Positions 1-64,000 of a stretch of 64,000 bases of DNA are shown here, in pieces. How positions within the stretch are numbered: position 1 is the first letter of the stretch; the number at the start of each line of letters is the position of its first letter. The DNA is taken from NCBI RefSeq assembly GCF_051903065.1, contig NZ_CP178438.1, one strand, 5' to 3'. The notes beneath the pieces are model-generated. The model did not search any database and had not been told where the DNA came from. It saw nothing but the letters and a program-made list of their open reading frames with translations. A program made the position numbers and the translations under genes. Source of the stretch: Escherichia coli. GTDB lineage: Bacteria; Pseudomonadota; Gammaproteobacteria; Enterobacterales; Enterobacteriaceae.

Positions 1-2079
<2,079 letters not shown>

Positions 2080-2173
2080 ACAACGCCGAAGCTGTTTTGG
2101 CGGATTGAGAGAAGATTTTCAGCCTGATACAGATTAAATCAGAACGCAGAAGCGGTCTGATAAAACAGAATTT

Positions 2174-2293
2174 GCCTGGCGGCCGTAGCGCGGTGGTCCC
2201 ACCTGACCCCATGCCGAACTCAGAAGTGAAACGCCGTAGCGCCGATGGTAGTGTGGGGTCTCCCCATGCGAGAGTAGGGAACTGCCAGGCATC
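2174..2293 (+). rRNA. rrf: 5S ribosomal RNA
   Basis: Matches the canonical E. coli 5S sequence from tgcctggcggccgtagcgcggtgg to gggaactgccaggcat. Confidence 0.96.
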
Positions 2294-2299
2294 AAATAA

Positions 2300-2336
2300 A
2301 GCGAAAGGCCATCCTGACGGATGGCCTTTTTGCGTT
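2300..2336 (+). terminator. Rho-independent terminator of the rrn operon
   Basis: GC hairpin aaaggccatcctgacggatggccttttt followed by a T-run immediately after 5S. Confidence 0.7.
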
Positions 2337-2371
2337 GGTGAAAAAAATGCCGGATGCGACGCTGGTGAACA

Positions 2372-3273
<902 letters not shown>

Positions 3274-3825
3274 TCCAGGAGATGCTCCTGCATGGCTTTC
3301 AGATATGCATTTTCTGCGCGAAGATAACGCAGCTCATTCTTCATCTCTTCCGGCGTCATGTTTGCCTCGTTTTCATGGGTATCATCAGAACGGGTCATGC
3401 TTTTCTCCTTCCTGCGCCTGATAAAGGCCTCATTACCAGATTTGCGGTAGCCTTTTATCCAGTTTTTAACCATGTTGTGGCTGGGAATGTTAAACCGGGC
3501 AGCTACCCGGGGTAGAGACTCAGAATGCCCGAGAGCATAAAGAACCACGCAAAGTTTATCTTCAGGAGAATAGCTACGCTTGTGTCTGCAATCCAGTGCC
3601 TGAGGACCGTGAAGAAGAAAAAGATTAATCCAGTGTGAGAGGCTGGTGTGAGAAAGTTGAAAGAGTTTTGCCGTAGAAATGATGCCTGCATGACCGGCCA
3701 GGTAATGATTTACAGCGGCAAGTTTTACTTCAAATGAATGTTTCATAAACTGCACCTTCAGATGTCAGATTATGTCCAACATTTGGGGTGCAGTTCATGG
3801 CGCGTCTTATCCAGCCTACTCTTGC

Positions 3826-4353
3826 TTATCCGTTCTGCTTTTGCATCCACTCCACCACAAAATCAGCCAGCCCCTCAACATCATTAATATCCAGTAATGC
3901 GACATCAAGATTAAGCGGCACATCACTGGCTACAGCAATAACATGCCTGTCTATCACTAATTCTTCCGGTCGATGTCCGGCTCTATCGCGAAACAGCACA
4001 ATCTTTGCGATCTCTTCATGCTTAAACCCTTCGACCAGAATCAAATCCAGCTTTGAGGTATCCATTCGACTTGCGAGAAAATGTAGATCCAGCTCTTCTT
4101 CGTCTGGTGTTTCCGTCATCAAGGCCCATCGTTGCTGGCTGGCAACGATGGTTTGTGCCGCGCCAGCCTTGCGCAGCTCATAGCTATCTTTGCCTGGCTT
4201 ATCAACATCCATATCATGGTGCGTATGCTTAATCAGCCCTGGACGGAGCCCTCTGGCGCATAATGCCGGGATCAGTTTTTTCAAAAGCGTAGTTTTTCCG
4301 GTACCACTCCACGCGGCAAAGGCGAGTAACGGTATCATCGTTTTTCCTGCCAT
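3826..4353 (-). CDS. mobB: Molybdopterin-guanine dinucleotide biosynthesis adapter protein MobB
   Basis: 175-aa ORF with Walker A motif AWSGTGKTT; overlaps mobA by 19 nt. Confidence 0.9.
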
Positions 4354-4919
4354 CGGGCAAGCTCCTCTGGCGTATTCACGTTAACAAATGCATCTTTATG
4401 ATCGCTGAAATCAACCGCATGCCCGCCAGCCAGACGCATAAATGCCATTACCCGGCGTTCTCCTGCTTGCAGATATTCCAGTAATAAAGGCTCAATAGCG
4501 CGGTTTACCAGAGCAATAGTCGGGTGATCGCGTTCACCGTCATGGACCCACACGACAGGCGCATCTTTGCGCTGATGATTAAGCCGGGCGGCTAAATCAG
4601 GGGGAATGTAAGGCGTATCGCAAGGGCAAAACAAAAACCACTCACCAGCTTCCTGCTGCATTACTGAAAGCATTCCTGCCAGAGGGCCTGGGTAATCCGC
4701 CAGTGAATCTTCAATCACTTTCAGACCGCCTGCCTGATAGATTTCCTGATGACGATTAGCATTAACCACGACGTGAGAGAGCTGCGTCATAAGCGCGTCA
4801 GCGACATGTTGCCACAGCGGTTTGCCATTTAAGTCCAGCAATCCTTTATCTACGCCGCCCATTCGTCTGGCTTTACCGCCTGCCAGCACAACGCCTGTTA
4901 TCGTCGTCATCAGATTCAC
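4335..4919 (-). CDS. mobA: Molybdenum cofactor guanylyltransferase MobA
   Basis: 194-aa ORF with [11 protein letters not shown] motif; the operon partner mobB lies downstream. Confidence 0.92.
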
Positions 4920-4988
4920 CGATATCGCCTCTTTTATTGTGGGATTGACCCTGCTAACGTGTCTGTCTCAAGAGTAAGGAGCATTACT

Positions 4989-5258
4989 ATGAAATGTAAA
5001 CGTCTGAATGAAGTTATTGAACTCCTCCAGCCAGCCTGGCAAAAAGAGCCAGATCTTAACCTGTTGCAATTTTTGCAGAAACTGGCGAAAGAGTCAGGTT
5101 TTGACGGCGAACTGGCGGATTTGACGGATGACATTCTGATCTATCACCTGAAAATGCGTGATTCCGCGAAAGATGCGGTGATCCCGGGTTTGCAGAAAGA
5201 TTATGAAGAAGACTTCAAAACGGCGCTGTTACGCGCTCGCGGCGTAATTAAAGAGTAA
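4989..5258 (+). CDS. yihD: DUF1040 protein YihD (89 aa)
   Basis: Internal ATG start ([14 protein letters not shown]...) chosen from recognition; the ORF track extends 10 codons upstream. Confidence 0.82.
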
Positions 5259-5334
5259 AAGCTTGTAAGCGGCGCCACCAAAATCATCGTGAAATGATAT
5301 CCTTCATCATTCGTAATGTTTTCCGGATGATGGG

Positions 5335-6321
5335 ATGAACAACAGCGCTTTTACTTTCCAGACACTACACCCGGATACCATCATGGACGCTCTGTTTGAG
5401 CAAGGGATCCGGGTGGATTCCGGTCTTACCCCGCTTAACAGCTATGAAAACCGTGTCTATCAATTTCAGGACGAAGATCGTCGACGTTTTGTCGTCAAAT
5501 TTTATCGCCCTGAACGTTGGACAGCCGATCAAATCCTCGAAGAACATCAATTTGCGTTGCAGCTGGTAAATGATGAAGTTCCGGTCGCAGCACCTGTGGC
5601 CTTTAACGGTCAGACTTTATTGAATCATCAGGGATTTTATTTCGCTGTTTTTCCCAGCGTCGGTGGTCGCCAGTTCGAAGCTGATAATATCGATCAGATG
5701 GAAGCGGTTGGGCGTTATTTAGGGCGTATGCACCAGACGGGGCGCAAACAGCTTTTTATCCATCGCCCGACCATCGGTCTGAATGAATATCTCATTGAGC
5801 CACGCAAGCTGTTTGAGGACGCTACACTGATACCTTCCGGGTTGAAAGCGGCATTCCTGAAAGCGACAGATGAGCTGATCGCCGCCGTTACAGCACACTG
5901 GCGGGAAGATTTCACCGTTCTGCGGCTACATGGAGACTGCCACGCCGGGAATATTCTCTGGCGCGATGGTCCAATGTTTGTTGATCTGGATGATGCACGT
6001 AATGGTCCAGCTATTCAGGATTTGTGGATGTTGCTCAATGGCGATAAAGCCGAGCAGCGGATGCAACTGGAAACTATTATTGAAGCTTATGAAGAATTTA
6101 GCGAGTTCGACACCGCTGAAATCGGACTGATTGAACCTTTACGCGCCATGCGTTTGGTTTATTATCTTGCCTGGCTAATGCGGCGTTGGGCTGATCCCGC
6201 GTTCCCGAAAAATTTCCCGTGGTTAACCGGGGAAGATTACTGGCTACGACAGACGGCGACTTTTATAGAACAGGCAAAAGTTCTACAAGAACCCCCTTTG
6301 CAATTAACACCTATGTATTAA
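5335..6321 (+). CDS. srkA: Stress-response Ser/Thr protein kinase SrkA (RdoA/YihE)
   Basis: 328-aa ORF recognised as YihE; kinase-like HGDCHAGN and DLDD motifs; sits immediately upstream of dsbA as in E. coli. Confidence 0.9.
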   Translation: MNNSAFTFQTLHPDTIMDALFEQGIRVDSGLTPLNSYENRVYQFQDEDRRRFVVKFYRPERWTADQILEEHQFALQLVNDEVPVAAPVAFNGQTLLNHQGFYFAVFPSVGGRQFEADNIDQMEAVGRYLGRMHQTGRKQLFIHRPTIGLNEYLIEPRKLFEDATLIPSGLKAAFLKATDELIAAVTAHWREDFTVLRLHGDCHAGNILWRDGPMFVDLDDARNGPAIQDLWMLLNGDKAEQRMQLETIIEAYEEFSEFDTAEIGLIEPLRAMRLVYYLAWLMRRWADPAFPKNFPWLTGEDYWLRQTATFIEQAKVLQEPPLQLTPMY

Positions 6322-6337
6322 TCGGAGAGAGTAGATC

Positions 6338-6964
6338 ATGAAAAAGATTTGGCTGGCGCTGGCTGGTTTAGTTTTAGCGTTTAGCGCATCGGCGGCGCAG
6401 TATGAAGATGGTAAACAGTACACTACCCTGGAAAAACCGGTAGCTGGCGCGCCGCAAGTGCTGGAGTTTTTCTCTTTCTTCTGCCCGCACTGCTATCAGT
6501 TTGAAGAAGTTCTGCATATTTCTGATAATGTGAAGAAAAAACTGCCGGAAGGCGTGAAGATGACTAAATACCACGTCAACTTCATGGGTGGTGACCTGGG
6601 CAAAGATCTGACTCAGGCATGGGCTGTGGCGATGGCGCTGGGCGTGGAAGACAAAGTGACTGTTCCGCTGTTTGAAGGCGTACAGAAAACCCAGACCATT
6701 CGTTCTGCTTCTGATATCCGCGATGTATTTATCAACGCAGGTATTAAAGGTGAAGAGTACGACGCGGCGTGGAACAGCTTCGTGGTGAAATCTCTGGTCG
6801 CTCAGCAGGAAAAAGCTGCAGCTGACGTGCAATTGCGTGGTGTTCCGGCGATGTTTGTTAACGGTAAATATCAGCTGAATCCGCAGGGTATGGATACCAG
6901 CAATATGGATGTTTTTGTTCAGCAGTATGCTGATACTGTGAAATATCTGTCCGAGAAAAAATAA
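6338..6964 (+). CDS. dsbA: Periplasmic thiol:disulfide oxidoreductase DsbA
   Basis: 208-aa ORF with signal peptide and the CPHC active site. Confidence 0.96.
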
Positions 6965-6978
6965 TTCAATGTAAATTA

Positions 6979-7011
6979 CATAAAGCCCGTGAATATTCAC
7001 GGGCTTTTTTT
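6979..7011 (+). terminator. Rho-independent terminator after dsbA
   Basis: Hairpin gcccgtgaatattcacgggc followed by a T-run. Confidence 0.6.
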
Positions 7012-7118
7012 ATTATTTTATAAATATAAATACATTCTGATAATGCATCCTGCCGCTGGACATTATTTCAGCATAAGTGGATATTCAAAGTTTTGCTGTT
7101 TTATCAGGGAATATTTAT

Positions 7119-7379
7119 ATGATACGTAAGTCAGCTACAGGTGTTATTGTTGCGTTAGCCGTAATCTGGGGTGGTGGCACATGGTACACAGGTACGCAAA
7201 TTCAGCCTGGTGTCGAAAAATTTATTAAAGATTTTAACGATGCTAAAAAGAAAGGTGAACATGCCTACGATATGACGTTAAGTTATAAAAACTTTGACAA
7301 AGGCTTTTTTAATTCCCATTTTCAAATGCAAATTTCATTTGATAACGGTGCACCCGATCTCAATATCAAGCCAGGCCAG
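7119..7379 (+). pseudogene. yihF: yihF 5' fragment (DUF945 protein), interrupted by IS1
   Basis: The frame MIRKSATGVIVALAVIWGGGTWYTG... runs directly into the IS1 terminal repeat; the remainder of the frame resumes after the IS. Confidence 0.8.
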
Positions 7380-7394
7380 GGTAATGACTCCAAC

Positions 7395-7898
7395 TTATTG
7401 ATAGTGTTTTATGTTCAGATAATGCCCGATGACTTTGTCATGCAGCTCCACCGATTTTGAGAACGACAGCGACTTCCGTCCCAGCCGTGCCAGGTGCTGC
7501 CTCAGATTCAGGTTATGCCGCTCAATTCGCTGCGTATATCGCTTGCTGATTACGTGCAGCTTTCCCTTCAGGCGGGATTCATACAGCGGCCAGCCATCCG
7601 TCATCCATATCACCACGTCAAAGGGTGACAGCAGGCTCATAAGACGCCCCAGCGTCGCCATAGTGCGTTCACCGAATACGTGCGCAACAACCGTCTTCCG
7701 GAGCCTGTCATACGCGTAAAACAGCCAGCGCTGGCGCGATTTAGCCCCGACATAGCCCCACTGTTCGTCCATTTCCGCGCAGACGATGACGTCACTGCCC
7801 GGCTGTATGCGCGAGGTTACCGACTGCGGCCTGAGTTTTTTAAGTGACGTAAAATCGTGTTGAGGCCAACGCCCATAATGCGGGCTGTTGCCCGGCAT
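7395..7898 (-). CDS. insB: IS1 InsB (made as an InsAB' fusion by frameshift)
   Basis: 167-aa ORF overlapping insA in the -1 frame, as is typical for IS1. Confidence 0.9.
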
Positions 7899-8092
7899 CC
7901 AACGCCATTCATGGCCATATCAATGATTTTCTGGTGCGTACCGGGTTGAGAAGCGGTGTAAGTGAACTGCAGTTGCCATGTTTTACGGCAGTGAGAGCAG
8001 AGATAGCGCTGATGTCCGGCGGTGCTTTTGCCGTTACGCACCACCCCGTCAGTAGCTGAACAGGAGGGACAGCTGATAGAAACAGAAGCCAC
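7817..8092 (-). CDS. insA: IS1 InsA
   Basis: 91-aa protein [23 protein letters not shown]... with a zinc-finger-like N-terminus. Confidence 0.9.
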
Positions 8093-8147
8093 TGGAGCAC
8101 CTCAAAAACACCATCATACACTAAATCAGTAAGTTGGCAGCATCACC

Positions 8148-9326
8148 CCAGGCCAGAAAGTTGTATTTGATGTGGATGTTGAGCACGGTCCGTTGCCCAT
8201 CACAATGTTAATGCATGGTAATGTCATCCCAGCACTGGCAGCGGCAAAAGTGAACTTAGTGAATAATGAACTGACACAACCGCTATTTATCGCCGCGAAA
8301 AATAAATCGCCCGTGGAAGCGACATTGCGATTCGCGTTTGGTGGCTCATTCTCTACGACATTAGATGTTGCCCCTGCAGAGTATGGAAAGTTTTCTTTTG
8401 GTGAGGGCCAGTTTACTTTTAATGGTGATGGTAGTTCATTGTCTAACCTGGATATTGAAGTCAAAGTCGAAGATATTGTTCTGCAATTATCACCAATGAA
8501 CAAAGTAACGGCAAAAAGTTTTACCATTGATTCTCTGACACGATTAGAAGAAAAGAAATTTCCGGTTGGTGAAAGCGAGTCGAAATTTAATCAGGTTAAT
8601 ATTATCAATCAGGGGGAAGACGTTGCCCAAATCGATGCTTTCGTTGCAAAAACCAGGCTGGATCGCGTTAAAGACAAAGATTATATCAATGTCAATCTGA
8701 CCTACGAACTTGATAAGTTAACAAAAGGGAATCAGCAACTCGGTAGTGGTGAGTGGTCATTGATTGCTGAATCTATTGATCCCTCAGCAGTGCGCCAATT
8801 TATCATCCAGTATAACATTGCGATGCAGAAGCAGCTTGCTGCACACCCTGAGTTAGCAAACGATGAAGTTGCTCTGCAAGAAGTGAATGCTGCATTGTTC
8901 AAAGAGTATTTACCGTTATTACAACAAAGTGAGCCGACCATTAAACAACCGGTAAGATGGAAGAACGCACTCGGCGAACTAAATGCCAATCTGGATATCA
9001 GTATTGCCGACCCAGCCAAATCTTCATCATCCACAAACAAAGATATTAAATCGCTCAATTTTGATGTGAAGATACCGCTTAATGTCGCCACAGAAATCGC
9101 AAAACAGCTTAATTTATCTGAAGGAATGGATGCGGAAAAAGCGCAAAAGCAGGCTGATAAACAAATCAGCGGGATGATGACATTAGGTCAGATGTTTCAG
9201 TTAATCACGATTGACAACAATACCGCCTCGCTGCAACTGCGTTATACACCGGGTAAAGTTGTTTTTAACGGACAGGAGATGAGCGAAGAAGAATTTATGT
9301 CTCGTGCCGGACGTTTTGTTCATTAA
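8148..9326 (+). pseudogene. yihF: yihF 3' fragment (DUF945 protein)
   Basis: The frame restarts in phase at the duplicated CCAGGCCAG; the two fragments minus the duplicated codons reconstitute about 476 aa. Confidence 0.8.
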
Positions 9327-9366
9327 AATACTCACTCGCCTCTGCTCATTCAGAGGCGAGCAAAAT

Positions 9367-10323
9367 TTACTTGTCCTGCCGCTGTGATGACATCAACGAC
9401 GTCAGAAGCCGGTCTTTTTCCTGCCACAGTGAGTTCAGCCATTGCTGAAAATGGCGCTTAAAGCTTTTGTCATTGATGTAGTCGCCATGTAACTCATCGG
9501 CAACAGGCTGCAAATCCACATGTACGACAATCCGCGTCAGTTTACCGCTTAACATATCGAAGAACGGCTGACGGTTATTGTCCGGATAACACAGCGTAAC
9601 ATTAAGCAGTTTATCGAATTGTTTACCCAGTACATTTAGCGCCATCGCAATGCCTGCCGCCTTTGGTGGCAACAAGTTTTGAAAAGTGGAGTGGGTTTGC
9701 TGATGTTTTTCTTGCGTGAAACGGGAGCCTTCAACGAAATTGACAATGGTGGTGGGATGCAGGCGAAACTTTTCACAAGAACGCCGAGTGGTTTCAACAT
9801 CTTTACCACGTCGCTCCGGATGACGTAATAAATAAGCGCGGGAATAACGCTTCATAAACGGCATATCCAGCGCCCAGCACGCCAGGCCAAGAAATGGCAC
9901 CCAGGCCAGCTGTTGCTTGAGGAAATATTTATTCATCGGAATGTGCTTACGAAACAGCACGCACAGTACGACAATATCTGCCCAACTACGGTGGTTACAA
10001 ATAAGCAGATACCAGTTCTTCTTACTTAACCCTTCCAGCCCGTGAACTTCCCATTGCAGGTGTGGGTTCAGATGCAGTAATACCGCCAGACCTTCACACC
10101 AGCAATACATCATAAAATCACAAAAACGCGAAACCTTTCGCCAAATGACTGGCACAGGTAGCAATAGTTTTACAATCCCGGCAATGATGATCGGGACGGA
10201 ACAAAAAATAGTGACCAAAATGGTCAATACGATACTCAGCAAAAGGGTTATCGCAGCGAGTATTCTCGTCATAATGAATTTATTCAAAAGGTTAGCCATA
10301 GACAGTGCGCTAAAGAAGCGCAA
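9367..10323 (-). CDS. yihG: Putative PlsC-family acyltransferase YihG
   Basis: 318-aa ORF with N-terminal membrane segments and the acyltransferase HxxxxD motif (NHRSWAD); K-12 position between yihF and polA. Confidence 0.85.
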
Positions 10324-10379
10324 GGCGCAGATTTTAGCAGAAAACGACCCAAATAACGGATGATCCTTAAGGAGAAAAA

Positions 10380-10545
10380 TAATTCATATCTATCCACATT
10401 AGAAAAAATCCCATTATCTCAATTATTAGGGATGGCTTTATTTTTAACTGCATGAAAAACAAAGACAAACATCATGCTGTAAAAAGCATGATAATAAATT
10501 AAAAGCGATGTAAATAATTTATGCACAAAGTTATCCACATGACGA
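10380..10545 (+). promoter_or_regulatory. polA upstream region with DnaA-box-like sequences
   Basis: TTATCCACA-type 9-mers (tatccacat, gttatccacatg) upstream of polA; the functional assignment rests on memory of the polA promoter. Confidence 0.35.
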
Positions 10546-10662
10546 TTTGCGAGCGATCCAGAAGATCTACAAAAGATTTTCACGAAAAGCGGTGAAAAAC
10601 TCATGTTTTTATCCTGTCTGTGGCATCCTTTACCCATAATCTGATAAACAGGCACGGACATT

Positions 10663-13449
10663 ATGGTTCAGATCCCCCAAAATCCACTTATCCTTGTAGA
10701 TGGTTCATCTTATCTTTATCGCGCATATCACGCGTTTCCTCCGCTGACTAACAGCGCAGGCGAGCCGACCGGTGCGATGTATGGTGTCCTCAACATGCTG
10801 CGCAGTCTGATCATGCAATATAAACCGACGCATGCAGCGGTGGTCTTTGACGCCAAGGGAAAAACCTTTCGTGATGAACTGTTTGAACATTACAAATCAC
10901 ATCGCCCGCCAATGCCGGACGATCTGCGTGCACAAATCGAACCCTTGCACGCGATGGTTAAAGCGATGGGACTGCCGCTGCTGGCGGTTTCTGGCGTAGA
11001 AGCGGACGACGTTATCGGTACTCTGGCGCGCGAAGCCGAAAAAGCCGGGCGTCCGGTGCTGATCAGCACTGGCGATAAAGATATGGCGCAGCTGGTGACG
11101 CCAAATATTACGCTTATCAATACCATGACGAATACCATCCTCGGACCGGAAGAGGTGATGAATAAGTACGGCGTGCCGCCAGAACTGATCATCGATTTCC
11201 TGGCGCTGATGGGTGACTCCTCTGATAACATTCCTGGCGTACCGGGCGTCGGTGAAAAAACCGCGCAGGCATTGCTGCAAGGTCTTGGCGGGCTGGATAC
11301 GCTGTATGCCGAGCCAGAAAAAATTGCTGGGTTGAGCTTCCGTGGCGCGAAAACAATGGCAGCGAAGCTCGAGCAAAACAAAGAAGTTGCTTATCTCTCA
11401 TACCAGCTGGCGACGATTAAAACCGACGTTGAACTGGAGCTGACCTGTGAACAACTGGAAGTGCAGCAACCGGCAGCGGAAGAGTTGTTGGGGCTGTTCA
11501 AAAAGTATGAGTTCAAACGCTGGACTGCTGATGTCGAAGCGGGCAAATGGTTACAGGCCAAAGGGGCAAAACCCGCCGCGAAGCCACAGGAAACCAGTGT
11601 TGCAGACGAAGCTCCAGAAGTGACGGCAACGGTGATTTCTTATGACAACTACGTCACCATCCTTGATGAAGAAACACTGAAAGCGTGGATTGCGAAGCTG
11701 GAAAAAGCGCCGGTATTTGCATTTGATACCGAAACCGACAGCCTTGATAACATCTCTGCTAACCTGGTCGGGCTTTCTTTTGCTATCGAGCCAGGCGTAG
11801 CGGCATATATTCCGGTTGCTCATGATTATCTTGATGCGCCCGATCAAATCTCTCGCGAGCGTGCACTCGAGTTGCTAAAACCGCTGCTGGAAGATGAAAA
11901 GGCGCTGAAGGTCGGGCAAAACCTGAAATACGATCGCGGTATTCTGGCGAATTACGGCATTGAGCTGCGTGGGATTGCGTTTGATACCATGCTGGAGTCC
12001 TACATTCTCAATAGCGTTGCCGGGCGTCACGATATGGACAGCCTCGCGGAACGTTGGTTGAAGCACAAAACCATCACTTTTGAAGAGATTGCGGGTAAAG
12101 GCAAAAATCAACTGACCTTTAACCAGATTGCCCTCGAAGAGGCCGGACGTTACGCCGCCGAAGATGCGGATGTCACCTTGCAGTTGCATCTGAAAATGTG
12201 GCCAGATCTGCAAAAACACAAAGGGCCGTTGAACGTCTTCGAGAATATCGAAATGCCGCTGGTGCCGGTGCTTTCACGCATTGAACGTAACGGTGTGAAG
12301 ATCGATCCGAAAGTGCTGCACAATCATTCTGAAGAGCTTACCTTGCGTCTGGCTGAGCTGGAAAAGAAAGCGCATGAAATTGCAGGTGAGGAATTTAACC
12401 TTTCTTCCACCAAGCAGTTACAAACCATTCTGTTTGAAAAACAGGGCATTAAACCACTGAAGAAAACGCCGGGTGGCGCGCCGTCAACGTCGGAAGAGGT
12501 ACTGGAAGAACTGGCGCTGGACTATCCGTTGCCAAAAGTGATTCTGGAGTATCGTGGTCTGGCGAAGCTGAAGTCGACTTACACCGACAAGCTGCCGCTG
12601 ATGATCAACCCGAAAACCGGGCGTGTGCATACCTCTTATCACCAGGCAGTAACTGCAACGGGACGTTTATCGTCAACCGATCCTAACCTGCAAAACATTC
12701 CGGTGCGTAACGAAGAAGGTCGTCGTATCCGCCAGGCGTTTATTGCGCCAGAGGATTATGTGATTGTCTCAGCGGACTACTCGCAGATTGAACTGCGCAT
12801 TATGGCGCATCTCTCGCGTGACAAAGGCTTGCTGACCGCATTCGCGGAAGGAAAAGATATCCACCGGGCAACGGCGGCAGAAGTGTTTGGTTTGCCACTG
12901 GAAACCGTCACCAGCGAGCAACGCCGTAGCGCGAAAGCGATCAACTTTGGTCTGATTTATGGCATGAGTGCTTTCGGTCTGGCGCGGCAATTGAACATTC
13001 CACGTAAAGAAGCGCAGAAGTACATGGACCTTTACTTCGAACGCTACCCTGGCGTGCTGGAGTATATGGAACGCACCCGTGCTCAGGCGAAAGAGCAGGG
13101 CTACGTTGAAACGCTGGACGGACGCCGTCTGTATCTGCCGGATATCAAATCCAGCAATGGTGCTCGTCGTGCAGCGGCTGAACGTGCAGCCATTAACGCG
13201 CCAATGCAGGGAACCGCCGCCGACATTATCAAACGGGCGATGATTGCCGTTGATGCGTGGTTACAGGCTGAGCAACCGCGTGTACGTATGATCATGCAGG
13301 TACACGATGAACTGGTATTTGAAGTCCATAAAGATGATGTCGATGCCGTCGCGAAGCAGATTCATCAACTGATGGAAAACTGTACCCGTCTGGATGTGCC
13401 GTTGCTGGTGGAAGTGGGGAGTGGCGAAAACTGGGATCAGGCGCACTAA
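10663..13449 (+). CDS. polA: DNA polymerase I
   Basis: 928-aa ORF with 5'-3' exonuclease, 3'-5' exonuclease and polymerase motifs ([23 protein letters not shown]). Confidence 0.97.
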
Positions 13450-13596
13450 GATTCGCCTGAACATGCCCTTTTTTCGTAAGTAAGCAACATAAGCTGTCAC
13501 GTTTTGTGATGGCTATTAGAAATTCCTATGCAACAACTGAAAAAAAATTACAAAAAGTGCTTTCTGAACTGAACAAAAAAGAGTAAAGTTAGTCGC

Positions 13597-13705
13597 GTAG
13601 GGTACAGAGGTAAGATGTTCTATCTTTCAGACCTTTTACTTCACGTAATCGGATTTGGCTGAATATTTTAGCCGCCCCAGTCAGTAATGACTGGGGCGTT
13701 TTTTA
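13597..13705 (+). ncRNA. spf: Spot 42 small RNA
   Basis: Sequence gtagggtacagaggtaagatgttctatctttcagacc...gccccagtcagtaatgactggggcgtttttta matches Spot 42; canonical position between polA and engB. Confidence 0.9.
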
Positions 13706-13728
13706 TTGGGCGAAAGAAAAAATCCGCA

Positions 13729-13820
13729 ATGCCTGATGCGCCATGTTTATCAGGCCAACGGTAGAATTGTAATCTATTGAATTTACGGGCCGGATACGCC
13801 ACATCCGGCACAAGCATTAA
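13729..13820. repeat. REP (repetitive extragenic palindromic) elements
   Basis: gcctgatgcgccatgtttatcaggcc ... gggccggatacgccacatccggcac palindromic units. Confidence 0.6.
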
Positions 13821-13830
13821 GGCAAGAAAA

Positions 13831-14463
13831 TTATTCGCCGTCCTGCGTTTCTTCTACAGGCTGCATCTCGCTAAACCAGGTATCCAGTTTCTGCCGCAGC
13901 TTGTCCACGCCTTGTTTCTTCAACGAAGAAAACGTTTCAACCTGCACATCACCGTTAAACGCCAGTACAGCTTCACGCACCATATTCAATTGCGCTTTAC
14001 GTGCGCCGCTTGCCAGTTTGTCCGCTTTGGTCAGCAACACCAGCACGGCGATATTGCTGTCTACCGCCCACTCAATCATCTGCTGATCCAAATCTTTCAG
14101 CGGATGGCGAATATCCATTAGCACTACCAGACCTTGTAGGCTCTGACGTTTTTCGAGGTACTCGCCGAGCGCGCGCTGCCATTTGCGCTTCATCTCTTCC
14201 GGGACTTCCGCATAACCGTACCCAGGCAAGTCAACCAGACGCTTGCCGTCAGCCACTTCAAACAGGTTGATAAGCTGGGTGCGTCCTGGGGTTTTTGAGG
14301 TACGAGCCAGGCTTTTCTGGTTAGTCAGCGTGTTCAGCGCGCTGGATTTACCTGCGTTGGAACGGCCTGCAAAAGCCACTTCAATTCCGGTATCGGAAGG
14401 TAGGTGGCGAATATCAGGCGCACTCATCACAAAATGCGTCTGTTGATAATTCAAATTAGTCAA
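13831..14463 (-). CDS. engB: Ribosome biogenesis GTPase EngB (YihA)
   Basis: 210-aa ORF with G1 motif GRSNAGKSS and G4 motif TKADK. Confidence 0.92.
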
Positions 14464-14733
14464 AGCGGTCGTCTCCGTCAGTCAAAGCTTTGTGGCGATT
14501 ATACCTGAACCATAATAAAAGGCGGATTTTTCGGCGTGAGCGTTGTAAGTAAAAGCCATACGCTTTGTGAGACATTGCCGATAGTCTTTATGCGAAATAG
14601 CAGAGAAAATTCTGCGATGCATGTCAAATAAGCTATATAAATCAGTGAATTGCTTTTATATAAAACTCTGAAAATGTGCAAATACTGATGGCGGTTGATT
14701 GTTTGTTTAAAGCAAAGGCGTAAAGTAACACCC

Positions 14734-14978
14734 ATAGAGCGAGGACGCTAACAGGAACAATGACTCAGGATGAGGGTCAGGAGCGCCAGGAGGCGAAGAC
14801 AGAGGATTGTCAGGAAGACAAACGTCCGGAGACGTAATTAAACGGAAATGGAATCAACACGGATTGTTCCGGCTAATGGAAAAACAGGGTGTGTTGGCGG
14901 CCTGCAAGGATTGTAAGACCCGTTAAGGGTTATGAGTCAGGAAAAAAGGCGACAGAGTAATCTGTCGCCTTTTTTCTT
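14734..14978 (+). ncRNA. csrC: CsrC small RNA (CsrA-sequestering)
   Basis: About 245 nt with many GGA motifs (caggatgagg, caggagcg, caggaagac, ccggagacg, tcaggaaa...) ending in the terminator ggcgacagagtaatctgtcgccttttttc; canonical position between engB and yihI. Confidence 0.85.
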
Positions 14979-15044
14979 TGCTTGCTTTCTGTTAGATTCC
15001 GCCGCAAATCTATACTGAATAAAACGGCTAAAAGACGAACCATT

Positions 15045-15551
15045 ATGAAACCATCTTCACCATCACGCAGCAAAGGTCATGCAAAAGCGCGTCGCAAAAC
15101 GCGCGAAGAGCTGAATCAGGAAGCTCGTGACCGCAAGCGTCAGAAAAAACGTCGTGGTCATGCGCCGGGCAGCCGCGCAGCGGGCGGTAACACCACGTCA
15201 GGCAGCAAAGGCCAGAACGCACCAAAAGATCCACGTATTGGCAGTAAAACCCCTATTCCATTGGGCGTGACTGAAAAAGTCACCAAACAGCACAAACCGA
15301 AGAGTGAGAAACCTATGCTTTCACCGCAGGCGGAGTTGGAATTACTGGAAACGGATGAGCGTCTGGATGCGCTGCTGGAACGTCTGGAAGCAGGCGAAAC
15401 CCTGAGTGCCGAAGAGCAATCCTGGGTGGATGCTAAACTGGATCGTATTGATGAGTTGATGCAGAAACTCGGCCTCTCTTATGACGATGACGAAGAAGAG
15501 GAAGAAGACGAGAAGCAAGAAGACATGATGCGTCTGCTGCGGGGCAACTAA
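15045..15551 (+). CDS. yihI: Der GTPase-activating protein YihI
   Basis: Basic N-terminus [22 protein letters not shown]... and acidic C-terminus; start chosen at an internal ATG. Confidence 0.88.
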
Positions 15552-15739
15552 CGGATTGCCGCCGTGGGCCTTCCCGTTCTGCTGATAACCCTTCCGGTTA
15601 TATGTTATCTGGTGTGGTTATTCGTTAAACTACAGCGGTTGTCGCGGCGACAAAAGTGGCTGCGCAACCGGCTGATGACCCGAAACGGGCATCCGCCGGT
15701 ACGCCGTAGCCGCCAGAGACGCCATCGGAAGGAGTGAGC

Positions 15740-17113
15740 ATGTCTGTACAGCAAATCGACTGGGATCTGGCCCTGATCCAGAAATATAACTATTCCGGGC
15801 CACGATACACCTCGTACCCGACCGCGCTGGAGTTTTCAGAAGACTTCGGCGAACAGGCGTTTTTACAAGCCGTGGCGCGCTATCCTGAGCGTCCATTATC
15901 TCTCTACGTACATATCCCGTTCTGCCATAAGCTTTGTTACTTCTGCGGCTGCAATAAGATTGTTACTCGCCAGCAGCACAAGGCCGATCAGTATCTGGAC
16001 GCGCTGGAGCAAGAAATCGTCCATCGTGCACCGCTGTTCGCCGGGCGTCACGTCAGCCAATTGCACTGGGGCGGCGGAACGCCGACGTATCTTAATAAAG
16101 CGCAAATCAGCCGCCTGATGAAGCTGCTGCACGAAAACTTCCAGTTCAATGCCGATGCGGAGATTTCGATCGAAGTCGATCCGCGGGAAATCGAACTGGA
16201 TGTACTCGATCATTTACGCGCCGAAGGCTTTAATCGCCTGAGCATGGGCGTGCAGGACTTCAACAAAGAAGTGCAACGTCTGGTTAACCGCGAGCAGGAT
16301 GAAGAGTTTATCTTTGCACTGCTTAACCATGCGCGTGAGATTGGTTTTACCTCCACCAACATCGACCTGATTTACGGCCTGCCGAAACAGACGCCGGAAA
16401 GTTTCGCCTTTACCCTGAAACGTGTGGCGGAGCTGAACCCCGATCGTCTGAGCGTCTTTAACTACGCGCATTTGCCGACCATTTTTGCTGCTCAGCGCAA
16501 AATCAAAGATGCTGACCTGCCGAGTCCGCAGCAAAAACTCGATATCCTGCAGGAAACCATCGCCTTCCTGACGCAATCGGGCTATCAGTTTATCGGTATG
16601 GATCACTTTGCCCGTCCTGATGACGAGCTGGCGGTGGCCCAGCGTGAAGGCGTGCTGCATCGTAACTTCCAGGGCTACACCACTCAGGGCGATACCGATC
16701 TGCTGGGGATGGGCGTTTCCGCCATCAGCATGATTGGCGACTGCTACGCGCAGAACCAGAAAGAGTTGAAACAGTACTATCAGCAAGTGGATGAACAAGG
16801 CAATGCGCTGTGGCGTGGTATTGCGCTAACGCGTGATGACTGTATTCGCCGCGATGTGATTAAGTCGCTCATCTGCAACTTCCGTCTGGATTACGCCCCT
16901 ATTGAGAAACAGTGGGATTTGCACTTCGCTGATTACTTTGCGGAAGATCTCAAGCTGCTCGCCCCGTTAGCAAAAGATGGGCTGGTGGATGTGGATGAGA
17001 AGGGGATTCAGGTGACGGCGAAAGGTCGCTTGCTGATCCGCAACATTTGCATGTGCTTTGATACCTATCTGCGCCAGAAAGCGCGGATGCAGCAGTTCTC
17101 TCGGGTGATTTAA
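15740..17113 (+). CDS. hemN: Oxygen-independent coproporphyrinogen III oxidase (radical SAM)
   Basis: CxxxCxxC radical-SAM motif (HIPFCHKLCYFCGCN); about 457 aa. Confidence 0.93.
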   Translation: MSVQQIDWDLALIQKYNYSGPRYTSYPTALEFSEDFGEQAFLQAVARYPERPLSLYVHIPFCHKLCYFCGCNKIVTRQQHKADQYLDALEQEIVHRAPLFAGRHVSQLHWGGGTPTYLNKAQISRLMKLLHENFQFNADAEISIEVDPREIELDVLDHLRAEGFNRLSMGVQDFNKEVQRLVNREQDEEFIFALLNHAREIGFTSTNIDLIYGLPKQTPESFAFTLKRVAELNPDRLSVFNYAHLPTIFAAQRKIKDADLPSPQQKLDILQETIAFLTQSGYQFIGMDHFARPDDELAVAQREGVLHRNFQGYTTQGDTDLLGMGVSAISMIGDCYAQNQKELKQYYQQVDEQGNALWRGIALTRDDCIRRDVIKSLICNFRLDYAPIEKQWDLHFADYFAEDLKLLAPLAKDGLVDVDEKGIQVTAKGRLLIRNICMCFDTYLRQKARMQQFSRVI

Positions 17114-17164
17114 ATAGTGAATGGCGCTTCGTTTACAAAGTAGAAAACGAAAGCGCCATCAATG

Positions 17165-17275
17165 TGCTGAGAACAAGATTGCCTGATGCGCTACGCTTAT
17201 CAGGCCTACAAAACCTGTTGAAAATATTGCTTTTGTAGGCCGGATAAGGCGTTCACGCCGCATCCGGCATGAACA
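17165..17275. repeat. REP elements
   Basis: Palindromic gcctgatgcgctacgcttatcaggcctac ... gtaggccggataaggcgttcacgccgcatccggca units. Confidence 0.55.
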
Positions 17276-17302
17276 AAGAGCACTTCATCAGCAATCTGAA
17301 AC

Positions 17303-17413
17303 TCAACTAAACAGCCCAATCATCGCGGCACACAGCACGGCAGCAACAGCAGTTTGCGGTGTGTGGCTGTCAACTGCGCCACTCGATACCAGATTAATTA
17401 TTGATTCCAGCAT
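17303..17413 (-). CDS. yshB: Small membrane protein YshB (36 aa)
   Basis: Minus-strand ORF MLESIINLVSSGAVDSHTPQTAVAAVLCAAMIGLFS found by manual translation; known small-protein locus between hemN and glnG. Confidence 0.6.
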   Translation of the reverse strand: MLESIINLVSSGAVDSHTPQTAVAAVLCAAMIGLFS

Positions 17414-17524
17414 AATGACTCTCCCCGTTTTCCGGGCAAGATCATACTGAACTTATCGGAACAGTAAAGCGCAAAATACCAGCAATTTGCGCTCAATAAT
17501 CAATCTTTACACACAAGCCGTGAA

Positions 17525-18934
17525 TCACTCCATCCCCAGCTCTTTTAACTTACGCGTCAGGGTGTTACGGCCCCAGCCAAGTAGCCGCGCCGCTTCCTGT
17601 TTATGCCCCTGCGTATGTCGCAACGCGGTCGTCAGTAACGTCCGCTCCAGCTCTGGCTGCGCTTCGGAAAGCAGATTTTGATGACCGGAACGCAGCGCTC
17701 TGTCTGCCCACTGCGCAAGAAGCGTCGCCCAACTGTCCGGTTGCATTTGCGAAGTACTCTCCGCAACCGTTGATTCAAACAGTTCGCCGGGCAAATCCTG
17801 AATCAACACTTCCTGCCCGGCGGCCATCACCGTTAGCCAGCGGCAGGTGTTTTCCAGCTGGCGCACGTTGCCTGGCCACGCCAGACGCGTCAGAGCAGCT
17901 TCGGTTTCCGGATGCAGCAACTTCGCTTCTACGCCCAGTTCGCGCGCGGCAACCTGTAAAAAATGGCGCGCCAGACGGGGAATATCTTCCCGACGCTCAC
18001 GCAGCGGCGGCAGATGAACGCGGATAACGTTCAGGCGGTGGAACAGATCCTCACGGAACTTACCTTCCTGCACCCGCTGTTCGAGATTCTGGTGAGTGGC
18101 AGCGATAATCCGCACATCCACTTTCACCGGCGCATAGCCGCCAACGCGGTAAAACTGGCCGTCTGCCAGCACGCGCAGCAAACGCGTCTGCACATCCAGC
18201 GGCATATCGCCAATTTCATCGAGAAATAATGTACCGCCATCAGCCTGTTCAAAACGCCCCTGACGAATGGTATTCGCGCCGGTAAACGCGCCTTTCTCGT
18301 GACCAAACAGTTCTGATTCGATCAAATCCTTCGGGATAGCCGCCATATTCAGAGCGATAAATGGCGCTTTGGCTCGCGGACTGTGGCGATGCAGGGCATG
18401 AGCGACCAGTTCTTTACCGGTGCCGGATTCGCCGTTAATCAGCACGCTAATAGAAGAACGCGAAAGCCGACCGATAATACGGAACACGTCCTGCATGGCT
18501 GGCGCTTCGCCGATGATATCGGTCGTTGGGCCGTTAAGCTGAACATTACGCGGCTGCTGCTGTTCCTGGTAATGACTGATGGCGCGCTCAACCAGCGCCA
18601 CGGCTTCGTCGATATCAAACGGTTTGGGCAGATAATCAAACGCCCCTTGTTGATAGGCGCTGACGGCAGCATCCAGATCGGAATGTGCGGTCATAATGAT
18701 GACCGGAAGCATCGGATGGCGCTGTTTAATCTGCTTGAGCAGTGCCAGCCCGTCCATTCCCGGCATACGGATATCTGAAAGCAGCACATCCGGCGTTTTG
18801 CTCGCCAGCGCCTCCAGTACCTCCGCGCCGTTCTCAAATGTCGTACAGGTTAAACCCGCTCCAGCGAGCGCACGTTCAAGCACCCAACGGATGGAACTAT
18901 CGTCATCGACTACCCAGACTATCCCTCGTTGCAT
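17525..18934 (-). CDS. glnG: Nitrogen regulation response regulator NtrC (sigma-54 activator)
   Basis: Receiver domain, AAA+ domain ([14 protein letters not shown]) and C-terminal HTH; start at [12 protein letters not shown]. Confidence 0.95.
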
Positions 18935-18945
18935 AAACGTCACCT

Positions 18946-19995
18946 TTATTTCCTGATAGGCAGGTAAACCGAGAACTCGGTATGCCCTGGCCAACTGGTA
19001 AATTCAATTTTGCCTGAATGCTGATCAATCAAATTACGAGCGATGGATAAGCCAAGCCCGGTGCCACCTTCGCGGCCGCTGACCATCGGGTAAAACAGCG
19101 TATCCTGCAAATGAGGCGGAATGCCTGGCCCGTTATCTTCCACATCAATCCGCGCCGCCAGCCGATAGCGTTCGCCGTGTAAGGTCAGTTGAAACGCGGT
19201 ACGGGTACGCAGAATGATTTCACCGCCTTCCGGCCCCAGCGCCTGTAGCGCATTGCGCACAATATTCAGCAAGACCTGTTCAATTTGATCCGGGTCGTGC
19301 GCCAGTTCTGGCAGGCTGGGGTCGTAATCACGAATCAACCGCACGTTGTCCGGCAGTTCCATCGACACCAGCGTCACCACGCGTTCAGCTACTTTGTGAA
19401 TACTTTCGGTCACGCGCGTACCGGGCAGCTGCGGCCCCAACAGACGGTCGACCAGATTTCGCAGCCGGTCCGCCTGTTCGATAATCACTTTGGTATATTC
19501 CAGCAGTGACGGGTCAGGTAATGCTTTGCTGAGTAGCTGCGCCGCGCCACGTAAACCGCCAAGCGGATTTTTAATCTCATGTGCCAGGCCACGCACTAAA
19601 TCACGGGCAGCAACTTGTTGAGCATGTTGTAGCTGTTCCTGGCTTAAGCGGCGCTGGTTATCCATCGGCGCCATCTCCAGCAGGATCATGCCGTCCGGCA
19701 TACGCTGGGCCGTCACAGAAAGGATATGCGAGCGCCCGTCGATGACCAGCGTCACTTCGTTATCGGTAAAACCTTGCCCCGCCTCCAGACTTTCTTGCAT
19801 CAGCTCGATATTTAATGAGAAGTAGCTCAACAGTTCCGGTAACGGTGTACCAAACAATTTGCGGGAGCTTTGGGCGAGCAGTTGTTGCGCGGCGGGGTTG
19901 GCGTAATGGATCGCCAGGTTGTCATCGATTAACAAAATACTGTTAATCAGCGAGTTGAGGATCTGCCCAGCATCGGGCTGCGTGCCTGTTGCCAT
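18946..19995 (-). CDS. glnL: Nitrogen regulation sensor histidine kinase NtrB
   Basis: 349-aa ORF with H-box HEIKNPL and ATP-binding motifs; upstream of glnG. Confidence 0.95.
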
Positions 19996-20168
19996 AAAGC
20001 AGTCTCCTGAACAGGTTGCACCATTTTAGTGCATTATAGCTTTTTACGGATAAAAAGCGCGAAGCATCAGAGAATTGACGGAGAAAAAAGCCCATGCAGA
20101 GATGGGCTGAAAGTTTCCACGGCAACTAAATCCCGGCGTTGTTGCGCCGGGTAGTACAACTTCAACTA

Positions 20169-21578
20169 TTAGACGCTGTAGTACAGCTCAAACTCTACCG
20201 GATGCGGAGTCATACGCACGCGGTCATCTTCTTCGCGACGCAGAGCGATGTACGCATCGATCGCTTCATCCGTGAACACGCCACCGGCTTTCAGGAACTC
20301 GCGGTCCAGATCCAGCTCGTTCAGTGCTTCTTCCAGAGAGCCTGCAACTTGTGGGATCTCTTTCGCTTCTTCTGGCGGCAGGTCATACAGGTTTTTGTCC
20401 ATGGCTTCGCCCGGATGGATCTTGTTCTTGATACCATCAAGACCGGCCATCAGCAGGGCAGCAAAGCACAGGTACGGGTTAGCCGCCGGATCCGGGAAAC
20501 GTACTTCGATACGACGCGCTTTCGGAGAAGAAACCACTGGAATACGGATAGAAGCAGAACGGTTACGTGCAGAGTAAGCCAGCATTACCGGTGCTTCGTA
20601 GCCCGGGACCAGACGCTTATAAGAGTTGGTGGTCGGGTTTGCCAGGGCGTTAATCGCTTTCGCGTGTTTGATTACGCCGCCAATGTAGTACAGCGCCTGC
20701 TCAGACAGACCAGCGTATTTGTCGCCCGCGAACAGGTTAACGCCGTTTTTAGACAGAGACATGTGGCAGTGCATACCGGAGCCGTTATCACCGAACATCG
20801 GTTTTGGCATAAAGGTCGCGGTTTTACCGAAGCGGTGCGCTACGTTGTGCACAACATATTTGTAGATCTGAATTTCGTCAGCTTTTTTGGTCATGGTATT
20901 GAAGCGGGTAGCCACTTCGTTCTGACCAGCAGTTGCTACTTCGTGGTGATGGGCTTCAACCACCAGACCCATCTGTTCCATCACCAGACACATTTCAGAA
21001 CGAATATCCTGAGCCGAGTCTACCGGCGGAACCGGGAAGTAACCGCCTTTAACTGCCGGACGGTGACCTTTGTTACCACCTTCATATTGGGTGGAGGAGT
21101 TCCATGCGCCTTCGATATCGTCGATAGCAACATGAGAACCGGAGATAGATGATCCGAAACGGATATCATCGAACAGGAAGAATTCAGGTTCTGGCCCGAA
21201 CAGTACGGTGTCGGCAATGCCAGTAGAACGCAGGTAATCTTCAGCGCGCTTCGCGATGGAGCGCGGGTCACGGTCATAGCCTTGCAGGGTGCCAGGTTCA
21301 AGGATGTCGCAACGGATAATCAGGGTGGAGTCGGCGAAGAACGGGTCAATCACTGCGGTGGATGCGTCTGGCATCAGCACCATGTCGGACTCGTTAATGC
21401 CTTTCCAGCCGCCAATCGAGGAGCCGTCAAACATTTTGCCTTCTTCGAAGAATTCGGCATTCACCTGATGAGCAGGGATAGTGACGTGCTGTTCTTTACC
21501 TTTGGTATCGGTGAAGCGCAAATCAACAAACTTCACTTCGTGCTCGTTCAGCATCGTCAGTACGTGTTCAGCGGACAT
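20169..21578 (-). CDS. glnA: Glutamine synthetase
   Basis: 469-aa ORF starting [24 protein letters not shown] with the adenylylation-site region. Confidence 0.97.
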
Positions 21579-21656
21579 ACTTTAACTCTCCTGGATTGGT
21601 CATTGTCGTCGTGGTAACGAAATCTGCAATTATTTTGGCCGTGTCGCCGTAAAAAA

Positions 21657-21679
21657 GATAAAGCGAAAACTGTGCCAAC
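21657..21679 (-). promoter_or_regulatory. glnAp2 sigma-54 promoter (-24/-12 element)
   Basis: The minus strand reads GTTGGCACAGTTTTCGCTTTATC (TGGCAC-N5-TTCGCT), about 80 nt upstream of the glnA ATG. Confidence 0.7.
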
Positions 21680-21729
21680 TTTTAAATTGCCCCTAAAAGG
21701 CGTTATCATGCTTAACATCGTGCAAAAGG

Positions 21730-21800
21730 GCTGCACCATGATGTGAATGTTGCACCAATATAGTGCTTCAATGGAAACATTAAGCACCATATTGGTGCAA
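21730..21800 (-). promoter_or_regulatory. NtrC enhancer-binding sites upstream of glnA
   Basis: Dyads of the TGCACC...GGTGCA type (gcaccatattggtgca, ttgcaccaatatagtgc, tgcaccatgatgtg). Confidence 0.55.
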
Positions 21801-21950
21801 TGACCTTTGGATAACCCTTTTTATGCTCCGTGAAAGCGATCACAAAGGGACTCTGCAATACTTGTTTGCGGAGGATGTTTGTGATCCTGTTTTGTAGTGC
21901 GATTAATCCGTGTACAATAACGCGCTATTTCTAATGCCTGAGGCAAAGTT

Positions 21951-23774
21951 GTGATCGAAAAATTGCGTAATATCGCCATCATCGCGCACGTAGACCATGG
22001 TAAAACCACCCTGGTAGACAAGCTGCTCCAACAATCCGGTACGTTCGACTCTCGTGCCGAAACCCAAGAGCGCGTGATGGACTCCAACGATTTGGAGAAA
22101 GAGCGTGGGATTACCATCCTCGCGAAAAACACCGCTATCAAATGGAATGATTACCGTATCAACATCGTTGATACCCCGGGGCACGCCGACTTCGGTGGTG
22201 AAGTTGAACGTGTAATGTCCATGGTAGACTCAGTGCTGCTGGTGGTTGACGCATTTGACGGCCCGATGCCGCAAACGCGCTTCGTAACCAAAAAAGCGTT
22301 TGCTTACGGCCTGAAGCCGATTGTTGTTATCAACAAAGTTGACCGCCCTGGCGCGCGTCCTGATTGGGTTGTGGATCAGGTATTCGATCTGTTCGTTAAC
22401 CTCGACGCGACCGACGAGCAGCTGGACTTCCCGATCGTTTACGCTTCTGCGCTGAACGGTATCGCGGGTCTGGACCACGAAGATATGGCGGAAGACATGA
22501 CCCCGCTGTATCAGGCGATTGTTGATCACGTTCCTGCGCCGGACGTTGACCTTGACGGTCCGTTCCAGATGCAGATTTCTCAGCTCGATTACAACAGCTA
22601 TGTTGGCGTTATCGGCATTGGCCGCATCAAGCGCGGTAAAGTGAAGCCGAACCAGCAGGTCACTATCATCGATAGCGAAGGCAAAACCCGCAACGCGAAA
22701 GTCGGTAAAGTGCTGGGCCACCTCGGTCTGGAACGTATCGAAACCGATCTGGCGGAAGCTGGCGATATCGTGGCGATCACGGGCCTGGGCGAACTGAACA
22801 TTTCTGACACCGTTTGCGACACGCAAAACGTTGAAGCGCTGCCGGCACTCTCCGTTGATGAGCCGACCGTTTCTATGTTCTTCTGCGTTAACACCTCGCC
22901 GTTCTGCGGTAAAGAAGGTAAGTTCGTAACGTCTCGTCAGATCCTGGATCGTCTGAACAAAGAACTGGTACACAACGTTGCGCTGCGCGTAGAAGAAACC
23001 GAAGACGCTGATGCGTTCCGCGTTTCTGGTCGTGGCGAACTGCACCTGTCTGTTCTGATCGAAAACATGCGTCGTGAAGGTTTCGAACTGGCGGTATCCC
23101 GTCCGAAAGTTATCTTCCGTGAAATCGACGGTCGTAAACAAGAGCCGTATGAAAACGTGACTCTGGACGTTGAAGAACAGCATCAGGGTTCTGTAATGCA
23201 GGCGCTGGGCGAACGTAAAGGCGACCTGAAAAACATGAATCCAGACGGTAAAGGCCGCGTACGTCTCGACTACGTGATCCCAAGCCGTGGTCTGATTGGC
23301 TTCCGTTCTGAGTTCATGACCATGACTTCCGGTACTGGTCTGCTGTACTCCACCTTCAGCCACTACGACGACGTACGTCCGGGCGAAGTGGGTCAGCGTC
23401 AGAACGGTGTACTGATCTCTAACGGTCAGGGTAAAGCGGTCGCGTTCGCGCTGTTCGGTCTGCAGGATCGCGGTAAGCTGTTCCTCGGTCACGGTGCAGA
23501 AGTTTACGAAGGTCAGATTATCGGTATTCATAGCCGCTCTAACGACCTGACTGTAAACTGCCTGACCGGTAAGAAACTGACCAACATGCGTGCTTCCGGT
23601 ACTGACGAAGCCGTTGTTCTGGTTCCGCCTATCCGCATGACTCTGGAACAAGCTCTGGAGTTCATCGATGATGACGAACTGGTAGAAGTGACTCCGACCT
23701 CTATCCGTATTCGTAAACGTCACCTGACGGAAAACGATCGTCGCCGCGCCAACCGCGCACCGAAAGACGATTAA
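21951..23774 (+). CDS. typA: Ribosome-associated translational GTPase BipA/TypA
   Basis: 607-aa ORF with G-domain motifs [18 protein letters not shown]. Confidence 0.95.
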
Positions 23775-23792
23775 TTTCGTTTTTTAGTTATA

Positions 23793-23823
23793 AAAAACCT
23801 GCCATCGCTGGCAGGTTTTTTTT
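23793..23823 (+). terminator. Rho-independent terminator after typA
   Basis: Hairpin aacctgccatcgctggcaggtt followed by a T-run. Confidence 0.6.
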
Positions 23824-23990
23824 TACCTGTCGTGAGCGCACACCAATGCGAGTATCTCCCTTATAAGTCTGTGATTACGTCAATAGAGAGCTTTGTCACA
23901 ATTATCTGCAAAGTCATACGCCGTTAATTGCTTTCTTTTTTGGCGTAAGCGTAAGATGCTTCATCTGGTTTAAACCAAAAGGATTAAACA

Positions 23991-24701
23991 ATGGCGGAGA
24001 ATCAATCCACCGTAGAAAATGCAAAAGAGAAACTGGATCGGTGGTTGAAAGATGGCATCACCACGCCGGGTGGAAAACTCCCTTCAGAAAGAGAGCTGGG
24101 AGAACTGCTGGGCATTAAACGTATGACGCTGCGCCAGGCGTTGTTGAACCTCGAGGCAGAATCCAAAATCTTCCGTAAAGATCGTAAGGGGTGGTTCGTG
24201 ACCCAGCCGCGATTTAATTACAGTCCGGAGCTGTCGGCGAGCTTTCAGCGGGCCGCAATTGAGCAAGGGCGGGAACCTTCCTGGGGGTTTACCGAGAAAA
24301 ACCGTACCAGCGATATTCCCGAGACGCTCGCGCCACTGATTGCAGTGACACCATCAACTGAACTCTATCGCATCACCGGCTGGGGGGCGCTGGAAGGACA
24401 TAAAGTTTTCTATCACGAAACATATATTAATCCTGAAGTTGCTCCGGGTTTTATTGAACAACTTGAAAACCACTCATTTTCTGCAGTCTGGGAAAAGTGC
24501 TACCAAAAAGAGACGGTAGTAAAAAAATTGATTTTCAAACCCGTCAGAATGCCGGGCGATATCAGCAAGTATCTTGGCGGTTCTGCGGGTATGCCAGCGA
24601 TCTTAATTGAAAAGCATCGCGCCGACCAGCAAGGCAATATTGTCCAGATAGATATTGAATATTGGCGATTTGAGGCCGTAGACCTCATCATTAATCTGTA
24701 G
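23991..24701 (+). CDS. yihL: GntR-family transcriptional regulator YihL
   Basis: 236-aa ORF with an N-terminal winged-HTH signature (PSERELGELLGIKRMTLRQAL). Confidence 0.85.
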   Translation: MAENQSTVENAKEKLDRWLKDGITTPGGKLPSERELGELLGIKRMTLRQALLNLEAESKIFRKDRKGWFVTQPRFNYSPELSASFQRAAIEQGREPSWGFTEKNRTSDIPETLAPLIAVTPSTELYRITGWGALEGHKVFYHETYINPEVAPGFIEQLENHSFSAVWEKCYQKETVVKKLIFKPVRMPGDISKYLGGSAGMPAILIEKHRADQQGNIVQIDIEYWRFEAVDLIINL

Positions 24702-24844
24702 GTGTTTTATGGTGACAATAAATAACGCAAGAAAGATTCTACAACGTGTCGACACTCTTCCTCTTTATTTACATGCTTATGCCTTTCATGGTGATGCTGC
24801 CAACTTACTGATTTAGTGTATGATGGTGTTTTTGAGGTGCTCCA

Positions 24845-25120
24845 GTGGCTTCTGTTTCTATCAGCTGTCCCTCCTGTTCAGCTACTGACGGGGTGGTGCG
24901 TAACGGCAAAAGCACCGCCGGACATCAGCGCTATCTCTGCTCTCACTGCCGTAAAACATGGCAACTGCAGTTCACTTACACCGCTTCTCAACCCGGTACG
25001 CACCAGAAAATCATTGATATGGCCATGAATGGCGTTGGATGCCGGGCAACAGCCCGCATTATGGGCGTTGGCCTCAACACGATTTTACGTCACTTAAAAA
25101 ACTCAGGCCGCAGTCGGTAA
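24845..25120 (+). CDS. insA: IS1 InsA
   Basis: Protein identical to the other IS1 copy; GTG start. Confidence 0.9.
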
Positions 25121-25542
25121 CCTCGCGCATACAGCCGGGCAGTGACGTCATCGTCTGCGCGGAAATGGACGAACAGTGGGGCTATGTCGGGGCTAAATCG
25201 CGCCAGCGCTGGCTGTTTTACGCGTATGACAGGCTCCGGAAGACGGTTGTTGCGCACGTATTCGGTGAACGCACTATGGCGACGCTGGGGCGTCTTATGA
25301 GCCTGCTGTCACCCTTTGACGTGGTGATATGGATGACGGATGGCTGGCCGCTGTATGAATCCCGCCTGAAGGGAAAGCTGCACGTAATCAGCAAGCGATA
25401 TACGCAGCGAATTGAGCGGCATAACCTGAATCTGAGGCAGCACCTGGCACGGCTGGGACGGAAGTCGCTGTCGTTCTCAAAATCGGTGGAGCTGCATGAC
25501 AAAGTCATCGGGCATTATCTGAACATAAAACACTATCAATAA
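25039..25542 (+). CDS. insB: IS1 InsB
   Basis: Protein identical to the other IS1 copy. Confidence 0.9.
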
Positions 25543-25556
25543 GTTGGAGTCATTAC

Positions 25557-25988
25557 CCAGATCGTATAGGTCAAAAAAGTCTGTATTTGTCGGGAGCAGG
25601 ATTTTGTGTCCTGTTCGCGTTTCCTTTCTTCTTATTACTGGATAGCAAAAGTACGCTCATCATCTGGTGCAGTATGATCCTCGGCTACAACTTAGGTCCG
25701 ACGATGATGTTTGCCGTGCAGCCAACACTTTTCACCCGCATGTTCGGTACCAAAGTACGATATACCGGCCTTTCTTTTGCTTATCAATTTTCCGCGATTC
25801 TTGGCGGACTAAGCCCCCTTATCGCCTCAAGTTTGCTGGCGCTAGGGGGAGGAAAACCGTGGTATGTCGCTCTGTTTTTATTTGCTGTCTCAGTTCTTTC
25901 CTTTGTTTGCGTCTGGCTGATTGAGCCGACCGATGAACAAGAAACCGCTTCTTACCGCTACATCAGGGAACAATCTCATGAAAACTGA
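25557..25988 (+). pseudogene. 3' fragment of an MFS-type transporter gene, 5'-truncated at the IS1 junction
   Basis: The reading frame is open from the first base after IS1 and encodes only the last ~4 hydrophobic helices (…FCVLFAFPFFLLLD…LGGLSPLIASSLLALGG…YVALFLFAVSVLSFVCVWLIEP…); there is no upstream start or N-terminal half. Confidence 0.6.
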
Positions 25989-35380: not shown

Positions 35381-36279
35381 TTGCGCTCCTCGTCTTTCTC
35401 TTCGTGCAGATTATTCTCTTCCTCATCCGCACGGTTCGGACCGACACCCACGTAGTGGAAGATACTGGCTGCGAAGGTAGCCGCAAAGCCAACAGCTGCG
35501 AGCGGTTTCCAGATGCCTTTCCAGAATTTCACGGTTTCGCTGATTTCCGGGTTCTCCGGCAAGCCATGATACAGATTTGGCTTGTCAGCATGGTGCAGCA
35601 CGTACATAACGTGTGTACCACCGACGCCTGCCGGATCGTACAGGCCCGCATTGTCGTAACCGCGGGTTTTCAGCTCCGCCACGCGCTCGCTCGCCAGCGT
35701 TTTCATCGACTCTTTCGTACCAAAGTGAATCGCGCCCGTTGGGCAGGTCTTCACGCAGGCTGGTTCTTGCCCAACCACCACGCGGTCAACGCACAGCGTA
35801 CATTTGTAGACGCGGTTGTCTTCCGGGTTGAGGCGCGGAATGTCGAACGGACAGCCCGCAATGCAATAACCGCAGCCAATGCACTGCTCGGACTGGAAGT
35901 CGACGATACCGTTGGCATACTGAATAATTGCCCCTTCCGCCGGGCACGCTTTCAGACAGCCTGGATCGGAACAGTGCATACAGCCGTCTTTGCGGATCAG
36001 CCATTCCAGTTTGTCGTTCTGCTCCACTTCCGAGAAGCGCATCACCGTCCACGATTTGGCGCTTAAATCATTGGGGTTGTCGTACACCCCAATGTTATTG
36101 CCGACGGTATCGCGAATGTCGTTCCACTCTGAACACGCCACCTGACAGGCTTTACAGCCGATACAGGTGGTGACGTCGATGAGTTTCGCCACTTCTTCCT
36201 GGAAGTCCCGCGCCTGAGGCGCGGGGGTCAGACCGTTAGTCGCGGAACGACGAATGATATCTTGCGATTGATAAGCCAT
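35377..36279 (-). CDS. fdoH: Formate dehydrogenase-O iron-sulfur subunit
   Basis: 300-aa ORF with four ferredoxin-type CxxCxxCxxxCP clusters and a C-terminal membrane anchor. Confidence 0.95.
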
Positions 36280-36291
36280 ATGTCGTCTCCG

Positions 36292-39200
36292 TTACACCTT
36301 TTCCACATTCACAAGGAAGGACTTAAACTCCGGCGTCTGCGTGTTTGCATCACCAACGAATGGCGTTAACGTATTGGCAATAAAGCCTTTTTTAGCTACG
36401 CCTTCATAGCCCCAGTGAATCGGAATACCGATGGTATCGATATCTTTGCCGTTCGCTTTCAGCGTGCGAATACGTTTGGTCACCACCGCTTTGGCTTTGA
36501 TATAGCCACGGTTGGAGGAGACTTTCACGGTATCGCCCTGGGCAATGCCAAGTTTATTCGCCAGCGACTCCCCGATTTCCACAAACTGCTCTGGTTGCAA
36601 AATCGCGTTCAACAGCGCGTGTTTGGTCCAGTAGTGGAAGTGCTCGGTCAGACGATAGGTGGTTCCGACATACGGGAACTTATCGGCTTTACCCAATGCT
36701 TCGGCGTCGTCTTTAAAGATTCGCGCAGCCGGGTTCGAGATAACGTTTGGATGCAGCGGGTTAGTTCCCAGCGGCGTTTCAAACGGCTCGTAGTGTTCCG
36801 GGAACGGACCTTCCGCCATCTTATCGAGGGCAAACAGACGCCCCATGCCTTCCTGCTGCATGATAAACGGCCCGACGCCGCTACCCGGAGGCGCTGCGCT
36901 GTAGTCCGGAATATCCCAGCCGGTCCACTTAGTGCCGTCCCATTTCAGCAACTGACGCTTCGGATCCCACGGGTTACCCTGCGGATCTGCGGAGGCGCGG
37001 TTATACAGAATGCGGCGGTTAAGCGGCCATGCCCATGCCCAGCCCAGCGTGTTACCGAGGCCAGACGGATCGGCGTTATCACGGCGTGCCATCTGGTTGC
37101 CTTCCGGCGTCCAGCTACCGGCGAAAATCCAGCAGCCACAGGAGGTTGTACCGTCATCGCGCAATTGGGCGAACGAGCTAAGTTGTTGGCCTTTCTTGAC
37201 GATAACCGCACCGGTTGCCGGATCGGTAATATCGGCCAGCGCCTTACCGTTGCTCTCCATCGCTACTTCTTCCGACTTCGGCTCATGCGGAATGGCGTAG
37301 TTCCAGGTCATGTTCAGCACTTGGTCCGGGTTCGCGCCACCCTGTTCGGCATACATCTTGCGCAAGCGCAGGAAGATACCGGAGAGGATCTCGCCGTCAG
37401 TCAGCGCAATCCCCGGGGCGTCCGCACCTTTCCAGTGCCACTGTAACCAGCGACCTGAGTTAACGATAGAACCGTTCTCTTCCGCGAAGCAGGTCGATGG
37501 CAGACGGAACACTTCGGTCTGGATCTTCGACGAGTCAACTTCGTTCAGCTCACCGTGGTTCTGCCAGAAGTTAGAGGTTTCAGTGTTCAGCGGGTCGATG
37601 GTGACGAGGAACTTCAGTTTCGACAGACAACCGATCACTTTGTTTTTGTTCGGGAATGAGGCAACAGGGTTAAAGCCCTGGCAGATATAGCCATTGACCT
37701 TGCCCTCTTTCATCATCTCGAAGTATTGCAGGACGTCGTAGCCTTTATCCCACTTCGGCAACCAGTCAAAGCCCCAGCTATTTTCCGCCGTCGCTTTATC
37801 ACCAAAGAAGGCCTTCATCATGGAGACGAAGAATTTCGGGTAGTTGCCCCAGTAGTTTACCTGGCCTTCCAGCAGCGGTTTTGGCGTGTTGGCGGTAAGG
37901 TAGGTTTGCAGATCGGTCTGCTTCTCGCTTGGCAGCGTCATGTAACCTGGCAGGCTCTGCGACAGCAGCCCCAGGTCCGTCAGCCCCTGAATATTGGAGT
38001 GACCGCGCAGGGCGTTAACGCCGCCGCCAGCCATCCCCATGTTACCGAGCAGCAGCTGGATCATCGCCATCGTACGAATGTTTTGCGCACCAACGGAGTG
38101 TTGCGTCCAGCCGAGGGCATACAGGAACGAGGCAGTTTTATCGTGAGCACTGGTTTCTGCGATGTATTCGCAGACTTTCAGGAACGCGTCTTTTGGCGTA
38201 CCACAGATGTTTTCAACCACATCTGGCGTGTAGCGGGAAACGTGCTGTTTCAGCAAGTTCCACACGCAGCGCGGATGTTGCAGCGTGGTATCGCGTTTGG
38301 CGAAGCCGTTTTCGTCCAGTTCGTAAGTCCAGGAGGATTTATCGTACTTGCGTTTTTCCGCGTCGTAGCCGGTGAACAGGCCATCTTCAAAGCCGTAATC
38401 CTCACGCACGATCAGGCTGGCGTTGGTATAGGCTTCGGTGTATTCGCGGTTGAATTTTTCATTGTTCAGCAGGTACAGCAATACGCCTGACAGGAAAGCA
38501 ATGTCAGTACCGGAACGAATAGGGGCATAGTAGTCAGCCACCGCAGCCGTACGCGTAAAGCGAGGATCGATCACAATCAGCTTCGCGCCATTGTGAATTT
38601 TGGCTTCCATCGCCCAGCGGAACCCGACCGGGTGAGCTTCAGCGGCGTTACCGCCCATCACCACGACGAGGTTGGCGTTCTTGATGTCGACCCAGTGGTT
38701 GGTCATCGCACCGCGACCAAATGTTGGAGCAAGACTTGCTACCGTTGGTCCGTGTCAGACACGCGCCTGGTTGTCGACCGCGAGCATACCCAGCGCGCGG
38801 GAGAATTTTTGCGTTAAATAGCCGGTTTCGTTACTCGACGCGGAAGCACACAGCATCCCGGTGGAGAGCCAGCGGTTAACAGTCACGCCTTCGGCGTTTT
38901 GCGCAATGTAGTTAGCATCGCGGTCTTCTTTCATCAGTTTGGCGATGCGATCAAACGCCTCTTCCCAACTGATTTGCTGCCATTTATCAGAACCTGGCGC
39001 ACGGTATTCCGGAAACTTCAGACGGCTTTCGGAGTGGATGAAATCCACCAGGCCAGCGCCTTTCGGACAAAGTGCACCGCGGTTGACCGGGTGATCCGGA
39101 TCGCCTTCGATATGGAAGATAGATGCTTTGGCGTTTTTTGCTCCGTCACCGAGGCTGTACATCAACAGCCCACAGCCTACGGAACAATAGGTGCAGGTAT

Positions 39201-39342
39201 TACGGGTTTCGCGGGTGCGCAGCAGTTTATACTGCCGGGTTTCCGCGAGTGCTACGCTGGGTGCAAAACCCAGTGCCGCTGCCGTGGTGCCTGCCATACC
39301 GCCAGCGCAGATCTTAAAGAACTGCCTTCTGCTGACCTGCAT
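36292..39342 (-). CDS. fdoG: Formate dehydrogenase-O catalytic subunit, a selenoprotein; one CDS of ~1016 aa containing an in-frame UGA
   Basis: Two in-phase ORFs (195 aa and 804 aa) separated only by TGA; twin-arginine signal MQVSRRQFFKICAGG; molybdopterin oxidoreductase motifs. Confidence 0.93.
38755..38757 (-). other. UGA selenocysteine codon (position ~196 of FdoG)
   Basis: In-frame TGA between the two fdoG ORF halves, at the conserved active-site position of formate dehydrogenases (…RV-U-HGP…). Confidence 0.85.
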
Positions 39343-39535
39343 GGATTGCTCCTTGTTTCGACATTGTCACGTCCCATTTACATTCGCTTGCTGCGTGTGC
39401 AGGGAGTGGGAGTTATTTTTCTTTGCGGAAGGGGCCGCAAAGGTCCAGAATTGGCTCAATTTCCCTCCATCCAGGAAGGGTTTGTAACAGAATACCATAA
39501 TGTTGGTGTGTGTGTTCTTATCTGGTTAAGAGAAA

Positions 39536-40369
39536 GTGAAAAAAACACAGCAAAAAGAAATCGAAAATGTGACAAATATCACAGGTGTTCGTCAAATTGA
39601 GTTATGGCGGCGTGATGATTTACAACACCCACGGTTAGATGAGGTCGCGGAAGAAGTTCCCGTTGCGCTGGTCTACAACGGCATTTCGCATGTGGTGATG
39701 ATGGCGTCGCCCAAAGACCTTGAGTACTTTGCGCTCGGTTTTTCGCTTTCCGAGGGGATAATAGAAAGTCCGCGCGATATCTTCGGCATGGATGTCGTTC
39801 CTTCCTGTAATGGTCTTGAAGTACAAATTGAGCTTTCCAGCCGCCGCTTTATGGGGTTGAAGGAGCGCCGCCGGGCGCTGGCGGGACGTACGGGCTGTGG
39901 CGTATGCGGCGTGGAGCAACTTAATGACATCGGAAAACCGGTGCAGCCGCTACCGTTCACCCAGACGTTTGATCTCAACAAACTGGATGATGCATTACGT
40001 CATCTCAACGATTTTCAGCCAGTGGGGCAACTGACTGGTTGTACTCACGCCGCTGCCTGGATGTTGCCATCTGGCGAACTGGTCGGCGGGCATGAAGACG
40101 TGGGTCGCCATGTGGCGCTGGACAAACTGTTAGGCCGCCGGTCACAAGAAGGGGAAAGCTGGCAGCAAGGTGCGGTACTGGTTTCCAGTCGTGCCAGTTA
40201 TGAAATGGTGCAAAAGTCGGCGATGTGCGGCGTAGAGATTTTGTTTGCGGTGTCTGCCGCGACCACGCTTGCTGTAGAAGTGGCTGAGCGCTGTAATTTG
40301 ACACTGGTAGGTTTTTGTAAACCGGGTCGGGCAACGGTTTATACCCATCCGCAGCGTTTGAGCAATTAA
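39536..40369 (+). CDS. fdhD: Formate dehydrogenase sulfurtransferase FdhD
   Basis: 277-aa ORF containing the GCGVCG cysteine motif; divergent from fdoGHI. Confidence 0.92.
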
Positions 40370-40521
40370 TTAAAATAAGTCCTGCGATATATATTAAATT
40401 GCAGGACTTATTCATTTCGTGAATTTTATTATTTTATTTATAAACAAAATGCGTGTAGTGGCGTTTTCTTTTTTCATTTATTATGTTCACTCTCTTATCT
40501 ATATATTTATAAGGCAATTAA

Positions 40522-41577
40522 ATGAAAAGGAATTTATTATCTTCCGCTATTATAGTCGCCATCATGGCCCTCGGTCTGACGGGTTGTGATGATAAAAAAG
40601 CCGAAACAGAAACGCTCCCGCCTGCCAATAGTCAACCTGCCGCACCAGCTCCTGAAGCGAAACCTACTGAAGCTCCCGTTGCAAAAGCAGAAGCTAAACC
40701 TGAAACACCTGCGCAACCGGTGGTCGATGAACAAGCGGTTTTCGACGAAAAAATGGATGTCTATATCAAGTGCTACAACAAGTTACAGATCCCTGTACAG
40801 AACAGTCTGGCGCGTTATGCTGACTGGCTGAAAGATTTTAAACAGGGGCCAACGGGTAAAGAGAGCCTTGTTTATGGCATCTACGGCATTAGTGAATCCA
40901 ATCTCTCTGAGTGTCAAAAAGGAATAAAAAGAGTCGTGGCGTTAACGCCTGCGCTGCAACCTATTGATGGCGTGGCGGTGAGTTATATTGATGCTGCCGT
41001 GGCGTTGGGTAATACCATTAACGAAATGGATAAATATTACACCCAGGAAAATTATAAAGACGATGCGTTTGCGAAAGGGAAAACGCTGCACCAGACATTC
41101 TTAAAAAATCTGGAAGCCTTTGAACCTGTAGCAGAATCTTATCATGCGGCGATTCAGGAAATTAATGATAAGCGCCAGCTTGCGGAACTGAAAAATATTG
41201 AAGAAAGAGAAGGGAAAACATTCCACTACTACTCTCTGGCAGTCATGATTTCAGCGAAACAAATTAATAACCTGATATCGCAAGAGAAGTTTGATGTTGA
41301 TGCGGCAATGAAGAAAGTCTCTGAACTGGAAACGCTGGTAGCGCAGGCCAAAGAAGCGGATAAAGGCGGTATGAATTTCTCGTTCATTAATTCGGCAGAC
41401 CAGTATCAACTCGAGACTAAAAAATATGTTCGCCGCGTCAGAGATAAAGTCCCGTACTCTGACTGGGATAAAGAGCATCTTCAGGATGCAAACACAAGCT
41501 GGATGGTCGAAGACTCATTTCCACGAGCGTTACGCGAGTACAACGAAATGGTTGATGACTATAATAGCCTGCGTTAA
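40522..41577 (+). CDS. yiiG: DUF3829 lipoprotein YiiG
   Basis: 351-aa ORF with lipobox LTGC after the signal peptide and a Pro/Ala-rich linker. Confidence 0.8.
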   Translation: MKRNLLSSAIIVAIMALGLTGCDDKKAETETLPPANSQPAAPAPEAKPTEAPVAKAEAKPETPAQPVVDEQAVFDEKMDVYIKCYNKLQIPVQNSLARYADWLKDFKQGPTGKESLVYGIYGISESNLSECQKGIKRVVALTPALQPIDGVAVSYIDAAVALGNTINEMDKYYTQENYKDDAFAKGKTLHQTFLKNLEAFEPVAESYHAAIQEINDKRQLAELKNIEEREGKTFHYYSLAVMISAKQINNLISQEKFDVDAAMKKVSELETLVAQAKEADKGGMNFSFINSADQYQLETKKYVRRVRDKVPYSDWDKEHLQDANTSWMVEDSFPRALREYNEMVDDYNSLR

Positions 41578-41581
41578 ACGT

Positions 41582-41622
41582 TTTTGATGATAAATGCAGT
41601 GTCGGATGCGGCGCATCCGACA
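41582..41622. terminator. Bidirectional hairpin between the convergent genes yiiG and frvR
   Basis: Palindrome gtgtcggatgcggcgcatccgacac. Confidence 0.5.
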
Positions 41623-41626
41623 CAGT

Positions 41627-43375
41627 TCACCCCTTGTGAAGTAACTCCATAAATGCCTCATATCCTGTTAACCCGGCAATAACTTCTGCCGGATGCTGAC
41701 ACAATACGCTTGCCAGATAGCTGAATATTTTTAGCTCATGACGCGCATCGGCGGCGGCGCAGGCGATCAAAACATGGTTAATGACTTCGTTATTCACCTC
41801 AACTGGTTGGGTGAGGGTAATAAAAAATCCACGAAAACGTCGCTCCTGTTCGCTCCAGCAATGTGGGATGGCGAGGCGATTAACAATCAGGTTTTCACCT
41901 TCGCCTTCGCGGGCGATGATCCGTTGCGCTTCATCGGCGGTAATATGGTGTTGTGCGACTAATTGCGCACAAATTTGCCGGGTAATATGTTGCCAGCTTT
42001 CACCGCGTACATTCGAATAATGAAAACTTCCGGGGGCAGAGAAAAAACGCTCCGGTTGCTGGCGAATAAATGCCGTCGCCAGAAAATGTTTTATTTGTTC
42101 GATACCGGCAGCCGTAATGATATTTTTTACGGTGATGTAATTATTTACCGCATCATCCAGTAAATAATGGCTGTTGTTAATGATCAATAACGGCTCAATC
42201 TCTTCGCGAATGGCAACAAGTTCGCTTAAGCTACGGGCAATAATCACCCGACAATTTAAAACATCGCGCTCAATGGCGAGCTGATTAATGGTGGCAATCG
42301 CGTTCTGGTCCGAGAGCAAAATGATCGGCTGGCGTTCGTTTTGATGCCGTTCCAGCGCACAGGCAAAATACAAACCGATCAGATCGCTATCGAAAAGGGG
42401 AATATCGAGCTGTTCACGCAGTAGCGTAATAAAGTGCAGACTCATATCAAAGGCCGCAGGCCAGGCGGCTTTCAGGTTATTCATGCTGCTTTGGCGGTGC
42501 TCGGCAATCCACACCGGTGCGGCAAGGCAACGTAATAAATGCCCGGTAATATTCTCAACCAACTGCGTATCAATAATATTCAATGACGCGATGCCTGGCA
42601 CCCTTTGCAGCAACCCCAGCACATGATCGGCAGAAATTACCTGCGCTTGCTGATGCTGTTTCTCTATCAAACCTGTCAGGGTTCTTACAGCGTTATCACC
42701 AAGAAACAGACCGCTATGTTCAACGATTTGTTTTATCTCGTCACCGGGATATTGCGGCCACTCATCGGTCAGTTGATTACGCAGGGCGTAAATCGCCAGA
42801 ATCAGGCTGGAGAGATAATCACCCTGCATGAGCGGCCAGCGGTGTTGGTTGTCGCAGGCCGTGGATAAATGCTGAAGGTTGTCTCGTGTTACGCCAGCCA
42901 GCGGTATTAAAAACGGATCTTTGCGTAGCAAGTTCGCCAGCAAGATAACGCGTTTCTCTTCTGTTTCATCAATGAAATGGCCCAAACCGGGGCGACTGGC
43001 CAGGCAACAAGTGCGTTCATAACGCTGTTTTAACCGGGGCAGACGCTCTGCGACCCAAGTTTCTGGCAAATTAAGCGCCGAGGCGAGTTGCGCACGGGGA
43101 GTAAAGGTATTCAGTAATAACAGCGCCAGCAGCCGATCGTCGTTATCGTGCTTTTGCAGCAACTGAAAAAAGCTGCGGCGCTCGAAGATTTCCAACTGAT
43201 AGCCCGCACTGCCACTGGCAGAGATACGGGCTTTGCCGTTAAGGGTAAAGTTGAGATAGTCAATATCACGCAGGATGGTCCTGCCTGAAACGCCAGTCTG
43301 TTGCGCCAGCTCGCCAGGCGTGCGCGGCTGTTGCTCCAGCAGATCGACAATCTTTAACTGGCGTTCGTTTAGCAT
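41627..43375 (-). CDS. frvR: Putative frv operon regulator (PRD / PTS-EIIA-domain transcription factor)
   Basis: 582-aa ORF with an N-terminal HTH region (MLNERQLKIVDLLEQQPRTPGELAQQTGVSGRTILRDI); last gene of the frv cluster. Confidence 0.85.
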   Translation of the reverse strand: MLNERQLKIVDLLEQQPRTPGELAQQTGVSGRTILRDIDYLNFTLNGKARISASGSAGYQLEIFERRSFFQLLQKHDNDDRLLALLLLNTFTPRAQLASALNLPETWVAERLPRLKQRYERTCCLASRPGLGHFIDETEEKRVILLANLLRKDPFLIPLAGVTRDNLQHLSTACDNQHRWPLMQGDYLSSLILAIYALRNQLTDEWPQYPGDEIKQIVEHSGLFLGDNAVRTLTGLIEKQHQQAQVISADHVLGLLQRVPGIASLNIIDTQLVENITGHLLRCLAAPVWIAEHRQSSMNNLKAAWPAAFDMSLHFITLLREQLDIPLFDSDLIGLYFACALERHQNERQPIILLSDQNAIATINQLAIERDVLNCRVIIARSLSELVAIREEIEPLLIINNSHYLLDDAVNNYITVKNIITAAGIEQIKHFLATAFIRQQPERFFSAPGSFHYSNVRGESWQHITRQICAQLVAQHHITADEAQRIIAREGEGENLIVNRLAIPHCWSEQERRFRGFFITLTQPVEVNNEVINHVLIACAAADARHELKIFSYLASVLCQHPAEVIAGLTGYEAFMELLHKG

Positions 43376-44451
43376 TAATCCACCTGACGGAACTGGCTAA
43401 ACGCGTTGACTTTCTCCGCAGTTAAGGTCGTCAGAAAATCCCGTATCAGCGTGAGCAGAGCATCATAATCGGCTTTTGAAATCATACCGCTGTTAGCGTG
43501 CAGATAACGAGTTGGCAGACACAGCGCGACAACCGGACGCCCTCCGCCCATTACGTTGTAGCGCCCGCCATCCGTCGCTCCGGTTTTCATGGTGGAAAAT
43601 TGCAGCGGTAAACCGTTATGTGCGGCACAGTTTTTTAACGCCGCCACCAGTTTCTGGTTGGGGAAGTAGCGCTTGTCAAACAGCATCAGCCCCGGCCCGT
43701 TGCCCAGTTTCAGCGGGTATTTAATGTTATCAATGCCCGGAACATCGCCCGCGACGGCGGTATCCAGCACGATCACCACATCCGGTTTAGTGTGTTCAGC
43801 CGAGGTTTGTGCCCCGCGTAGCCCAACTTCTTCTTCCACGCTGCCGACGCCGTACAGCGTAATTCCTGGGTTATTTACTGTCTGTAGTAGCTCAGCCATC
43901 ATCGCGCAGCCGATGCGATTATCCAGCGCCTTGCCGACTATTTTATCTTCGCCCCAGCAGGCAAAATTGGCTTCCGGGCTAATAAAATCGCCAATTTCCG
44001 CACCGCGTTTTTTCGCTTCTTCGCGACTGTTCGCGCCAATATCAATGAACATCTCATCAAATGACAGCGGTTGTTGCTTTTGCTTTTCCGTTAACGCATG
44101 AGGCGCTACGGAACCAATCACACCAGGGATTTTCACTCCCTTGTGTGTGCGTATTGTTACCCGGTGGTTGAGCATCGACTGATTCCACCAGCCGCCAATG
44201 GTGGTAAAGCGCAGAAAACCGCTCTCGTCGATGTGGGTGACCATAAAGCCGACTTCATCCATATGCCCGACAACGGCAACTTTTGGACCTTTATTTCCCT
44301 TACGGGCAACAAAGCTGCCCAGACCATCAAAGGTGATCTCATTAACGCAAGGTTCCAGCGTGTTTATCAGAATGTCGCGAACTTCCTGTTCATCGCCGCT
44401 GACGGCGCTGGCTTCGCACAACTGTTGCAGTAACTCAATGTTCATGGACAA
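43375..44451 (-). CDS. frvX: M42-family aminopeptidase/glucanase-like protein FrvX
   Basis: 358-aa ORF; metal-binding HMDEVGF motif. Confidence 0.88.
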   Translation of the reverse strand: MSMNIELLQQLCEASAVSGDEQEVRDILINTLEPCVNEITFDGLGSFVARKGNKGPKVAVVGHMDEVGFMVTHIDESGFLRFTTIGGWWNQSMLNHRVTIRTHKGVKIPGVIGSVAPHALTEKQKQQPLSFDEMFIDIGANSREEAKKRGAEIGDFISPEANFACWGEDKIVGKALDNRIGCAMMAELLQTVNNPGITLYGVGSVEEEVGLRGAQTSAEHTKPDVVIVLDTAVAGDVPGIDNIKYPLKLGNGPGLMLFDKRYFPNQKLVAALKNCAAHNGLPLQFSTMKTGATDGGRYNVMGGGRPVVALCLPTRYLHANSGMISKADYDALLTLIRDFLTTLTAEKVNAFSQFRQVD

Positions 44452-45892
44452 GCTCCTGTTGCGCGGCTTTCGCTTTGCGGCGTAACCACAATCCTTTCAG
44501 GACGATAATGAATGAAATGTTCAGCGCGAGGCCAATCGCCAGCACCAGATAAAACGAACCCACCGGCGACATCAGGCCGATCAGCGGGTCAAAGATACCC
44601 AAACCAGGTGCCAGACGTTTGATTCCGAAAGCGATCACCAGCACGCCGGTAATGCCGCCCGCCAGCGTATTGGCGGTAATCATCGGCAACGGAGCTGCCA
44701 GAGCGTAAGGAATAGCCGGTTCGGTTGCGACTGTGGCACCGACCACAATGGCACTACTGGCAGCCTCTTTTTCCTGTCGGGTAAACAGTTTGGGCGCAAT
44801 GAACGTCGCAAGACCCGCCGCGACGGGTGGCATCAGCGCGACAACGCCGACGATGGCGTACCAGTCATAAATGTGTTTTTCCAGCAGTGAGAAGCAGAAG
44901 AACCAGGCGGTTTTATTGATGGGGCCGCCCATATCGAACGCCAGCATCGCACCGACCAGAAACGCTGCCGCAAACTTCATTGATGGAGGAATGGTATTCA
45001 GGAAGTGGAGCAGCCCGCCCATGAGGTCGGACATCACCGGCCCGATAACGTAGTAAGTGAGCACGCCAAAAACCAGCAGAGTAACGAATGGGATAAGCAT
45101 GGAGCCGAGCAGCGGTTGTAATGCTTTGCCAAGACGGACTTTACGGAACCAGAAGACGAAATAGCCAATCGCCAGCCCCAGCACCACCGCGCCGAGGAAT
45201 CCCGCACCCGACTGGGTGCCGAGCAGCGCTTTGTCGTTCGCCAGATAACAAACCAGAAACGCCGGAGCGAAAGCGGGTTTATCGGCAATCGACGAGGCAA
45301 TATAAGCGCCCATGATGGGGATCATAAAGGTGAAGCCGAGATAACCGATGGATTCAACCACCCAGGTAAACGACGGCGCGCCTTTCGACATATCGGTATA
45401 TGGCAAACCGAACTGCACCAGCATGTTGGCAAGCGCCACCAGGATACCGCCACCGATGACAAACGGCAGCGCCGCAGAGACGCCCGCCATCAGGTGGCTC
45501 ATCACGCTGCCGCTTTGTACTTCCTGTTTGCCGAGCTTCACGCCGCTATCCGCGGCAAAAAGCTGCGAGTTTGTTGGTAATTCGCTGAAAATCTGATCGA
45601 TATTTTTCAGCGCCTGGGAGATGGCAATCTCATAAACTTTTTTCCCGGCAAACCGTGCGCGATCGTCACCGCTCAGGCCACGCCCGGTGGCGAGAATCAC
45701 GTAATCGGCAGCGGCAATCTCTTCGCTGGATAAGCGGTTTTCAACGCCGCTGGACCCTTGAGTTTCCACTTTTATGGTATGGCCGAGAGAACGGGCTTTC
45801 TGTTCCAGGGCTTCCGCCACCATGTAGGTGTGAGCGATCCCGGCGGGGCAGTTGGTGATCGCGACAATACGTAAGGATGACTCCATCGCCAC
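44435..45892 (-). CDS. frvB: Fructose-like PTS enzyme IIBC component
   Basis: 485-aa ORF with an N-terminal IIB cysteine motif (VAITNCPAGIAHT) and a polytopic IIC domain. Confidence 0.88.
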   Translation of the reverse strand: MAMESSLRIVAITNCPAGIAHTYMVAEALEQKARSLGHTIKVETQGSSGVENRLSSEEIAAADYVILATGRGLSGDDRARFAGKKVYEIAISQALKNIDQIFSELPTNSQLFAADSGVKLGKQEVQSGSVMSHLMAGVSAALPFVIGGGILVALANMLVQFGLPYTDMSKGAPSFTWVVESIGYLGFTFMIPIMGAYIASSIADKPAFAPAFLVCYLANDKALLGTQSGAGFLGAVVLGLAIGYFVFWFRKVRLGKALQPLLGSMLIPFVTLLVFGVLTYYVIGPVMSDLMGGLLHFLNTIPPSMKFAAAFLVGAMLAFDMGGPINKTAWFFCFSLLEKHIYDWYAIVGVVALMPPVAAGLATFIAPKLFTRQEKEAASSAIVVGATVATEPAIPYALAAPLPMITANTLAGGITGVLVIAFGIKRLAPGLGIFDPLIGLMSPVGSFYLVLAIGLALNISFIIVLKGLWLRRKAKAAQQELVHEH

Positions 45893-45896
45893 TTCC

Positions 45897-46343
45897 TTAT
45901 GAGCTGAGGGTTTGATTTAACAAGGCAAGCACCTGGTCGGCGTCGCCCTGTTGCAGTTGGTGAATAAAATCCTGGTGAATAATTTTGCGACACAGTGTGC
46001 CGATGATTTTGACCTGATCCTCTTCGCCACTTTGCGGCACGCCGAGGCAGATCCAGCAATTGACGTCTTCGCCGTCGCTGGCTTTCCAGTCAATAGCCTG
46101 CGCTTTGCGGGCGAATAACACGAACGGTTGTTTAACGCAGGCGCTTTTACCGTGCGGCACGGCGACACCAGAACCAAAACCGGTGGAGTGCATTTTTTCG
46201 CGCAGCAGCAGGGTTTGCAGGAACTGGTGTGAGTCGGTGATAAAGCCGTTTTGTAACGCCATTGTCGCTAACTGTTTCAGAATGGAATAAGTGCCATTGC
46301 CCTGAATATTCAGGTCAATACAGCTTGCAGTAAGAGCTGCCAT
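45897..46343 (-). CDS. frvA: Fructose-like PTS enzyme IIA component
   Basis: 148-aa ORF with the IIA(Fru/Mtl)-type histidine region (GVAVPHGKS). Confidence 0.88.
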   Translation of the reverse strand: MAALTASCIDLNIQGNGTYSILKQLATMALQNGFITDSHQFLQTLLLREKMHSTGFGSGVAVPHGKSACVKQPFVLFARKAQAIDWKASDGEDVNCWICLGVPQSGEEDQVKIIGTLCRKIIHQDFIHQLQQGDADQVLALLNQTLSS

Positions 46344-46820
46344 TAATCGGACTCCATGAAAAAATATTTACGTTAATTGTAATAGCGGGGCGGGTTTGTG
46401 ATGAGCGCGGATATGTCGTGAAGTCGTGACAATATAAAGCAGAGTGAAGGATAAATTTTGCGGCGTAAGGCACATATTAGTAGGTAAAATAAATGCCGTG
46501 AATAAAAAATCATTATTTAATGATTTTGTGAATGTTTAACTGTCGCGGATATTTTGCTGCCACGTTATTTATATTTGTGGCTTATGAGTCAGTTTGAATC
46601 ATATCTAATATTTTTTACGATATTTAGTTAAAAACGGCACTATTGTTATATTCCTCACGTTCCAGGAAATCAGCGGATTTACTCATATTATGCGGCGGGA
46701 TATTATCCATCGGCCTGCTGAAGTTGGATTAAAAATTCGAAAGTGCACGCTTTATATTTCTCTATATACGTATTCCTTTTGGAAAGCGTAGGGCCTCCTT
46801 TATTTCAGGGAACGTAAATA

Positions 46821-48215
46821 ATGAAAAAATCGACATTATCTTTAGCCATCGGTTTATTATTGGCATGTAGTACCGGTATGGCAAAAACACAGCATTTAAC
46901 GCTGGAACAACGCATGGCATTGCTGGAAGAACGCCTGGAAGCGGCAGAAATGCGGGCGGCAAAAGCAGAGAGCCAGGTTAAACAGCTGCAGACACAACAA
47001 GCCGCTGAGATCCGCGAAATTAAGGCTGCCCAGGGCAATACGCCGGTAAATGGACAGACAACAGCGGAATCTGCAAAGAAAAATGCCACCTCACCTAATC
47101 TTTTGCTTTCAGGTTATGGCGATTTAAAAATCTACGGCGACGTAGAATTTAATATGGATGCGGAAAGTAATCATGGCCTGCTGGCAATGACCAACGCTGA
47201 TGTGAATAGCGATTCCACCAATGAACAGTGGAATCTCAATGGTCGTATTCTGTTAGGTTTTGATGGTATGCGAAAACTGGATAATGGCTATTTCGCCGGG
47301 TTCTCCGCACAACCGCTGGGGGATATGCACGGTTCAGTAAATATCGATGATGCGGTATTCTTCTTTGGCAAAGAAAACGACTGGAAGGTCAAAGTAGGCC
47401 GTTTTGAAGCCTACGATATGTTCCCGCTGAATCAGGATACCTTTGTTGAACATTCCGGTAATACTGCGAACGATCTTTATGACGATGGCAGCGGTTATAT
47501 CTATATGATGAAAGAGGGCCGCGGGCGCTCTAACGCTGGCGGTAATTTCCTCGTCAGCAAACAACTCGATAACTGGTATTTTGAATTAAACACGTTACTT
47601 GAAGACGGAACATCTTTATATAATGACGGTAATTATCATGGACGCGATATGGAGCAGCAGAAAAATGTTGCTTATCTGCGCCCAGTAATTGCCTGGTCGC
47701 CGACGGAAGAATTCACCGTTTCCGCAGCGATGGAAGCGAACGTGGTAAATAATGCTTATGGTTATACCGATAGCAAGGGTAATTTTGTCGATCAGTCCGA
47801 TCGTACCGGCTATGGTATGAGCATGACCTGGAATGGCTTGAAAACGGATCCGGACAATGGCATTGTGGTTAATCTTAATACCGCCTATTTAGATGCTAAT
47901 AATGAGAAAGATTTCACTGCCGGGATTAACGCGCTGTGGAAACGTTTCGAGCTCGGTTATATCTACGCGCACAATAAGATTGATGAATTCAGCGGTGTAG
48001 TTTGTGATAACGACTGCTGGATTGATGATGAAGGGACGTACACCATTCACACCATTCATGCGTCTTATCAGTTCGCTAATGTGATGGATATGGAGAACTT
48101 TAATATTTACCTCGGGACGTATTACTCCATTCTGGATAGCGACGGCGATAAAAAACACGGTGATGATACTGATGACCGTTACGGCGCACGCGTTCGCTTT
48201 AAATACTTCTTCTGA
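46821..48215 (+). CDS. Putative outer-membrane beta-barrel porin with an N-terminal coiled coil (carbohydrate-porin-like)
   Basis: Signal peptide MKKSTLSLAIGLLLACSTGMA, then a heptad-like stretch (LTLEQRMALLEERLEAAEMRAAKAESQVKQLQTQQAAEIREIK), then alternating aromatic/polar beta-strand patterns ending in the OMP-type C-terminus RFKYFF; AT-rich upstream region. Confidence 0.6.
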   Translation: MKKSTLSLAIGLLLACSTGMAKTQHLTLEQRMALLEERLEAAEMRAAKAESQVKQLQTQQAAEIREIKAAQGNTPVNGQTTAESAKKNATSPNLLLSGYGDLKIYGDVEFNMDAESNHGLLAMTNADVNSDSTNEQWNLNGRILLGFDGMRKLDNGYFAGFSAQPLGDMHGSVNIDDAVFFFGKENDWKVKVGRFEAYDMFPLNQDTFVEHSGNTANDLYDDGSGYIYMMKEGRGRSNAGGNFLVSKQLDNWYFELNTLLEDGTSLYNDGNYHGRDMEQQKNVAYLRPVIAWSPTEEFTVSAAMEANVVNNAYGYTDSKGNFVDQSDRTGYGMSMTWNGLKTDPDNGIVVNLNTAYLDANNEKDFTAGINALWKRFELGYIYAHNKIDEFSGVVCDNDCWIDDEGTYTIHTIHASYQFANVMDMENFNIYLGTYYSILDSDGDKKHGDDTDDRYGARVRFKYFF

Positions 48216-48255
48216 TGAAGGCGCGGTGCTGGATATTTTCCGGCACCGCAACTCA

Positions 48256-48570
48256 TTAAGGCAGGTAAAACACTTCTTGCAGCTCGCTACTCACCGGGCT
48301 GTTATCCGGGTTAGCGGGCATAACGTCGGTCATATATTTCCACCAACGTTGGCAGATTTCAGTGCTGGCTACCGCATTCCACCGTTCTTCAGATTCAATC
48401 TCTACCATGGCAAACAGCAGATTACGCGCTTTGTCGAGGTAAATGGCGTAGTTATGCGCACCGTGAGATTTCAACACTGCTTCCAGTTCCGGCCAGATGG
48501 GGTTATGCCGACGCTGATACTCTTCGTGGGCGTCGGGGTTAACCTGCATGACAAAGGCTTTGCGGATCAT
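48256..48570 (-). CDS. rhaM: L-rhamnose mutarotase
   Basis: 104-aa [37 protein letters not shown]... Confidence 0.92.
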
Positions 48571-48579
48571 GTATGCTCC

Positions 48580-49404
48580 TTACAGCGCCAGCGCACTGGC
48601 TAGTGGTGTAACGCCGAAGCGCTTGCCGAGCGCTATCAACTCTTCACGGCTGATGGTCTGTTTCATGCCGCCCATCGAATACACCTTCACTAACACTTCC
48701 GCTGATTTTTCTGCGGTGTCGATTAAACCGAATGTTTCATCCAGCGTCGGTCCGGAACCGAACACACCGTGGAAGGGCCACAACACCAGCGAATGTTTTT
48801 GCATCTCGTGGGCAGTTGCCTGGCCGATTTCGTCCGTGCCGGGCACCATCCACGGCAGAATGCCAACGCCATCCGGGAATACCACCAGACACTCGGTGCT
48901 GCCTTCCCACAGTTGGCGAGTGAAGACCGCGGTGTCGTTTTCCAGTACATAGGTGAGGGCGATCAGGTTGGTGGCATGGCAGTGCATGATCACCCGATCT
49001 TTACCGTTGGTGGCTTTAATACGCTCGCAGTGGGAGAGAAAGTGAGCCGGAAGTTCAGACGTTGGAACGGCTTCGTTGGTTAACCCCCAGAGAATGTGGT
49101 AACCCGCGCCGTCGCTGTCGACTTTTACGACGCCTAAGTTAGCTGCAGGATCAAGCTGGACGTTACGGAAGAATTTGCCGGAGCCGGTGACAATAAACGG
49201 CGTATTTGCCAGTAAAGGCATGGGCTGGCTGAGCGGAATATAGCGCGGTTGTGGGTGGAAGTTGTCGTGATACGGTGCGATATCGGCGTCATCCAGGCGC
49301 AGCGTCAGGTTGCCGCCGTTGCGCTCATCCCAGCCTTTCAGCCAGGCGTCGGTGGTGGCTTTGATCATTCCCTGGACAAACCAGGACTGGGTAATGTTTT
49401 GCAT
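48580..49404 (-). CDS. rhaD: Rhamnulose-1-phosphate aldolase
   Basis: Start at [25 protein letters not shown] (274 aa); the ORF-track extension upstream runs into the REP array and is not coding. Confidence 0.92.
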
Positions 49405-49431
49405 GTTCTGTGTTCCTGTAAATTCGGTGTT

Positions 49432-49847
49432 GTCGGATGCACGACCCGTAGGCCGGATAAGGCGCTCGTGCCGCATCCGGCAATCAATGCCTGATGCGAC
49501 GCTGTCGCGTCTTATCAGGCCTACAACTATTGCCGACCTGTAGGCCGGATAAGGCACTTGTGCCGCATCCGGCAATCAATGCCTGATGCGACGCTGTCGC
49601 GTCTTATCAGACCTACAACTATTGCCGACCTGTAGGCCGGATAAGGCGCTCGTGCCGCATCCGGCAATCAATGCCTGATGCGACGCTGTCGCGTCTTATC
49701 AGGCCTACAACTATTGCCGACCTGTAGGCCGGATAAGGCACTTGTGCCGCATCCGGCAATCAATGCCTGATGCGATGTCGCGTCTTATCAGGCCTACAAC
49801 TGTTGCCGACCTGTAGGCCGGATAAGGCACTTGTGCCGCATCCGGCA
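49432..49847. repeat. BIME: tandem array of about 4.5 REP-pair units (~91 bp each) between rhaD and rhaA
   Basis: The unit gcctgatgcgacgctgtcgcgtcttatcaggcctacaactattgccgacctgtaggccggataaggc[gctcg or acttg]tgccgcatccggcaatcaat repeats with minor variants. Confidence 0.88.
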
Positions 49848-49851
49848 GTGT

Positions 49852-52864
<3,013 letters not shown>

Positions 52865-53701
52865 ATGACCGTATTACATAGTGTGGATTTTTTTCCGTCT
52901 GGTAACGCGTCCGTGGCGATAGAACCCCGGCTCCCGCAGGCGGATTTTCCTGAACATCATCATGATTTTCATGAAATTGTGATTGTCGAACATGGCACGG
53001 GTATTCATGTGTTTAATGGGCAGCCCTATACCATCACCGGTGGGACGGTCTGTTTTGTGCGCGACCATGATCGGCATCTGTATGAACATACCGATAATCT
53101 GTGTCTGACCAATGTGCTATATCGCTCGCCGGATCGATTTCAGTTTCTCGCCGGGCTGAATCAGTTGCTGCCACAAGAGCTGGATGGGCAGTATCCGTCT
53201 CACTGGCGCGTTAACCACAGCGTATTGCAGCAGGTGCGACAGCTGGTTGCACAGATGGAACAGCAGGAAGGGGAAAATGATTTACCCTCGACCGCCAGTC
53301 GCGAGATCTTGTTTATGCAATTACTACTCTTGCTGCGTAAAAGCAGTTTGCAGGAGAACCTGGAAAACAGCGCATCACGTCTCAACTTGCTTCTGGCCTG
53401 GCTGGAGGACCATTTTGCCGATGAGGTGAATTGGGATACCGTGGCGGATCAATTTTCTCTTTCACTGCGTACGCTACATCGGCAGCTTAAGCAGCAAACG
53501 GGACTGACGCCTCAGCGTTACCTGAACCGCCTGCGACTGATGAAAGCCCGACATCTGCTACGCCACAGCGAGGCCAGCGTTACTGACATCGCCTATCGCT
53601 GTGGATTCAGCGACAGTAACCACTTTTCGACGCTTTTTCGCCGAGAGTTTAACTGGTCACCGCGTGATATTCGTCAGGGACGGGATGGTTTTCTGCAATA
53701 A
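52865..53701 (+). CDS. rhaS: AraC-family activator RhaS
   Basis: 278-aa [47 protein letters not shown]... Confidence 0.93.
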
Positions 53702-53774
53702 CGCGAATCTTCTCAACATATTTGTACGCCATATTGCGAATAATCAATTTCGTTCTCTGGCCGAGGTAGCCACG

Positions 53775-54623
53775 GTGGCGCATCAGTTAAAACTTCTCAA
53801 AGATGATTTTTTTGCCAGCGACCAGCAGGCAGTCGCTGTGGCTGACCGTTATCCGCAAGATGTCTTTGCTGAACATACACATGATTTTTGTGAGCTGGTG
53901 ATTGTCTGGCGCGGTAATGGTCTGCATGTACTCAACGATCGCCCTTATCGCATTACCCGTGGCGATCTCTTTTACATTCATGCTGACGATAAACACTCCT
54001 ACGCTTCCGTTAACGATCTGGTTTTGCAGAATATTATTTATTGCCCGGAGCGGCTGAAGCTGAATCTTGACTGGCAGGGGGCGATTCCGGGATTTAGCGT
54101 CAGCGCAGGGCAACCACACTGGCGCTTAGGTAGCATGGGGATGGCACAGGCGCGGCAGATTATCGGTCAGCTTGAGCATGAAAGTAGTCAGCATGTGCCG
54201 TTTGCTAACGAAATGGCAGAGTTGCTGTTCGGGCAGTTGGTGATGTTGCTGAATCGCCATCGTTACACCAGTGATTCGTTGCCGCCAACATCCAGCGAAA
54301 CGTTGCTGGATAAGCTGATTACCCGGTTGGCGGCTAGCCTGAAAAGTCCCTTTGCGCTGGATAAATTTTGTGATGAGGCATCGTGCAGTGAGCGCGTTTT
54401 GCGTCAGCAATTTCGCCAGCAGACTGGAATGACCATCAATCAATATCTGCGGCAGGTCAGAGTGTGTCATGCGCAATATCTTCTCCAGCATAGCCGCCTG
54501 TTAATCAGTGATATTTCGACCGAATGTGGCTTTGAAGATAGTAACTATTTTTCGGTGGTGTTTACCCGGGAAACCGGGATGACGCCCAGCCAGTGGCGTC
54601 ATCTCAATTCGCAGAAAGATTAA
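53775..54623 (+). CDS. rhaR: AraC-family activator RhaR (GTG start)
   Basis: Frame beginning (V)[37 protein letters not shown]; the ORF-track extension upstream is an alternative-start artefact. Confidence 0.88.
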
Positions 54624-55654
54624 TTCGCCATGCCGATGCCGACGATGTTAGCGGCGACAATAATCACCACACAACCGAGGCTCAACACCGTTACCGGACG
54701 GCGTCCTGCATTGTTCCACTCTTTCAGCACCAGCCCGACGATACCGCCGCACAATACATAGAAACTCATATGCAGCATCCAACTGATGTAGTCATACTGC
54801 GCCGGAATGCGGGCGTGGCCCCAGGCATAGAAAAAGAATTGCAGATACCACATCAACCCGCCCAGTGCCGAGAGTAACACATTGTGAATGATCAGCGGTT
54901 TTGCCAGCGAGAAGTCGGCTTTTAGCGACAAATCCTTCACTTTTGCCAGACGAATAAAACAGAAACCGAGGTTAATGATCGCGCCGCCGCCCATGATGAC
55001 AACATAGCTTGGCAGAGCGACATACAGTGGATCGACGCCAAGTGCGGCAGCGGCTTCATGCATCGGTTTTGCGGCGTTCATCGCAAAGGACATCCCGGCA
55101 GAGAAAATGCCGCACATCACCGCCAGCACCAGCCCTTTTTTCAGATTGAACTCTTCGGCTTTAATGCCCATCTTGCGCTCTTTCAACTGCCCGGCTCGAG
55201 TTACAATCCCTACGCCAATCAGCGCCACCAGAACGCCGAGCAACGTCATGCGTCCGCCTTCGGTGTTAATCAACACATCGAAATTGCCGTTGATAATTGG
55301 CGTCATCAGCGTACCGACAATCAACGTAATGCCAATGGCGATGCCAATTCCCATCGACATGCCGAGATAACGCATGGTCAGGCCGTAGTTGATATTACCG
55401 ATCCCCCACATAGCGCCGAACAGAAAAACAGGCAGCAGCGTAGAAAGACTAAACGAGCTGTAATACGCCCAGAAATTCGGTAGTAACAGGGCGCTGATGG
55501 CCCACGGCAGAATAATCCACGAAACAATCCCACCGACTGACCACATGGTTTCCCATGACCATTTTTTTACTTTTTTGAACGGAGCGTAAAAACAGGCTGC
55601 ACTGGCCGCGCCGATCAAATGCCAAAATATCCCCATCGTAATCGCGTTACTCAT
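54620..55654 (-). CDS. rhaT: L-rhamnose:proton symporter
   Basis: 344-aa ORF with 10 transmembrane segments, starting [26 protein letters not shown]. Confidence 0.93.
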
Positions 55655-55837
55655 CTTCTTATCCTCATCATTTTTCGTCGCTTCACATCTCCGACGAGAT
55701 GAGTGTAAAAATCGTGCTGTCGATTAACCTTTCGCCTGTTGCCGCCGTTATCGATTTACTGGCAATCACGGCATTAAGTGGGTGATTTGCTTCACATCTC
55801 GGGCATTTTCCTGCAAAACCATACCCTTACGAAAAGT

Positions 55838-55860
55838 ACGGCATTGATAATCATTTTCAA
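55838..55860. promoter_or_regulatory. Candidate Fur box in the sodA promoter
   Basis: gataatcattttcaatatcatt resembles the GATAATGATAATCATTATC consensus; sodA is a known Fur target. Confidence 0.45.
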
Positions 55861-55938
55861 TATCATTTAATTAACTATAATGAACCAACTGCTTACGCGG
55901 CATTAACAATCGGCCGCCCGACAATACTGGAGATGAAT

Positions 55939-56559
55939 ATGAGCTATACCCTGCCATCCCTGCCGTATGCTTACGATGCCCTGGAACCGCACTTCGATAA
56001 GCAGACCATGGAAATCCACCACACCAAACACCATCAGACCTACGTAAACAACGCCAACGCGGCGCTGGAAAGCCTGCCAGAATTTGCCAACCTGCCGGTT
56101 GAAGAGCTGATCACCAAACTGGACCAGCTGCCAGCAGACAAGAAAACCGTACTGCGCAACAACGCTGGCGGTCACGCTAACCACAGCCTGTTCTGGAAAG
56201 GTCTGAAAAAAGGCACCACCCTGCAGGGTGACCTGAAAGCGGCTATCGAACGTGACTTCGGCTCCGTTGATAACTTCAAAGCAGAATTTGAAAAAGCGGC
56301 AGCTTCCCGCTTTGGTTCCGGCTGGGCATGGCTGGTGCTGAAAGGCGATAAACTGGCGGTGGTTTCTACTGCTAACCAGGACTCCCCGCTGATGGGTGAA
56401 GCTATTTCTGGCGCTTCCGGCTTCCCGATTCTGGGCCTGGATGTGTGGGAACATGCTTACTACCTGAAATTCCAGAACCGCCGTCCGGACTACATCAAAG
56501 AGTTCTGGAACGTGGTGAACTGGGACGAAGCAGCGGCACGTTTCGCGGCGAAAAAATAA
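55939..56559 (+). CDS. sodA: Manganese superoxide dismutase
   Basis: 206-aa protein [36 protein letters not shown]... with the metal ligand motif DVWEHAYY. Confidence 0.97.
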
Positions 56560-56609
56560 TCATTTGCCGTCTGCTGCAATGAGGCGTTTACGCCGCATAT
56601 CAGCTTAAA

Positions 56610-56642
56610 AAATGAACCATCGCCAATGGCGGTGGTTTTTTT
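56610..56642 (+). terminator. Rho-independent terminator after sodA
   Basis: Hairpin accatcgccaatggcggtgg followed by a T-run. Confidence 0.55.
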
Positions 56643-56680
56643 GTGATCAATTTCAAAATAAAAACAATGATCCGATAAAA

Positions 56681-56699
56681 ATAAAACAGCGTTTCAATT
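56681..56699. promoter_or_regulatory. Candidate KdgR operator upstream of kdgT
   Basis: ataAAACAgcGTTTCAatt, a near-palindrome resembling the KdgR box AATGAAACANTGTTTCATT. Confidence 0.45.
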
Positions 56700-56818
56700 G
56701 ATGTGGTTTTGATCACTTTTATTGATTAAATGAATGTCTATCTTCGTTTCCATCAACACTGATGCTCCATTGAGGAATTACGCATCAGCCCTTAAAAATA
56801 TGCCGACAGGTGATGGAA

Positions 56819-57802
56819 ATGCAGATAAAACGCTCGATTGAGAAAATCCCGGGGGGGATGATGCTCGTCCCGCTATTCCTTGGCGCACTGTGCCACACCT
56901 TCTCGCCGGGGGCGGGGAAATATTTTGGATCATTCACCAACGGGATGATTACCGGTACGGTGCCCATTCTGGCGGTGTGGTTTTTTTGCATGGGGGCGTC
57001 AATAAAATTAAGCGCGACGGGAACGGTACTGCGTAAATCCGGTACGCTGGTGGTAACTAAAATTGCCGTCGCGTGGGTGGTTGCGGCAATTGCCTCGCGT
57101 ATTATTCCGGAACATGGTGTTGAAGTTGGATTCTTTGCCGGACTTTCAACGCTGGCGCTGGTGGCGGCGATGGATATGACCAACGGCGGACTTTACGCTT
57201 CCATCATGCAGCAGTACGGCACAAAAGAAGAAGCTGGGGCATTTGTGTTGATGTCGTTGGAGTCCGGGCCGCTCATGACGATGATTATTCTGGGCACTGC
57301 CGGGATTGCCTCGTTTGAACCGCATGTTTTCGTCGGCGCAGTATTACCGTTCCTGGTGGGCTTTGCCCTGGGGAACCTTGACCCTGAATTACGAGAATTT
57401 TTCAGCAAAGCGGTGCAGACGCTGATTCCATTCTTTGCCTTCGCACTAGGCAATACCATTGATTTGACTGTAATTGCCCAGACAGGTTTGCTGGGGATCC
57501 TGTTGGGTGTGGCAGTAATTATCGTGACCGGTATTCCGTTGATTATCGCCGATAAATTGATTGGCGGTGGCGATGGCACTGCCGGAATTGCCGCTTCCAG
57601 TTCCGCAGGGGCCGCGGTAGCGACACCTGTGCTGATTGCAGAAATGGTGCCTGCGTTTAAACCGATGGCTCCGGCAGCAACTTCGCTGGTAGCGACGGCA
57701 GTCATTGTGACTTCGATTCTGGTGCCAATTCTTACCTCTATCTGGTCACGTAAAGTCAAAGCCAGAGCGGCGAAAATCGAAATTTTAGGTACGGTGAAAT
57801 AA
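56819..57802 (+). CDS. kdgT: 2-keto-3-deoxygluconate permease
   Basis: 327-aa polytopic membrane protein starting [28 protein letters not shown]. Confidence 0.92.
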
Positions 57803-57950
57803 ACCTGCTTCCTTAATCCCCACCGCCGGATGAACTAACGTTCGTCCGGTTTGCTATTGAGTTCCTGCCTGGATACTTACCGCGAAAACAGCACGCCTGA
57901 CATAAAATAAATATGGTCTAATGGGGAAATTTCTCGTGGAGAGGGAACAG

Positions 57951-58625
57951 ATGCGATATCCGGTTGATGTATACACAGGCAAGATTCAGGCTTATCCCGA
58001 AGGCAAACCCAGCGCAATTGCCAAAATCCAGGTTGATGGTGAGTTGATGCTGACGGAGCTGGGGCTGGAAGGTGACGAGCAGGCGGAGAAAAAGGTTCAC
58101 GGCGGGCCAGACAGAGCGCTGTGTCATTATCCTCGTGAGCACTATCTCTACTGGGCGCGGGAATTTCCGGAACAGGCGGAGTTGTTTGTTGCGCCTGCGT
58201 TTGGCGAAAATCTCTCAACCGACGGTCTCACGGAAAGTAATGTTTATATGGGCGATATTTTCCGCTGGGGAGAGGCATTAATTCAGGTCAGCCAGCCGCG
58301 CTCGCCTTGCTATAAACTCAATTACCATTTTGATATCAGCGATATAGCGCAGTTGATGCAAAACACGGGTAAAGTGGGATGGTTGTATAGCGTGATAGCG
58401 CCAGGGAAAGTGTCTGCGGACGCGCCGCTGGAGTTGGTTTCCCGTGTCAGCGATGTGACCGTGCAGGAGGCTGCCGCCATCGCATGGCATATGCCGTTTG
58501 ATGACGATCAATATCACCGTTTACTCTCCGCCGCCGGGTTATCGAAAAGCTGGACGCGGACGATGCAAAAGCGCCGACTGAGCGGCAAGATCGAAGATTT
58601 TTCCCGCCGGTTGTGGGGAAAATAA
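57951..58625 (+). CDS. yiiM: MOSC-domain protein YiiM
   Basis: Frame MRYPVDVYTGKIQAYPEGKPSAIAKIQVDGE... of about 224 aa. Confidence 0.85.
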   Translation: MRYPVDVYTGKIQAYPEGKPSAIAKIQVDGELMLTELGLEGDEQAEKKVHGGPDRALCHYPREHYLYWAREFPEQAELFVAPAFGENLSTDGLTESNVYMGDIFRWGEALIQVSQPRSPCYKLNYHFDISDIAQLMQNTGKVGWLYSVIAPGKVSADAPLELVSRVSDVTVQEAAAIAWHMPFDDDQYHRLLSAAGLSKSWTRTMQKRRLSGKIEDFSRRLWGK

Positions 58626-58629
58626 CCGC

Positions 58630-58725
58630 CGGAGTGTAGGCCTGATAAGACGCTATCAGCGTCGCATCAGGCATCCTGCTCAAATGCCGGATGCGGCGTA
58701 AACGCCTTATCCTGCCTACAAATGC
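58630..58725. repeat. REP elements
   Basis: gcctgataagacgctatcagcgtcgcatcaggc ... gccggatgcggcgtaaacgccttatcctgcctac. Confidence 0.6.
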
Positions 58726-58730
58726 GGAGT

Positions 58731-60104
58731 TTAACTCCGCTTATACAGCGGCAACCAAATCACCAGCCGTAAACCGCCCAGCGGGCTGTCTTCTGCTTTC
58801 ACCCAGCCACGATGCTGCTGAATGGCGGTTTCAACAATTGCCAGCCCTAAGCCCGTGCCGCCAGATTCACGATCGCGCGCTTCATCGGTCCGATAGAACG
58901 GGCGGAAAATCTGCTCGCGATCTTCCGGGCTAACGCCAGGACCATCGTCGTCCACCGTAATGGTGATACCGTCTTTATCTACCGCAAAGCCCACTTCAAT
59001 CTTCGTATGGGAATAACGCAGAGCATTACGAACAATGTTTTCCAGCGCACTTTCCAGGGCGTTCGGGTTGCCATACAACGGCCACGGCCCAGGCGGGAAG
59101 TTAACCGTAAACGACTTGCCCATTTGCTCGGCTTCGAACGCCGCGTTATCCAGCACTTCGCCCCACAACTGGTTAGCTTTCAATGTCTCGCTTACCAGCG
59201 CGTTTTTCTGCTGATTACGTGACATCACCAACAGGTCGTTAATCATGCTGTCCAGACGTTGCGCTTCGGTTTCAATACGCTCCAGTTCCTTGCTTTCACC
59301 GCTACGACGGCGCAGTAACGCCGTACCCAGTTGCAGACGCGTCAGCGGCGTGCGCAGCTCGTGAGAGATATCAGAAAGCAGACGCTGCTGAGAGGTCATC
59401 ATGCGCTCCAGCGCGGTGACCATCTGGTTAAAACTGGCACCTGCGGCAAGGAATTCCTGTGGCCCCGCTTCCAGTTCCGGGTGCTGGCGTAAGTTTCCCT
59501 GGGCAACTTCATCGGCAGCATTTTTCAGCTTACGCGCCGGTTTTGCCAGACTCCAGGCCAACCACAACAGCAGCGGCGTACTGACCAGCATGGTGACAAT
59601 CAGCAGTAATAGCGGGCGGTCAAACAGTAAGTTAATGAAATCGGATTGAGAACTGCTGGCCGGACGAATCAGATAAAGTTGGTAATTATCTTCGCCATCA
59701 CGCACGGAGAACGGACCGACCAGTTCCACGCGGCCATACTTTTTCTTCTGCGGATGATCGGCGTTATCGGCCTGACCAATAAAGTTACGAATGATCTGCA
59801 TTTCGCTGCGTTCAGCGCCGATCACGCGGCCTTCGGTGGTCACTAATAACAAACGCTGTCCTGGCGGTGCCCACTTATCAATCGCCCGGAACAGACGCCG
59901 CCACCACATTAAATCGTTGGGCGGATCGTTCGCCAGCTCCGCTTCAACATGCTGCTCAATCATCAGACCCTGACGCTGTTCGCTATCCAGAAGCTCGGTC
60001 ATCTGGCGTGAATCGAGCTTGGGTAACATCAAAACCAACATCAACACCAGCGCCAGCGTCAGCCAGAAGATGGCGAAGATGCGCGCGGTTAAGCTGCCTA
60101 TCAT
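58731..60104 (-). CDS. cpxA: Envelope stress sensor histidine kinase CpxA
   Basis: 457-aa ORF with two transmembrane segments, a HAMP domain and the H-box SHELRTPLTRL. Confidence 0.95.
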   Translation of the reverse strand: MIGSLTARIFAIFWLTLALVLMLVLMLPKLDSRQMTELLDSEQRQGLMIEQHVEAELANDPPNDLMWWRRLFRAIDKWAPPGQRLLLVTTEGRVIGAERSEMQIIRNFIGQADNADHPQKKKYGRVELVGPFSVRDGEDNYQLYLIRPASSSQSDFINLLFDRPLLLLIVTMLVSTPLLLWLAWSLAKPARKLKNAADEVAQGNLRQHPELEAGPQEFLAAGASFNQMVTALERMMTSQQRLLSDISHELRTPLTRLQLGTALLRRRSGESKELERIETEAQRLDSMINDLLVMSRNQQKNALVSETLKANQLWGEVLDNAAFEAEQMGKSFTVNFPPGPWPLYGNPNALESALENIVRNALRYSHTKIEVGFAVDKDGITITVDDDGPGVSPEDREQIFRPFYRTDEARDRESGGTGLGLAIVETAIQQHRGWVKAEDSPLGGLRLVIWLPLYKRS

Positions 60105-60799
60105 GAAGCAGAAACCATCAGGTAGCCGCGACCACGCAAGGTTTTAAACCACGGGTGACCATCTTTACGATCCGGCAGTTTACGACGCAGGTTGGAAATG
60201 TGCATATCGATAGCGCGGTCGAAAGGCGTCAGGCGTTTGCCCAGCACTTCCTGGCTTAAATGTTCACGGGAAACCACCTGACCCAGATGCTGTGCCAGCA
60301 AATAGAGCAGGGTAAACTCAGTACCGGTTAACTCCAGCGTTTGCCCGTCGAAGCTGGCTTCCTGACGGCCTGGATTCAGCACTAAGGCATCAACTTCCAG
60401 TGTCGGTGAACCGTTGTCGTTGTTTTGCTGTTGCTCGCTCCAGTGCGAACGGCGCAGGATCGCGCGGATACGTGCCACCAGCTCACGATCATTAAACGGT
60501 TTCGGGAGATAGTCATCTGCGCCCAGCTCAAGGCCGAGAACGCGATCAAGTTCACTGCCGCGCGCCGTCAACATAATGACAGGCGTCTGGTGTGTCTGGC
60601 GAAGTGCTTTTAATGTGTCGATACCATTTTTCTTCGGCATCATTACGTCAAGCAAAAGTAAATCAATGCTGTCGTCCAGAAGATCAAGCGCCTGTTCCCC
60701 ATCGTGGGCAACAATCACGTTGAAGCCTTCCATCTCGAGCAGCTCCTTTAATAGGGAAGTCAGCTCTCGGTCATCATCAACTAACAGGATTTTATTCAT
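60101..60799 (-). CDS. cpxR: Envelope stress response regulator CpxR (OmpR family)
   Basis: 232-aa ORF MNKILLVDDDRELTSLLKELLEMEGF...; 4-nt overlap with cpxA. Confidence 0.96.
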   Translation of the reverse strand: MNKILLVDDDRELTSLLKELLEMEGFNVIVAHDGEQALDLLDDSIDLLLLDVMMPKKNGIDTLKALRQTHQTPVIMLTARGSELDRVLGLELGADDYLPKPFNDRELVARIRAILRRSHWSEQQQNNDNGSPTLEVDALVLNPGRQEASFDGQTLELTGTEFTLLYLLAQHLGQVVSREHLSQEVLGKRLTPFDRAIDMHISNLRRKLPDRKDGHPWFKTLRGRGYLMVSAS

Positions 60800-60853
60800 T
60801 GTTTAAATACCTCCGAGGCAGAAATTACGTCATCAGACGTCGCTAATCCATGA

Positions 60854-60869
60854 CTTTACGTTGTTTTAC
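60854..60869 (-). promoter_or_regulatory. CpxR~P binding box in the cpxR-cpxP divergent region
   Basis: The minus strand reads GTAAAACAACGTAAAG, i.e. GTAAA-N5-GTAAA. Confidence 0.6.
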
Positions 60870-60948
60870 ACCCCCTGACGCATGTTTGCAGCCTGAATCG
60901 TAAACTCTCTATCGTTGAATCGCGACAGAAAGATTTTGGGAGCAAATG

Positions 60949-64000: not shown

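Follow-up and report, generated by a model that had tools for sequence, protein, structure and literature searches.

We analysed a stretch of 64,000 nt of Escherichia coli DNA (hereafter the window) in which the gene yihF, a member of the DUF945 (YdgA) family, lies in two pieces on either side of an IS1 element. The question raised by this locus is how the gene came to be split, by a simple transposition event in a recent ancestor or by one of several other routes that could place an IS1 within a gene. We find that a recent single simple insertion of an IS1A-type element into yihF, in a recent ancestor of the clone, is the reading to retain, with a probability of about 96 %. It builds on the anatomy of the element, the target duplication, the restoration of the open reading frame, the empty site in relatives and the restricted distribution of the junction, each of which we observe directly. 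The features that make up the disrupted gene are the following:

7119-7379, plus strand: 5' fragment of yihF, codons 1-87 (translation).
7371-7379, no strand: left copy of the target-site duplication, CCAGGCCAG, 9 bp (sequence and script).
7380-8147, minus strand (sense of the transposase): complete IS1 of the IS1A type, 768 bp (homology and PGAP label).
8148-8156, no strand: right copy of the target-site duplication, CCAGGCCAG, 9 bp (sequence and script).
8157-9326, plus strand: 3' fragment of yihF, codons 88-476 and the stop codon (translation).

The gene starts with an ATG at 7119 on the plus strand and its stop codon ends at 9326. Joining 7119-7379 to 8157-9326 restores 1431 nt that encode 476 aa with no stop and no frameshift. 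The rejoined gene differs by 1 nt from that of O145:H28 RM12761, by 2 nt from that of ECNB21-M121 and by 19 nt from that of K-12. Its product matches Pfam PF06097 (DUF945) with E=5.7e-108 over profile positions 3-459 of 460, and the NCBIfam equivalog NF008472 with 1029.7 bits (cut-off 738) over positions 1-476 of 476. A sequence-only reading of this DNA had described a complete 768-bp IS1 with a perfect 9-bp duplication at 7371-8156, splitting the DUF945 gene yihF at about codon 87 into fragments that rejoin in frame to about 476 aa. These claims hold in every detail: the interval coincides to the base with the element plus its two repeats, the element has 768 bp and is nearly identical to IS1A of K-12, both copies of the 9-mer are perfect, the split falls after codon 87 and the rejoined protein of 476 aa is a full-length DUF945 match. 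Separately, we note a nonsynonymous difference at yihF nt 566 (window 8461), in the 3' pseudogene fragment, where Val189 is found here and Gly in both RM12761 and ECNB21-M121.

During IS1 transposition, staggered cuts are made in the target, the element ends are joined by strand transfer and the gaps are repaired, so that a direct target duplication is the signature of a simple insertion. An intramolecular replicative event of IS1 instead inverts or deletes DNA and leaves the two target copies apart. At yihF the duplicated CCAGGCCAG corresponds to nt 253-261 of the gene, that is codons 85-87 (Pro-Gly-Gln). The 9-mer occurs five times in the window compared to 0.46 expected, and just two of these occurrences abut IS1. 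With the IS1 ends fixed by homology, identical flanking 9-mers would arise by chance with a probability of 4^-9, or ~4e-6. The length of the repeat is within the 8 or 9 bp described for IS1 target duplications (PMC12428005, PMC5009759).

The element itself carries the following parts:

7380-7402, no strand: IRR, the right terminal inverted repeat, at the insB' end (18/23 match with IRL).
7395-7898, minus strand: insB' reading frame with the DDE catalytic domain (Pfam PF03400, DDE_Tnp_IS1).
7817-8092, minus strand: insA, 91 aa, repressor and DNA-binding protein with Zn ribbon and HTH (Pfam PF03811, PF12759).
7835-7841, minus strand: A6C motif (AAAAAAC) for a -1 programmed frameshift (motif found in the sequence).
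8113-8140, minus strand: predicted promoter-like site CTGCCA-16-TATGAT, overlapping IRL (consensus scan).
8125-8147, no strand: IRL, the left terminal inverted repeat, at the insA/promoter end (18/23 match with IRR).

In the window the element starts with GGTAATGACTCCAACTTATTGAT and ends with ATCAGTAAGTTGGCAGCATCACC, which are the ends of IS1, and its terminal inverted repeats (GGTGATGCTGCCAACTTACTGAT and GGTAATGACTCCAACTTATTGAT) agree at 18 of 23 positions and are located exactly at these ends. The promoter-like site occupies the position at which the weak insA promoter PIS1 has been described (PMC12428005). The 91-aa InsA matches both Zn_ribbon_InsA and HTH_Tnp_IS1 (PF03811 and PF12759). When a -1 shift is simulated in silico at the A6C motif, where frameshifting is predicted, a 232-aa InsAB' fusion is obtained that scores 245 bits against the NCBIfam transpos_IS1 equivalog (cut-off 100). 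All family traits of IS1 are thus present, namely the length, the inverted repeats, insA with an overlapping insB', the A6C motif and the 9-bp duplication, and PGAP labels the element in strain 23CRST031 'IS1-like element IS1A family transposase, programmed frameshift'. Judged from its sequence, this IS1 copy looks intact and potentially active.

The reading frame of the 5' fragment runs into IS1 and reaches a stop at 7458-7460, giving a 113-aa stub composed of 87 YihF residues and 26 residues encoded by IS1. For the 3' fragment there is no upstream start codon in frame, a stop in that frame being located 8 codons ahead of the right repeat; the N-terminal hydrophobic segment is missing from this fragment. 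Going by these reading frames, yihF is an insertional pseudogene from which a full-length product would be impossible, and we infer that YihF function is lost. The allele as such is already known: RefSeq annotates an IS1A transposase between two DUF945 pseudogene fragments, labelled in 23CRST031 'DUF945 family protein, incomplete, missing C-terminus' for the 5' piece and 'DUF945 family protein, incomplete, missing N-terminus' for the 3' piece. YihF itself appears in the literature only as a hit in screens, for its toxicity on overexpression and as a protein of 'unknown function', and we found no solved structure of a YihF homologue. The inactivated yihF can serve as a marker of this clone in strain typing, and the clone offers a naturally occurring yihF knockout.

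K-12 and other genomes share the gene order srkA-dsbA-yihF-yihG-polA, in which yihG is convergent to yihF. Two hairpins delimit the gene:

6982-7007, plus strand: dsbA terminator hairpin upstream of yihF, separating yihF from dsbA (hairpin found in the sequence).
9331-9364, minus strand: terminator hairpin between the convergent yihF and yihG (hairpin found in the sequence).

Because yihF is a single-gene unit with terminators on both sides and a convergent neighbour, polar effects of IS1 on the neighbouring genes seem unlikely.

To place the insertion in time, we looked at its distribution. Of 5,426 complete E. coli genomes, 2 (23CRST027 and 23CRST031) match the exact yihF::IS1 junction at 100 % in one piece, and none of the other 5,424 carries it. 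Both strains come from human faeces collected in Santo Domingo, Ecuador; our literature search found no paper on strain 23CRST031. Over 50 kb, the window and 23CRST031 are separated by 2 mismatches and 3 gaps of one base each, and the two strains are essentially the same clone as the window. The closest genome free of the insertion, ECNB21-M121, is 10 SNPs away over ~42 kb, with 2 SNPs in the 4.3 kb left of IS1 and 7 in the 22.5 kb to the right. Its yihF is intact, and the empty site is seen there as one copy of CCAGGCCAG at nt 253-261, in a sequence that yihF of K-12 shares. To the left as well as to the right of IS1, the window is collinear with K-12.

The comparison with an IS-free yihF allele, proposed as a check by the sequence-only reading, thus gives the expected intact gene with one copy of the 9-mer. 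The same reading had called the event a simple transposition, not a rearrangement, which is what we find as well, the flanks being contiguous with intact yihF alleles and the region collinear with both K-12 and the IS-free relative. It had also called the event fairly recent, and we agree, since the element is identical to a second IS1 in the window, the pseudogene is otherwise undamaged, only 2 of 5,426 genomes carry the junction and the site is empty in a relative 10 SNPs away. Its description of yihF as a strain-specific pseudogene needs to be amended: the gene is a pseudogene, but the allele is specific to the clone and common to 23CRST027 and 23CRST031, not strictly to one strain.

It is conceivable that the insertion is more than neutral, either through repeatedly favoured loss of YihF or through the position of IRL relative to a nearby NsrR-type site; we consider this improbable and see nothing in the data that positively favours either form. 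The argument for favoured loss is that yihF has received at least a dozen independent IS1 hits. Beside the one described here, we found at least 11 further independent IS1 sites in yihF in other E. coli genomes, between nt 228-236 and nt 1238-1246, with duplications of 8-9 bp (probably 10 bp in one genome), with the isoforms IS1A, IS1B and IS1X2, and in both orientations. The first ~14 insertions retrieved in or near yihF gave the impression of an antisense-only orientation bias, which proved to be an artefact of a search that combines pieces from a single strand. With IS1 flipped in the query, IS1 was found in the opposite orientation at the yihF locus in a further 42 genomes. As side observations at this locus, strain 600029 has an IS1 nested inside another IS1, and F437 and AVS0193 have IS1-associated deletions.

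As a control for a hotspot we used yiiG, which is dispensable and has 1056 bp with 44.6 % GC, and kept the chimeric-query geometry identical. Genomes with IS1 at the locus numbered 23 + 42 for yihF compared to 9 + 18 for yiiG, both sets including clonal groups, and the number of independent events per kb differs by less than about two-fold between the two genes. The idea that yihF is an IS1 hotspot or a convergently lost gene was dropped on account of this similar control rate. The similar rates fit a preference of IS1 for AT-rich, dispensable DNA and suggest that yihF is not special. AT-rich DNA is preferred by IS1 (PMC5009759), and no other core gene of the window is as AT-rich as yihF, which has 41 % GC compared to 50 % for the window. 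The 50-bp flanks of the insertion have 36-44 % GC. The AT-rich surroundings in yihF therefore fit the known preference, although the duplicated 9-mer is itself GC-rich (7/9).

The positional form of the argument concerns the following site:

8158-8180, plus strand: intragenic NsrR-type 11-1-11 site (AAGTTGTATTTGATGTGGATGTT), with one mismatch to the site in CFT073 yihF.

This site begins two bases past the right repeat and 10 bp from the IRL/promoter end of IS1. An NsrR 11-1-11 site inside yihF of CFT073 is supported by ChIP-seq, and intragenic NsrR sites are regarded by the authors of that study as mostly non-functional (PMC5320621). Targeting of IS1 by the NsrR site was rejected, as the other insertions in yihF are spread along the gene and not clustered there. 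The proximity of the site to IS1 is probably a coincidence. If the position did matter, the expression or the target choice of this IS1 copy could be linked to the nitric-oxide regulator NsrR.

Import of a ready-made yihF::IS1 allele, carried over on a chromosomal segment from another E. coli through homologous recombination, is very unlikely. It would draw on the facts that recombination is common in E. coli and that IS1-disrupted yihF alleles are present in many lineages, but the other disrupted alleles examined use different sites (nt 228-236, 565-574, 724-732, 791-799 and further ones). Moreover, the flanks of the insertion are almost identical to those of the IS-free ECNB21-M121, without a divergent imported block, and the junction is restricted to the clone, with 0/5,424 among the other complete genomes.

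The second IS1 of the window, at 24790-25557, lies 16.6 kb from the yihF copy in the opposite orientation and is identical to it at 768/768 nt. It comes after nt 81 of yihM and borders on the right the 3' part of a gene for an MFS transporter, an arrangement that points to an IS1-adjacent deletion. No target duplication is found at this copy, whose flanks are GCCTTTCAT and CAGATCGTA. Its left junction is common to many E. coli genomes and the right flanks differ, which suggests that deletions extended to one side, in nested fashion, from an IS1 end that stayed fixed. The yihM copy is older than the yihF copy, because ECNB21-M121 and many other genomes already carry it. A bias for local hopping has been reported for IS1 (PMC5009759), and it is plausible that the yihM copy acted as the donor in this manner; with more than 35 places in the genome occupied by IS1, the donor is not assignable to one copy.

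The two inverted IS1 copies bracket polA, spf, yihA (engB), csrC, hemN, glnALG, typA and yihL (7380-25557). The 16.6-kb segment between them is a potential substrate for inversion by homologous recombination and is not inverted here. Such an inversion, moving a segment with polA, engB (yihA), glnALG and typA, could matter for genome stability in an IS1-rich lineage.

Could an event between these two copies, either recombination or an intramolecular replicative inversion or deletion, have generated the arrangement at yihF? Two 100 % identical inverted copies around 16.6 kb, one of which (yihM) has an adjacent deletion and no target duplication, are the kind of configuration that would permit it. 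The 9-mer is nonetheless present in direct orientation on both sides of the yihF IS1, where an inversion would leave one per IS1, and neither K-12 nor ECNB21-M121, the latter with the yihM copy only, departs from collinearity across the 16.6 kb. We thus regard such an origin as extremely improbable, and an inversion or composite structure between the two copies is ruled out by the collinearity together with the direct duplication.

Repeat-induced misplacement of an IS1 copy during assembly has next to no probability: repeats are a classic source of misassembly and IS1 occupies more than 35 places in this genome, but besides the window, two complete genomes that were assembled independently show the same junctions, and a misassembly would not make a perfect 9-bp target duplication at canonical IS1 ends.

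A simple recent insertion is contradicted by none of our results. Following the established knowledge of IS1, from which the chemistry at yihF is inferred, the InsAB' DDE transposase would have been produced by ribosomes shifting frame by -1 at the A6C motif and would have joined both IS1 ends to staggered target cuts 9 bp apart. Gap repair would then have duplicated CCAGGCCAG at yihF nt 253-261. Cut after codon 87, the gene would have become a pseudogene consisting of the N-terminal stub and a 3' fragment predicted to be untranslatable, and the neighbouring genes are expected to be unaffected. The sequence is compatible with cut-and-paste transposition, or alternatively with an intermolecular replicative event followed by cointegrate resolution. 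Insertions of this sort are ordinary and thoroughly known, and the value of this one is that of a clear textbook case of a simple and recent event.

Other mobile or repeated sequences were observed elsewhere in the window. An IS3-family element at ~2366-3797, to which the matching RefSeq genome gives the name IS1397, separates the 5S rRNA gene from mobB and is absent at that position in K-12. An open reading frame of 614 aa with 39 % GC is located at 30276-32120 on the plus strand between fabY and yiiE; it has no match in Pfam, NCBIfam or PADLOC, PGAP annotates its 3' half as 'transposase' and its 5' half as a partial hypothetical protein, and the corresponding region of ECNB21-M121 carries ISKpn26. 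In the rhaA-rhaD spacer (49442-49847), a 92-bp REP/BIME-type unit is repeated in 4.4 tandem copies with 95 % identity, and Rfam naRNA4 matches four units of this array.

How does the yihF insertion compare to known systems? Within the window, it differs from the insertion at yihM, which has an adjacent deletion and no target duplication, whereas the yihF copy is a simple insertion with a 9-bp duplication. Among other genomes, yihF is also interrupted by IS1 for example in APEC-O117H42, NT1F31, F829, 2017.06.04CC, MLI104K1, 65COLEC, HUM3355, 203740, cS76a and MS 69-1, in each case at a site other than nt 253-261, and PGAP annotates two DUF945 pseudogene fragments around an IS1 transposase in the other yihF::IS1 genomes, as it does in 23CRST031. 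With IS1A and IS1E of K-12 (ISfinder type IS1) the element shares the inverted repeats, insA, the A6C motif, insB', the 232-aa InsAB' and the 9-bp duplication. The closest counterpart is IS1A of K-12 MG1655 (19796-20563), which likewise has 768 bp and is identical at 767/768 nt; the two differ in their chromosomal location and at the single nucleotide at window position 7704, which makes residue 130 of InsAB' an Arg here and a Ser in K-12.

Follow-up and report, generated by a model that had tools for sequence, protein, structure and literature searches.

Two IS1 elements in inverted orientation around the polA-glnA segment of an Escherichia coli chromosome: a recent insertion and a probable older deletion scar

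Two copies of IS1 lie in opposite orientation in the window analyzed here, which is the whole stretch of 64,000 nt of E. coli DNA (contig NZ_CP178438.1), and they enclose a segment that runs from the remainder of yihF to the first codons of yihM. The gene names of the interior were taken from the RefSeq annotation of the near-identical genome 23CRST027, and the features of the locus are as follows.

7119..7379, + strand: 5' fragment of yihF (DUF945/YdgA family), interrupted by copy A (annotation and flank comparison)
7371..7379, no strand: left 9-bp target-site duplication of copy A, CCAGGCCAG, identical to the 9-mer on the other side
7380..8147, - strand: IS1 copy A, IS1A type, 768 bp, with IRR at the left (RefSeq label, IS1A family transposase)
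8148..8156, no strand: right 9-bp target-site duplication of copy A, the identical 9-mer CCAGGCCAG
8148..24789, no strand: interior segment of 16,642 bp between the IS1 copies, in K-12 orientation
Gene order within the interior: 'yihF, yihG(-), polA(+), spf(+), yihA/engB(-), csrC(+), yihI(+), hemN(+), yshB(-), glnG/L/A(-), typA(+), yihL(+), yihM'(+)
13587..13705, + strand: Spot 42 (spf), Rfam match
14734..14987, + strand: CsrC, Rfam match
24709..24789, + strand: yihM stub of the 27 first codons, ending at the left deletion junction at yihM nt 81 (annotation and junction mapping)
24790..25557, + strand: IS1 copy B, IS1A type, 768 bp, without target-site duplication
24845..25120, + strand: insA of copy B, open reading frame
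25039..25542, + strand: insB' of copy B, open reading frame
25094..25104, + strand: A6C frameshift motif of copy B, TTAAAAAACTC
25558..25987, + strand: 3' remnant of a major facilitator superfamily (MFS) transporter gene, ~429 of 1,350 nt, beginning at the right deletion junction; an aldose 1-epimerase gene and yihX come next

All the genes that a preliminary description of this DNA had listed for the interior are correct according to the 23CRST027 annotation and Rfam, and yshB and the 81-nt yihM stub had been left out. A repeat search of the window returned one long inverted pair, with arms at 7379–8147 and 24790–25558 (769 nt, 100% complementary) and an arm-to-arm spacing of 16,642 nt. One base per arm is a chance match of the flanks, leaving 768 bp for IS1 proper in each copy. 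Over these 768 bp, the copies are exact reverse complements with 100% identity, as the preliminary description had maintained for both their identity and their opposite orientation; the end it gave for the pair, 25556, is one base short of 25557.

Both elements are IS1 family members, with a length of ~768 bp, ~23-bp imperfect terminal inverted repeats (GGTRATG...), and the insA/insB' arrangement with its A6C motif. In IS1, insA and insB' overlap and are joined by a -1 frameshift at this motif, and both frames (91 aa and 167 aa, respectively) were read as intact in the two copies, whose IRL and IRR are identical at 18 of 23 positions. InsB' scored 145.6 bits against the NCBIfam model for IS1 family transposases (NF033558; cutoff, 100), and InsA alone, covering model positions 1–81, scored 91.3 bits against the same cutoff of 100. 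No difference was found between copy A and the IS1 (IS1A) of E. coli, whereas copy B differs from it in the missing target duplication. IS1 is a textbook insertion sequence of E. coli, both insertions are annotated in RefSeq, and inverted IS pairs as substrates of inversion are standard knowledge.

The closeness of the two copies is unremarkable. Of 5,426 complete E. coli genomes, 4,970 carry IS1, at 11 places in the median and at up to 68, and the exact 768-bp variant, annotated as IS1A, was found in many unrelated strains. The 4.94-Mb chromosome of 23CRST027 has about 37 IS1 places, for which ~4.3 neighboring gaps of ≤16.6 kb are expected, ~2.2 of them inverted (probability of at least one, ~0.89). 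Chance does not account for the repeat as such, since it is a mobile element. The hazard of assembly collapse, which had been attached to the pair, is common to all ~37 IS1 copies and is not special to these two. With so many copies per genome, and with identical repeats being a classic source of misassembly, one of the copies might itself be an artifact, that is, an IS1 consensus misplaced by the assembler, and a 1-nt indel indeed separates both 23CRST027 copies from those of the window and suggests homopolymer sequencing noise. However, both junctions occur in two independently deposited complete genomes, the junctions of copy B occur in a third, and the clean 9-bp duplication at copy A is not expected from an artifact, which leaves this explanation with a very slim chance of being right.

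Copy A entered yihF recently, as a simple insertion. The target-site duplication of IS1 is direct and 8–9 bp long, and excision of copy A in silico together with one of its flanking 9-mers restores an uninterrupted yihF frame of 476 aa. Moreover, copy A is absent and yihF is intact in ECNB21-M121, in which the flanking sequence is ~99.97% identical over ~41.6 kb. The standard 9-bp duplication would have been made by a simple transposition, later than the events at copy B, into a dispensable gene. IS1 copies also interrupt yihF in other lineages, but shared ancestry with copy A was rejected, as their positions differ (about nt 927, 237, and 1167), which makes them independent insertions; judged from these sequences, yihF tolerates insertions, and the other lineages acquired theirs in separate events. 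Copy A may be a local hop from copy B, and a local-hopping bias has been reported for IS1A, with 23 insertions observed within 10 kb vs 5.1 expected (PMC5009759). Nevertheless, many genomic IS1 copies are probably identical, so that no single donor is assignable to copy A.

The two copies had implicitly been treated as equivalent, which they are not. In contrast to copy A, the flanks of copy B, GCCTTTCAT and CAGATCGTA, differ, and its lack of a target duplication is attributable to a deletion at that junction. Compared with the intact allele in NB4833, copy B stands in place of 9,628 bp (positions 2973–12600 of locus L008, missing in the window), and ECNB21-M121 has copy B with identical junctions. 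Sequence comparison thus indicates that copy B is the older copy and marks this deletion. In the preferred explanation, one or more IS1-associated deletions took away these 9,628 bp of a sugar-catabolic cluster and left copy B as their scar. The missing DNA extends from codon 27 of yihM through yihN and genes for a DeoR regulator, a kinase, a yihU-like reductase, an aldolase, an alcohol dehydrogenase, and an MFS transporter into a second MFS gene. The claim that the K-12 gene order is kept on both sides of the pair consequently fails on the right, where yihM is cut at codon 27 and the last 429 nt of the MFS gene, the aldose 1-epimerase gene, and yihX follow. The yihM-yihN-ompL-yihOPQRSTUV-csqR block of K-12 is absent from this lineage, and the alternative allele that replaces it was found in 1,342 of the 5,426 genomes.

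Intramolecular transposition of IS1 yields adjacent deletions and inversions, and Reif and Saedler are said to have described the classic IS1-mediated adjacent deletions in 1975. Copy B resembles such adjacent deletions, as well as the IS-anchored deletions of mutation-accumulation lines (PMC5009759), in that an intact IS1 without a duplication joins the two ends of a 9.6-kb deletion. Two routes could have led to the deletion at copy B: intramolecular transposition of IS1, which yields an adjacent deletion, and recombination between a pair of IS1 copies in direct orientation. In other lineages, an IS1 in the same orientation is present at the deletion locus, with different and partly nested end points. 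The pair 2022CK-00450 and 1008S19, whose flanks are identical, looks like a case of stepwise erosion by a single resident IS1. IS1-anchored deletions recur in the stretch from yihM to the epimerase gene, and several lineages have lost the sugar-catabolic cluster through them.

The interior aligns collinearly (+/+) to MG1655 and ECNB21-M121, in agreement with the earlier statement that no inversion has occurred here. The outer flanks of the pair are likewise collinear with MG1655, except for the alternative allele block to the right of copy B. The + strand is the leading strand, as rrlA/rrfA lie on + and the cumulative GC skew is rising; ~8.8 kb of the gene content of the interior is on this strand vs 5.5 kb on the other, and all 3 Chi sites of the interior are on +.

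We consider the pair to consist of two independent, ordinary IS1A-type elements in an IS1-rich chromosome, with copy B as an old deletion scar, copy A as a later insertion, and the inverted layout as incidental (probability roughly 0.9). An origin as an 18.2-kb composite transposon that moved, or can move, polA-glnA would be suggested by the bracketing of the segment by two intact IS1 copies with functional-looking IRR at both outer ends. IS1 composite transposons occur in both direct and inverted orientation, and their transposition drops steeply with length. The pair is like Tn9 (direct) and Tn1681 (inverted) in having a DNA segment between two IS1 copies; unlike them, it has no duplication around the unit, its cargo is native and in place, its length is 18.2 kb, and it was not found elsewhere. 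The outer flanks of the would-be unit, CCAGGCCAG and CAGATCGTA, differ, copy A carries a duplication of its own, native K-12 order is seen in the interior as well as in both outer flanks, and the locus exists with copy B alone in ECNB21-M121. No IS1-bounded plasmid copy of the block was found in PLSDB, where the matches were multi-Mb mislabeled chromosomes or native chromosomal fragments. 'Plasmid 3' of Salmonella Senftenberg was rejected as a case of plasmid capture, as it starts beside an rrn operon, keeps the native gene order, and has no IS bounds. A composite transposon is thus very improbable and effectively refuted as the origin of the pair.

A one-step origin from copy B by intramolecular replicative transposition, i.e., duplicative inversion, would account for copies that are both identical and inverted, and adjacent deletions and inversions by this route are established knowledge for IS1. 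Duplicative inversion creates a second, inverted IS copy and inverts the intervening DNA. Hence, it predicts an inverted interior and a target duplication split between the copies in inverted form, but the interior runs as in K-12 and ECNB21-M121, and copy A has a direct 9-bp duplication on its own two sides. These two observations refute duplicative inversion, whose rescue would need a second inversion exactly back, and its probability is negligible. Two independent insertions remain the preferred reading, and the two IS1 copies are not to be taken as a unit, one being a fresh insertion and the other an old deletion scar.

The layout of the pair is nevertheless that of a substrate for RecA-mediated IS-IS inversion, i.e., long, highly identical inverted repeats on one replicon. 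RecA-dependent recombination across the 768 bp of perfect inverted homology could flip the 16.6-kb interior. As had been claimed, such an inversion would proceed without loss of sequence, and no additional gene would be broken, as yihF and yihM are already disrupted. The leading-strand assignment also bears out the expectation that the direction of polA and glnALG relative to replication would be switched: polA, typA, and hemN would become head-on, glnALG and engB would become co-directional, and the 3 Chi sites would be reversed. The proposed latent structural polymorphism is mechanistically plausible, and the phenotypic effect of a flip is expected to be small. Recombination between IS copies is known to flip the segment between inverted copies (PMC5009759), and a 1.49-Mb inversion by IS1-IS1 recombination was fixed in the LTEE population Ara-1 (PMC4173774). 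The Ara-1 case and the present pair are alike in having two identical inverted IS1 copies on one chromosome, but the pair spans 16.6 kb within one replichore and represents a potential substrate, with no event in the available genomes.

The inverted state was searched for with a chimeric query composed of the outer-left flank and the reverse complement of the inner-right flank. Both halves were joined in 0 of 5,426 complete E. coli genomes, a result that is uninformative on the rate of inversion, as both copies are present in only two of them. In these two genomes, 23CRST027 and 23CRST031, the two junctions share a strand and are spaced as expected, and both genomes and the window are in the ancestral orientation. 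Some intervals of enterobacterial chromosomes are reportedly refractory to inversion, according to work from the Roth and Louarn laboratories.

It is most unlikely that the segment flips at an appreciable frequency and serves as a reversible switch, with effects of orientation (expression or replication conflict) on polA, glnALG, and engB. In its favor, perfect inverted homology of 768 bp lies 16.6 kb apart on one replichore and permits a lossless inversion. Short-read data are blind to such inversions (PMC5009759), so the absence of the inverted state from many data sets is uninformative; such data cannot show which way the block between the copies points. However, no recombinase or regulatory logic is tied to the pair, which is an accident of two unrelated events, and no transcription unit extends beyond the segment, so that promoters travel with their genes. 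The ancestral orientation of all three sequences and the lack of the recombinant junction among the 5,426 genomes also speak against a switch. The pair is similar to fimS, Hin/Gin/Pin, and shufflons in having inverted repeats around a segment that can be flipped, but those systems act at short specific sites through a dedicated site-specific recombinase and switch a promoter or a coding sequence, and the IS1 pair has none of these features. A programmed invertible element would have a dedicated recombinase gene and show both orientations, but neither an invertase nor an integrase is annotated within or next to the segment, and a single orientation was seen in the only 2–3 sequences that carry the substrate. 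We likewise regard it as highly doubtful that the polA-glnA block occurs in both orientations at measurable frequency in the 23CRST027/031 lineage, with orientation affecting fitness or expression. If this were true, IS1 would have made by accident a reversible structural polymorphism that short-read surveys are unable to see and that involves the direction of polA, typA, glnALG, and engB and of the Chi sites.

The pair itself is of very little importance, and the locus of recurrent deletions and a conserved open reading frame to the right of the pair are more useful by-products of the analysis. Repeats of ~135 nt were considered as ERIC elements and gave no match; they are REP/BIME elements. 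The open reading frame, at 30306..32120, encodes 604 aa and has the RefSeq label 'transposase/hypothetical'; its product looks like a putative, apparently undescribed phosphoinositide phosphatase of the SopB/SidF type.

The IS1 pair is an ordinary feature of an already known kind. A repeat search across the whole window returned a single long inverted pair (7379-8147 / 24790-25558, 769 nt, 100% complementary, 16,642 nt apart) and no further IS1 besides its two copies. Each 769-nt arm exceeds IS1 by 1 base, a chance match between the flanks; the element ends, read directly, give the following features.

7380-8147, minus strand: IS1 copy A, 768 bp
24790-25557, plus strand: IS1 copy B, 768 bp
25094-25104: A6C frameshift motif within copy B
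7371-7379 and 8148-8156: perfect 9-bp direct duplication CCAGGCCAG on both sides of copy A

The copies are exact reverse complements of each other, which bears out the identical, inverted IS1 pair of the preliminary description, although its end coordinate of 25556 is 1 base short of the true end of copy B (25557). Both are canonical IS1, with terminal repeats GGTGATGCTGCCAACTTACTGAT / GGTAATGACTCCAACTTATTGAT matching at 18/23 positions, an insA frame of 91 aa, an insB' frame of 167 aa, and products that both match NCBIfam NF033558 (IS1 family transposase). In the genome of 23CRST027 (locus L001, 7379-8146 and 24789-25556), both IS1 share one single-base indel relative to the window copies and are annotated as "frameshifted"; the indel probably comes from homopolymer miscalling in that assembly, not from biology.

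Copy A is a recent, simple insertion that came later than copy B. In silico removal of copy A and one 9-mer restores an unbroken yihF frame of 476 aa. The close relative ECNB21-M121, with ~99.97% identity to the window over ~41.6 kb of flanking sequence, has an intact yihF and carries copy B with exactly matching junctions, which makes copy A the younger of the two. Precise excision of copy A in ECNB21-M121, instead of a later insertion in the window lineage, would be very rare, as it accounted for 1 among 857 events in mutation-accumulation lines (PMC5009759). For the later insertion, a local hop from copy B, one candidate donor, into yihF is plausible because IS1A favours sites near a resident copy (within 10 kb, 23 observed vs 5.1 expected; PMC5009759). 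The yihF gene (window 7119-9326) is a repeated IS1 target, with independent insertions in other strains at nt ~237 (IS1X2), 927, and 1167, and all four of the four insertions, copy A included, share one orientation.

Copy B, by comparison with an intact allele, marks a 9.6-kb deletion. It has no target duplication, and its flanks are GCCTTTCAT vs CAGATCGTA. On its left, copy B abuts yihM nucleotide 81; on its right, 429 nt remain from the 3' end of an MFS transporter gene, with an aldose 1-epimerase gene and then yihX beyond. The order after yihL in MG1655 (K-12) is yihM, yihN, ompL, yihO-P-Q-R-S-T-U, yihV, csqR, and yihX, and to the right of copy B the window matches none of the MG1655 yihM-csqR block, similarity beginning only at yihX. 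The window lineage instead carries an alternative yih-locus allele (window 25558-27000), present in 1,342 of the 5,426 complete E. coli genomes compared, which replaces the ompL-yihOPQRSTUV-csqR sulfoquinovose cluster of K-12. Its intact form, seen in NB4833 and BH100N, reads yihL, yihM, yihN, DeoR regulator, sugar kinase, yihU-like reductase, aldolase, Zn-alcohol dehydrogenase, MFS, MFS, aldose 1-epimerase, and yihX. In NB4833, 9,628 bp separate the two copy B flanks, hence the size of the deletion. The K-12 gene order proposed for both sides of the pair thus fails on the right, where the copy B deletion and the alternative allele lie; the orientation is K-12-like throughout, and the statement that the window holds no inversion stands.

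In other lineages, the locus from yihM to the epimerase gene or yihR (window 24709-25987; L002, L003, L012, L013, and L014) carries IS1 in constant orientation and never with a target duplication. At least six IS1 junction states occur at yihM across E. coli lineages. The flanking haplotypes of 2022CK-00450 and 1008S19 are identical and their IS1 junctions are strictly nested on both sides, which points to a single resident IS1 that made adjacent deletions one after another, eroding both sides. Haplotypes differ between the window lineage and EC09, suggesting recurrent independent events or recombination. IS1-anchored deletions have repeatedly removed a sugar-catabolic cluster at the yihM locus.

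The 16,642-bp segment between the copies carries 'yihF, yihG, polA, spf, yihA/engB, csrC, yihI, hemN, yshB, glnG, glnL, glnA, typA, yihL, and a yihM stub. The RefSeq annotation of 23CRST027 and Rfam agree with the genes first listed for this interval, from which only yshB and the 81-nt yihM stub had been left out. Two of the genes were placed by Rfam.

13587-13705: spf
14734-14987: csrC

Each annotated transcription unit of the segment is wholly internal, and the segment lies on a single replichore near rrnA. The plus strand is the leading strand, since the window starts within rrlA/rrfA on that strand and the cumulative GC skew climbs along the window. Within the segment, polA, typA, hemN, and yihI are co-directional with replication (all plus-strand genes, ~8.8 kb), glnALG, engB, and yihG are head-on (~5.5 kb in total), and all three Chi sites are on the plus strand.

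Of the 5,426 genomes, only two, 23CRST027 and 23CRST031 (human faeces, Ecuador), have both native junctions with 100% identity, on one strand and with the expected spacing; the window differs from 23CRST027 by a few indels and so represents either a close relative or a second assembly of the lineage. The inverted state was searched for with the outer-left flank (6400-7379) joined to the reverse complement of the inner-right sequence (23800-24789), allowing for an IS gap. None of the 5,426 genomes matched both halves of this recombinant junction together, a result with little bearing on rate as only two or three sequences carry the substrate. With the native junctions as expected and the recombinant junction absent, every available sequence therefore retains the ancestral orientation. 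When inverted IS copies recombine, the DNA between them is inverted and a copy stays at each end, a change that short-read sequencing cannot see (PMC5009759), and inversions by IS1-IS1 recombination have been fixed in experimental populations, e.g., 1.49 Mb in LTEE Ara-1 (PMC4173774). With yihF and yihM broken already, an inversion here would disrupt no additional gene, and the effect of the altered gene-replication orientation would probably be small at most.

IS1 is present in 4,970/5,426 genomes, at a median of 11 and a maximum of 68 places per genome, and many unrelated strains carry the exact 768-bp variant with 100% identity. Random placement of ~37 IS1, the approximate number of places on the 23CRST027 chromosome, gives ~4.3 neighbouring gaps of ≤16.6 kb, ~2.2 of them inverted, and a probability of ~0.89 for at least one such pair. 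The observation of the pair is confirmed, and its reading as a latent inversion is partly supported. Nothing supports a functional flip-flop switch: there is no recombinase, the pair is of accidental origin, and a single orientation is seen. That one copy is an assembly artefact is unlikely, given the clean duplication at copy A and the recurrence of the junctions in independent complete genomes. A composite transposon was rejected on the lack of a duplication around the unit, the native context, the relative with copy B alone, and the lack of a plasmid copy. The direct duplication flanking copy A, together with the collinearity to K-12, excludes IS1 duplicative inversion. A 148-kb circular record of Salmonella Senftenberg NCTC10384, "plasmid 3" (L015, NZ_LN868945.1), starts beside mobB and holds the native dsbA-polA-glnALG-typA block; the record resembles a piece of chromosome bounded by rrn operons that was given a plasmid label, and two more Salmonella records look much the same.

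Right of the pair, a 2,044-bp insert absent from K-12 (30371-32414, 40% GC) holds most of a continuous ORF.

30306-32120, plus strand: 604-aa ORF, 39% GC

In RefSeq, an identical stretch is annotated as two separate pieces, a "partial hypothetical protein" and a "transposase". The ORF had no match among Pfam, NCBIfam, and PDB sequences, and exhaustive HMMER searching gave a small family whose full-length members are 18-41% identical and whose sole invariant residues are C499, D504, R505, and N575. Its GCKSAKDRT motif is the CKSXKDR P-loop known from SopB/IpgD and from inositol 4-phosphatases of mammals (PMC3091653). Its AlphaFold (AF2) model (pLDDT 85.7, pTM 0.86) is closest, among PDB entries, to SopB of Salmonella (8jzl, E 8e-8) and to two Legionella phosphoinositide phosphatases, SidP (4jza) and SidF (4fyg). 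By motif and predicted fold, the ORF likely encodes an undescribed, unannotated phosphoinositide phosphatase of SopB/SidF-like type; we found no description of it. It occurs in ~1,061/5,426 E. coli genomes, is broken by ISKpn26 in ECNB21-M121, and merits separate study.

Other repeats in the window include ~5 tandem copies of a 92-bp unit directly past rhaD (49442-49864), which are naRNA4 / REP325 (BIME cluster) units by Rfam. Intergenic repeats of ~135-150 nt, ~80% alike, at 17175-17299, 33509-33662, and 63675-63828 are REP/BIME palindromic units; one copy overlaps an Rfam ES036 match, and one falls within the IS1-bounded segment. IS1397 (IS3 family; 2398-3746, minus strand) lies between rrfA and mobB, absent from K-12 and present in ECNB21-M121.

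Follow-up and report, generated by a model that had tools for sequence, protein, structure and literature searches.

Transcription of spf is repressed by cAMP-CRP, so that its product, Spot 42, accumulates when glucose is available. Together with Hfq, Spot 42 base-pairs through its single-stranded regions at the translation-initiation regions of mRNAs needed to use non-preferred carbon sources (galK and many others), and in a feed-forward loop with CRP it strengthens catabolite repression. CsrC acts on a protein: its GGA motifs bind CsrA dimers and titrate CsrA away from its mRNA targets. In Escherichia coli K-12, CsrC binds and sequesters CsrA, and its turnover proceeds via CsrD and RNase E. 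Spot 42 has also been described as a dual-function RNA, as Aoyama and colleagues reported that the short protein SpfP encoded within it is translated and binds CRP (PMC8916003). For csrC of E. coli, a UvrY-binding inverted repeat with an additional half-site has been published, within a ChIP-exo region extending from −223 to −143 (PMC4682653). The equivalent repeat of CsrB is a nearly perfect palindrome, TGTGAGAGATCTCTTACA, and activation there is helped by IHF, while csrC has a weaker UvrY repeat without an apparent IHF site (PMC4682653).

We analyzed a 64-kb stretch of E. coli DNA (hereafter the window), in which a preliminary description had placed intact copies of these two RNA genes, each with its intrinsic terminator, on either side of engB. 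It had proposed Rfam covariance models as the check, and both models matched over their full length and far above their gathering scores. With Rfam release 15 at gathering thresholds, exactly two matches were found between positions 10000 and 19000, Spot_42 and CsrC, and the same scan was repeated over the whole window. Spot_42 (RF00021) aligned to 13587-13705 of the plus strand over all 115 model positions (E = 5e-25); it scored 122.8 bits, the gathering score being 80, and the model begins 10 nt 5' of the transcript start. CsrC (RF00084) aligned to 14734-14987 of the same strand over all 255 model positions (E = 1.6e-88) and scored 277.9 bits, for a gathering score of 61. When the K-12 MG1655 annotation was transferred to the window by global alignment, the boundaries proposed for both genes proved right to within 1 to 2 nt at their 3' ends. 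The gene between them is engB (yihA), as had been stated, with a TIGR03598 match on the minus strand, convergent with spf and divergent from csrC. Transferred annotation and NCBIfam matches, including one to HemN at 807 bits in the flanking gene, together give the order polA-spf-yihA-csrC-yihI-hemN. Both RNA genes are at their normal E. coli positions, and both are already known and present in essentially every E. coli genome. We are virtually certain that the stretch contains two independent, intact, and well-characterized regulatory RNA genes of E. coli flanking yihA/engB, a conclusion reached from the data assembled here on family membership, K-12 identity, structure, terminators, GGA content, the UvrY site, synteny, and conservation. 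The features are collected in Table 1.

Table 1. Features of the spf-yihA-csrC locus, in window coordinates.
Feature	Position	Strand	Evidence and remarks
polA, DNA polymerase I	10663..13449	+	NF004397, 1254 bits; K-12 b3863; upstream neighbor fixing the synteny
CRP-like candidate	13505..13520	+	TGTGATGGCTATTAGA; centered at −84.5 from spf +1; 2 mismatches to TGTGA-N6-TCACA
Likely spf −10 hexamer	13584..13589 (−13 to −8)	+	TAAAGT; inferred from a reading of the sequence and the distance from the K-12 transcript start
spf, 109-nt Spot 42 RNA	13597..13705	+	RF00021; K-12 b3864; predicted Hfq-dependent base-pairing sRNA, probably also an mRNA
spfP, 15-codon ORF inside Spot 42	13615..13662	+	MFYLSDLLLHVIGFG; translation; K-12 b4837 with 0 mismatches
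Spot 42 intrinsic terminator	13673..13704	+	11-bp G+C-rich stem, 4-nt loop, T6; terminator scan and MFE structure
Two REP-like palindromes	13731..13809		GCCTGAT..ATCAGGC 13731-13755 and GCCGGAT..ATCCGGC 13789-13809; sequence reading; in the convergent spf/yihA spacer
yihA (engB), ribosome-biogenesis GTPase	13831..14463	-	TIGR03598 YihA/YsxC, 252.2 bits, cut-off 124.45; K-12 b3865, 7 substitutions
csrC UvrY-binding region (predicted)	14544..14583	+	Half-site TGTAAG 14544-14549, 16 bp, then TGTGAGACATTGCCGATA 14566-14583
Likely csrC −10 hexamer	14721..14726 (−13 to −8)	+	TAAAGT; placed by a reading of the sequence and the distance from the K-12 start
csrC, predicted 245-nt CsrA-sequestering sRNA	14734..14978	+	RF00084; K-12 b4457; 14 GGA motifs
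RefSeq/PGAP pseudo-CDS	14760..14926	+	'hypothetical protein; frameshifted; internal stop'; csrC nt 27-193, spanning the 25-aa and 39-aa ORFs
csrC intrinsic terminator	14939..14978	+	Core GGCGACAGA-GTAA-TCTGTCGCC 14948-14969, T6 14970-14975, extended by A-run/U-run pairing
yihI, Der GTPase-activating protein	15045..15551	+	NF003560, 169.9 bits; K-12 b3866, one codon fewer here; downstream neighbor

The intactness of spf is borne out base for base: K-12 b3864 maps to 13597-13707 with 0 mismatches over all 111 annotated nucleotides. Spot 42 folds with a minimum free energy (MFE) of −40.6 kcal/mol (z = −5.1), a value that 200 shuffled sequences all failed to reach. MFE and centroid structures agree on a 5' hairpin, a 12-nt single-stranded linker, a second hairpin, the terminator hairpin, and a U-tail, and the intrinsic terminator was recovered both in this fold and by a terminator scan, which placed its stem at 13673-13698 followed directly by TTTTTT. 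What identifies this RNA as Spot 42 is the model score, the identical K-12 transcript, the three-hairpin fold, the context between polA and yihA, and the spfP ORF with its Shine-Dalgarno sequence.

Sequence identity to K-12 extends beyond the transcript to the whole of 13467-13720, which includes the spf promoter, and any CRP site that K-12 uses is consequently retained. The promoter elements of spf are put forward on the strength of this identity rather than of detection here. A scan of 13400-15100 for the strict sigma-70 consensus did not find a promoter; the −10 hexamers suggested for both genes are weak-consensus readings, and evidently neither promoter conforms to that consensus. The CRP-like sequence upstream of spf was discarded as evidence because such matches occur at chance level, with 30 found in the window and 26.5 expected. 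In the spacer between spf and yihA, a repeat search with a minimum arm of 8 nt returned none, the arms of the REP-like palindromes being 7 nt long.

Within Spot 42, spfP is intact, with a Shine-Dalgarno sequence GAGG at 13607-13610, an ATG at 13615, and a TGA at 13660-13662, and the view of Spot 42 as a purely non-coding RNA is one that needs correction. The SpfP peptide is identical in 12 of 12 homologs, where the ORF is invariant at the nucleotide level as well and so offers no synonymous changes by which a coding constraint could be separated from one on the RNA. spfP is annotated as a CDS in K-12 and in a genome 100% identical to the window over 13400-15100. This bears on the earlier statement that neither sRNA is picked up by ORF-based annotation. 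For spf the statement needs qualifying, since the spfP CDS is present in K-12 and in recent PGAP records, and ORF-level annotation is thus not wholly blind to the gene; it holds insofar as neither spf nor csrC is given as an ncRNA feature in the RefSeq/PGAP records that we opened. Older PGAP runs named the product of the spfP CDS 'spot 42 RNA, inhibition of DNA synthesis'.

csrC departs from K-12 b4457 at a single base. The K-12 gene maps to 14734-14979 with 245 of 246 positions identical, the one mismatch being 14877 (nt 144), which is T here and A in K-12, and with the full-length family match this upholds the description of the gene as intact. Its MFE structure (−87.4 kcal/mol, z = −6.8) was again better than those of all 200 shuffles, and the intrinsic terminator that had been proposed is present both in this structure and in the terminator scan. 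The terminator pairs are conserved among 16 sequences; one of them, the pair that closes the loop, shows a compensatory change. GGA motifs are concentrated in the transcript: its 14 copies compare with 3.2 ± 1.9 per 245 nt in the window, of which csrC is the maximum, the next highest count being 11. When placed on the Rfam consensus structure, 6 of them fall in hairpin loops and 5 in single-stranded linkers, an arrangement that is as would be expected of a CsrA sponge. The assignment to CsrC draws on the model score, these exposed GGAs, the location between yihA and yihI and divergent from yihA, the upstream UvrY repeat, and the terminator.

The UvrY repeat, TGTGAGACATTGCCGATA, is an 18-nt imperfect inverted repeat centered at −159.5 of csrC. 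Sequence and spacing are exactly as published, and it lies inside the −223 to −143 region (PMC4682653). The combination TGTAAG-N16-TGTGAGACATTGCCGATA occurs once in the window as an exact match, with 0 expected by chance. Upstream of csrC the window departs from K-12 at one base only, 14728 (−6), where it has A and K-12 has G.

Both genes are nearly universal among complete E. coli genomes: spf was found in 5,424 of 5,426, all at ≥99% identity, and csrC in 5,424 of 5,426, with 5,359 at ≥99% identity, while at least 80% of 13400-15100 is held by 5,422 of the 5,426. Two complete chromosomes, NZ_CP083585.1 and NZ_AP045789.1, are 100% identical to the window over 13400-15100, and both carry A at 14728 and T at 14877. 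Of 20 rows sampled at even intervals through the ranking, 6 matched the csrC transcript allele of the window (14734-14978, including 14877) at 100% identity, O157:H7 strains among them. The allele is thus common in E. coli, at roughly 30% of the sampled genomes, a frequency that refers to the transcript from 14734 onward; the A at 14728 was seen in the two identical chromosomes alone.

For a wider comparison, one genome per species was scanned with a 16-mer from csrC, AGCGCCAGGAGGCGAA, which gave at least 120 loci, mostly chance matches in unrelated phyla; usable among the matches listed were 15 loci from nine genera of Enterobacteriaceae. Rfam found CsrC in all 15 (140-276 bits), and in each of the 12 loci with long enough flanks it placed Spot_42 on the same strand some 1.1 kb upstream, so that the order spf-yihA-csrC is kept across nine enterobacterial genera. 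The 12 Spot 42 homologs, from 9 genera, are 95% to 99% identical overall with the first ~78 nt invariant, and across genera this conservation begins abruptly at the transcript start. CsrC is 67% to 87% identical outside E. coli. Its 15 homologs carry 13 to 15 GGA motifs, and at 12 of the 14 GGA positions the motif is absent from one homolog at most; the hairpin that holds the search 16-mer AGCGCCAGGAGGCGAA is invariant in this alignment by construction and counts for nothing. RNAalifold, applied to a MAFFT alignment of CsrC, gave 46 consensus pairs, 8 of them with compensatory changes, a partial recovery of the Rfam structure that reflects misalignment of the 5' hairpins in the most divergent genera.

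Current annotation offers a different account of the csrC stretch, in which it is a decayed protein-coding gene and not an RNA gene. The pseudo-CDS sits at the identical position in 5 of 5 PGAP records opened, all 20 of the E. coli records sampled show a 'hypothetical protein' at csrC, and the stretch does contain ORFs of 25 and 39 aa, along with others of 23, 22, and 23 aa on the plus strand and one of 47 aa on the minus strand. Against this, the CsrC model matches at full length with 277.9 bits, K-12 has the ncRNA b4457 at this place, and no E. coli record among those examined has the CDS intact. The ATG at 14760 with which the pseudo-CDS starts is kept in only 2 of 15 homologs, as is the intact 39-aa ORF, and the 22-aa and 23-aa ORFs toward the 3' end of csrC are intact in 1 of 15 each. 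Indel lengths within the ORFs are frequently not divisible by three; conservation is seen instead in the GGA motifs and hairpins. On this comparison of homologous sequences, none of the ORFs over csrC behaves as a conserved coding sequence would, and we regard a decayed gene as extremely improbable. The preliminary description had called these ORFs spurious, and rightly so: none is conserved across genera, and PGAP itself can annotate the stretch only as a pseudogene, with a frameshift and an internal stop. A variant of the coding argument would make CsrC a dual-function RNA like Spot 42, one of its short ORFs encoding a lineage-restricted micropeptide. For this role the ORF of 23 codons at 14770-14841 is the strongest candidate; it is intact in 7 of 15 homologs, all of them E. 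coli or Citrobacter. We consider such a micropeptide very improbable; it retains some small weight because the conservation in E. coli and Citrobacter is inseparable from constraint at the level of the RNA, the ATG of this ORF sitting in the GGAUGA loop of a CsrA-binding hairpin.

Accepting csrC as an RNA gene, one could still suppose that one of the two genes is impaired here, for instance through the A at −6 of csrC (14728) or the U at nt 144 (14877) weakening transcription or a CsrA site. Nowhere else do csrC and its promoter region differ from K-12, and 14877 is the base directly 5' to a GGA motif. In the consensus structure of Rfam, however, 14877 falls in a hairpin loop as its last unpaired base, the GGA next to it is intact, and other genera have G, A, C, or T in this column. 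The transcript allele, with its T at 14877, recurs in about 6 of 20 rows taken at even spacing from the 5,424 genomes, which likewise speaks against a defect. Every one of the 14 GGAs is intact, as are terminator and UvrY site, and impairment seems scarcely credible. Nor do we give any credence to a chance resemblance or to a wrong family, such as CsrB in place of CsrC. CsrB and CsrC do belong to one Rfam clan (CL00106, the CsrA-sequestering RNAs of CsrB/RsmB type) and have a GGA-rich architecture in common, but the E values of 1.6e-88 and 5e-25 come with complete model coverage, CsrC is the best-scoring member of the clan here, and the locus is the yihA-yihI intergenic region, the place of csrC in K-12, with a sequence near-identical to b4457.

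With both genes intact, we infer their expression, their binding of Hfq or CsrA, their target sets, and their regulatory inputs from the literature on identical sequences. Spot 42 would be made when glucose is present and cAMP-CRP is low, and with Hfq it would pair at the ribosome-binding regions of mRNAs for secondary carbon sources; the window itself contains none of these targets. Besides this pairing, SpfP may directly damp activation by CRP (PMC8916003). On the other side of yihA, BarA would phosphorylate UvrY, its partner in a two-component system, which would activate csrC transcription via the inverted repeat at 14566-14583, and the GGA motifs of the resulting RNA would bind CsrA dimers and relieve CsrA control of its mRNA targets (PMC4682653).

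For the biology of E. coli there is nothing new in this, spf and csrC being core and long-studied genes. The consequence is one for annotation. Pipelines that rely on PGAP RefSeq records of the kind examined would overlook both of these global regulators and add a nonexistent pseudogene to their counts, the csrC pseudo-CDS being an annotation artefact that recurs across the sampled RefSeq E. coli records. In the case of spf, the label 'non-coding' needs care because of spfP inside it.

Set beside its K-12 counterpart (b3864, RF00021), Spot 42 of the window is identical in the gene, in the upstream region 13467-13596, in the terminator, and in the polA-spf-yihA context. The nearest differences are substitutions at 13721, 13727, and 13742 in the REP-containing downstream spacer, with a further 1-bp indel at 13466, downstream of polA. 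CsrC shares with that of K-12 (b4457, RF00084, clan CL00106) its length, its 14 GGAs, its terminator, the UvrY repeat with the TGTAAG half-site, and the order yihA-csrC-yihI, and differs from it at 14877 (U against A) and at 14728 (−6, A against G). The paralogous CsrA sponge CsrB resembles CsrC in its many GGA hairpins, its transcription activated by UvrY at a distant upstream repeat, and its Rho-independent terminator (PMC4682653), but is a different and longer gene at a different locus.

The csrC gene, which encodes the CsrA-sequestering sRNA, carries an internal pseudo-CDS in RefSeq/PGAP annotation, described as "hypothetical protein; frameshifted; internal stop" and found at the identical position in all 5 of the records that were opened. 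More broadly, csrC was listed with "hypothetical protein" in every one of the 20 genomes sampled, and neither csrC nor spf, the Spot 42 gene, has an ncRNA feature in those 5 RefSeq/PGAP records. The csrC pseudo-CDS looks like a propagated annotation artefact. The treatment of spf varies among records: recent PGAP annotations call the 48-nt spfP CDS within it (13615-13662) "small protein SpfP", older ones use the product name "spot 42 RNA, inhibition of DNA synthesis", and many records leave the spf span without any feature. The older product name places the name of an RNA on a protein feature.

The spf and yihA genes are convergent, and the 125-bp spacer between them contains 2 REP-like palindromes. 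Relative to K-12 MG1655 (hereafter K-12), this spacer has 3 substitutions (13721, 13727, and 13742), which fall in or beside the first palindrome. Features from across the window, including other small RNAs and RNA elements, are collected in the table below.

Features located in the window, with strand where assigned and supporting details
Feature	Position	Strand	Details
23S rRNA gene, 3' two-thirds	within 1-2290		cut by window start
5S rRNA gene	2175-2290		after 23S rRNA gene
REP-like imperfect palindrome	13731-13755		GCCTGAT...ATCAGGC; spf-yihA spacer
REP-like imperfect palindrome	13789-13809		GCCGGAT...ATCCGGC; spf-yihA spacer
Pseudo-CDS inside csrC	14760-14926		RefSeq/PGAP; 5 of 5 records opened
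ES222 sRNA	21762-21869	+	Rfam, 133 bits; glnA-typA intergenic, directly upstream of typA/bipA
STnc370	23759-23827	+	Rfam, 54.9 bits vs gathering score 54; marginal
SECIS_3 selenocysteine insertion element	38702-38760	-	84 bits; within fdoG
RafY-type glycoporin gene	46821-48215	+	PF16966, 513 bits; between frvA and rhaM
naRNA4 (REP325-type), 5 tandem units	49451-49794	+	spacing ~92 bp; rhaD-rhaA spacer
naRNA4, one further copy	58639-58716	-	
ES036	63721-63762	-	Rfam, 44.6 bits vs gathering score 37.6; marginal

With these two rRNA genes, an rrn operon located upstream of the polA region comes to its end. ES222 was also found in the E. coli and Citrobacter werkmanii loci that were compared. The gene containing the SECIS_3 element, fdoG, encodes the formate dehydrogenase-O alpha subunit and is labelled fdnG by PGAP.

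Further differences from K-12 occur elsewhere in the window. The yihI gene is one codon shorter (168 versus 169 amino acids; position 15052), and there are several indels in the hemN-yshB spacer (17192-17303). The glnA 3' UTR (20108-20157), where the sRNA GlnZ (b4836) is annotated in K-12, is ~110 bp shorter, with ~48 bp in place of ~160 bp, and the strain therefore has a short GlnZ variant. In place of the 14.2-kb sulfoquinovose catabolism cluster that runs from yihM to csqR in K-12, this strain has only ~2.1 kb (24789-26939), with an IS1 element (PF03400), a truncated gene for an MFS transporter, and a gene for an aldose 1-epimerase. Between fabY and yiiE, ~2 kb not present in K-12 (30276-32120, + strand) carries a 614-amino acid ORF, which matched no Pfam family and which PGAP presents in an identical genome as a truncated "hypothetical protein" and a 305-amino acid "transposase". 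K-12 also lacks the RafY-type glycoporin gene of the frvA-rhaM interval. Its naRNA4 repeat array is the same as the one in the window.

Follow-up and report, generated by a model that had tools for sequence, protein, structure and literature searches.

The 36-codon open reading frame on the minus strand at 17303-17413 of the window, by which we mean the whole 64,000-nt stretch of Escherichia coli DNA analysed here, corresponds to yshB, a gene already annotated in E. coli, and as a discovery it offers nothing new. Taken whole, the explanation that we consider highly probable is that this is the known yshB, transcribed from its own promoter and encoding a small, putatively membrane-anchored protein, for which action on a larger partner is a tentative proposal. 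The frame runs from an ATG (17413-17411) through 36 codons to a TGA stop (17305-17303), has no alternative in-frame start before an upstream TAA, and encodes MLESIINLVSSGAVDSHTPQTAVAAVLCAAMIGLFS (translation). The original prediction had placed a 36-codon ORF here, in the hemN-glnG spacer, and its translation agrees exactly with ours. It had also named the ORF as yshB at a known small-protein locus, which is borne out by the RefSeq annotation (WP_000893994.1, "YshB family small membrane protein", exactly the same coordinates), by the match to the NCBIfam equivalog NF033841 "small_YshB" (72.1 bits, twice the curated cutoff of 34 bits; E = 2.4e-20; residues 1-36 on profile positions 1-40 of 40), and by an exact-sequence look-up in UniRef, which returned YSHB_ECOLI, "Uncharacterized protein YshB".

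The annotation is equally consistent in other genomes. When the spacer was compared by megablast with 5,426 complete E. coli genomes, the yshB annotation lay under the match, and RefSeq calls yshB in every E. coli genome listed. For example, in NZ_CP024273 the same protein accession at locus L001 3190-3300 corresponds to window positions 17303-17413 on the same strand. Compared to K-12 YshB (YSHB_ECOLI, WP_000893994.1, NF033841, PF28018), the protein, the position between glnG and hemN, and the strand are all identical, whereas the window DNA differs in three synonymous changes, in a single SNP upstream, and in the sequence right past the stop codon. A Pfam-A scan of YshB found no family at E <= 1; the copy scanned probably predates PF28018 (YshB), since the orthologues carry this family in precomputed annotations. 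A PADLOC scan found nothing. Descriptions of the gene in print go back to 2008 (Hemm et al. 2008, cited in PMC9731577). In the mechanical ORF list it is one among many ORFs of 20-40 codons, and as a genuine sub-50-codon gene recovered from raw sequence by the original prediction it can serve as a positive control. What is left is the biochemical role and partner of YshB, a matter of some interest given that Salmonella reportedly needs its 92% identical protein for virulence.

The spacer that holds yshB is 411 nt long (Table 1). Farther upstream, beyond glnG, lie glnL and then glnA, also on the minus strand.

Table 1. Features at the yshB locus and Rfam matches elsewhere in the window
Feature	Position	Strand	Basis or remark
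yshB CDS	17303..17413	-	translation, RefSeq, NF033841, dN/dS
glnG (ntrC)	17525..18934	-	upstream neighbour, same strand; conserved
hemN	15740..17113	+	downstream neighbour, convergent to yshB
Candidate sigma-70-type promoter	17441..17468	-	consensus scan, 9/12 matches
Shine-Dalgarno GGGGAG	17421..17426	-	read from sequence; GGAG ends 7 nt before ATG
Hairpin AGCGCAAA-N9-TTTTGCGCT	17468..17493	-	read from sequence; just past glnG stop, abuts yshB -35
BIME, two inverted REP elements	17196..17268		inverted repeats I1 + I2; downstream of yshB stop
Long hairpin	17121..17160		minimum-free-energy structure; directly after hemN stop, no T-run on either strand
23S rRNA 3' part + 5S rRNA	1-2290		Rfam
Spot 42	13587-13705		Rfam
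ES222	21762-21869		Rfam; near glnA
STnc370	23759-23827		Rfam
SECIS_3	38702-38760	-	Rfam; selenoprotein gene
Four tandem naRNA4/REP units	49451-49794		Rfam
Another naRNA4 unit	58639-58716		Rfam
ES036	63721-63762		Rfam

Conservation and coding constraint

To describe conservation within E. coli, we used a 181-nt query comprising the promoter and the yshB ORF without the REP elements, and required at least 95% identity. This segment is present as one copy in 5425 of the 5426 complete genomes, whereas the spacer matches a median of 39 places per genome on account of its REP elements. Four E. coli strains that are up to about 3% apart in the 181-nt segment share one identical protein accession. The differences among them within the ORF are all at third positions and synonymous (codons 10, 22, 30, and 36), and directly 3' of the stop codon the strains diverge by indels.

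Beyond E. coli, the reading frame follows glnG across related genera. Among the 80 Proteobacteria glnG loci listed, which were chosen regardless of yshB and are scattered with one Enterobacteriaceae member, the only homologue was that of Citrobacter werkmanii (86% identity, directly after glnG), and no homologue followed glnG in Photorhabdus, Vibrio, Shewanella, Pseudomonas, and the others, which points to an absence of yshB outside the order among the loci listed. A HMMER search of 1.84 billion representatives returned 15 YshB matches, all with the core HTPQTA..A..CA, a number that reflects the rarity of ORF calling in metagenomes and not the true family size. The most divergent full-length members are named Erwiniaceae and Erwinia tracheiphila proteins (53% and 60% identity), and the Salmonella enterica protein, which falls in the same 90% cluster, is identical at 33 of 36 residues (V23L, M31L, I32V). 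Conservation of the frame in related genomes was the check proposed with the original prediction, and the frame is indeed intact in Citrobacter and in Erwiniaceae including Erwinia tracheiphila, with the Salmonella protein 92% identical. The window protein shares the traits of this family (36-37 residues, the core HTPQTA..A..CA, and a C-terminal hydrophobic helix), and its gene, as in the rest of the family, comes directly after glnG in the same orientation.

All related loci (Citrobacter, Erwiniaceae, and metagenomic relatives) retain the order glnA-glnL-glnG-yshB, and hemN is the convergent neighbour of yshB in the relatives except E. tracheiphila. In that species (L084-L087, about 3795-5423), a SBP_bac_5 solute-binding gene lies between yshB and hemN and the glnG-yshB adjacency is kept, so that the conserved link is to glnG and not to hemN.

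Some of the database entries are irregular. Several of the 15 HMMER matches are frameshifted or extended gene calls, and extended or frameshifted 'YshB' proteins include P0002, P0005-P0008, and P0026, with P0007 fused into a frame of the REP region. At locus L088 (3001-3156), the yshB stop codon is changed to TAT, and glnG is split there, which suggests a low-quality contig. Such entries are probably assembly errors or real stop-loss variants.

ORF length is no evidence for a gene at this locus, since shuffling the spacer 2000 times with dinucleotides preserved gave an ATG-initiated ORF of at least 36 codons in 1713 cases (86%), and gene status therefore rests on comparative evidence. A 37-codon ORF also adjoins yshB at 17206-17319, within the REP region. 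Between E. coli and Citrobacter, the yshB sequences show 16 synonymous and 5 non-synonymous differences (Nei-Gojobori), corresponding to a dS of 1.05, a dN of 0.07, and a dN/dS of 0.06. The ratio is 0.13-0.16 in comparisons with two further relatives (L089 and L088) and with the Erwinia tracheiphila locus (L084); against other Erwiniaceae, synonymous sites are saturated and the frame is intact. Variable alignment columns number 23, 10, and 32 at codon positions 1, 2, and 3, respectively. Of the six frames, that of yshB alone has no stop in any of the six lineages; the other five are each broken in at least 4 of the 6. Conservation independent of codon phase, the criterion for a non-coding sRNA, was not found at yshB. 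Judging from this pattern of substitutions, yshB is under strong purifying selection.

Expression signals and the 3' region

Upstream of yshB, the candidate promoter consists of a -35 element TTTACT (17468-17463), a 16-nt spacer, and a -10 element TATGAT (17446-17441), from which transcription would start near 17433-17437. In an alignment of seven lineages (E. coli, Citrobacter, L088, L089, and three Erwiniaceae loci), TTTAC, GTAT.AT, the GGG core of the Shine-Dalgarno sequence, and the ATG are invariant, whereas the spacer around them diverges. A promoter of its own has been reported for yshB, with no induction by nitrogen limitation (PMC9731577). In the 5' leader (17423-17436, minus strand), the arrangement CCCG-GAAAA-CGGG could pair the G-run of the Shine-Dalgarno sequence with an upstream C-run. 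As a candidate Shine-Dalgarno-sequestering hairpin (17436-17423), it was dropped: the arms are conserved in most lineages without covariation, and the structure is absent in Erwinia tracheiphila. We also rejected a leader peptide or attenuator ORF, as the next gene, hemN, is convergent with a BIME in between and there is no co-directional structural gene downstream.

E. coli, Citrobacter, and L089 share the hairpin between glnG and the promoter, AGCGCAAA-N9-TTTTGCGCT, which is degraded in L088 and the Erwiniaceae. In K-12 and the two other sampled strains, G17472A breaks one of its G-C pairs. It is possibly a weak or leaky terminator of glnALG or a regulatory site for the yshB promoter.

On the other side of the gene, the 197-nt region 3' of yshB has a folding z of -9.4, and a sub-threshold naRNA4/REP match lies at 17238-17274. 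When the hemN-glnG spacer was scanned for intrinsic terminators, none was detected, and neither the hairpin at 17468-17493 nor that at 17121-17160 was called. Given the lack of a canonical terminator in the spacer, the 3' end of yshB is ascribed to the REP hairpins, which probably define or stabilise it. The long hairpin (17121-17160) would be a bidirectional 3'-end element between the convergent hemN and yshB.

The YshB protein and its possible role

The small hydrophobic protein that the original prediction described is recognisable in YshB, in which the last 16 of 36 residues are uniformly hydrophobic. This stretch (residues 21-36) is an uninterrupted run of only 16 residues and has no flanking positive charges. 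YshB family members contain no Lys and no Arg, and their net charge comes from E3, D/E15, and His. A single-pass membrane peptide devoid of positive charge is unusual, and without Lys or Arg the positive-inside rule gives no topology. In seven members, M1, E3, H17, T18, Q20, T21, A22, A25, C28, A29, and F35 are invariant. An AlphaFold2 model built from the 7-sequence alignment, with moderate confidence (mean pLDDT 72), predicts a helix at residues 2-13, a break at 14-16, and a 19-residue helix at 17-35. With a muH of 0.33-0.49, the N-terminal segment is amphipathic. On the C-terminal helix, the invariant residues lie on one face, a clustering equalled in tightness by 1300 of 100000 random subsets (1.3%), which is a modest significance from seven sequences. 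A profile search of the PDB with YshB matched no chain even at E <= 10.

Published work adds direct observations of the protein. YshB was detected in E. coli by top-down mass spectrometry, and the authors attribute its absence from bottom-up data to the lack of tryptic sites (PMC12529367). The intramembrane protease RseP cleaves tagged YshB, a class I substrate that was positive in all four assays, which covered plasmid-borne and chromosomal RseP, two tag types, and the purified enzyme; cleavage was observed with tagged constructs only, and a possible effect of the tags on topology is pointed out by the authors (PMC10470546). A ribosome-profiling-based estimate predicts more than 11,000 copies of YshB per stationary-phase cell (Li et al. 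2014, as cited in PMC7549839), and in one study C-terminally His-tagged YshB was undetectable by western blot (PMC7549839). According to Bomjan et al. 2019 (cited in PMC10470546 and PMC9731577), YshB of Salmonella promotes virulence and replication inside host cells. This virulence phenotype is reported for the Salmonella protein only, to which the E. coli protein is identical at 33 of 36 residues. Based on the 19-residue model helix and the RseP cleavage of the tagged form, which support it indirectly, we regard YshB as a putative membrane protein, the label given to it in the original prediction.

A mechanism can be proposed on these grounds. It starts from what is shown, namely that yshB is a conserved gene that is translated and has its own promoter. 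This conserved sigma-70-type promoter lies a short way 3' of glnG, and the 36-residue YshB is translated from a strong Shine-Dalgarno sequence. A short amphipathic N-terminal helix (residues 2-13), interfacial or cytoplasmic, would be followed by a polar hinge and by the C-terminal helix (17-35), which opens with the invariant HTPQTA and may serve as a single tail-anchored-like inner-membrane anchor ending at the C-terminus. YshB would then pack helix against helix on a larger inner-membrane protein or complex, making contact through the small-residue face of the C-terminal helix (T21/A22, A25, and C28/A29), and its binding would tune the activity or stability of this partner, with RseP turnover limiting YshB abundance.

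Several small inner-membrane regulators have such partners, including MgrB (PhoQ), AcrZ (AcrB), MgtS (MgtA), and CydX (cytochrome bd). Like these, YshB has fewer than 50 residues and one hydrophobic helix, is independently transcribed, and is conserved in enterobacteria; unlike them, it has no Lys or Arg and a hydrophobic helix that reaches the very C-terminus, and it shares no sequence similarity with them. The likeness is one of probable mode of action and not of family membership. The screen that included YshB also had MgrB and CydX among its RseP candidates (PMC10470546). By analogy with other small membrane proteins, we tentatively suggest that YshB is a single-pass modulator of a larger inner-membrane partner, a proposal to be held with some reserve. 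His17 and Cys28 are invariant and lie on or near one helical face. A more specific version, in which YshB is a putative dedicated accessory subunit or regulator of a particular inner-membrane complex, His17 and Cys28 bind a partner or ligand (e.g., a metal), and the strict linkage to glnALG in Enterobacteriaceae and Erwiniaceae marks a nitrogen or ammonium role missed by transcript-level studies, appears unlikely.

Other readings of the locus have to be weighed against this one. That yshB is a chance ORF propagated by annotation pipelines has next to no probability: the frequency of such ORFs in shuffled spacers and the adjoining 37-codon frame would favour it, but the conserved frame, the selection acting on it, and the detection of the protein by mass spectrometry refute it. 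It is very improbable that the transcript is a non-coding or dual-function small RNA in which the ORF is incidental or secondary. An intergenic locus that forms a short transcription unit of its own, with a structured, REP-containing 3' end, would fit such an RNA, and the Bomjan work of 2019 in which Salmonella yshB came up was reportedly a small-RNA study. Against this stand a strong predominance of synonymous substitutions (dN/dS of 0.06-0.16 when E. coli is compared with four relatives), within-species ORF polymorphisms confined to third positions, the lack of any Rfam family at threshold on the ORF, and the peptide found by top-down mass spectrometry (PMC12529367). A role of the RNA alongside coding is possible.

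In every lineage examined, even where hemN is displaced, yshB lies directly 3' of glnG and is read in the same direction, and the hairpin that separates them can at best terminate weakly. This could instead mean that yshB is a fourth cistron of glnALG, reached by read-through and part of the nitrogen regulon. The conserved promoter between glnG and yshB speaks against this reading, which we consider improbable. A type I toxin-like peptide in the style of Hok, Ldr, or Ibs, which would damage the membrane on accumulation and be held down by RseP, is suggested by the likeness to HokB and HokE, as YshB is small and hydrophobic and belongs with them among the class I substrates of RseP (PMC10470546). 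Toxin loci, however, are patchy and multi-copy, whereas yshB belongs to the core genome, with one copy in 5425 of 5426 genomes and synteny across families. Unlike HokB and HokE, it has no detected antisense RNA: no known antisense RNA family was found at the locus, no Rfam match lies at or near threshold on the ORF, and the opposite-strand frames are not conserved. YshB also lacks a charged tail. An abundance as high as that predicted for stationary phase (>11,000 copies; cited in PMC7549839) is hard to reconcile with a toxin, and loss of function in Salmonella is described as reducing fitness in host cells (cited in PMC10470546 and PMC9731577). The probability of a toxin is accordingly very small.

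Other features of the window

The Rfam matches elsewhere in the window (Table 1) all reach the gathering score. The sRNA CsrC (RF00084, 277.9 bits) lies at 14734-14987 on the plus strand, between yihA and yihI. For the two neighbours of yshB, start positions differ between sources. The mechanical ORF list starts hemN at a GTG at 15734 (459 aa), compared to 15740 (457 aa) in RefSeq, and the glnG ORF reaches a TTG at 18994 (489 aa), compared to the annotated 469 aa. In NZ_CP024273, a pseudogene annotated as 'hypothetical protein; frameshifted; internal stop' (L001 647-813, about 14760-14926 of the window) falls inside CsrC, and this call is probably spurious.

Follow-up and report, generated by a model that had tools for sequence, protein, structure and literature searches.

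The binding of SelB and the need for a SECIS hairpin in the read-through of UGA codons are known from the literature on fdhF and fdnG. The SelB-binding structure has been defined in review as an apical mini-hairpin 11 nt past the UGA, whose contact bases are a bulged U (U17) and the G and U of its loop (G23 and U24) (PMC8659212); this was the criterion used here. Only three selenoproteins of Escherichia coli are decoded through UGA, FdoG among them (PMC3636253), and selA, selB and selD are established for the species (PMC3636253, PMC8124441). Mass spectrometry has placed UGA-specified selenocysteine (Sec) at position 196 of FdoG, while in the absence of Sec-tRNASec the translation of FdoG ends at codon 196 (PMC3636253). 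The Sec UGA of fdoG and its SECIS element are already known, textbook biology, and the present locus was compared with these systems.

The window, a stretch of 64,000 nt of E. coli DNA, differed in nothing of substance from E. coli K-12 around fdoG and represents another strain. The locus and gene order were the same (fdoG-fdoH-fdoI-fdhE, with fdhD divergent), as were the length of 1016 aa, the UGA at codon 196, the SRRQFFK motif and Cys50/53/57/92. The fdoG DNA matched the E. coli fdo locus at 100% identity and, over the whole gene, was likewise identical to NZ_AP045789.1 and NZ_CP083585.1. The closest paralogue, E. coli fdnG (the alpha subunit of formate dehydrogenase-N, FDH-N; PDB 1KQF), shared 83% amino-acid and 78% nucleotide identity with fdoG across the first 447 codons; it also has Sec at codon 196, with a SECIS element that belongs to Rfam SECIS_3. 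The longest identical run between these two genes was 71 nt (38760..38690), and this covered both the UGA and the SECIS element. The fdnG locus lies elsewhere in the genome as fdnGHI (at approximately 1.9 Mb in O157). According to the literature, its regulation differs from that of fdoG in being nitrate-induced.

On the minus strand, 39342..36292 translated as a single frame of 1016 codons plus a terminal stop, in which the sole internal stop was codon 196, a TGA at 38757..38755 in the raw-sequence context GTC TGA CAC. A sequence-only reading of the window had proposed that this one in-frame UGA splits the apparent open reading frame (ORF) of fdoG, and translation together with the ORF list bore this out: the same frame contained ORFs of 195 aa (38755..39342) and 804 aa (36292..38706). 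The latter begins at the first ATG after the TGA, a codon that specifies Met213 in full-length FdoG, and the 16 codons between TGA and ATG (HGPTVASLAPTFGRGA) were open and strongly conserved. Under a uniform-codon model, our own arithmetic gave a probability of approximately 1e-17 for some 820 stop-free codons after a stop; therefore, the long frame beyond the TGA is not a matter of chance. Gene identity was evident from the TIGR01553 equivalog (1572 bits, cut-off 814) and from the Pfam domains Molybdop_Fe4S4 (PF04879), Molybdopterin (PF00384) and Molydop_binding (PF01568); the assignment of Cys50, Cys53, Cys57 and Cys92 as [4Fe-4S] ligands follows PMC3636253. FdoG aligned over its full length with chain A of 1KQF, placing the stop codon opposite X (Sec196). 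Considering all of the evidence, the locus is E. coli fdoG, with UGA codon 196 translated as selenocysteine through a downstream SECIS hairpin (probability approximately 0.97). Feature coordinates are collected in Table 1.

Table 1. Features of the fdo locus, in window coordinates, with the evidence for each.
Feature	Coordinates	Strand	Evidence or remark
fdoG CDS; catalytic alpha subunit, formate dehydrogenase-O	36292..39342	-	1016 codons + stop; read through one UGA
Predicted Tat signal peptide, residues 1-33	39244..39342	-	SRRQFFK motif, hydrophobic region, ALA-E cleavage motif
[4Fe-4S] cluster domain, residues 44-103	39034..39213	-	PF04879, 59.7 bits; Cys50, Cys53, Cys57, Cys92 in translation
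UGA codon 196, in frame, read as selenocysteine, the predicted Mo ligand	38755..38757	-	Sequence, 1KQF alignment, relatives, published mass spectrometry
SECIS element, Rfam SECIS_3 (RF01989)	38702..38760	-	Spans the UGA, the hairpin and, 3' of it, 10 unpaired nt
Full SECIS hairpin, lower and apical helix (Rfam model positions 7-49)	38712..38754	-	Rfam structure line
Apical mini-hairpin, predicted SelB-binding, GGUAGCAAGUCUUGCUCC	38726..38743	-	Fold, covariation, spacing
fdoH, iron-sulfur beta subunit	35377..36279	-	TIGR01582, 478.7 bits; Pfam Fer4_11, Form-deh_trans; RefSeq
fdoI, cytochrome b556 gamma subunit	34745..35380	-	NF007924, 453.3 bits, cut-off 341
fdhE, accessory protein for periplasmic formate dehydrogenases	33819..34748	-	Pfam FdhE_N, FdhE_central, FdhE_C; RefSeq
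fdhD, sulfurtransferase/chaperone for bis-MGD cofactor, divergent from fdoG	39536..40369	+	TIGR00129, 340 bits; Pfam FdhD-NarQ; RefSeq

The sequence-only reading had placed a SECIS hairpin immediately 3' of the UGA, at about 38700-38754 on the minus strand. This was correct: Rfam SECIS_3 matched here at all 59 model positions, scoring 84.3 bits with E = 1.6e-19, above the gathering score of 63, and with the UGA at model positions 4-6 (38757..38755), and the covariation and Cys-paralogue comparisons described below also supported the hairpin. The spacer CACGGACCAAC separates the UGA from the apical hairpin, which begins 11 nt after the UGA and has the form GG-U-AGCAA-GUC-UUGCU-CC, that is, a stem of 5 bp closed by a 3-nt GUC loop. 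In fdhF numbering, its bulged U (38741) is U17, its loop G (38735) is G23 and its loop U (38734) is U24. The reading had also suggested alignment to FdnG and FdhF; on alignment the UGA coincided with Sec196 of FdnG, while the fdhF hairpin (Rfam SECIS_2, RF01988) displayed the same 11-nt spacer, the same GG-U(bulge)-stem-loop and the same distances of U17, G23 and U24 from the UGA (PMC8659212). The fdhF structure differs in having an apical stem of only 4 bp closed by GGUC, in its lower-stem sequence and in the encoded peptide; the fdoG sequence scored 28.1 bits against SECIS_2, for which the gathering score is 70.

Folding energy was less informative. The trimmed hairpin of 44 nt had a minimum free energy of -13.8 kcal/mol and a moderate excess of stability over shuffled sequences (z = -2.06), while the 58 nt from the UGA folded no better than shuffles (z = -0.10); stability by itself is a weak guide and does not pick out the SECIS element. 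The lower helix was ambiguous in its register. Two of the Rfam pairs, 8-48 and 12-44, are non-canonical in the E. coli variant, which is better served by a different, ungapped register of 6 bp (11-16 with 41-46) that does not suit other relatives; the Rfam register suits beta-proteobacterial variants, and neither was favoured overall.

Relatives were collected from many genera by a codon-degenerate scan that returned at least 120 sites. Among the matches listed, the UGA site was TGA in 117 of 120 loci and TGY in the other three, in agreement with the proposal that Sec occupies a conserved position. The 117 Sec-type loci, from other species, provided 62 distinct sequences among the matches listed, in which the apical helix was paired without exception and the lower helix was 86–87% paired. 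Two apical pairs lie entirely at third-codon positions, on which the search pattern set no constraint, and both sides of these pairs had changed (35 cells): among these 62 sequences, pair 21-33 was GC in 42, AU in 14 and GU in 6, while pair 24-30 was AU in 41, CG in 17 and GC in 4. Shuffled sequences and slid partners served as controls for the covariation test, applied to the same scan (at least 120 sites); the observed covariation score was reached by none of 500 shuffles, and pairing was 92.8%, against 25–49% with slid partners. Loop positions G26 and U27 were invariant among the sequences listed though unconstrained by the search pattern, whereas the bulged U20, invariant too, was fixed by that pattern through a Val codon. 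The loop codon in the Sec-type relatives listed was only ever AGU or GGU. From these substitution patterns, the structure of the apical hairpin is evidently kept by compensatory synonymous changes.

Three Cys-type FdnG-like paralogues (from Klebsiella sp., Brenneria and an Enterobacter MAG) have TGT or TGC where fdoG has TGA. They share with fdoG the surrounding peptide CHGPTVAALAPTFGRGAMTN and the complementarity of the lower helix, but have Ala (GCN) at the loop in place of the Ser or Gly (AGU/GGU) of Sec-type genes. SECIS_3 scored 40–49 bits on these sequences, below the gathering score of 63, and the apical hairpin was broken. Because the Cys paralogues retain the lower helix, its pairing must in part simply follow from conservation of the peptide. 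The sequence-only reading had named the absence of a SECIS-like hairpin, together with a Cys codon at the aligned position, as evidence against Sec; in fdoG the hairpin is present and the codon is TGA.

It is extremely improbable that the TGA is a genuine stop, leaving either a pseudogene or two genes for proteins of 195 aa and 804 aa. Such a reading draws on the two ORFs listed by a mechanical ORF finder, on the presence of both exact fragments as separate entries in public protein sets, where each occurs on no fewer than 1000 contigs, and on the termination at codon 196 that occurs without Sec-tRNASec (PMC3636253). Set against this, identity over the TGA and its flanking 59 nt was 99% or higher in all but one of 5433 E. 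coli records (5432), this 59-mer occurring twice per genome, once in fdoG and once in fdnG, and the TGA was retained across many genera in the proportion given above. The 16 codons that precede the ATG were conserved as protein, and the ATG itself encodes an internal Met within a conserved GAMTN motif; moreover, the solved homologue 1KQF is one chain across the site, RefSeq carries the gene as a single intact CDS and does not mark it as a pseudogene, and Sec196 has been observed by mass spectrometry in full-length FdoG (PMC3636253). The reading was rejected, having in practice been refuted already. A second reading attributes the frozen 60–70 nt past the UGA to recent gene conversion between fdoG and fdnG, or to constraint from codon usage or protein, rather than to selection on RNA structure. 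The identical 71-nt run stands out within an overall identity of 78%, and the same 59-mer is found in both paralogue types across Enterobacterales; likewise, the persistence of the lower helix in Cys paralogues, and the fact that part of its pairing follows from the peptide HGP...FGRG, are compatible with protein constraint. However, conversion leaves unexplained the compensatory third-position changes by which 100% pairing of the apical helix is preserved in Beta-, Alpha- and Gammaproteobacteria and in other groups, the invariant G and U at unconstrained loop positions, and the loss of exactly the apical hairpin in TGY paralogues. Given these features, and a covariance model score above Rfam's curated threshold, conversion as the sole explanation was considered very unlikely and was rejected in favour of a conserved SECIS hairpin.

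There was, nonetheless, a pattern beyond that hairpin. Synonymous-codon identity among close relatives was 0.96–1.00 over codons 0 to +19, and 0.29–0.96 per five-codon block in the flanks, where most blocks fell between 0.4 and 0.7. The synonymous freeze continued for approximately 10–20 nt past the point where the canonical hairpin ends on its 3' side, as far as 38690 (codons +15 to +21), and was common to fdoG and fdnG, nucleotide for nucleotide, across Enterobacterales. It is doubtful that this reflects either micro gene conversion still under way between fdoG and fdnG or an RNA function additional to SelB binding (e.g., in the pausing of ribosomes or the refolding of the hairpin); it could equally be explained by plain low-degeneracy codons (M, W, N, H).

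The neighbouring genes were consistent with fdoG. The gamma subunit scored 243.6 bits against the FdnI model NF007558, below its cut-off of 339, and its gene order and FdoI-type gamma subunit identify the operon as that of formate dehydrogenase-O (fdo) rather than FDH-N (fdn). A consensus scan for promoters and terminators over 33500-39700 returned fewer sites than shuffled sequence and was uninformative. In the 5' UTR, the Rfam family FdoG1_thermometer was considered and rejected, as its score of 32 bits fell short of the gathering score (50) and it aligned well only with the ribosome binding site and first ten codons.

A Tat signal (RRQFFK) had also been proposed for the N-terminus. The translation contained the motif S4-R-R-Q-F-F-K10, followed by the hydrophobic stretch ICAGGMAGTTAAALGFAPSV and then by A31-L-A33 before E, which fits S/T-R-R-x-F-L-K plus AxA; residues 1–33 aligned with residues 1–33 of FdnG in 1KQF. 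While these elements were as expected, the generic profiles, both short and weak models, did not detect the signal: TIGR01409 gave 10.2 bits against a cut-off of 16.7 (E = 0.79) and PF10518 (Tat, Pfam) gave no match on FdoG. The Tat signal was therefore called from its motif and from the literature, in which it is described as 'typical' (PMC10609526) and is supported also by PMC3636253.

Combining these results with the published mechanism, the mRNA at 38754..38712 (minus strand) would fold into the SECIS hairpin when a ribosome reaches the UGA, and its apical stem-loop would offer the C-terminal domain of SelB the bulged U and the G and U of the loop. SelB, competing with release factor 2, would then bring Sec-tRNASec to the A site, after which the hairpin would be unwound and translated as HGPTVASLAPTFGRG. 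Sec196 would become the ligand that the protein supplies to the molybdenum of the bis-MGD cofactor, and FdoG would be exported by the Tat pathway through its SRRQFFK signal. The gene encodes the catalytic subunit, of 1016 residues, of formate dehydrogenase-O (FdoGHI), an enzyme bound to the membrane and facing the periplasm. As for the host, tRNA-Sec was annotated in 5424 of 5426 E. coli genomes (identified with a 95-nt selC query), with none inside the window. To this scheme the present analysis contributed the reading frame with its UGA, the identity of the gene, the match to SECIS_3, the compensatory changes, the absence of the apical hairpin from Cys paralogues and tRNA-Sec, while SelB binding, the competition with release factor 2, Mo ligation and export by Tat are literature results or inferences.

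Of the elements of the sequence-only reading, each of which was tested, only one was not borne out. The claim that automated annotation splits such genes held for naive gene calling. The fragments in public protein sets attest to it, and some of the N-terminal fragments were named 'sulfate ABC transporter substrate-binding protein'; RefSeq/PGAP, however, keeps fdoG as a single CDS of 3051 nt. The automatic RefSeq name for this gene is 'fdnG', an artefact that arises because of the TIGR01553 equivalog. The biology gains nothing new, since covariation and the Cys-paralogue controls re-derive a known SECIS element from sequence data. The result matters mainly for annotation: gene callers that are blind to recoding split fdoG, and the resulting fragments spread through protein databases.

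Translated on the minus strand (39342..36292), fdoG comprised 1016 sense codons and a terminal stop. The only internal stop in this frame was codon 196, around which the raw sequence reads ...GCG CGT GTC TGA CAC GGA CCA.... The mechanical ORF list accordingly contained two ORFs in the fdoG frame, at 38755..39342 (195 aa) and 36292..38706 (804 aa); the second appears to start at 38706 because this is the first ATG past the stop, and the 16 codons from the TGA to that ATG (HGPTVASLAPTFGRGA) are open and conserved. The sequence-only reading had described an in-frame UGA at 38755-38757 splitting fdoG into 195 and 804 aa, and since the translation, the raw sequence, the ORF list and the open, conserved 16 codons all agree, its coordinates and description were correct. 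Approximately 820 open codons in frame after a stop cannot be chance (~1e-17, our own arithmetic from a uniform-codon estimate).

Several E. coli chromosomes matched the 3051 nt of fdoG at 100% identity, and 5425 of 5426 complete E. coli genomes had the gene. RefSeq annotates a single uninterrupted CDS at the fdo locus, with fdoH, fdoI and fdhE after it and divergent fdhD, yiiG and frvR before it. In every listed genome RefSeq/PGAP names this gene 'fdnG / formate dehydrogenase-N subunit alpha', while its neighbours bear the correct names fdoH and fdoI; the label arises because the equivalog TIGR01553, which matched the product at 1572 bits, does not tell the O isoenzyme from the N isoenzyme. 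The gamma subunit scored 453 bits against the FdoI model NF007924 (cut-off 341) and 244 bits against the FdnI model NF007558, under its cut-off of 339. The gene is established as fdoG by its neighbours and by the gamma subunit. Fe4S4, molybdopterin and dinucleotide-binding domains were identified with Pfam. In the alignment to FdnG that the sequence-only reading had suggested as a check, FdoG matched the solved structure 1KQF over its full length, and its stop codon fell on the residue recorded as X, i.e., Sec196. The translation includes Cys50, Cys53, Cys57 and Cys92, which are assigned to the [4Fe-4S] cluster (PMC3636253).

A SECIS hairpin had been predicted 3' of the UGA, at about 38700-38754, and this was borne out both by comparative evidence and by a match to Rfam SECIS_3 (RF01989) at 38702..38760 (-), which covered all 59 model positions (84.3 bits, gathering score 63, E = 1.6e-19). 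When the U of the UGA is counted as 1, the bulge is U17 and the loop bases are G23 and U24. In the SECIS of fdhF, nucleotides 17, 23 and 24 are described as SelB contacts, with an 11-nt spacer (PMC8659212); the two elements share the 11-nt spacer and have U17, G23 and U24 at equal positions. The fdhF sequence used was confirmed in 5418 E. coli genomes and aligned to the Rfam SECIS_2 consensus. When folded, the 58 nt from the UGA gave z = -0.10, and z was -2.06 both for the trimmed hairpin and for the mini-hairpin. Thermodynamics by itself is unimpressive here, and the case for the SECIS therefore depends on comparative evidence.

Features of the fdoG SECIS, Cys-type sites in related loci and other elements of the window (Cys-type sites are numbered within their own loci)
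Feature	Position	Strand	Remark
UGA	38757..38755	-	raw sequence
Spacer CACGGACCAAC	11 nt directly after UGA	-	SECIS anatomy
Apical hairpin GG-U-AGCAA-GUC-UUGCU-CC, 18 nt	38743..38726	-	
Lower helix, 3' strand	as far as 38712	-	
Cys-type site, Klebsiella sp. (locus L039)	3794-3852		
Cys-type site, Brenneria roseae (locus L060)	6278-6336		
Cys-type site, Enterobacter MAG (locus L066)	4247-4305		
Partial 23S rRNA	1-2079		Rfam
5S rRNA	2175-2290		Rfam
IS3-family element, IS1397-like (rve, HTH_21)	2398-3755	-	between 5S rRNA gene and mobB
Spot 42	13587-13705		Rfam
CsrC	14734-14987		Rfam
ES222	21762-21869		Rfam
STnc370	23759-23827		Rfam
IS1 copy	25039-25542	+	adjoins yihL
naRNA4 (REP-derived), four tandem matches	49451-49794	+	between rhaA and rhaD, Rfam
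naRNA4, one match	58639-58716	-	downstream of cpxA, Rfam
ES036	63721-63762	-	Rfam

Relatives were scanned, one genome per species, with the degenerate pattern U/C-H-G-P-T-V-A-x-L-A-P-T-F-G, in which the first codon was TGA, TGC or TGT, only codon positions 1 and 2 were fixed, and third positions and the loop codon were left free. Among the matches listed, 117 of 120 sites had TGA and three had TGT or TGC, and the Sec-type sites yielded 62 distinct 59-mers. Under the Rfam structure, 100% of apical helix cells were paired in these 59-mers. Pair 21-33 was G-C in 42, A-U in 14 and G-U in 6, and pair 24-30 was A-U in 41, C-G in 17 and G-C in 4; these changes were both synonymous and compensatory, because a third-codon position lies on each side of each pair. 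The observed pairing or covariation was matched by none of 500 shuffles, and pairing fell from 92.8% to 25-49% once the 3' partners were shifted by 1-3 columns. The loop codon was exclusively AGU (Ser) or GGU (Gly) among the matches listed, and thus G26 and U27 were invariant, though free in the pattern. The lower helix was weaker (86-87% paired), and its register differed between enterobacterial and beta-proteobacterial variants.

Among 23 distinct close relatives, 0.96-1.00 of synonymous codons were identical to the window from codon 0 to +19 after the UGA, against 0.29-0.96 per five-codon block in the flanks (mostly 0.4-0.7), where the top block, FRWAM, consists largely of low-degeneracy codons. 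The 59-mer, which occurs at two places per genome, was conserved at 99% identity or more in 5432 of 5433 E. coli records. E. coli fdoG and fdnG were 78% identical in nucleotides across 447 codons; their longest identical run was 71 nt (38760..38690, beginning one codon 5' of the UGA) and the second longest 28 nt. This synonymous freeze continues at 38690-38711 (-), some 10-20 nt past the 3' foot of the hairpin, to the end of the 71-nt run. Codons +15 to +19 had a synonymous identity of 0.96 in close relatives, and columns 51 and 54 vary in more distant ones. Low-degeneracy codons may account for most of the freeze past the hairpin.

The three sites with TGT or TGC belonged, among the matches listed, to an extra FdnG-like paralogue with Cys replacing Sec (motif DCQARLCHGPTVAALAPTFG). 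These paralogues retained the peptide and the lower-helix complementarity, lacked the SelB-binding apical hairpin and its GUC loop, and scored 40-49 bits against SECIS_3, under the gathering score; they serve as a natural negative control. Together, the conservation, covariation and control data contradict the interpretation of fdoG as a pseudogene or as two separate genes, and equally the proposal that gene conversion alone produced the conservation.

Decoding of the UGA as selenocysteine is also documented directly. Mass spectrometry identified UGA-specified Sec at position 196 of FdoG and of FdnG, with Cys never detected at this residue, and translation ends at codon 196 without Sec-tRNASec (PMC3636253). 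Bis-MGD is ligated via selenocysteine in all three E. coli formate dehydrogenases, all of which require FdhD (PMC6239281), and the SelB/SECIS mechanism is summarized in PMC8124441. A selC query hit an annotated tRNA-Sec gene in 5424 of 5426 E. coli genomes; there was none within the 64-kb window.

The expectation that automated annotation splits such genes was true of naive callers but not of RefSeq/PGAP, which gives one correct CDS. The exact 195-aa (38758-39342 (-)) and 804-aa (36295-38706 (-)) fragments occur as separate entries in a public protein collection. At least 1000 contigs carry each of them, and the clusters to which they belong have 3382 and 6687 members respectively. Some 195-aa fragments, such as CCK00313.1 of Cronobacter malonaticus and ANC40300.1 of Hafnia alvei, bear the name 'sulfate ABC transporter substrate-binding protein', a clear misannotation. 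The proposed Tat signal, RRQFFK, is upheld by the N-terminus itself (S-R-R-Q-F-F-K, then hydrophobic residues and A-L-A|E), by its alignment to that of FdnG and by descriptions of typical Tat signal peptides on both proteins (PMC10609526; PMC3636253), but not by generic Tat profiles (TIGR01409 at 10.2 bits, under 16.7; no Pfam match). In the fdoG 5' UTR, a sub-threshold Rfam match to FdoG1_thermometer (RF02778) at 39313-39511 (-) was rejected (32 bits, gathering score 50). The alignment was good only at the RBS and first ten codons, the upstream helices being largely gaps or mismatches, and the match does not speak for an E. coli thermometer.

Elsewhere in the window, mobB and mobA lie at 3826-4919 (-), ~35 kb from fdoG, beyond polA and glnALG; the MGD cofactor on which FdoG depends is made by MobA, the molybdenum cofactor guanylyltransferase. 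A 614-aa ORF between fabY and yiiE (30276-32120 (+)) had no Pfam match, and in the 100%-identical strain 23CRST027 a partial hypothetical protein and a 'transposase' are annotated there. Only 766 of 5426 E. coli genomes covered at least 80% of the segment 30000-33800, which contains this ORF, and in strain ECNB21-M121 an IS5-like element interrupts the segment; the stretch is a strain-variable islet. Beside IS1 and yihL, a related strain's annotation has a truncated MFS transporter, and the yih sulfoquinovose cluster appears partly deleted relative to K-12. Between rhaM and frvA, a 464-aa ORF (46821-48215 (+)) corresponds in position and size to a 'carbohydrate porin' gene of ECNB21-M121; it is not known at this position in K-12 and is probably strain-variable.

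For fdoG, the observation and the interpretation of the sequence-only reading are both correct, and the selenocysteine codon with its SECIS is a textbook feature of the gene.

Follow-up and report, generated by a model that had tools for sequence, protein, structure and literature searches.

The frvA–rhaM interval

The window – the whole stretch of 64,000 nucleotides of Escherichia coli DNA analysed here (assembly GCF_051903065.1, contig NZ_CP178438.1) – carries a porin gene between frvA (45897–46343, − strand), from which it is divergent, and rhaM (48256–48570, − strand), with which it is convergent. Positions 46344–48255 are exactly the interval between these two neighbours. The open reading frame, taken from a program-made list, starts with ATG at 46821, ends at 48215 on the + strand and encodes 464 amino acids.

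46821–48215, + strand: coding sequence of a RafY-family porin, stop codon included (ORF list, Pfam, comparison with plasmid RafY, exact database match)
48223–48249, no strand assigned: GC-rich hairpin separating porin and rhaM, which are convergent (folding energy; without a U tract)

The locus is AT-rich: the upstream intergenic region (46344–46820, 477 bp) has 35.8% GC and the coding sequence 45.0%, against 50.3% for the whole window, and GC3 is 0.47 in the porin gene compared with 0.60–0.65 in the adjoining genes. Such an upstream region and such a GC3 would fit poor or silenced expression. Both the AT-rich upstream region and the convergence with rhaM had been noted in a preliminary description made from the sequence, and both are correct. 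The hairpin between the two convergent genes folds with −27.1 kcal/mol (z = −6.5) when read as the + strand and with −20.9 kcal/mol (z = −5.3) as the − strand, and is probably their shared terminator; a terminator scan did not call it because the T run is missing.

A chromosomal member of the RafY family

The protein matches Pfam PF16966 (Porin_8, ‘glycoporin RafY’) with E = 8.7e-154 and 512.5 bits, its residues 104–464 covering positions 1–372 of a model of 372, and the same profile is matched by 44/44 aligned relatives. Compared with plasmid RafY – here the porin downstream of rafR–rafA–rafB–rafD on an IncFIA plasmid, and the last gene of that operon – it shows 79% identity and 86% positives over 450 residues. 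The likeness extends to RafY of the raffinose plasmid pRSD2 (TCDB 1.B.15), which is also 464 residues long, matches Porin_8 end to end like the window protein, is 79% identical to it over 450 residues and shares with it the signal peptide, the N-terminal heptad helix, the RFKYFF ending, the conserved motifs of the loops and, in a late loop, a Cys pair. Unlike the pRSD2 gene, the window gene is chromosomal and has no rafR, rafA, rafB or rafD near it in the window; its upstream region also differs from that of plasmid rafY. These sequence comparisons place it in the RafY glycoporin family (Pfam PF16966, TCDB 1.B.15), as a chromosomal member that stands alone.

The gene is already known, being listed as an accessory gene of E. 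coli within a porin family that has been characterised, and as a discovery it matters little in itself. An identical protein is found on 155 contigs at NCBI under the name ‘carbohydrate porin’, the label that PGAP also gives it (WP_047624912.1) in strain 23CRST027, which is 100% identical; in O157:H7 the homologue has received the name rafY2 (PMC4809568).

The preliminary description had pointed to sugar porins of the ScrY/RafY type and to OprB-like carbohydrate porins. The RafY part of this proposal stands, whereas the profiles of the other families go unmatched: the LamB profile PF02264 gives no match at E ≤ 10 for the window protein and none at E ≤ 0.1 among the 44 relatives, and the window protein does not match the OprB carbohydrate porin profile PF04966 or the profile PF07396 (Porin_O_P, the OprO/OprP phosphate porins). 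A search of NCBIfam profiles gave no meaningful match either, and a PDB sequence search returned no RafY-family relative with a solved structure. There is nonetheless a case for a sugar-specific channel of the maltoporin (LamB/ScrY) or OprB class, which would have a greasy slide and bind sugar at a saturable site. ScrY, the sucrose porin, and the maltoporin LamB (PF02264, 18 strands) are outer-membrane sugar channels, as the window porin would be, and ScrY carries at its N-terminus a periplasmic coiled coil of the PF11471 type that the window protein resembles; the corresponding Sugarporin_N profile is weak here (E = 0.06) and significant in 6/44 relatives (E ≤ 0.001; 17/44 at E ≤ 0.1). Clustering based on TCDB also makes the sugar porin family the nearest neighbour of the RafY family (PMC4827864), and the PGAP name points the same way. 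An 18-stranded barrel of the LamB/ScrY type was, however, not found in the AlphaFold2 model, which has 16 strands, the number that TCDB too predicts for the RafY family (PMC4827864). We regard membership of the maltoporin or OprB class as very improbable.

Predicted protein architecture

Four segments can be recognised in the precursor, all on the + strand:

46821–46883, + strand: signal peptide, residues 1–21, cleavage after GMA (sequence reading; conserved A-x-A|K(T/N) site)
46902–47033, + strand: periplasmic coiled-coil helix, residues 28–71 (AlphaFold2 helix, heptad pattern)
47034–47117, + strand: low-confidence linker, residues 72–99 (AlphaFold2 pLDDT below 50 for residues 72–97)
47118–48212, + strand: predicted 16-stranded β-barrel, residues 100–464 (AlphaFold2)

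The signal peptide reads MKKSTLSLAIGLLLACSTGMA|KT, and its A-x-A|K cleavage site is kept in orthologues. The sequence LLAC16 fits a lipobox, but a lipoprotein reading was rejected: Cys16 varies among orthologues while the signal peptidase I site stays. Hydrophobic residues at 28, 32, 35, 39, 42, 46, 49, 53, 56 and 67 follow a heptad pattern, and residues 28–71 are modelled as a single helix of ~44 residues with pLDDT ~87. In the AlphaFold2 model as a whole (mean pLDDT 81.7), the predicted barrel has a long conserved loop, residues 195–240, after strand 5, and the chain ends in RVRFKYFF with the aromatic motif FKYFF. The signal peptide, heptad helix, C-terminal RFKYFF and β-barrel-like region that had been read from the 464-residue frame are thus all borne out by sequence and model.

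The best structural matches of the model are OprP and OmpF-class porins. OprP (2o4v), the OmpF/OmpU/Omp32 class, VhChiP and DcaP are 16-stranded trimeric porins whose fold the model resembles; as their identity to the window protein is only 8–13% and there is no Pfam match, this likeness is one of fold, not of family membership. Strand count and trimer state of the porin are predictions, the trimer being suggested by these structural neighbours.

Distribution in E. coli and the K-12 allele

Among 5426 complete E. coli genomes, 2541 hold at least 80% of the frvA–rhaM stretch including the porin. Carriers include BL21, O157:H7, Nissle 1917 and B2 pathogens; K-12 is without it. In K-12 MG1655, frvA (b3900) and rhaM (b3901) are 300 bp apart with no porin between them, and the gene is thus strain-variable, as had been supposed. 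In some strains the porin locus carries IS1 insertions, deletions or truncations. Since about half of E. coli genomes lack the porin and others show such damage, the gene is dispensable. B2 strains keep it although frv is missing, which makes the link to the frv operon that had been drawn from its position an incidental one.

46344–46531, no strand assigned: frvA-proximal intergenic part, the only part with a K-12 counterpart (alignment)
46532–48215, + strand: segment missing from K-12-type genomes, comprising the porin control region and coding sequence (comparison with the K-12 spacer)

The first of these segments aligns at 72% identity with bp 1–188 of the 300-bp K-12 spacer. For the remaining ~112 bp of that spacer, no significant match was found in the window (score 33, shuffle mean 33.9). 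We considered whether these ~112 bp could be the residue of a precise deletion of the porin ORF and rejected this, as their alignment score to the gene ends equals the shuffle mean. BL21 and K-12 are ~100% identical up to frvA and 96–97% identical from there across rhaM, rhaD and rhaA; a literature search on the porin gene in BL21/REL606 comparisons found nothing relevant.

Synteny and history of the porin gene

In at least 10 further enterobacterial genera, too, this gene faces rhaM in convergent orientation, and the porin was therefore not ‘inserted’ between frv and rhaM, as had been proposed. Orthologues on the rhaM side, with 67–85% identity, occur in Citrobacter, Kluyvera, Klebsiella, Raoultella, Trabulsiella, Enterobacter and others, and at the majority of loci that reach 67% identity in our genome scan, rhaM follows closely downstream of the porin. 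On the upstream side the neighbours change: frv, raf genes, azlCD together with an HTH regulator, or other cassettes. In four loci (L023, L024, L029 and L030), rafR–rafA–rafB lies directly upstream of the porin, and linkage to raf or α-galactoside genes is present in these four and in L026 and L036. Two of them (L024 and L029) have an ORF of 196–197 aa between rafB and the porin, ending ~108 bp upstream, whose start presumably resembles acetyltransferases; L028 has another sugar cassette ahead of the porin, again ~108 bp upstream.

Several features might suggest a recent, horizontally acquired island between frvA and rhaM, derived for instance from a raffinose plasmid. K-12 and about half of E. 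coli genomes lack the porin, the gene is AT-rich relative to its neighbours and a paralogue of ~86% nucleotide identity travels on plasmids. Yet the Citrobacter and Kluyvera orthologues (82–85% identity) are closer to the window porin than plasmid RafY (79%) and occupy the same rhaM-convergent site, as do more distant orthologues in at least eight further genera; synonymous divergence from plasmid rafY is high (dS = 0.93); and neither an integrase nor an IS element, a tRNA or direct repeats lie beside the porin gene in the window. Recent acquisition is largely refuted by this synteny, and we consider it extremely unlikely.

Conserved synteny on the rhaM side instead implies that the porin's position is ancestral and that K-12 shows loss or replacement; comparison of the frvA–rhaM interval thus upholds the difference from K-12 while placing the gene at an ancestral site. 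The explanation that in our view very probably accounts best for the data as a whole is that of an orphan chromosomal RafY-type porin, ancestral at rhaM and lost in K-12. Judged by gene order, E. coli retains an orphaned remnant of a sugar cassette that belonged to the ancestral chromosome. Beside rhaM, this cassette takes the form rafR–rafA–rafB–porin in some genomes of Klebsiella, Raoultella and Enterobacter; only its last gene, the porin, survives in E. coli, Citrobacter and Kluyvera; and K-12-type E. coli has exchanged the porin and its control region for ~112 bp of unrelated sequence. The porin and K-12-type alleles pass from lineage to lineage by recombination, as the step in BL21/K-12 identity after frvA indicates. 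The locus is a clean example of an ancestral gene that has become a presence/absence polymorphism shuffled by recombination.

Candidate promoters and leader

Most of the 477-bp intergenic stretch is a divergent control region shared with frvA, with a likely porin 5′ UTR of ~55–108 nt, and not the ~480-bp leader that the preliminary description had assumed. The following elements were located in it:

46644–46659, + strand: candidate CRP-like site, TGTTATATTCCTCACG (8/10 positions of TGTGA-N6-TCACA)
46678–46706, + strand: candidate promoter P1, TTTACT, 17-nt spacer, TATTAT (consensus scan)
46729–46758, + strand: candidate promoter P2, TTAAAA, 18-nt spacer, TATATT (consensus scan)
46767–46790, + strand: leader stem-loop, UACGUAUUCC-UUUU-GGAAAGCGUA, ~30 nt upstream of the start codon (RNAalifold, covariation)
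46807–46811, + strand: Shine–Dalgarno sequence AGGGA, within the conserved block UUCUUUAUUUCA(A/G)GGAA

The CRP-like motif is present in 31/35 upstream regions scanned, and most regions carrying it have a TTTAC box 18 nt downstream. This box, the −35 element of P1, is conserved across genera, and the centre of the CRP-like site would lie 61.5 nt before the transcription start expected for P1. Orthologues from Citrobacter, Kluyvera, Klebsiella, Raoultella, Trabulsiella and Enterobacter share the CRP-like site, TTTAC box, stem-loop and Shine–Dalgarno block, with the exception that no CRP-like site was found in L024, L028, L029 and L030, where another gene ends ~108 bp upstream. A conserved CRP-like site followed at constant distance by a putative promoter is a new observation. 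The porin would probably be expressed from its own promoter, likely a class-I CRP-dependent one; as the spacer of the CRP-like site is conserved too and only 8/10 consensus positions agree, another regulator could bind instead. P2 would start the mRNA 2–3 nt before the leader stem-loop, and an AT-rich −10-like box lies 6–8 nt before the hairpin in most orthologues.

The stem-loop was detected with RNAalifold after 19 orthologues had been aligned by MAFFT without regard to structure. In this alignment, 88% of cells pair, compared with 67% in shuffles, and in 7/8 pairs both partners have changed. Covariation scores 0.70 against 0.30, a value that none of 500 shuffles reaches, while slid controls stay at 0.31 or below. 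Across 35 loci the folding z-score averages −1.97, and two control windows give −0.57 and −0.28. As a permissive Rfam scan of 45800–48700 gave no match, the stem-loop does not belong to a described family; a predicted leader structure that covaries between genera is here a new observation. Two other readings of the region were rejected: the stem-loop as a transcription terminator (there is no adjacent U tract on either strand, and the upstream E. coli gene is divergent) and long-range pairing of 46642–46670 with the start region at 46802–46830, whose 72% complementarity we put down to chance since the bases are not kept in Citrobacter or Kluyvera.

The UUCUUUAUUUCA(A/G)GGAA block is nearly invariant among orthologues, and a predicted 5-bp mini-hairpin in it would cover the Shine–Dalgarno sequence; because the mini-hairpin is invariant, covariation neither supports nor rejects it. 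We tentatively suggest, as a possibility somewhat short of an even chance, that RafY-family leaders carry an undescribed cis-regulatory module made up of the covarying stem-loop and the invariant block that could cover the Shine–Dalgarno sequence. In orphan copies, this putative module may sit behind the conserved CRP-like class-I promoter. A 5′-terminal hairpin sets mRNA stability in ompA. If the module is real, it could likewise set mRNA stability, or it could be a target of sRNAs or translational control in an alternative large-pore porin – a kind of channel that matters for nutrient competition and for antibiotic entry after loss of the major porins.

Maintenance and possible function

The gene might alternatively be a cryptic relic, silenced (for example by H-NS on its AT-rich region), on its way to being lost and without present function in E. 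coli. The lack of raf genes in the window, the loss, truncation or IS1 insertions seen in many strains, the 36% GC of the upstream region and the low GC3 would all fit. Set against this are strong purifying selection, the full-length ORF kept in 2541 complete genomes, and a promoter-like architecture with a covarying stem-loop kept in orphan copies of many genera. Values of dN/dS are 0.02–0.09 within E. coli and between genera, with the ORF intact in 9/9 sequences compared – a substitution pattern that indicates maintained function. A relic thus seems unlikely.

A maintained RafY-type porin could, in turn, be tied to rhamnose metabolism, for example by importing oligosaccharides with rhamnose units for the rha gene products. 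In at least 10 genera rhaM is the only neighbour that stays the same, the upstream side being variable. But porin and rhaM are convergent and separated by the strong hairpin, and so are not co-transcribed; partner genes, where present, are α-galactoside (raf) genes upstream on the same strand; and the conserved adjacency can be explained as plain inherited synteny. We therefore think a rhamnose connection quite improbable.

For the orphan RafY-type porin, a coherent course of events can be proposed. The precursor would be exported by Sec, cleaved after residue 21 and inserted into the outer membrane by BAM via its C-terminal aromatic signal. There it is predicted to fold into a 16-stranded barrel whose conserved loop points inward, and most likely to assemble into trimers as its structural neighbours do; the N-terminal helix of ~44 residues would form a coiled coil in the periplasm. 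If plasmid RafY is a guide, the porin may act as a wide passive channel through which di- to oligosaccharides (raffinose, stachyose, sucrose, maltodextrins) pass the outer membrane at low concentration. Channel function of RafY is reported in the titles of Ulmke 1997 and Andersen 1998, as quoted in PMC4827864, and in the references listed there a wide raffinose/stachyose/maltodextrin channel is known only for plasmid RafY.

As BL21, O157:H7, Nissle 1917 and B2 strains carry the porin and K-12 does not, laboratory and natural strains may differ in how readily oligosaccharides, and possibly large antibiotics, pass the outer membrane. A parallel is offered by GlyP of Klebsiella pneumoniae, a RafY-family porin under the LacI-type regulator GlyR, whose up-regulation alone is sufficient for a fitness gain in major-porin-defective K. 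pneumoniae; in that species, de-repression of the RafY-family porin can offset major-porin loss and alter competitive fitness in the gut community (bioRxiv 10.64898/2026.03.29.715108). GlyP is assigned to the same family as the window porin and works as an alternative large-pore channel but, unlike it, sits in a regulator–permease–hydrolase–porin operon. We infer that GlyP is probably a more distant paralogue of ~60% identity, like loci L073–L091 of our scan.

A RafY-family porin gene between frvA and rhaM

The single long ORF between frvA and rhaM encodes a RafY-family porin, a gene that is already known and annotated.

45897–46343, minus strand: frvA, left neighbour of the porin ORF
46821–48215, plus strand: porin ORF (ATG start, 464 aa)
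48223–48249: GC-rich hairpin between the porin gene and the convergent rhaM (free energy −27.1 kcal/mol, z = −6.5)
48256–48570, minus strand: rhaM, right neighbour of the porin ORF, convergent with it

All the features of the gene given in a preliminary description of this DNA were found in place: the translation opens with a Sec signal peptide (MKKSTLSLAIGLLLACSTGMA, followed by KTQH), continues with hydrophobic residues spaced at heptad positions (residues 28–67) and ends in RVRFKYFF, and the AT-rich upstream region of some 480 bp measures 477 bp at 35.8% GC (45.0% for the gene, 50.3% for the window). A lipobox-like LLAC within the signal peptide (residues 13–16; window 46857–46868) is probably fortuitous, because its Cys is not kept in orthologues.

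The proposed RafY-type affiliation is borne out by Pfam: residues 104–464 cover the whole of PF16966 ('Porin-like glycoporin RafY') at E = 8.7e-154, the only further Pfam match of note being PF11471, the ScrY-type N-terminal extension (E = 0.06). PGAP (NCBI) names the gene 'carbohydrate porin' in complete E. coli genomes, and the identical protein is found on 155 contigs in public databases; NCBIfam holds no model for it. In O157:H7, the rafY homologue is annotated as rafY2, and rafRABD is absent from the organism (PMC4809568). Plasmid-borne matches, about 86% identical at the nucleotide level, represent true rafY – one IncFIA plasmid has the order LacI-type regulator, alpha-galactosidase, MFS permease, GH32 hydrolase and then rafY, that is, the raf operon – and the two proteins are 79% identical. 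The family is small, with 234 representatives of 1.84 billion at E <= 0.001, many of them fragments.

Predicted barrel and coiled coil

An AlphaFold2 model built with a 44-sequence alignment (24–85% identity; mean pLDDT 81.7) places a helix at residues 28–71, a disordered linker at residues 72–97 and, at residues 100–463, a barrel of 16 long strands, in keeping with the barrel topology suggested earlier; most of the invariant residues fall in a long conserved loop that follows strand 5 (residues 195–240). The earlier grouping with ScrY and OprB does not stand: the LamB, OprB and Porin_O_P profiles matched none of the 44 family members, and Sugarporin_N significantly matched six. The protein would thus have a ScrY-like periplasmic N-terminal coiled coil and a barrel predicted to represent a separate 16-stranded family rather than a maltoporin. 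The predicted strand number, added by the present analysis, agrees with the TCDB prediction for family 1.B.15 (PMC4827864). No solved structure for any family member was detectable by sequence search.

An ancestral position beside rhaM

The gene had been read as inserted between the frv operon and rhaM, which its occurrence beside rhaM in several other enterobacterial genera contradicts. In its closest relatives outside E. coli, from Citrobacter and Kluyvera (82–85% identity), it lies directly downstream of rhaM, in convergent orientation, at every locus examined, with a cupin-HTH regulator and azlCD upstream, not frv. In a wider scan (one genome per species; 80 loci returned and then searched with marker proteins), rhaM lies close downstream at most loci with at least 67% identity, in genera including Kluyvera, Citrobacter, Klebsiella, Raoultella, Pseudocitrobacter, Superficieibacter, Trabulsiella and Enterobacter; Trabulsiella and two Enterobacter species resemble E. 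coli in also having frvA immediately upstream. At four loci, from an Enterobacter, Klebsiella spallanzanii, K. grimontii and Raoultella terrigena, the porin gene is directly preceded, on its own strand, by rafR–rafA–rafB, 65–78% identical to the plasmid genes, with a 196–197-aa ORF between rafB and the porin gene at two of them. In K. michiganensis, another sugar cassette occupies this slot. On the simplest reading, the ancestral slot beside rhaM would have held a sugar cassette with the porin as its last gene, of which E. coli, Citrobacter and Kluyvera would have retained the porin alone and K-12-type E. coli would have lost the porin too. Both the ancestral synteny and this putative history of an orphan remnant are contributed by the present analysis.

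In Klebsiella, a single genome has two to four RafY-family paralogues at separate loci (L024, L046, L051 and L077 in K. spallanzanii; L028 and L074 in K. michiganensis). One class, at about 60% identity, comes after a RafB-like permease and a GH32 hydrolase and may correspond to the GlyP porin of a 2026 preprint.

Presence and absence within E. coli

The suspicion that the gene varies among strains was correct: at least 80% of the frvA–porin–rhaM stretch is present in 2541 of 5426 complete E. coli genomes – including BL21, O157:H7, Nissle 1917 and APEC O1 – and the others, such as K-12, O104:H4 and O111:H8, have frvA and rhaM only. The interval in K-12 MG1655 is a 300-bp spacer (b3900–b3901) without the porin, the first 188 bp of which show just 72% identity to window 46344–46531, the remaining ~112 bp matching nothing in the window. 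B2 strains retain the porin and ~350 bp upstream in the absence of the frv operon, so the frv neighbourhood is incidental. Other strains have an IS1-associated insertion or deletion at the locus.

Between fdo and frvA, BL21 and K-12 are ~100% identical; the figure drops to 75% in the spacer and 96–97% over rhaM, rhaD and rhaA before it recovers (window 45900–52000). Because identity drops past frvA, the porin-plus and porin-minus alleles appear to be old haplotypes swapped by recombination, a proposal likewise added here. One breakpoint would fall in the frvA–porin spacer, and the dip would mark a recombination tract linked to the presence/absence allele.

Four tandem REP/BIME-type repeats (Rfam naRNA4 matches; window 49451–49794) fill the rhaD–rhaA spacer, an array that differs in length among strains, since this spacer is ~450 bp in K-12 and only ~174 bp in BL21.

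Upstream region and leader stem-loop

Sequence comparison points to the following elements upstream of the start codon.

46644–46659, plus strand: CRP-like motif TGTTA-N6-TCACG (agrees with the CRP consensus at 8 of 10 positions)
46678–46706, plus strand: promoter-like site with a TTTAC box as −35 element (comparison and consensus)
46729–46758, plus strand: second promoter-like site, whose start would fall 2–3 nt before the stem-loop
46767–46790, plus strand: leader stem-loop (RNAalifold on a structure-blind MAFFT alignment)

The CRP-like motif recurs in 31 of 35 scanned upstream regions, being missing only at loci where another gene ends ~108 bp upstream, and in most motif-bearing regions the conserved TTTAC box stands 18 nt downstream. 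With this box serving as −35, the motif is centred at −61.5, the class-I CRP position, and the geometry of 46644–46706 fits a class-I CRP promoter; we infer that this region controls the porin gene.

The best-supported extra feature of the locus is the leader stem-loop, also found at the corresponding position in the relatives' loci L010, L012, L014–L044 and L065, with a sequence that differs between genera and pairing that is kept. Over the eight pairs counted, 88% of cells are paired (67% in shuffles), and in seven of them both partners change; covariation scores 0.70 versus 0.30, with none of 500 shuffles as high and slid controls at no more than 0.31. Folding of the region across 35 loci gives a mean z of −1.97, while two control windows give −0.57 and −0.28; Rfam has no match. 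On its 3' side, the near-invariant block UUCUUUAUUUCA(A/G)GGAA holds the Shine-Dalgarno sequence, over which it can potentially fold a 5-bp hairpin; as the block does not vary, covariation speaks neither for nor against this hairpin. The putative conserved promoter architecture and the covarying stem-loop are further additions of this analysis.

A perfect 10-bp inverted repeat, AAAATCATTA-TT-TAATGATTTT (window 46506–46527), lies near the end of the K-12-shared part of the spacer. B2 strains retain it too, and a regulator of frv or of the porin may bind there.

Selection and proposed function

The porin gene is under purifying selection (dN/dS of 0.087 against BL21, 0.048 against Nissle and 0.02–0.06 against Citrobacter and Kluyvera). 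After probable Sec export and BAM insertion, its product would form a 16-stranded, probably trimeric barrel with a periplasmic coiled coil. RafY reportedly complemented lamB and scrY mutants, admitting raffinose, stachyose and maltodextrins, in work by Ulmke et al. in 1997; by analogy with this plasmid protein, the channel properties of the chromosomal copy would be those of a wide diffusion channel for oligosaccharides. In a K. pneumoniae strain without the major porins, a de-repressed RafY-family porin suffices for a fitness gain (bioRxiv 10.64898/2026.03.29.715108).

Other features of the window

Elsewhere, the window contains features that are expected there: the 3' part of a 23S rRNA together with 5S rRNA (1–2290), Spot 42 (13587–13705), CsrC (14734–14987) and a SECIS element (38702–38760) within the gene for the alpha subunit of formate dehydrogenase, called fdoG in K-12.

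Follow-up and report, generated by a model that had tools for sequence, protein, structure and literature searches.

In the Escherichia coli strain studied here, the rhamnose genes rhaA and rhaD are separated by a stretch of regularly repeated palindromes, which raises the question of what these repeats are, how they came to lie between two genes of one operon and whether they influence its expression. We analyzed them within a window of 64,000 nucleotides (contig NZ_CP178438.1 of assembly GCF_051903065.1), the term window standing here for the whole stretch of DNA under analysis. A preliminary description had placed an array of REP-pair units (BIME) between rhaA and rhaD within the rha operon, and this was confirmed by tandem-repeat and REP-by-REP scans together with NCBIfam matches. 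The best explanation of the array, to which we assign a probability close to nine in ten, is that it is a BIME-2, the counterpart of REP299a-i of E. coli K-12, with the origin, the gyrase interaction and the RNA-level effects that are proposed below.

Anatomy of the array and its place in the rha operon

Tandem Repeats Finder identified one tandem array, at 49442-49847, with a period of 92, 4.4 copies and 95% matches, the consensus alignment containing no indels and reaching a score of 742; the tandem-repeat search yielded no second array of such kind in the 64-kb window. In a repeat search, the start-to-start spacings were 92, 92, and 89, the fourth unit being shorter because its Z2 REP carries a 3-nt deletion. 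The unit, previously given as ~91 bp, is therefore one of 92 bp with a fourth copy of 89 bp. The array is beyond chance, since a degenerate REP pattern was matched three times against 0.00 expected (100 shuffles) and the folding z-scores of the region against dinucleotide shuffles were -12.0 and -9.2 for the two strands.

REPs were called by an exhaustive position-by-position scan with Y, Z1, and Z2 consensus sequences, which were validated on the K-12 array REP325. Scanned likewise, REP325 resolved into 12 alternating Z2/Y REPs, most of them with at most one mismatch. Because REP325 is a published array of Y and Z2 REPs, defined as Y-l-Z2 units (Qian et al., 2015; PMC4550694), its recovery validates the Y and Z2 consensus sequences, as do the matches of the rha array to Rfam RF02564. 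The features of the rha locus are listed below, with the evidence for each in brackets.

48256-48570, minus strand: rhaM (NCBIfam equivalog)
48580-49404, minus strand: rhaD, rhamnulose-1-phosphate aldolase (NCBIfam NF002963, 476 bits, residues 1-273 of 274)
49405-49447, minus strand: unique rhaD leader, 43 nt from the last REP to the rhaD ATG (sequence)
49448-49847, no strand assigned: probable BIME-2 array of nine REPs, Y-Z2-Y-Z2-Y-Z2-Y-Z2-Y, period 92 (Tandem Repeats Finder, REP scan, Rfam RF02564)
49448-49482, minus strand: Y REP 1, last in the rha mRNA, loop GCTCG (REP scan, folding)
49483-49487, and again 49575-49579, 49667-49671, and 49759-49763, no strand assigned: head-to-head linker ATCAA, 5 nt (REP scan)
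49488-49524, plus strand: Z2 REP 1 (REP scan, degenerate pattern, folding)
49525-49539, and again 49617-49631 and 49709-49723, no strand assigned: tail-to-tail linker AACTATTGCCGACCT, 15 nt (REP scan)
49540-49574, minus strand: Y REP 2, loop ACTTG (REP scan, folding)
49580-49616, plus strand: Z2 REP 2, with a G-to-A change (REP scan, degenerate pattern, folding)
49632-49666, minus strand: Y REP 3, loop GCTCG (REP scan, folding)
49672-49708, plus strand: Z2 REP 3 (REP scan, degenerate pattern, folding)
49724-49758, minus strand: Y REP 4, loop ACTTG (REP scan, folding)
49764-49797, plus strand: Z2 REP 4, with the 3-nt deletion and a weakened predicted hairpin of -13 to -15 kcal/mol (REP scan, folding)
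49798-49812, no strand assigned: fourth copy of the tail-to-tail linker, reading AACTGTT... (REP scan)
49813-49847, minus strand: Y REP 5, first in the rha mRNA, loop ACTTG (REP scan)
49848-49851, minus strand: spacer of 4 nt from the rhaA stop to the first REP, ACAC on the mRNA (sequence, allele comparison)
49852-51117, minus strand: rhaA, L-rhamnose isomerase, stop codon TAA at 49854-49852 (ORF list; NCBIfam TIGR01748, 829 bits, full length)
51108-52577, minus strand: rhaB (NCBIfam equivalog)
52865-53701, divergent: rhaS (ORF list, NCBIfam)

An extent of 49432-49847 had been proposed for the array; its end is exact, but its start lies 10-16 nt too early, as the first REP begins at 49448. The strands of the nine REPs alternate strictly (-,+,-,+,-,+,-,+,-), the linkers between them are short and of constant length (5 nt and 15 nt), and GTAG(G) or its complement CTAC stands at the foot of all nine. 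Each of the five Y REPs has three to five differences from its 35-nt consensus, most of them in the loop, which reads GCGCTCGTGC or GCACTTGTGC, and the four Z2 REPs show one to four differences from the 37-nt consensus, one of them having CAGACC in place of CAGGCC. The REP-by-REP scan thus recovered both variant positions that had been pointed out earlier (gctcg/acttg and ggcc/gacc). It also brought out three that had been missed, namely the deletion in the fourth Z2 REP, an A/G substitution within the 15-nt tail-to-tail linker, and a GACCC/GACCT difference ahead of the first Y. For every one of the nine REPs, a hairpin is predicted on either strand (-13 to -22 kcal/mol; -20.0 kcal/mol for Y REP 5 on the mRNA strand), and adjacent Y+Z2 doublets may alternatively fold into long hairpins with predicted energies of -35 to -47 kcal/mol. 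The idea that orientation counts because the two strands differ in hairpin stability was considered and discarded, as the differences were at most 0.5 kcal/mol for intact REPs. The array had also been called unusually regular. This does not hold: the BIME-2 array REP325 of K-12 has 96% matches over 5.8 copies against 95% here, which makes the rha array a typical one in this respect, and good conservation among the tandem BIME copies of a locus is described as the rule (PMC3333891).

The array fills the 447-bp spacer that extends on the minus strand from the rhaA stop to the rhaD start, and the order on the rha mRNA is the rhaA UAA, ACAC, the first REP and its successors down to the last, the 43-nt leader, and the rhaD AUG. 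Within this leader, an AGGA 9 nt upstream of the rhaD start codon is a probable ribosome-binding site. The 4-nt spacer on the other side of the array (GTGT on the plus strand) was the same in all nine alleles compared. We looked for an internal terminator or promoter that could serve rhaD and rejected both, as there was no intrinsic terminator-like site in the rhaA-rhaD region and the promoter-like sites around the array amounted to a single plus-strand match (48548-48577), one against 1.5 expected and thus at chance level. By the established view, rhaBAD(M) forms one transcription unit, with which a spacer that holds neither a terminator nor a better-than-chance promoter is consistent.

Class of the element and its K-12 counterpart

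Regularly spaced palindromic repeats have the superficial look of a CRISPR, that is, of short repeats alternating with unique spacers taken from invading DNA, and this look is all that speaks for such a reading. The entire 92-bp period is repeated here, both linkers included, which leaves no unique spacer, and the two repeat types are inverted copies of REP consensus sequences. The neighbors are rhaA and rhaD, not cas genes. The lack of unique spacers refutes a CRISPR, to which we leave practically no probability, and the earlier statement that the array is not one was upheld.

Two classes of BIME come into question. BIME-1 elements have a z1 partner, occur in single copy and contain a long L linker with an IHF site, while BIME-2 elements combine y and z2 in multiple tandem copies with short linkers, the copies being conserved within a locus and variable in number between strains (PMC3333891). 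The same source defines BIME-2 by a short S linker that joins the REP to the inverted REP, with s, l or r flanking motifs (PMC3333891). The rha array shares inverted REP pairs and the Y REP with BIME-1 (Y-L-Z1; RIP/RIB, which binds IHF), but its partner REP is the 37-nt Z2, its units stand in tandem and its linkers measure 5 and 15 nt. It has the features of a BIME-2, with Y and Z2 REPs in alternating orientation, tandem conserved copies and a strain-variable number of them. An IHF site in the array, as had been suggested, was not borne out, since it is the L linker of BIME-1 that binds IHF, and the IHF consensus WATCAANNNNTTR has no match in 49405-49851. With GTAG/CTAC at the foot of every REP and inverted doublets, the array also has the features of a REPIN and RAYT substrate.

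The window holds a second, non-amplified element of BIME-2 type, a lone Z2/Y REP pair with an 11-nt linker at 58639-58716 on the minus strand (Rfam naRNA4, 78.6 bits). Across the window, the IHF consensus is matched just twice, at the ends (TATCAATAAGTTG) of two inverted 769-bp copies at 7379-8147 and 24790-25558, which are 100% complementary and flank 16.6 kb. The ends of these copies resemble those of IS1, and the pair may be a composite-transposon-like arrangement.

Four units of the array matched Rfam RF02564 (naRNA4) on the plus strand at 64.1-73.3 bits, above the gathering score of 59.5, and the mRNA (minus) strand gave 49.8-50.8 bits, below it. Other Rfam landmarks of the window are the 3' part of 23S rRNA with 5S rRNA (1-2290), Spot 42 (13587-13705), CsrC (14734-14987), and a SECIS element on the minus strand (38702-38760). 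Taken at face value, the four plus-strand matches (64-73 bits, against ~50 on the mRNA strand) would make the array a cluster of genes for naRNA4-like small RNAs, antisense to rha, that condense the chromosome together with HU. We consider this very improbable. The model is built from units of REP325, another BIME-2 array, so the matches reflect shared REP sequence only and are silent on expression, and the sole promoter-like site facing the array is the chance-level match at 48548-48577. The role of REP325 and naRNA4 in nucleoid compaction is itself contested, a 2026 re-examination having reported no measurable compaction by either.

The reading as BIME-2 is reinforced by K-12, in which the corresponding array is catalogued in EcoCyc as REP299a-i, an element of the rhaBAD operon that lies no more than 15 nt from the preceding gene, and is predicted by RAREFAN to be RAYT-associated (bioRxiv 10.1101/2024.07.17.603846). 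It occupies the same position, separated from the rhaA stop by 4 nt and from the rhaD start by 43 nt, and has nine REPs with the same 92-bp period and linkers, in a spacer of 450 bp versus 447 bp here; the two alleles are ~96% identical over a 1251-bp query across the spacer. REP299 differs in the order of its Y loop variants, with GCTCGC at both outer Y REPs, and includes one hybrid Y with a Z-like arm, whereas the allele of the window is distinguished by the deletion in the fourth Z2 and the G-to-A change in the second. A full-text literature search for a paper devoted to the rhaA-rhaD REPs returned passing mentions only. The array is nevertheless already known, as a catalogued K-12 BIME-2 that was included in genome-wide gyrase and REP studies. 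It is a textbook BIME-2, of little import beyond its correct annotation.

One of these studies bears on the suggestion that the repeats are gyrase sites, for which cleavage at the K-12 equivalent is documented. The K-12 array is listed as 'BIMEs2 ... rhaA>-rhaD>' with a length of 401 bp, and the numbers of gyrase cleavage sites within it were four with ciprofloxacin (Cfx), two with rifampicin and ciprofloxacin (RifCfx), one with microcin B17 (Micro), and none with oxolinic acid (Oxo) (Sutormin et al., 2019; PMC6379681, table DS3). Among the REPs, Y is a much more frequent target of gyrase cutting than Z2, and the gyrase signal at BIME-2 does not drop under rifampicin, when transcription is blocked (PMC6379681). 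At the DNA level, the array would thus be a preferred site of gyrase cleavage and binding that is independent of transcription and mainly involves the Y REPs; this role is experimental in K-12 and may be carried over to the strain studied because the REPs are nearly identical. In the araBAD operon of W3110, a BIME-2 of 247 bp lies directly before araD and has three ciprofloxacin and three rifampicin-plus-ciprofloxacin gyrase sites (PMC6379681, table DS3). Like the rha array, it stands in a sugar-catabolic 'BAD' operon just before the D gene, but it is shorter and belongs to a different locus.

Variation among strains and expansion of the array

The number of units had been said to vary between strains, and it does. 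A 1251-bp query across the spacer was matched in 5,425 of 5,426 complete E. coli genomes. REP counts were obtained from 60 records evenly spaced down the ranking, the span of each match being converted to a number of REPs. This sample was representative, with at least 80% coverage in 63% of the sampled rows versus 63.8% of all records. The sampled records were distributed as follows.

11 REPs: 1 of 60 records
9 REPs: 13 of 60 records
7 REPs: 2 of 60 records
5 REPs: 10 of 60 records
3 REPs: 11 of 60 records
1 REP: 14 of 60 records
1 REP with an unrelated ~176-bp repeat: 8 of 60 records
Locus not matched: 1 of 60 records

Spacers of 82, 174, 266, 358, 447/450/460, and 542 bp correspond to 1, 3, 5, 7, 9, and 11 REPs, and in this 60-record sample one REP was found in ~37% of the genomes and nine in ~22%. 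Representative alleles were fetched and annotated REP by REP. Each begins and ends with a Y REP, their lengths step by one Y+Z2 unit (92 bp), and the GTGT beside rhaA is retained in every allele compared. The allele of the window is rare, with six records at least 99% identical to the 1251-bp query. The locus may be used as a size-variable marker among E. coli lineages.

Short-read assembly can get tandem repeats of ~400 bp wrong, so one might ask whether the array is a collapsed or expanded repeat, that is, an artefact of assembly. The complete genome of strain ECNB21-M121 (NZ_CP083585.1) is 100% identical over the 1251 bp, and thousands of finished genomes, K-12 MG1655 included, share the architecture in discrete 92-bp steps. 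As so many finished genomes fall into discrete size classes, an artefact is excluded for practical purposes. The locus is nonetheless a warning for short-read assemblers, as it is for repeat and CRISPR finders.

The single REP is accompanied by another dispersed repeat in ~14.5% of complete E. coli genomes (787 of 5,426). This repeat of ~176 bp is GC-rich and palindromic, takes the place of 17 nt of the rhaD leader and occurs at a median of three places per genome; in the example from WP8-S17-ESBL-05 (locus L006, 626-805), it had no credible Rfam family. The description of the repeats as IS targets agrees with a general property of REPs, but the 60-genome sample contained no IS insertion at the rhaA-rhaD locus.

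Several observations bear on how the BIME-2 array reached its present size. Arrays of nine REPs differ in their leaders (447/450 versus 460 bp), those of the window, K-12, and LF82 also differ in the order of their Y loop variants, and one-REP alleles are found in several identity classes. Because of these differences, repeated gain and loss of units is the most economical reading of the alleles. We infer that a single Y REP was seeded 4 nt past the rhaA stop and that the locus then gained and lost Y+Z2 units, either by unequal recombination or slippage, or by cleavage and strand transfer through the TnpA-REP/RAYT enzyme. Such an enzyme, the REP-associated Y1 transposase, cleaves and recombines other E. 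coli BIMEs in vitro (PMC3333891), and plain homologous recombination would account for the pattern of gain and loss equally well. Units 1 and 3 are identical at 91 of 92 positions, compared with 88-89 of 92 for neighboring units, which suggests that the most recent step in the strain studied was a duplication of two units, or 184 bp.

Possible roles of the array in the rha mRNA

Roles of the array as an mRNA-stabilizing or attenuating structure, which had also been put forward, are plausible by analogy with REP325 (yjdM-yjdN), the source of naRNA1-6 and of RF02564 and the best experimental model for RNA-level effects. Like the rha array, REP325 is a tandem Y/Z2 array in a transcription unit of two genes, starts near the upstream stop codon and is about as regular (96% versus 95%). 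It differs in its period (100 versus 92), in its linkers of 11 and 17 nt, which are unrelated in sequence, in its 12 REPs versus nine, and in its orientation relative to transcription, which is opposite to that of the rha array. Deletion of REP325 brought the yjdM/yjdN ratio from ~35 to ~1, through stabilization of the upstream message and a partly Rho-dependent attenuation that requires the full-length array, the effect being partly bicyclomycin-sensitive (bioRxiv 10.64898/2026.03.23.713779). Genome-wide, tandem gene pairs with REPs show a bias toward upstream expression, with large scatter (bioRxiv 10.64898/2026.03.23.713779).

By this analogy and that of other REPs, the nine hairpins of the rha mRNA could block 3'-to-5' exonucleases and so protect rhaBA, and they might cause some Rho-dependent attenuation ahead of rhaD. 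REPs within 15 nt of stop codons can impede translation termination, according to a rule relayed in bioRxiv 10.1101/2024.07.17.603846; as the first hairpin lies within this distance of the rhaA stop codon, it could interfere with the termination of RhaA translation. All such effects are probably modest and non-essential, since natural strains carry from one to 11 REPs.

A stronger proposal would see in the array a selected intra-operon regulator of the REP325 kind, which stabilizes rhaBA, partly terminates transcription before rhaD-rhaM and so sets RhaBA above RhaD, the length of the array acting as a strain-specific dial. The Y/Z2 tandem architecture is that of REP325, whose dual role was shown, REP-containing tandem pairs have the upstream bias mentioned above, and the first REP stands 4 nt past the rhaA stop in every allele compared. 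The array is also devoid of intrinsic terminator- or promoter-like sites, so that any effect must act through hairpins or Rho. Against this proposal, the array runs opposite to REP325 with respect to transcription and has no conserved length, with one REP in ~37% of genomes and up to 11 in others. A lower level of RhaD relative to RhaB is moreover expected to let rhamnulose-1-phosphate accumulate, with the toxicity of a sugar phosphate, which a regulator of this kind would bring about.

The one expression data set that came to light, from strain LF82, which has nine REPs in a rhaD-rhaA spacer of 460 bp (locus L011, 18003-20547), also speaks against it. In two conditions, the RPKM values were 376/39 for rhaA, 452/65 for rhaB, and 554/303 for rhaD (PMC6379400, Table 4), figures from a single study whose library strandedness is unchecked and whose Table 4 labels for the rha columns are ambiguous relative to the text. 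In neither condition does rhaD fall below rhaA or rhaB, and this absence of depletion behind nine REPs is evidence against strong attenuation and against a polarity like that of REP325. In LF82, rhaD appears less regulated than rhaBA and seems partly uncoupled from it, and a plus-strand porin gene that is convergent with rhaM could add antisense reads to the rhaD signal. On balance, we regard a selected regulator of the REP325 kind as possible but doubtful, and prefer the BIME-2 reading with modest RNA-level effects.

More speculative still is the idea that the length of the array, from one to 11 REPs, is a heritable and lineage-specific dial that uncouples rhaD-rhaM from rhaBA, which we think improbable. 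Differences in mRNA decay or processing could be its mechanism, or the array might stop antisense transcription that arrives from the convergent porin gene. A hint of such uncoupling comes from LF82, in which rhaD, at low expression, exceeds rhaBA 5- to 8-fold although nine REPs are present. Were the idea true, array-size classes would differ measurably in their handling of rhamnose and of toxic rhamnulose-1-phosphate. The natural allelic series of 1, 3, 5, 7, 9, and 11 REPs within one inducible operon could offer clean conditions for testing what REP arrays do at the RNA level, a matter still debated. The ORF convergent with rhaM, of 464 aa and located at 46821-48215 on the plus strand, had no NCBIfam match, and the RefSeq label at the same position is 'carbohydrate porin' in both FDAARGOS_536 and LF82.
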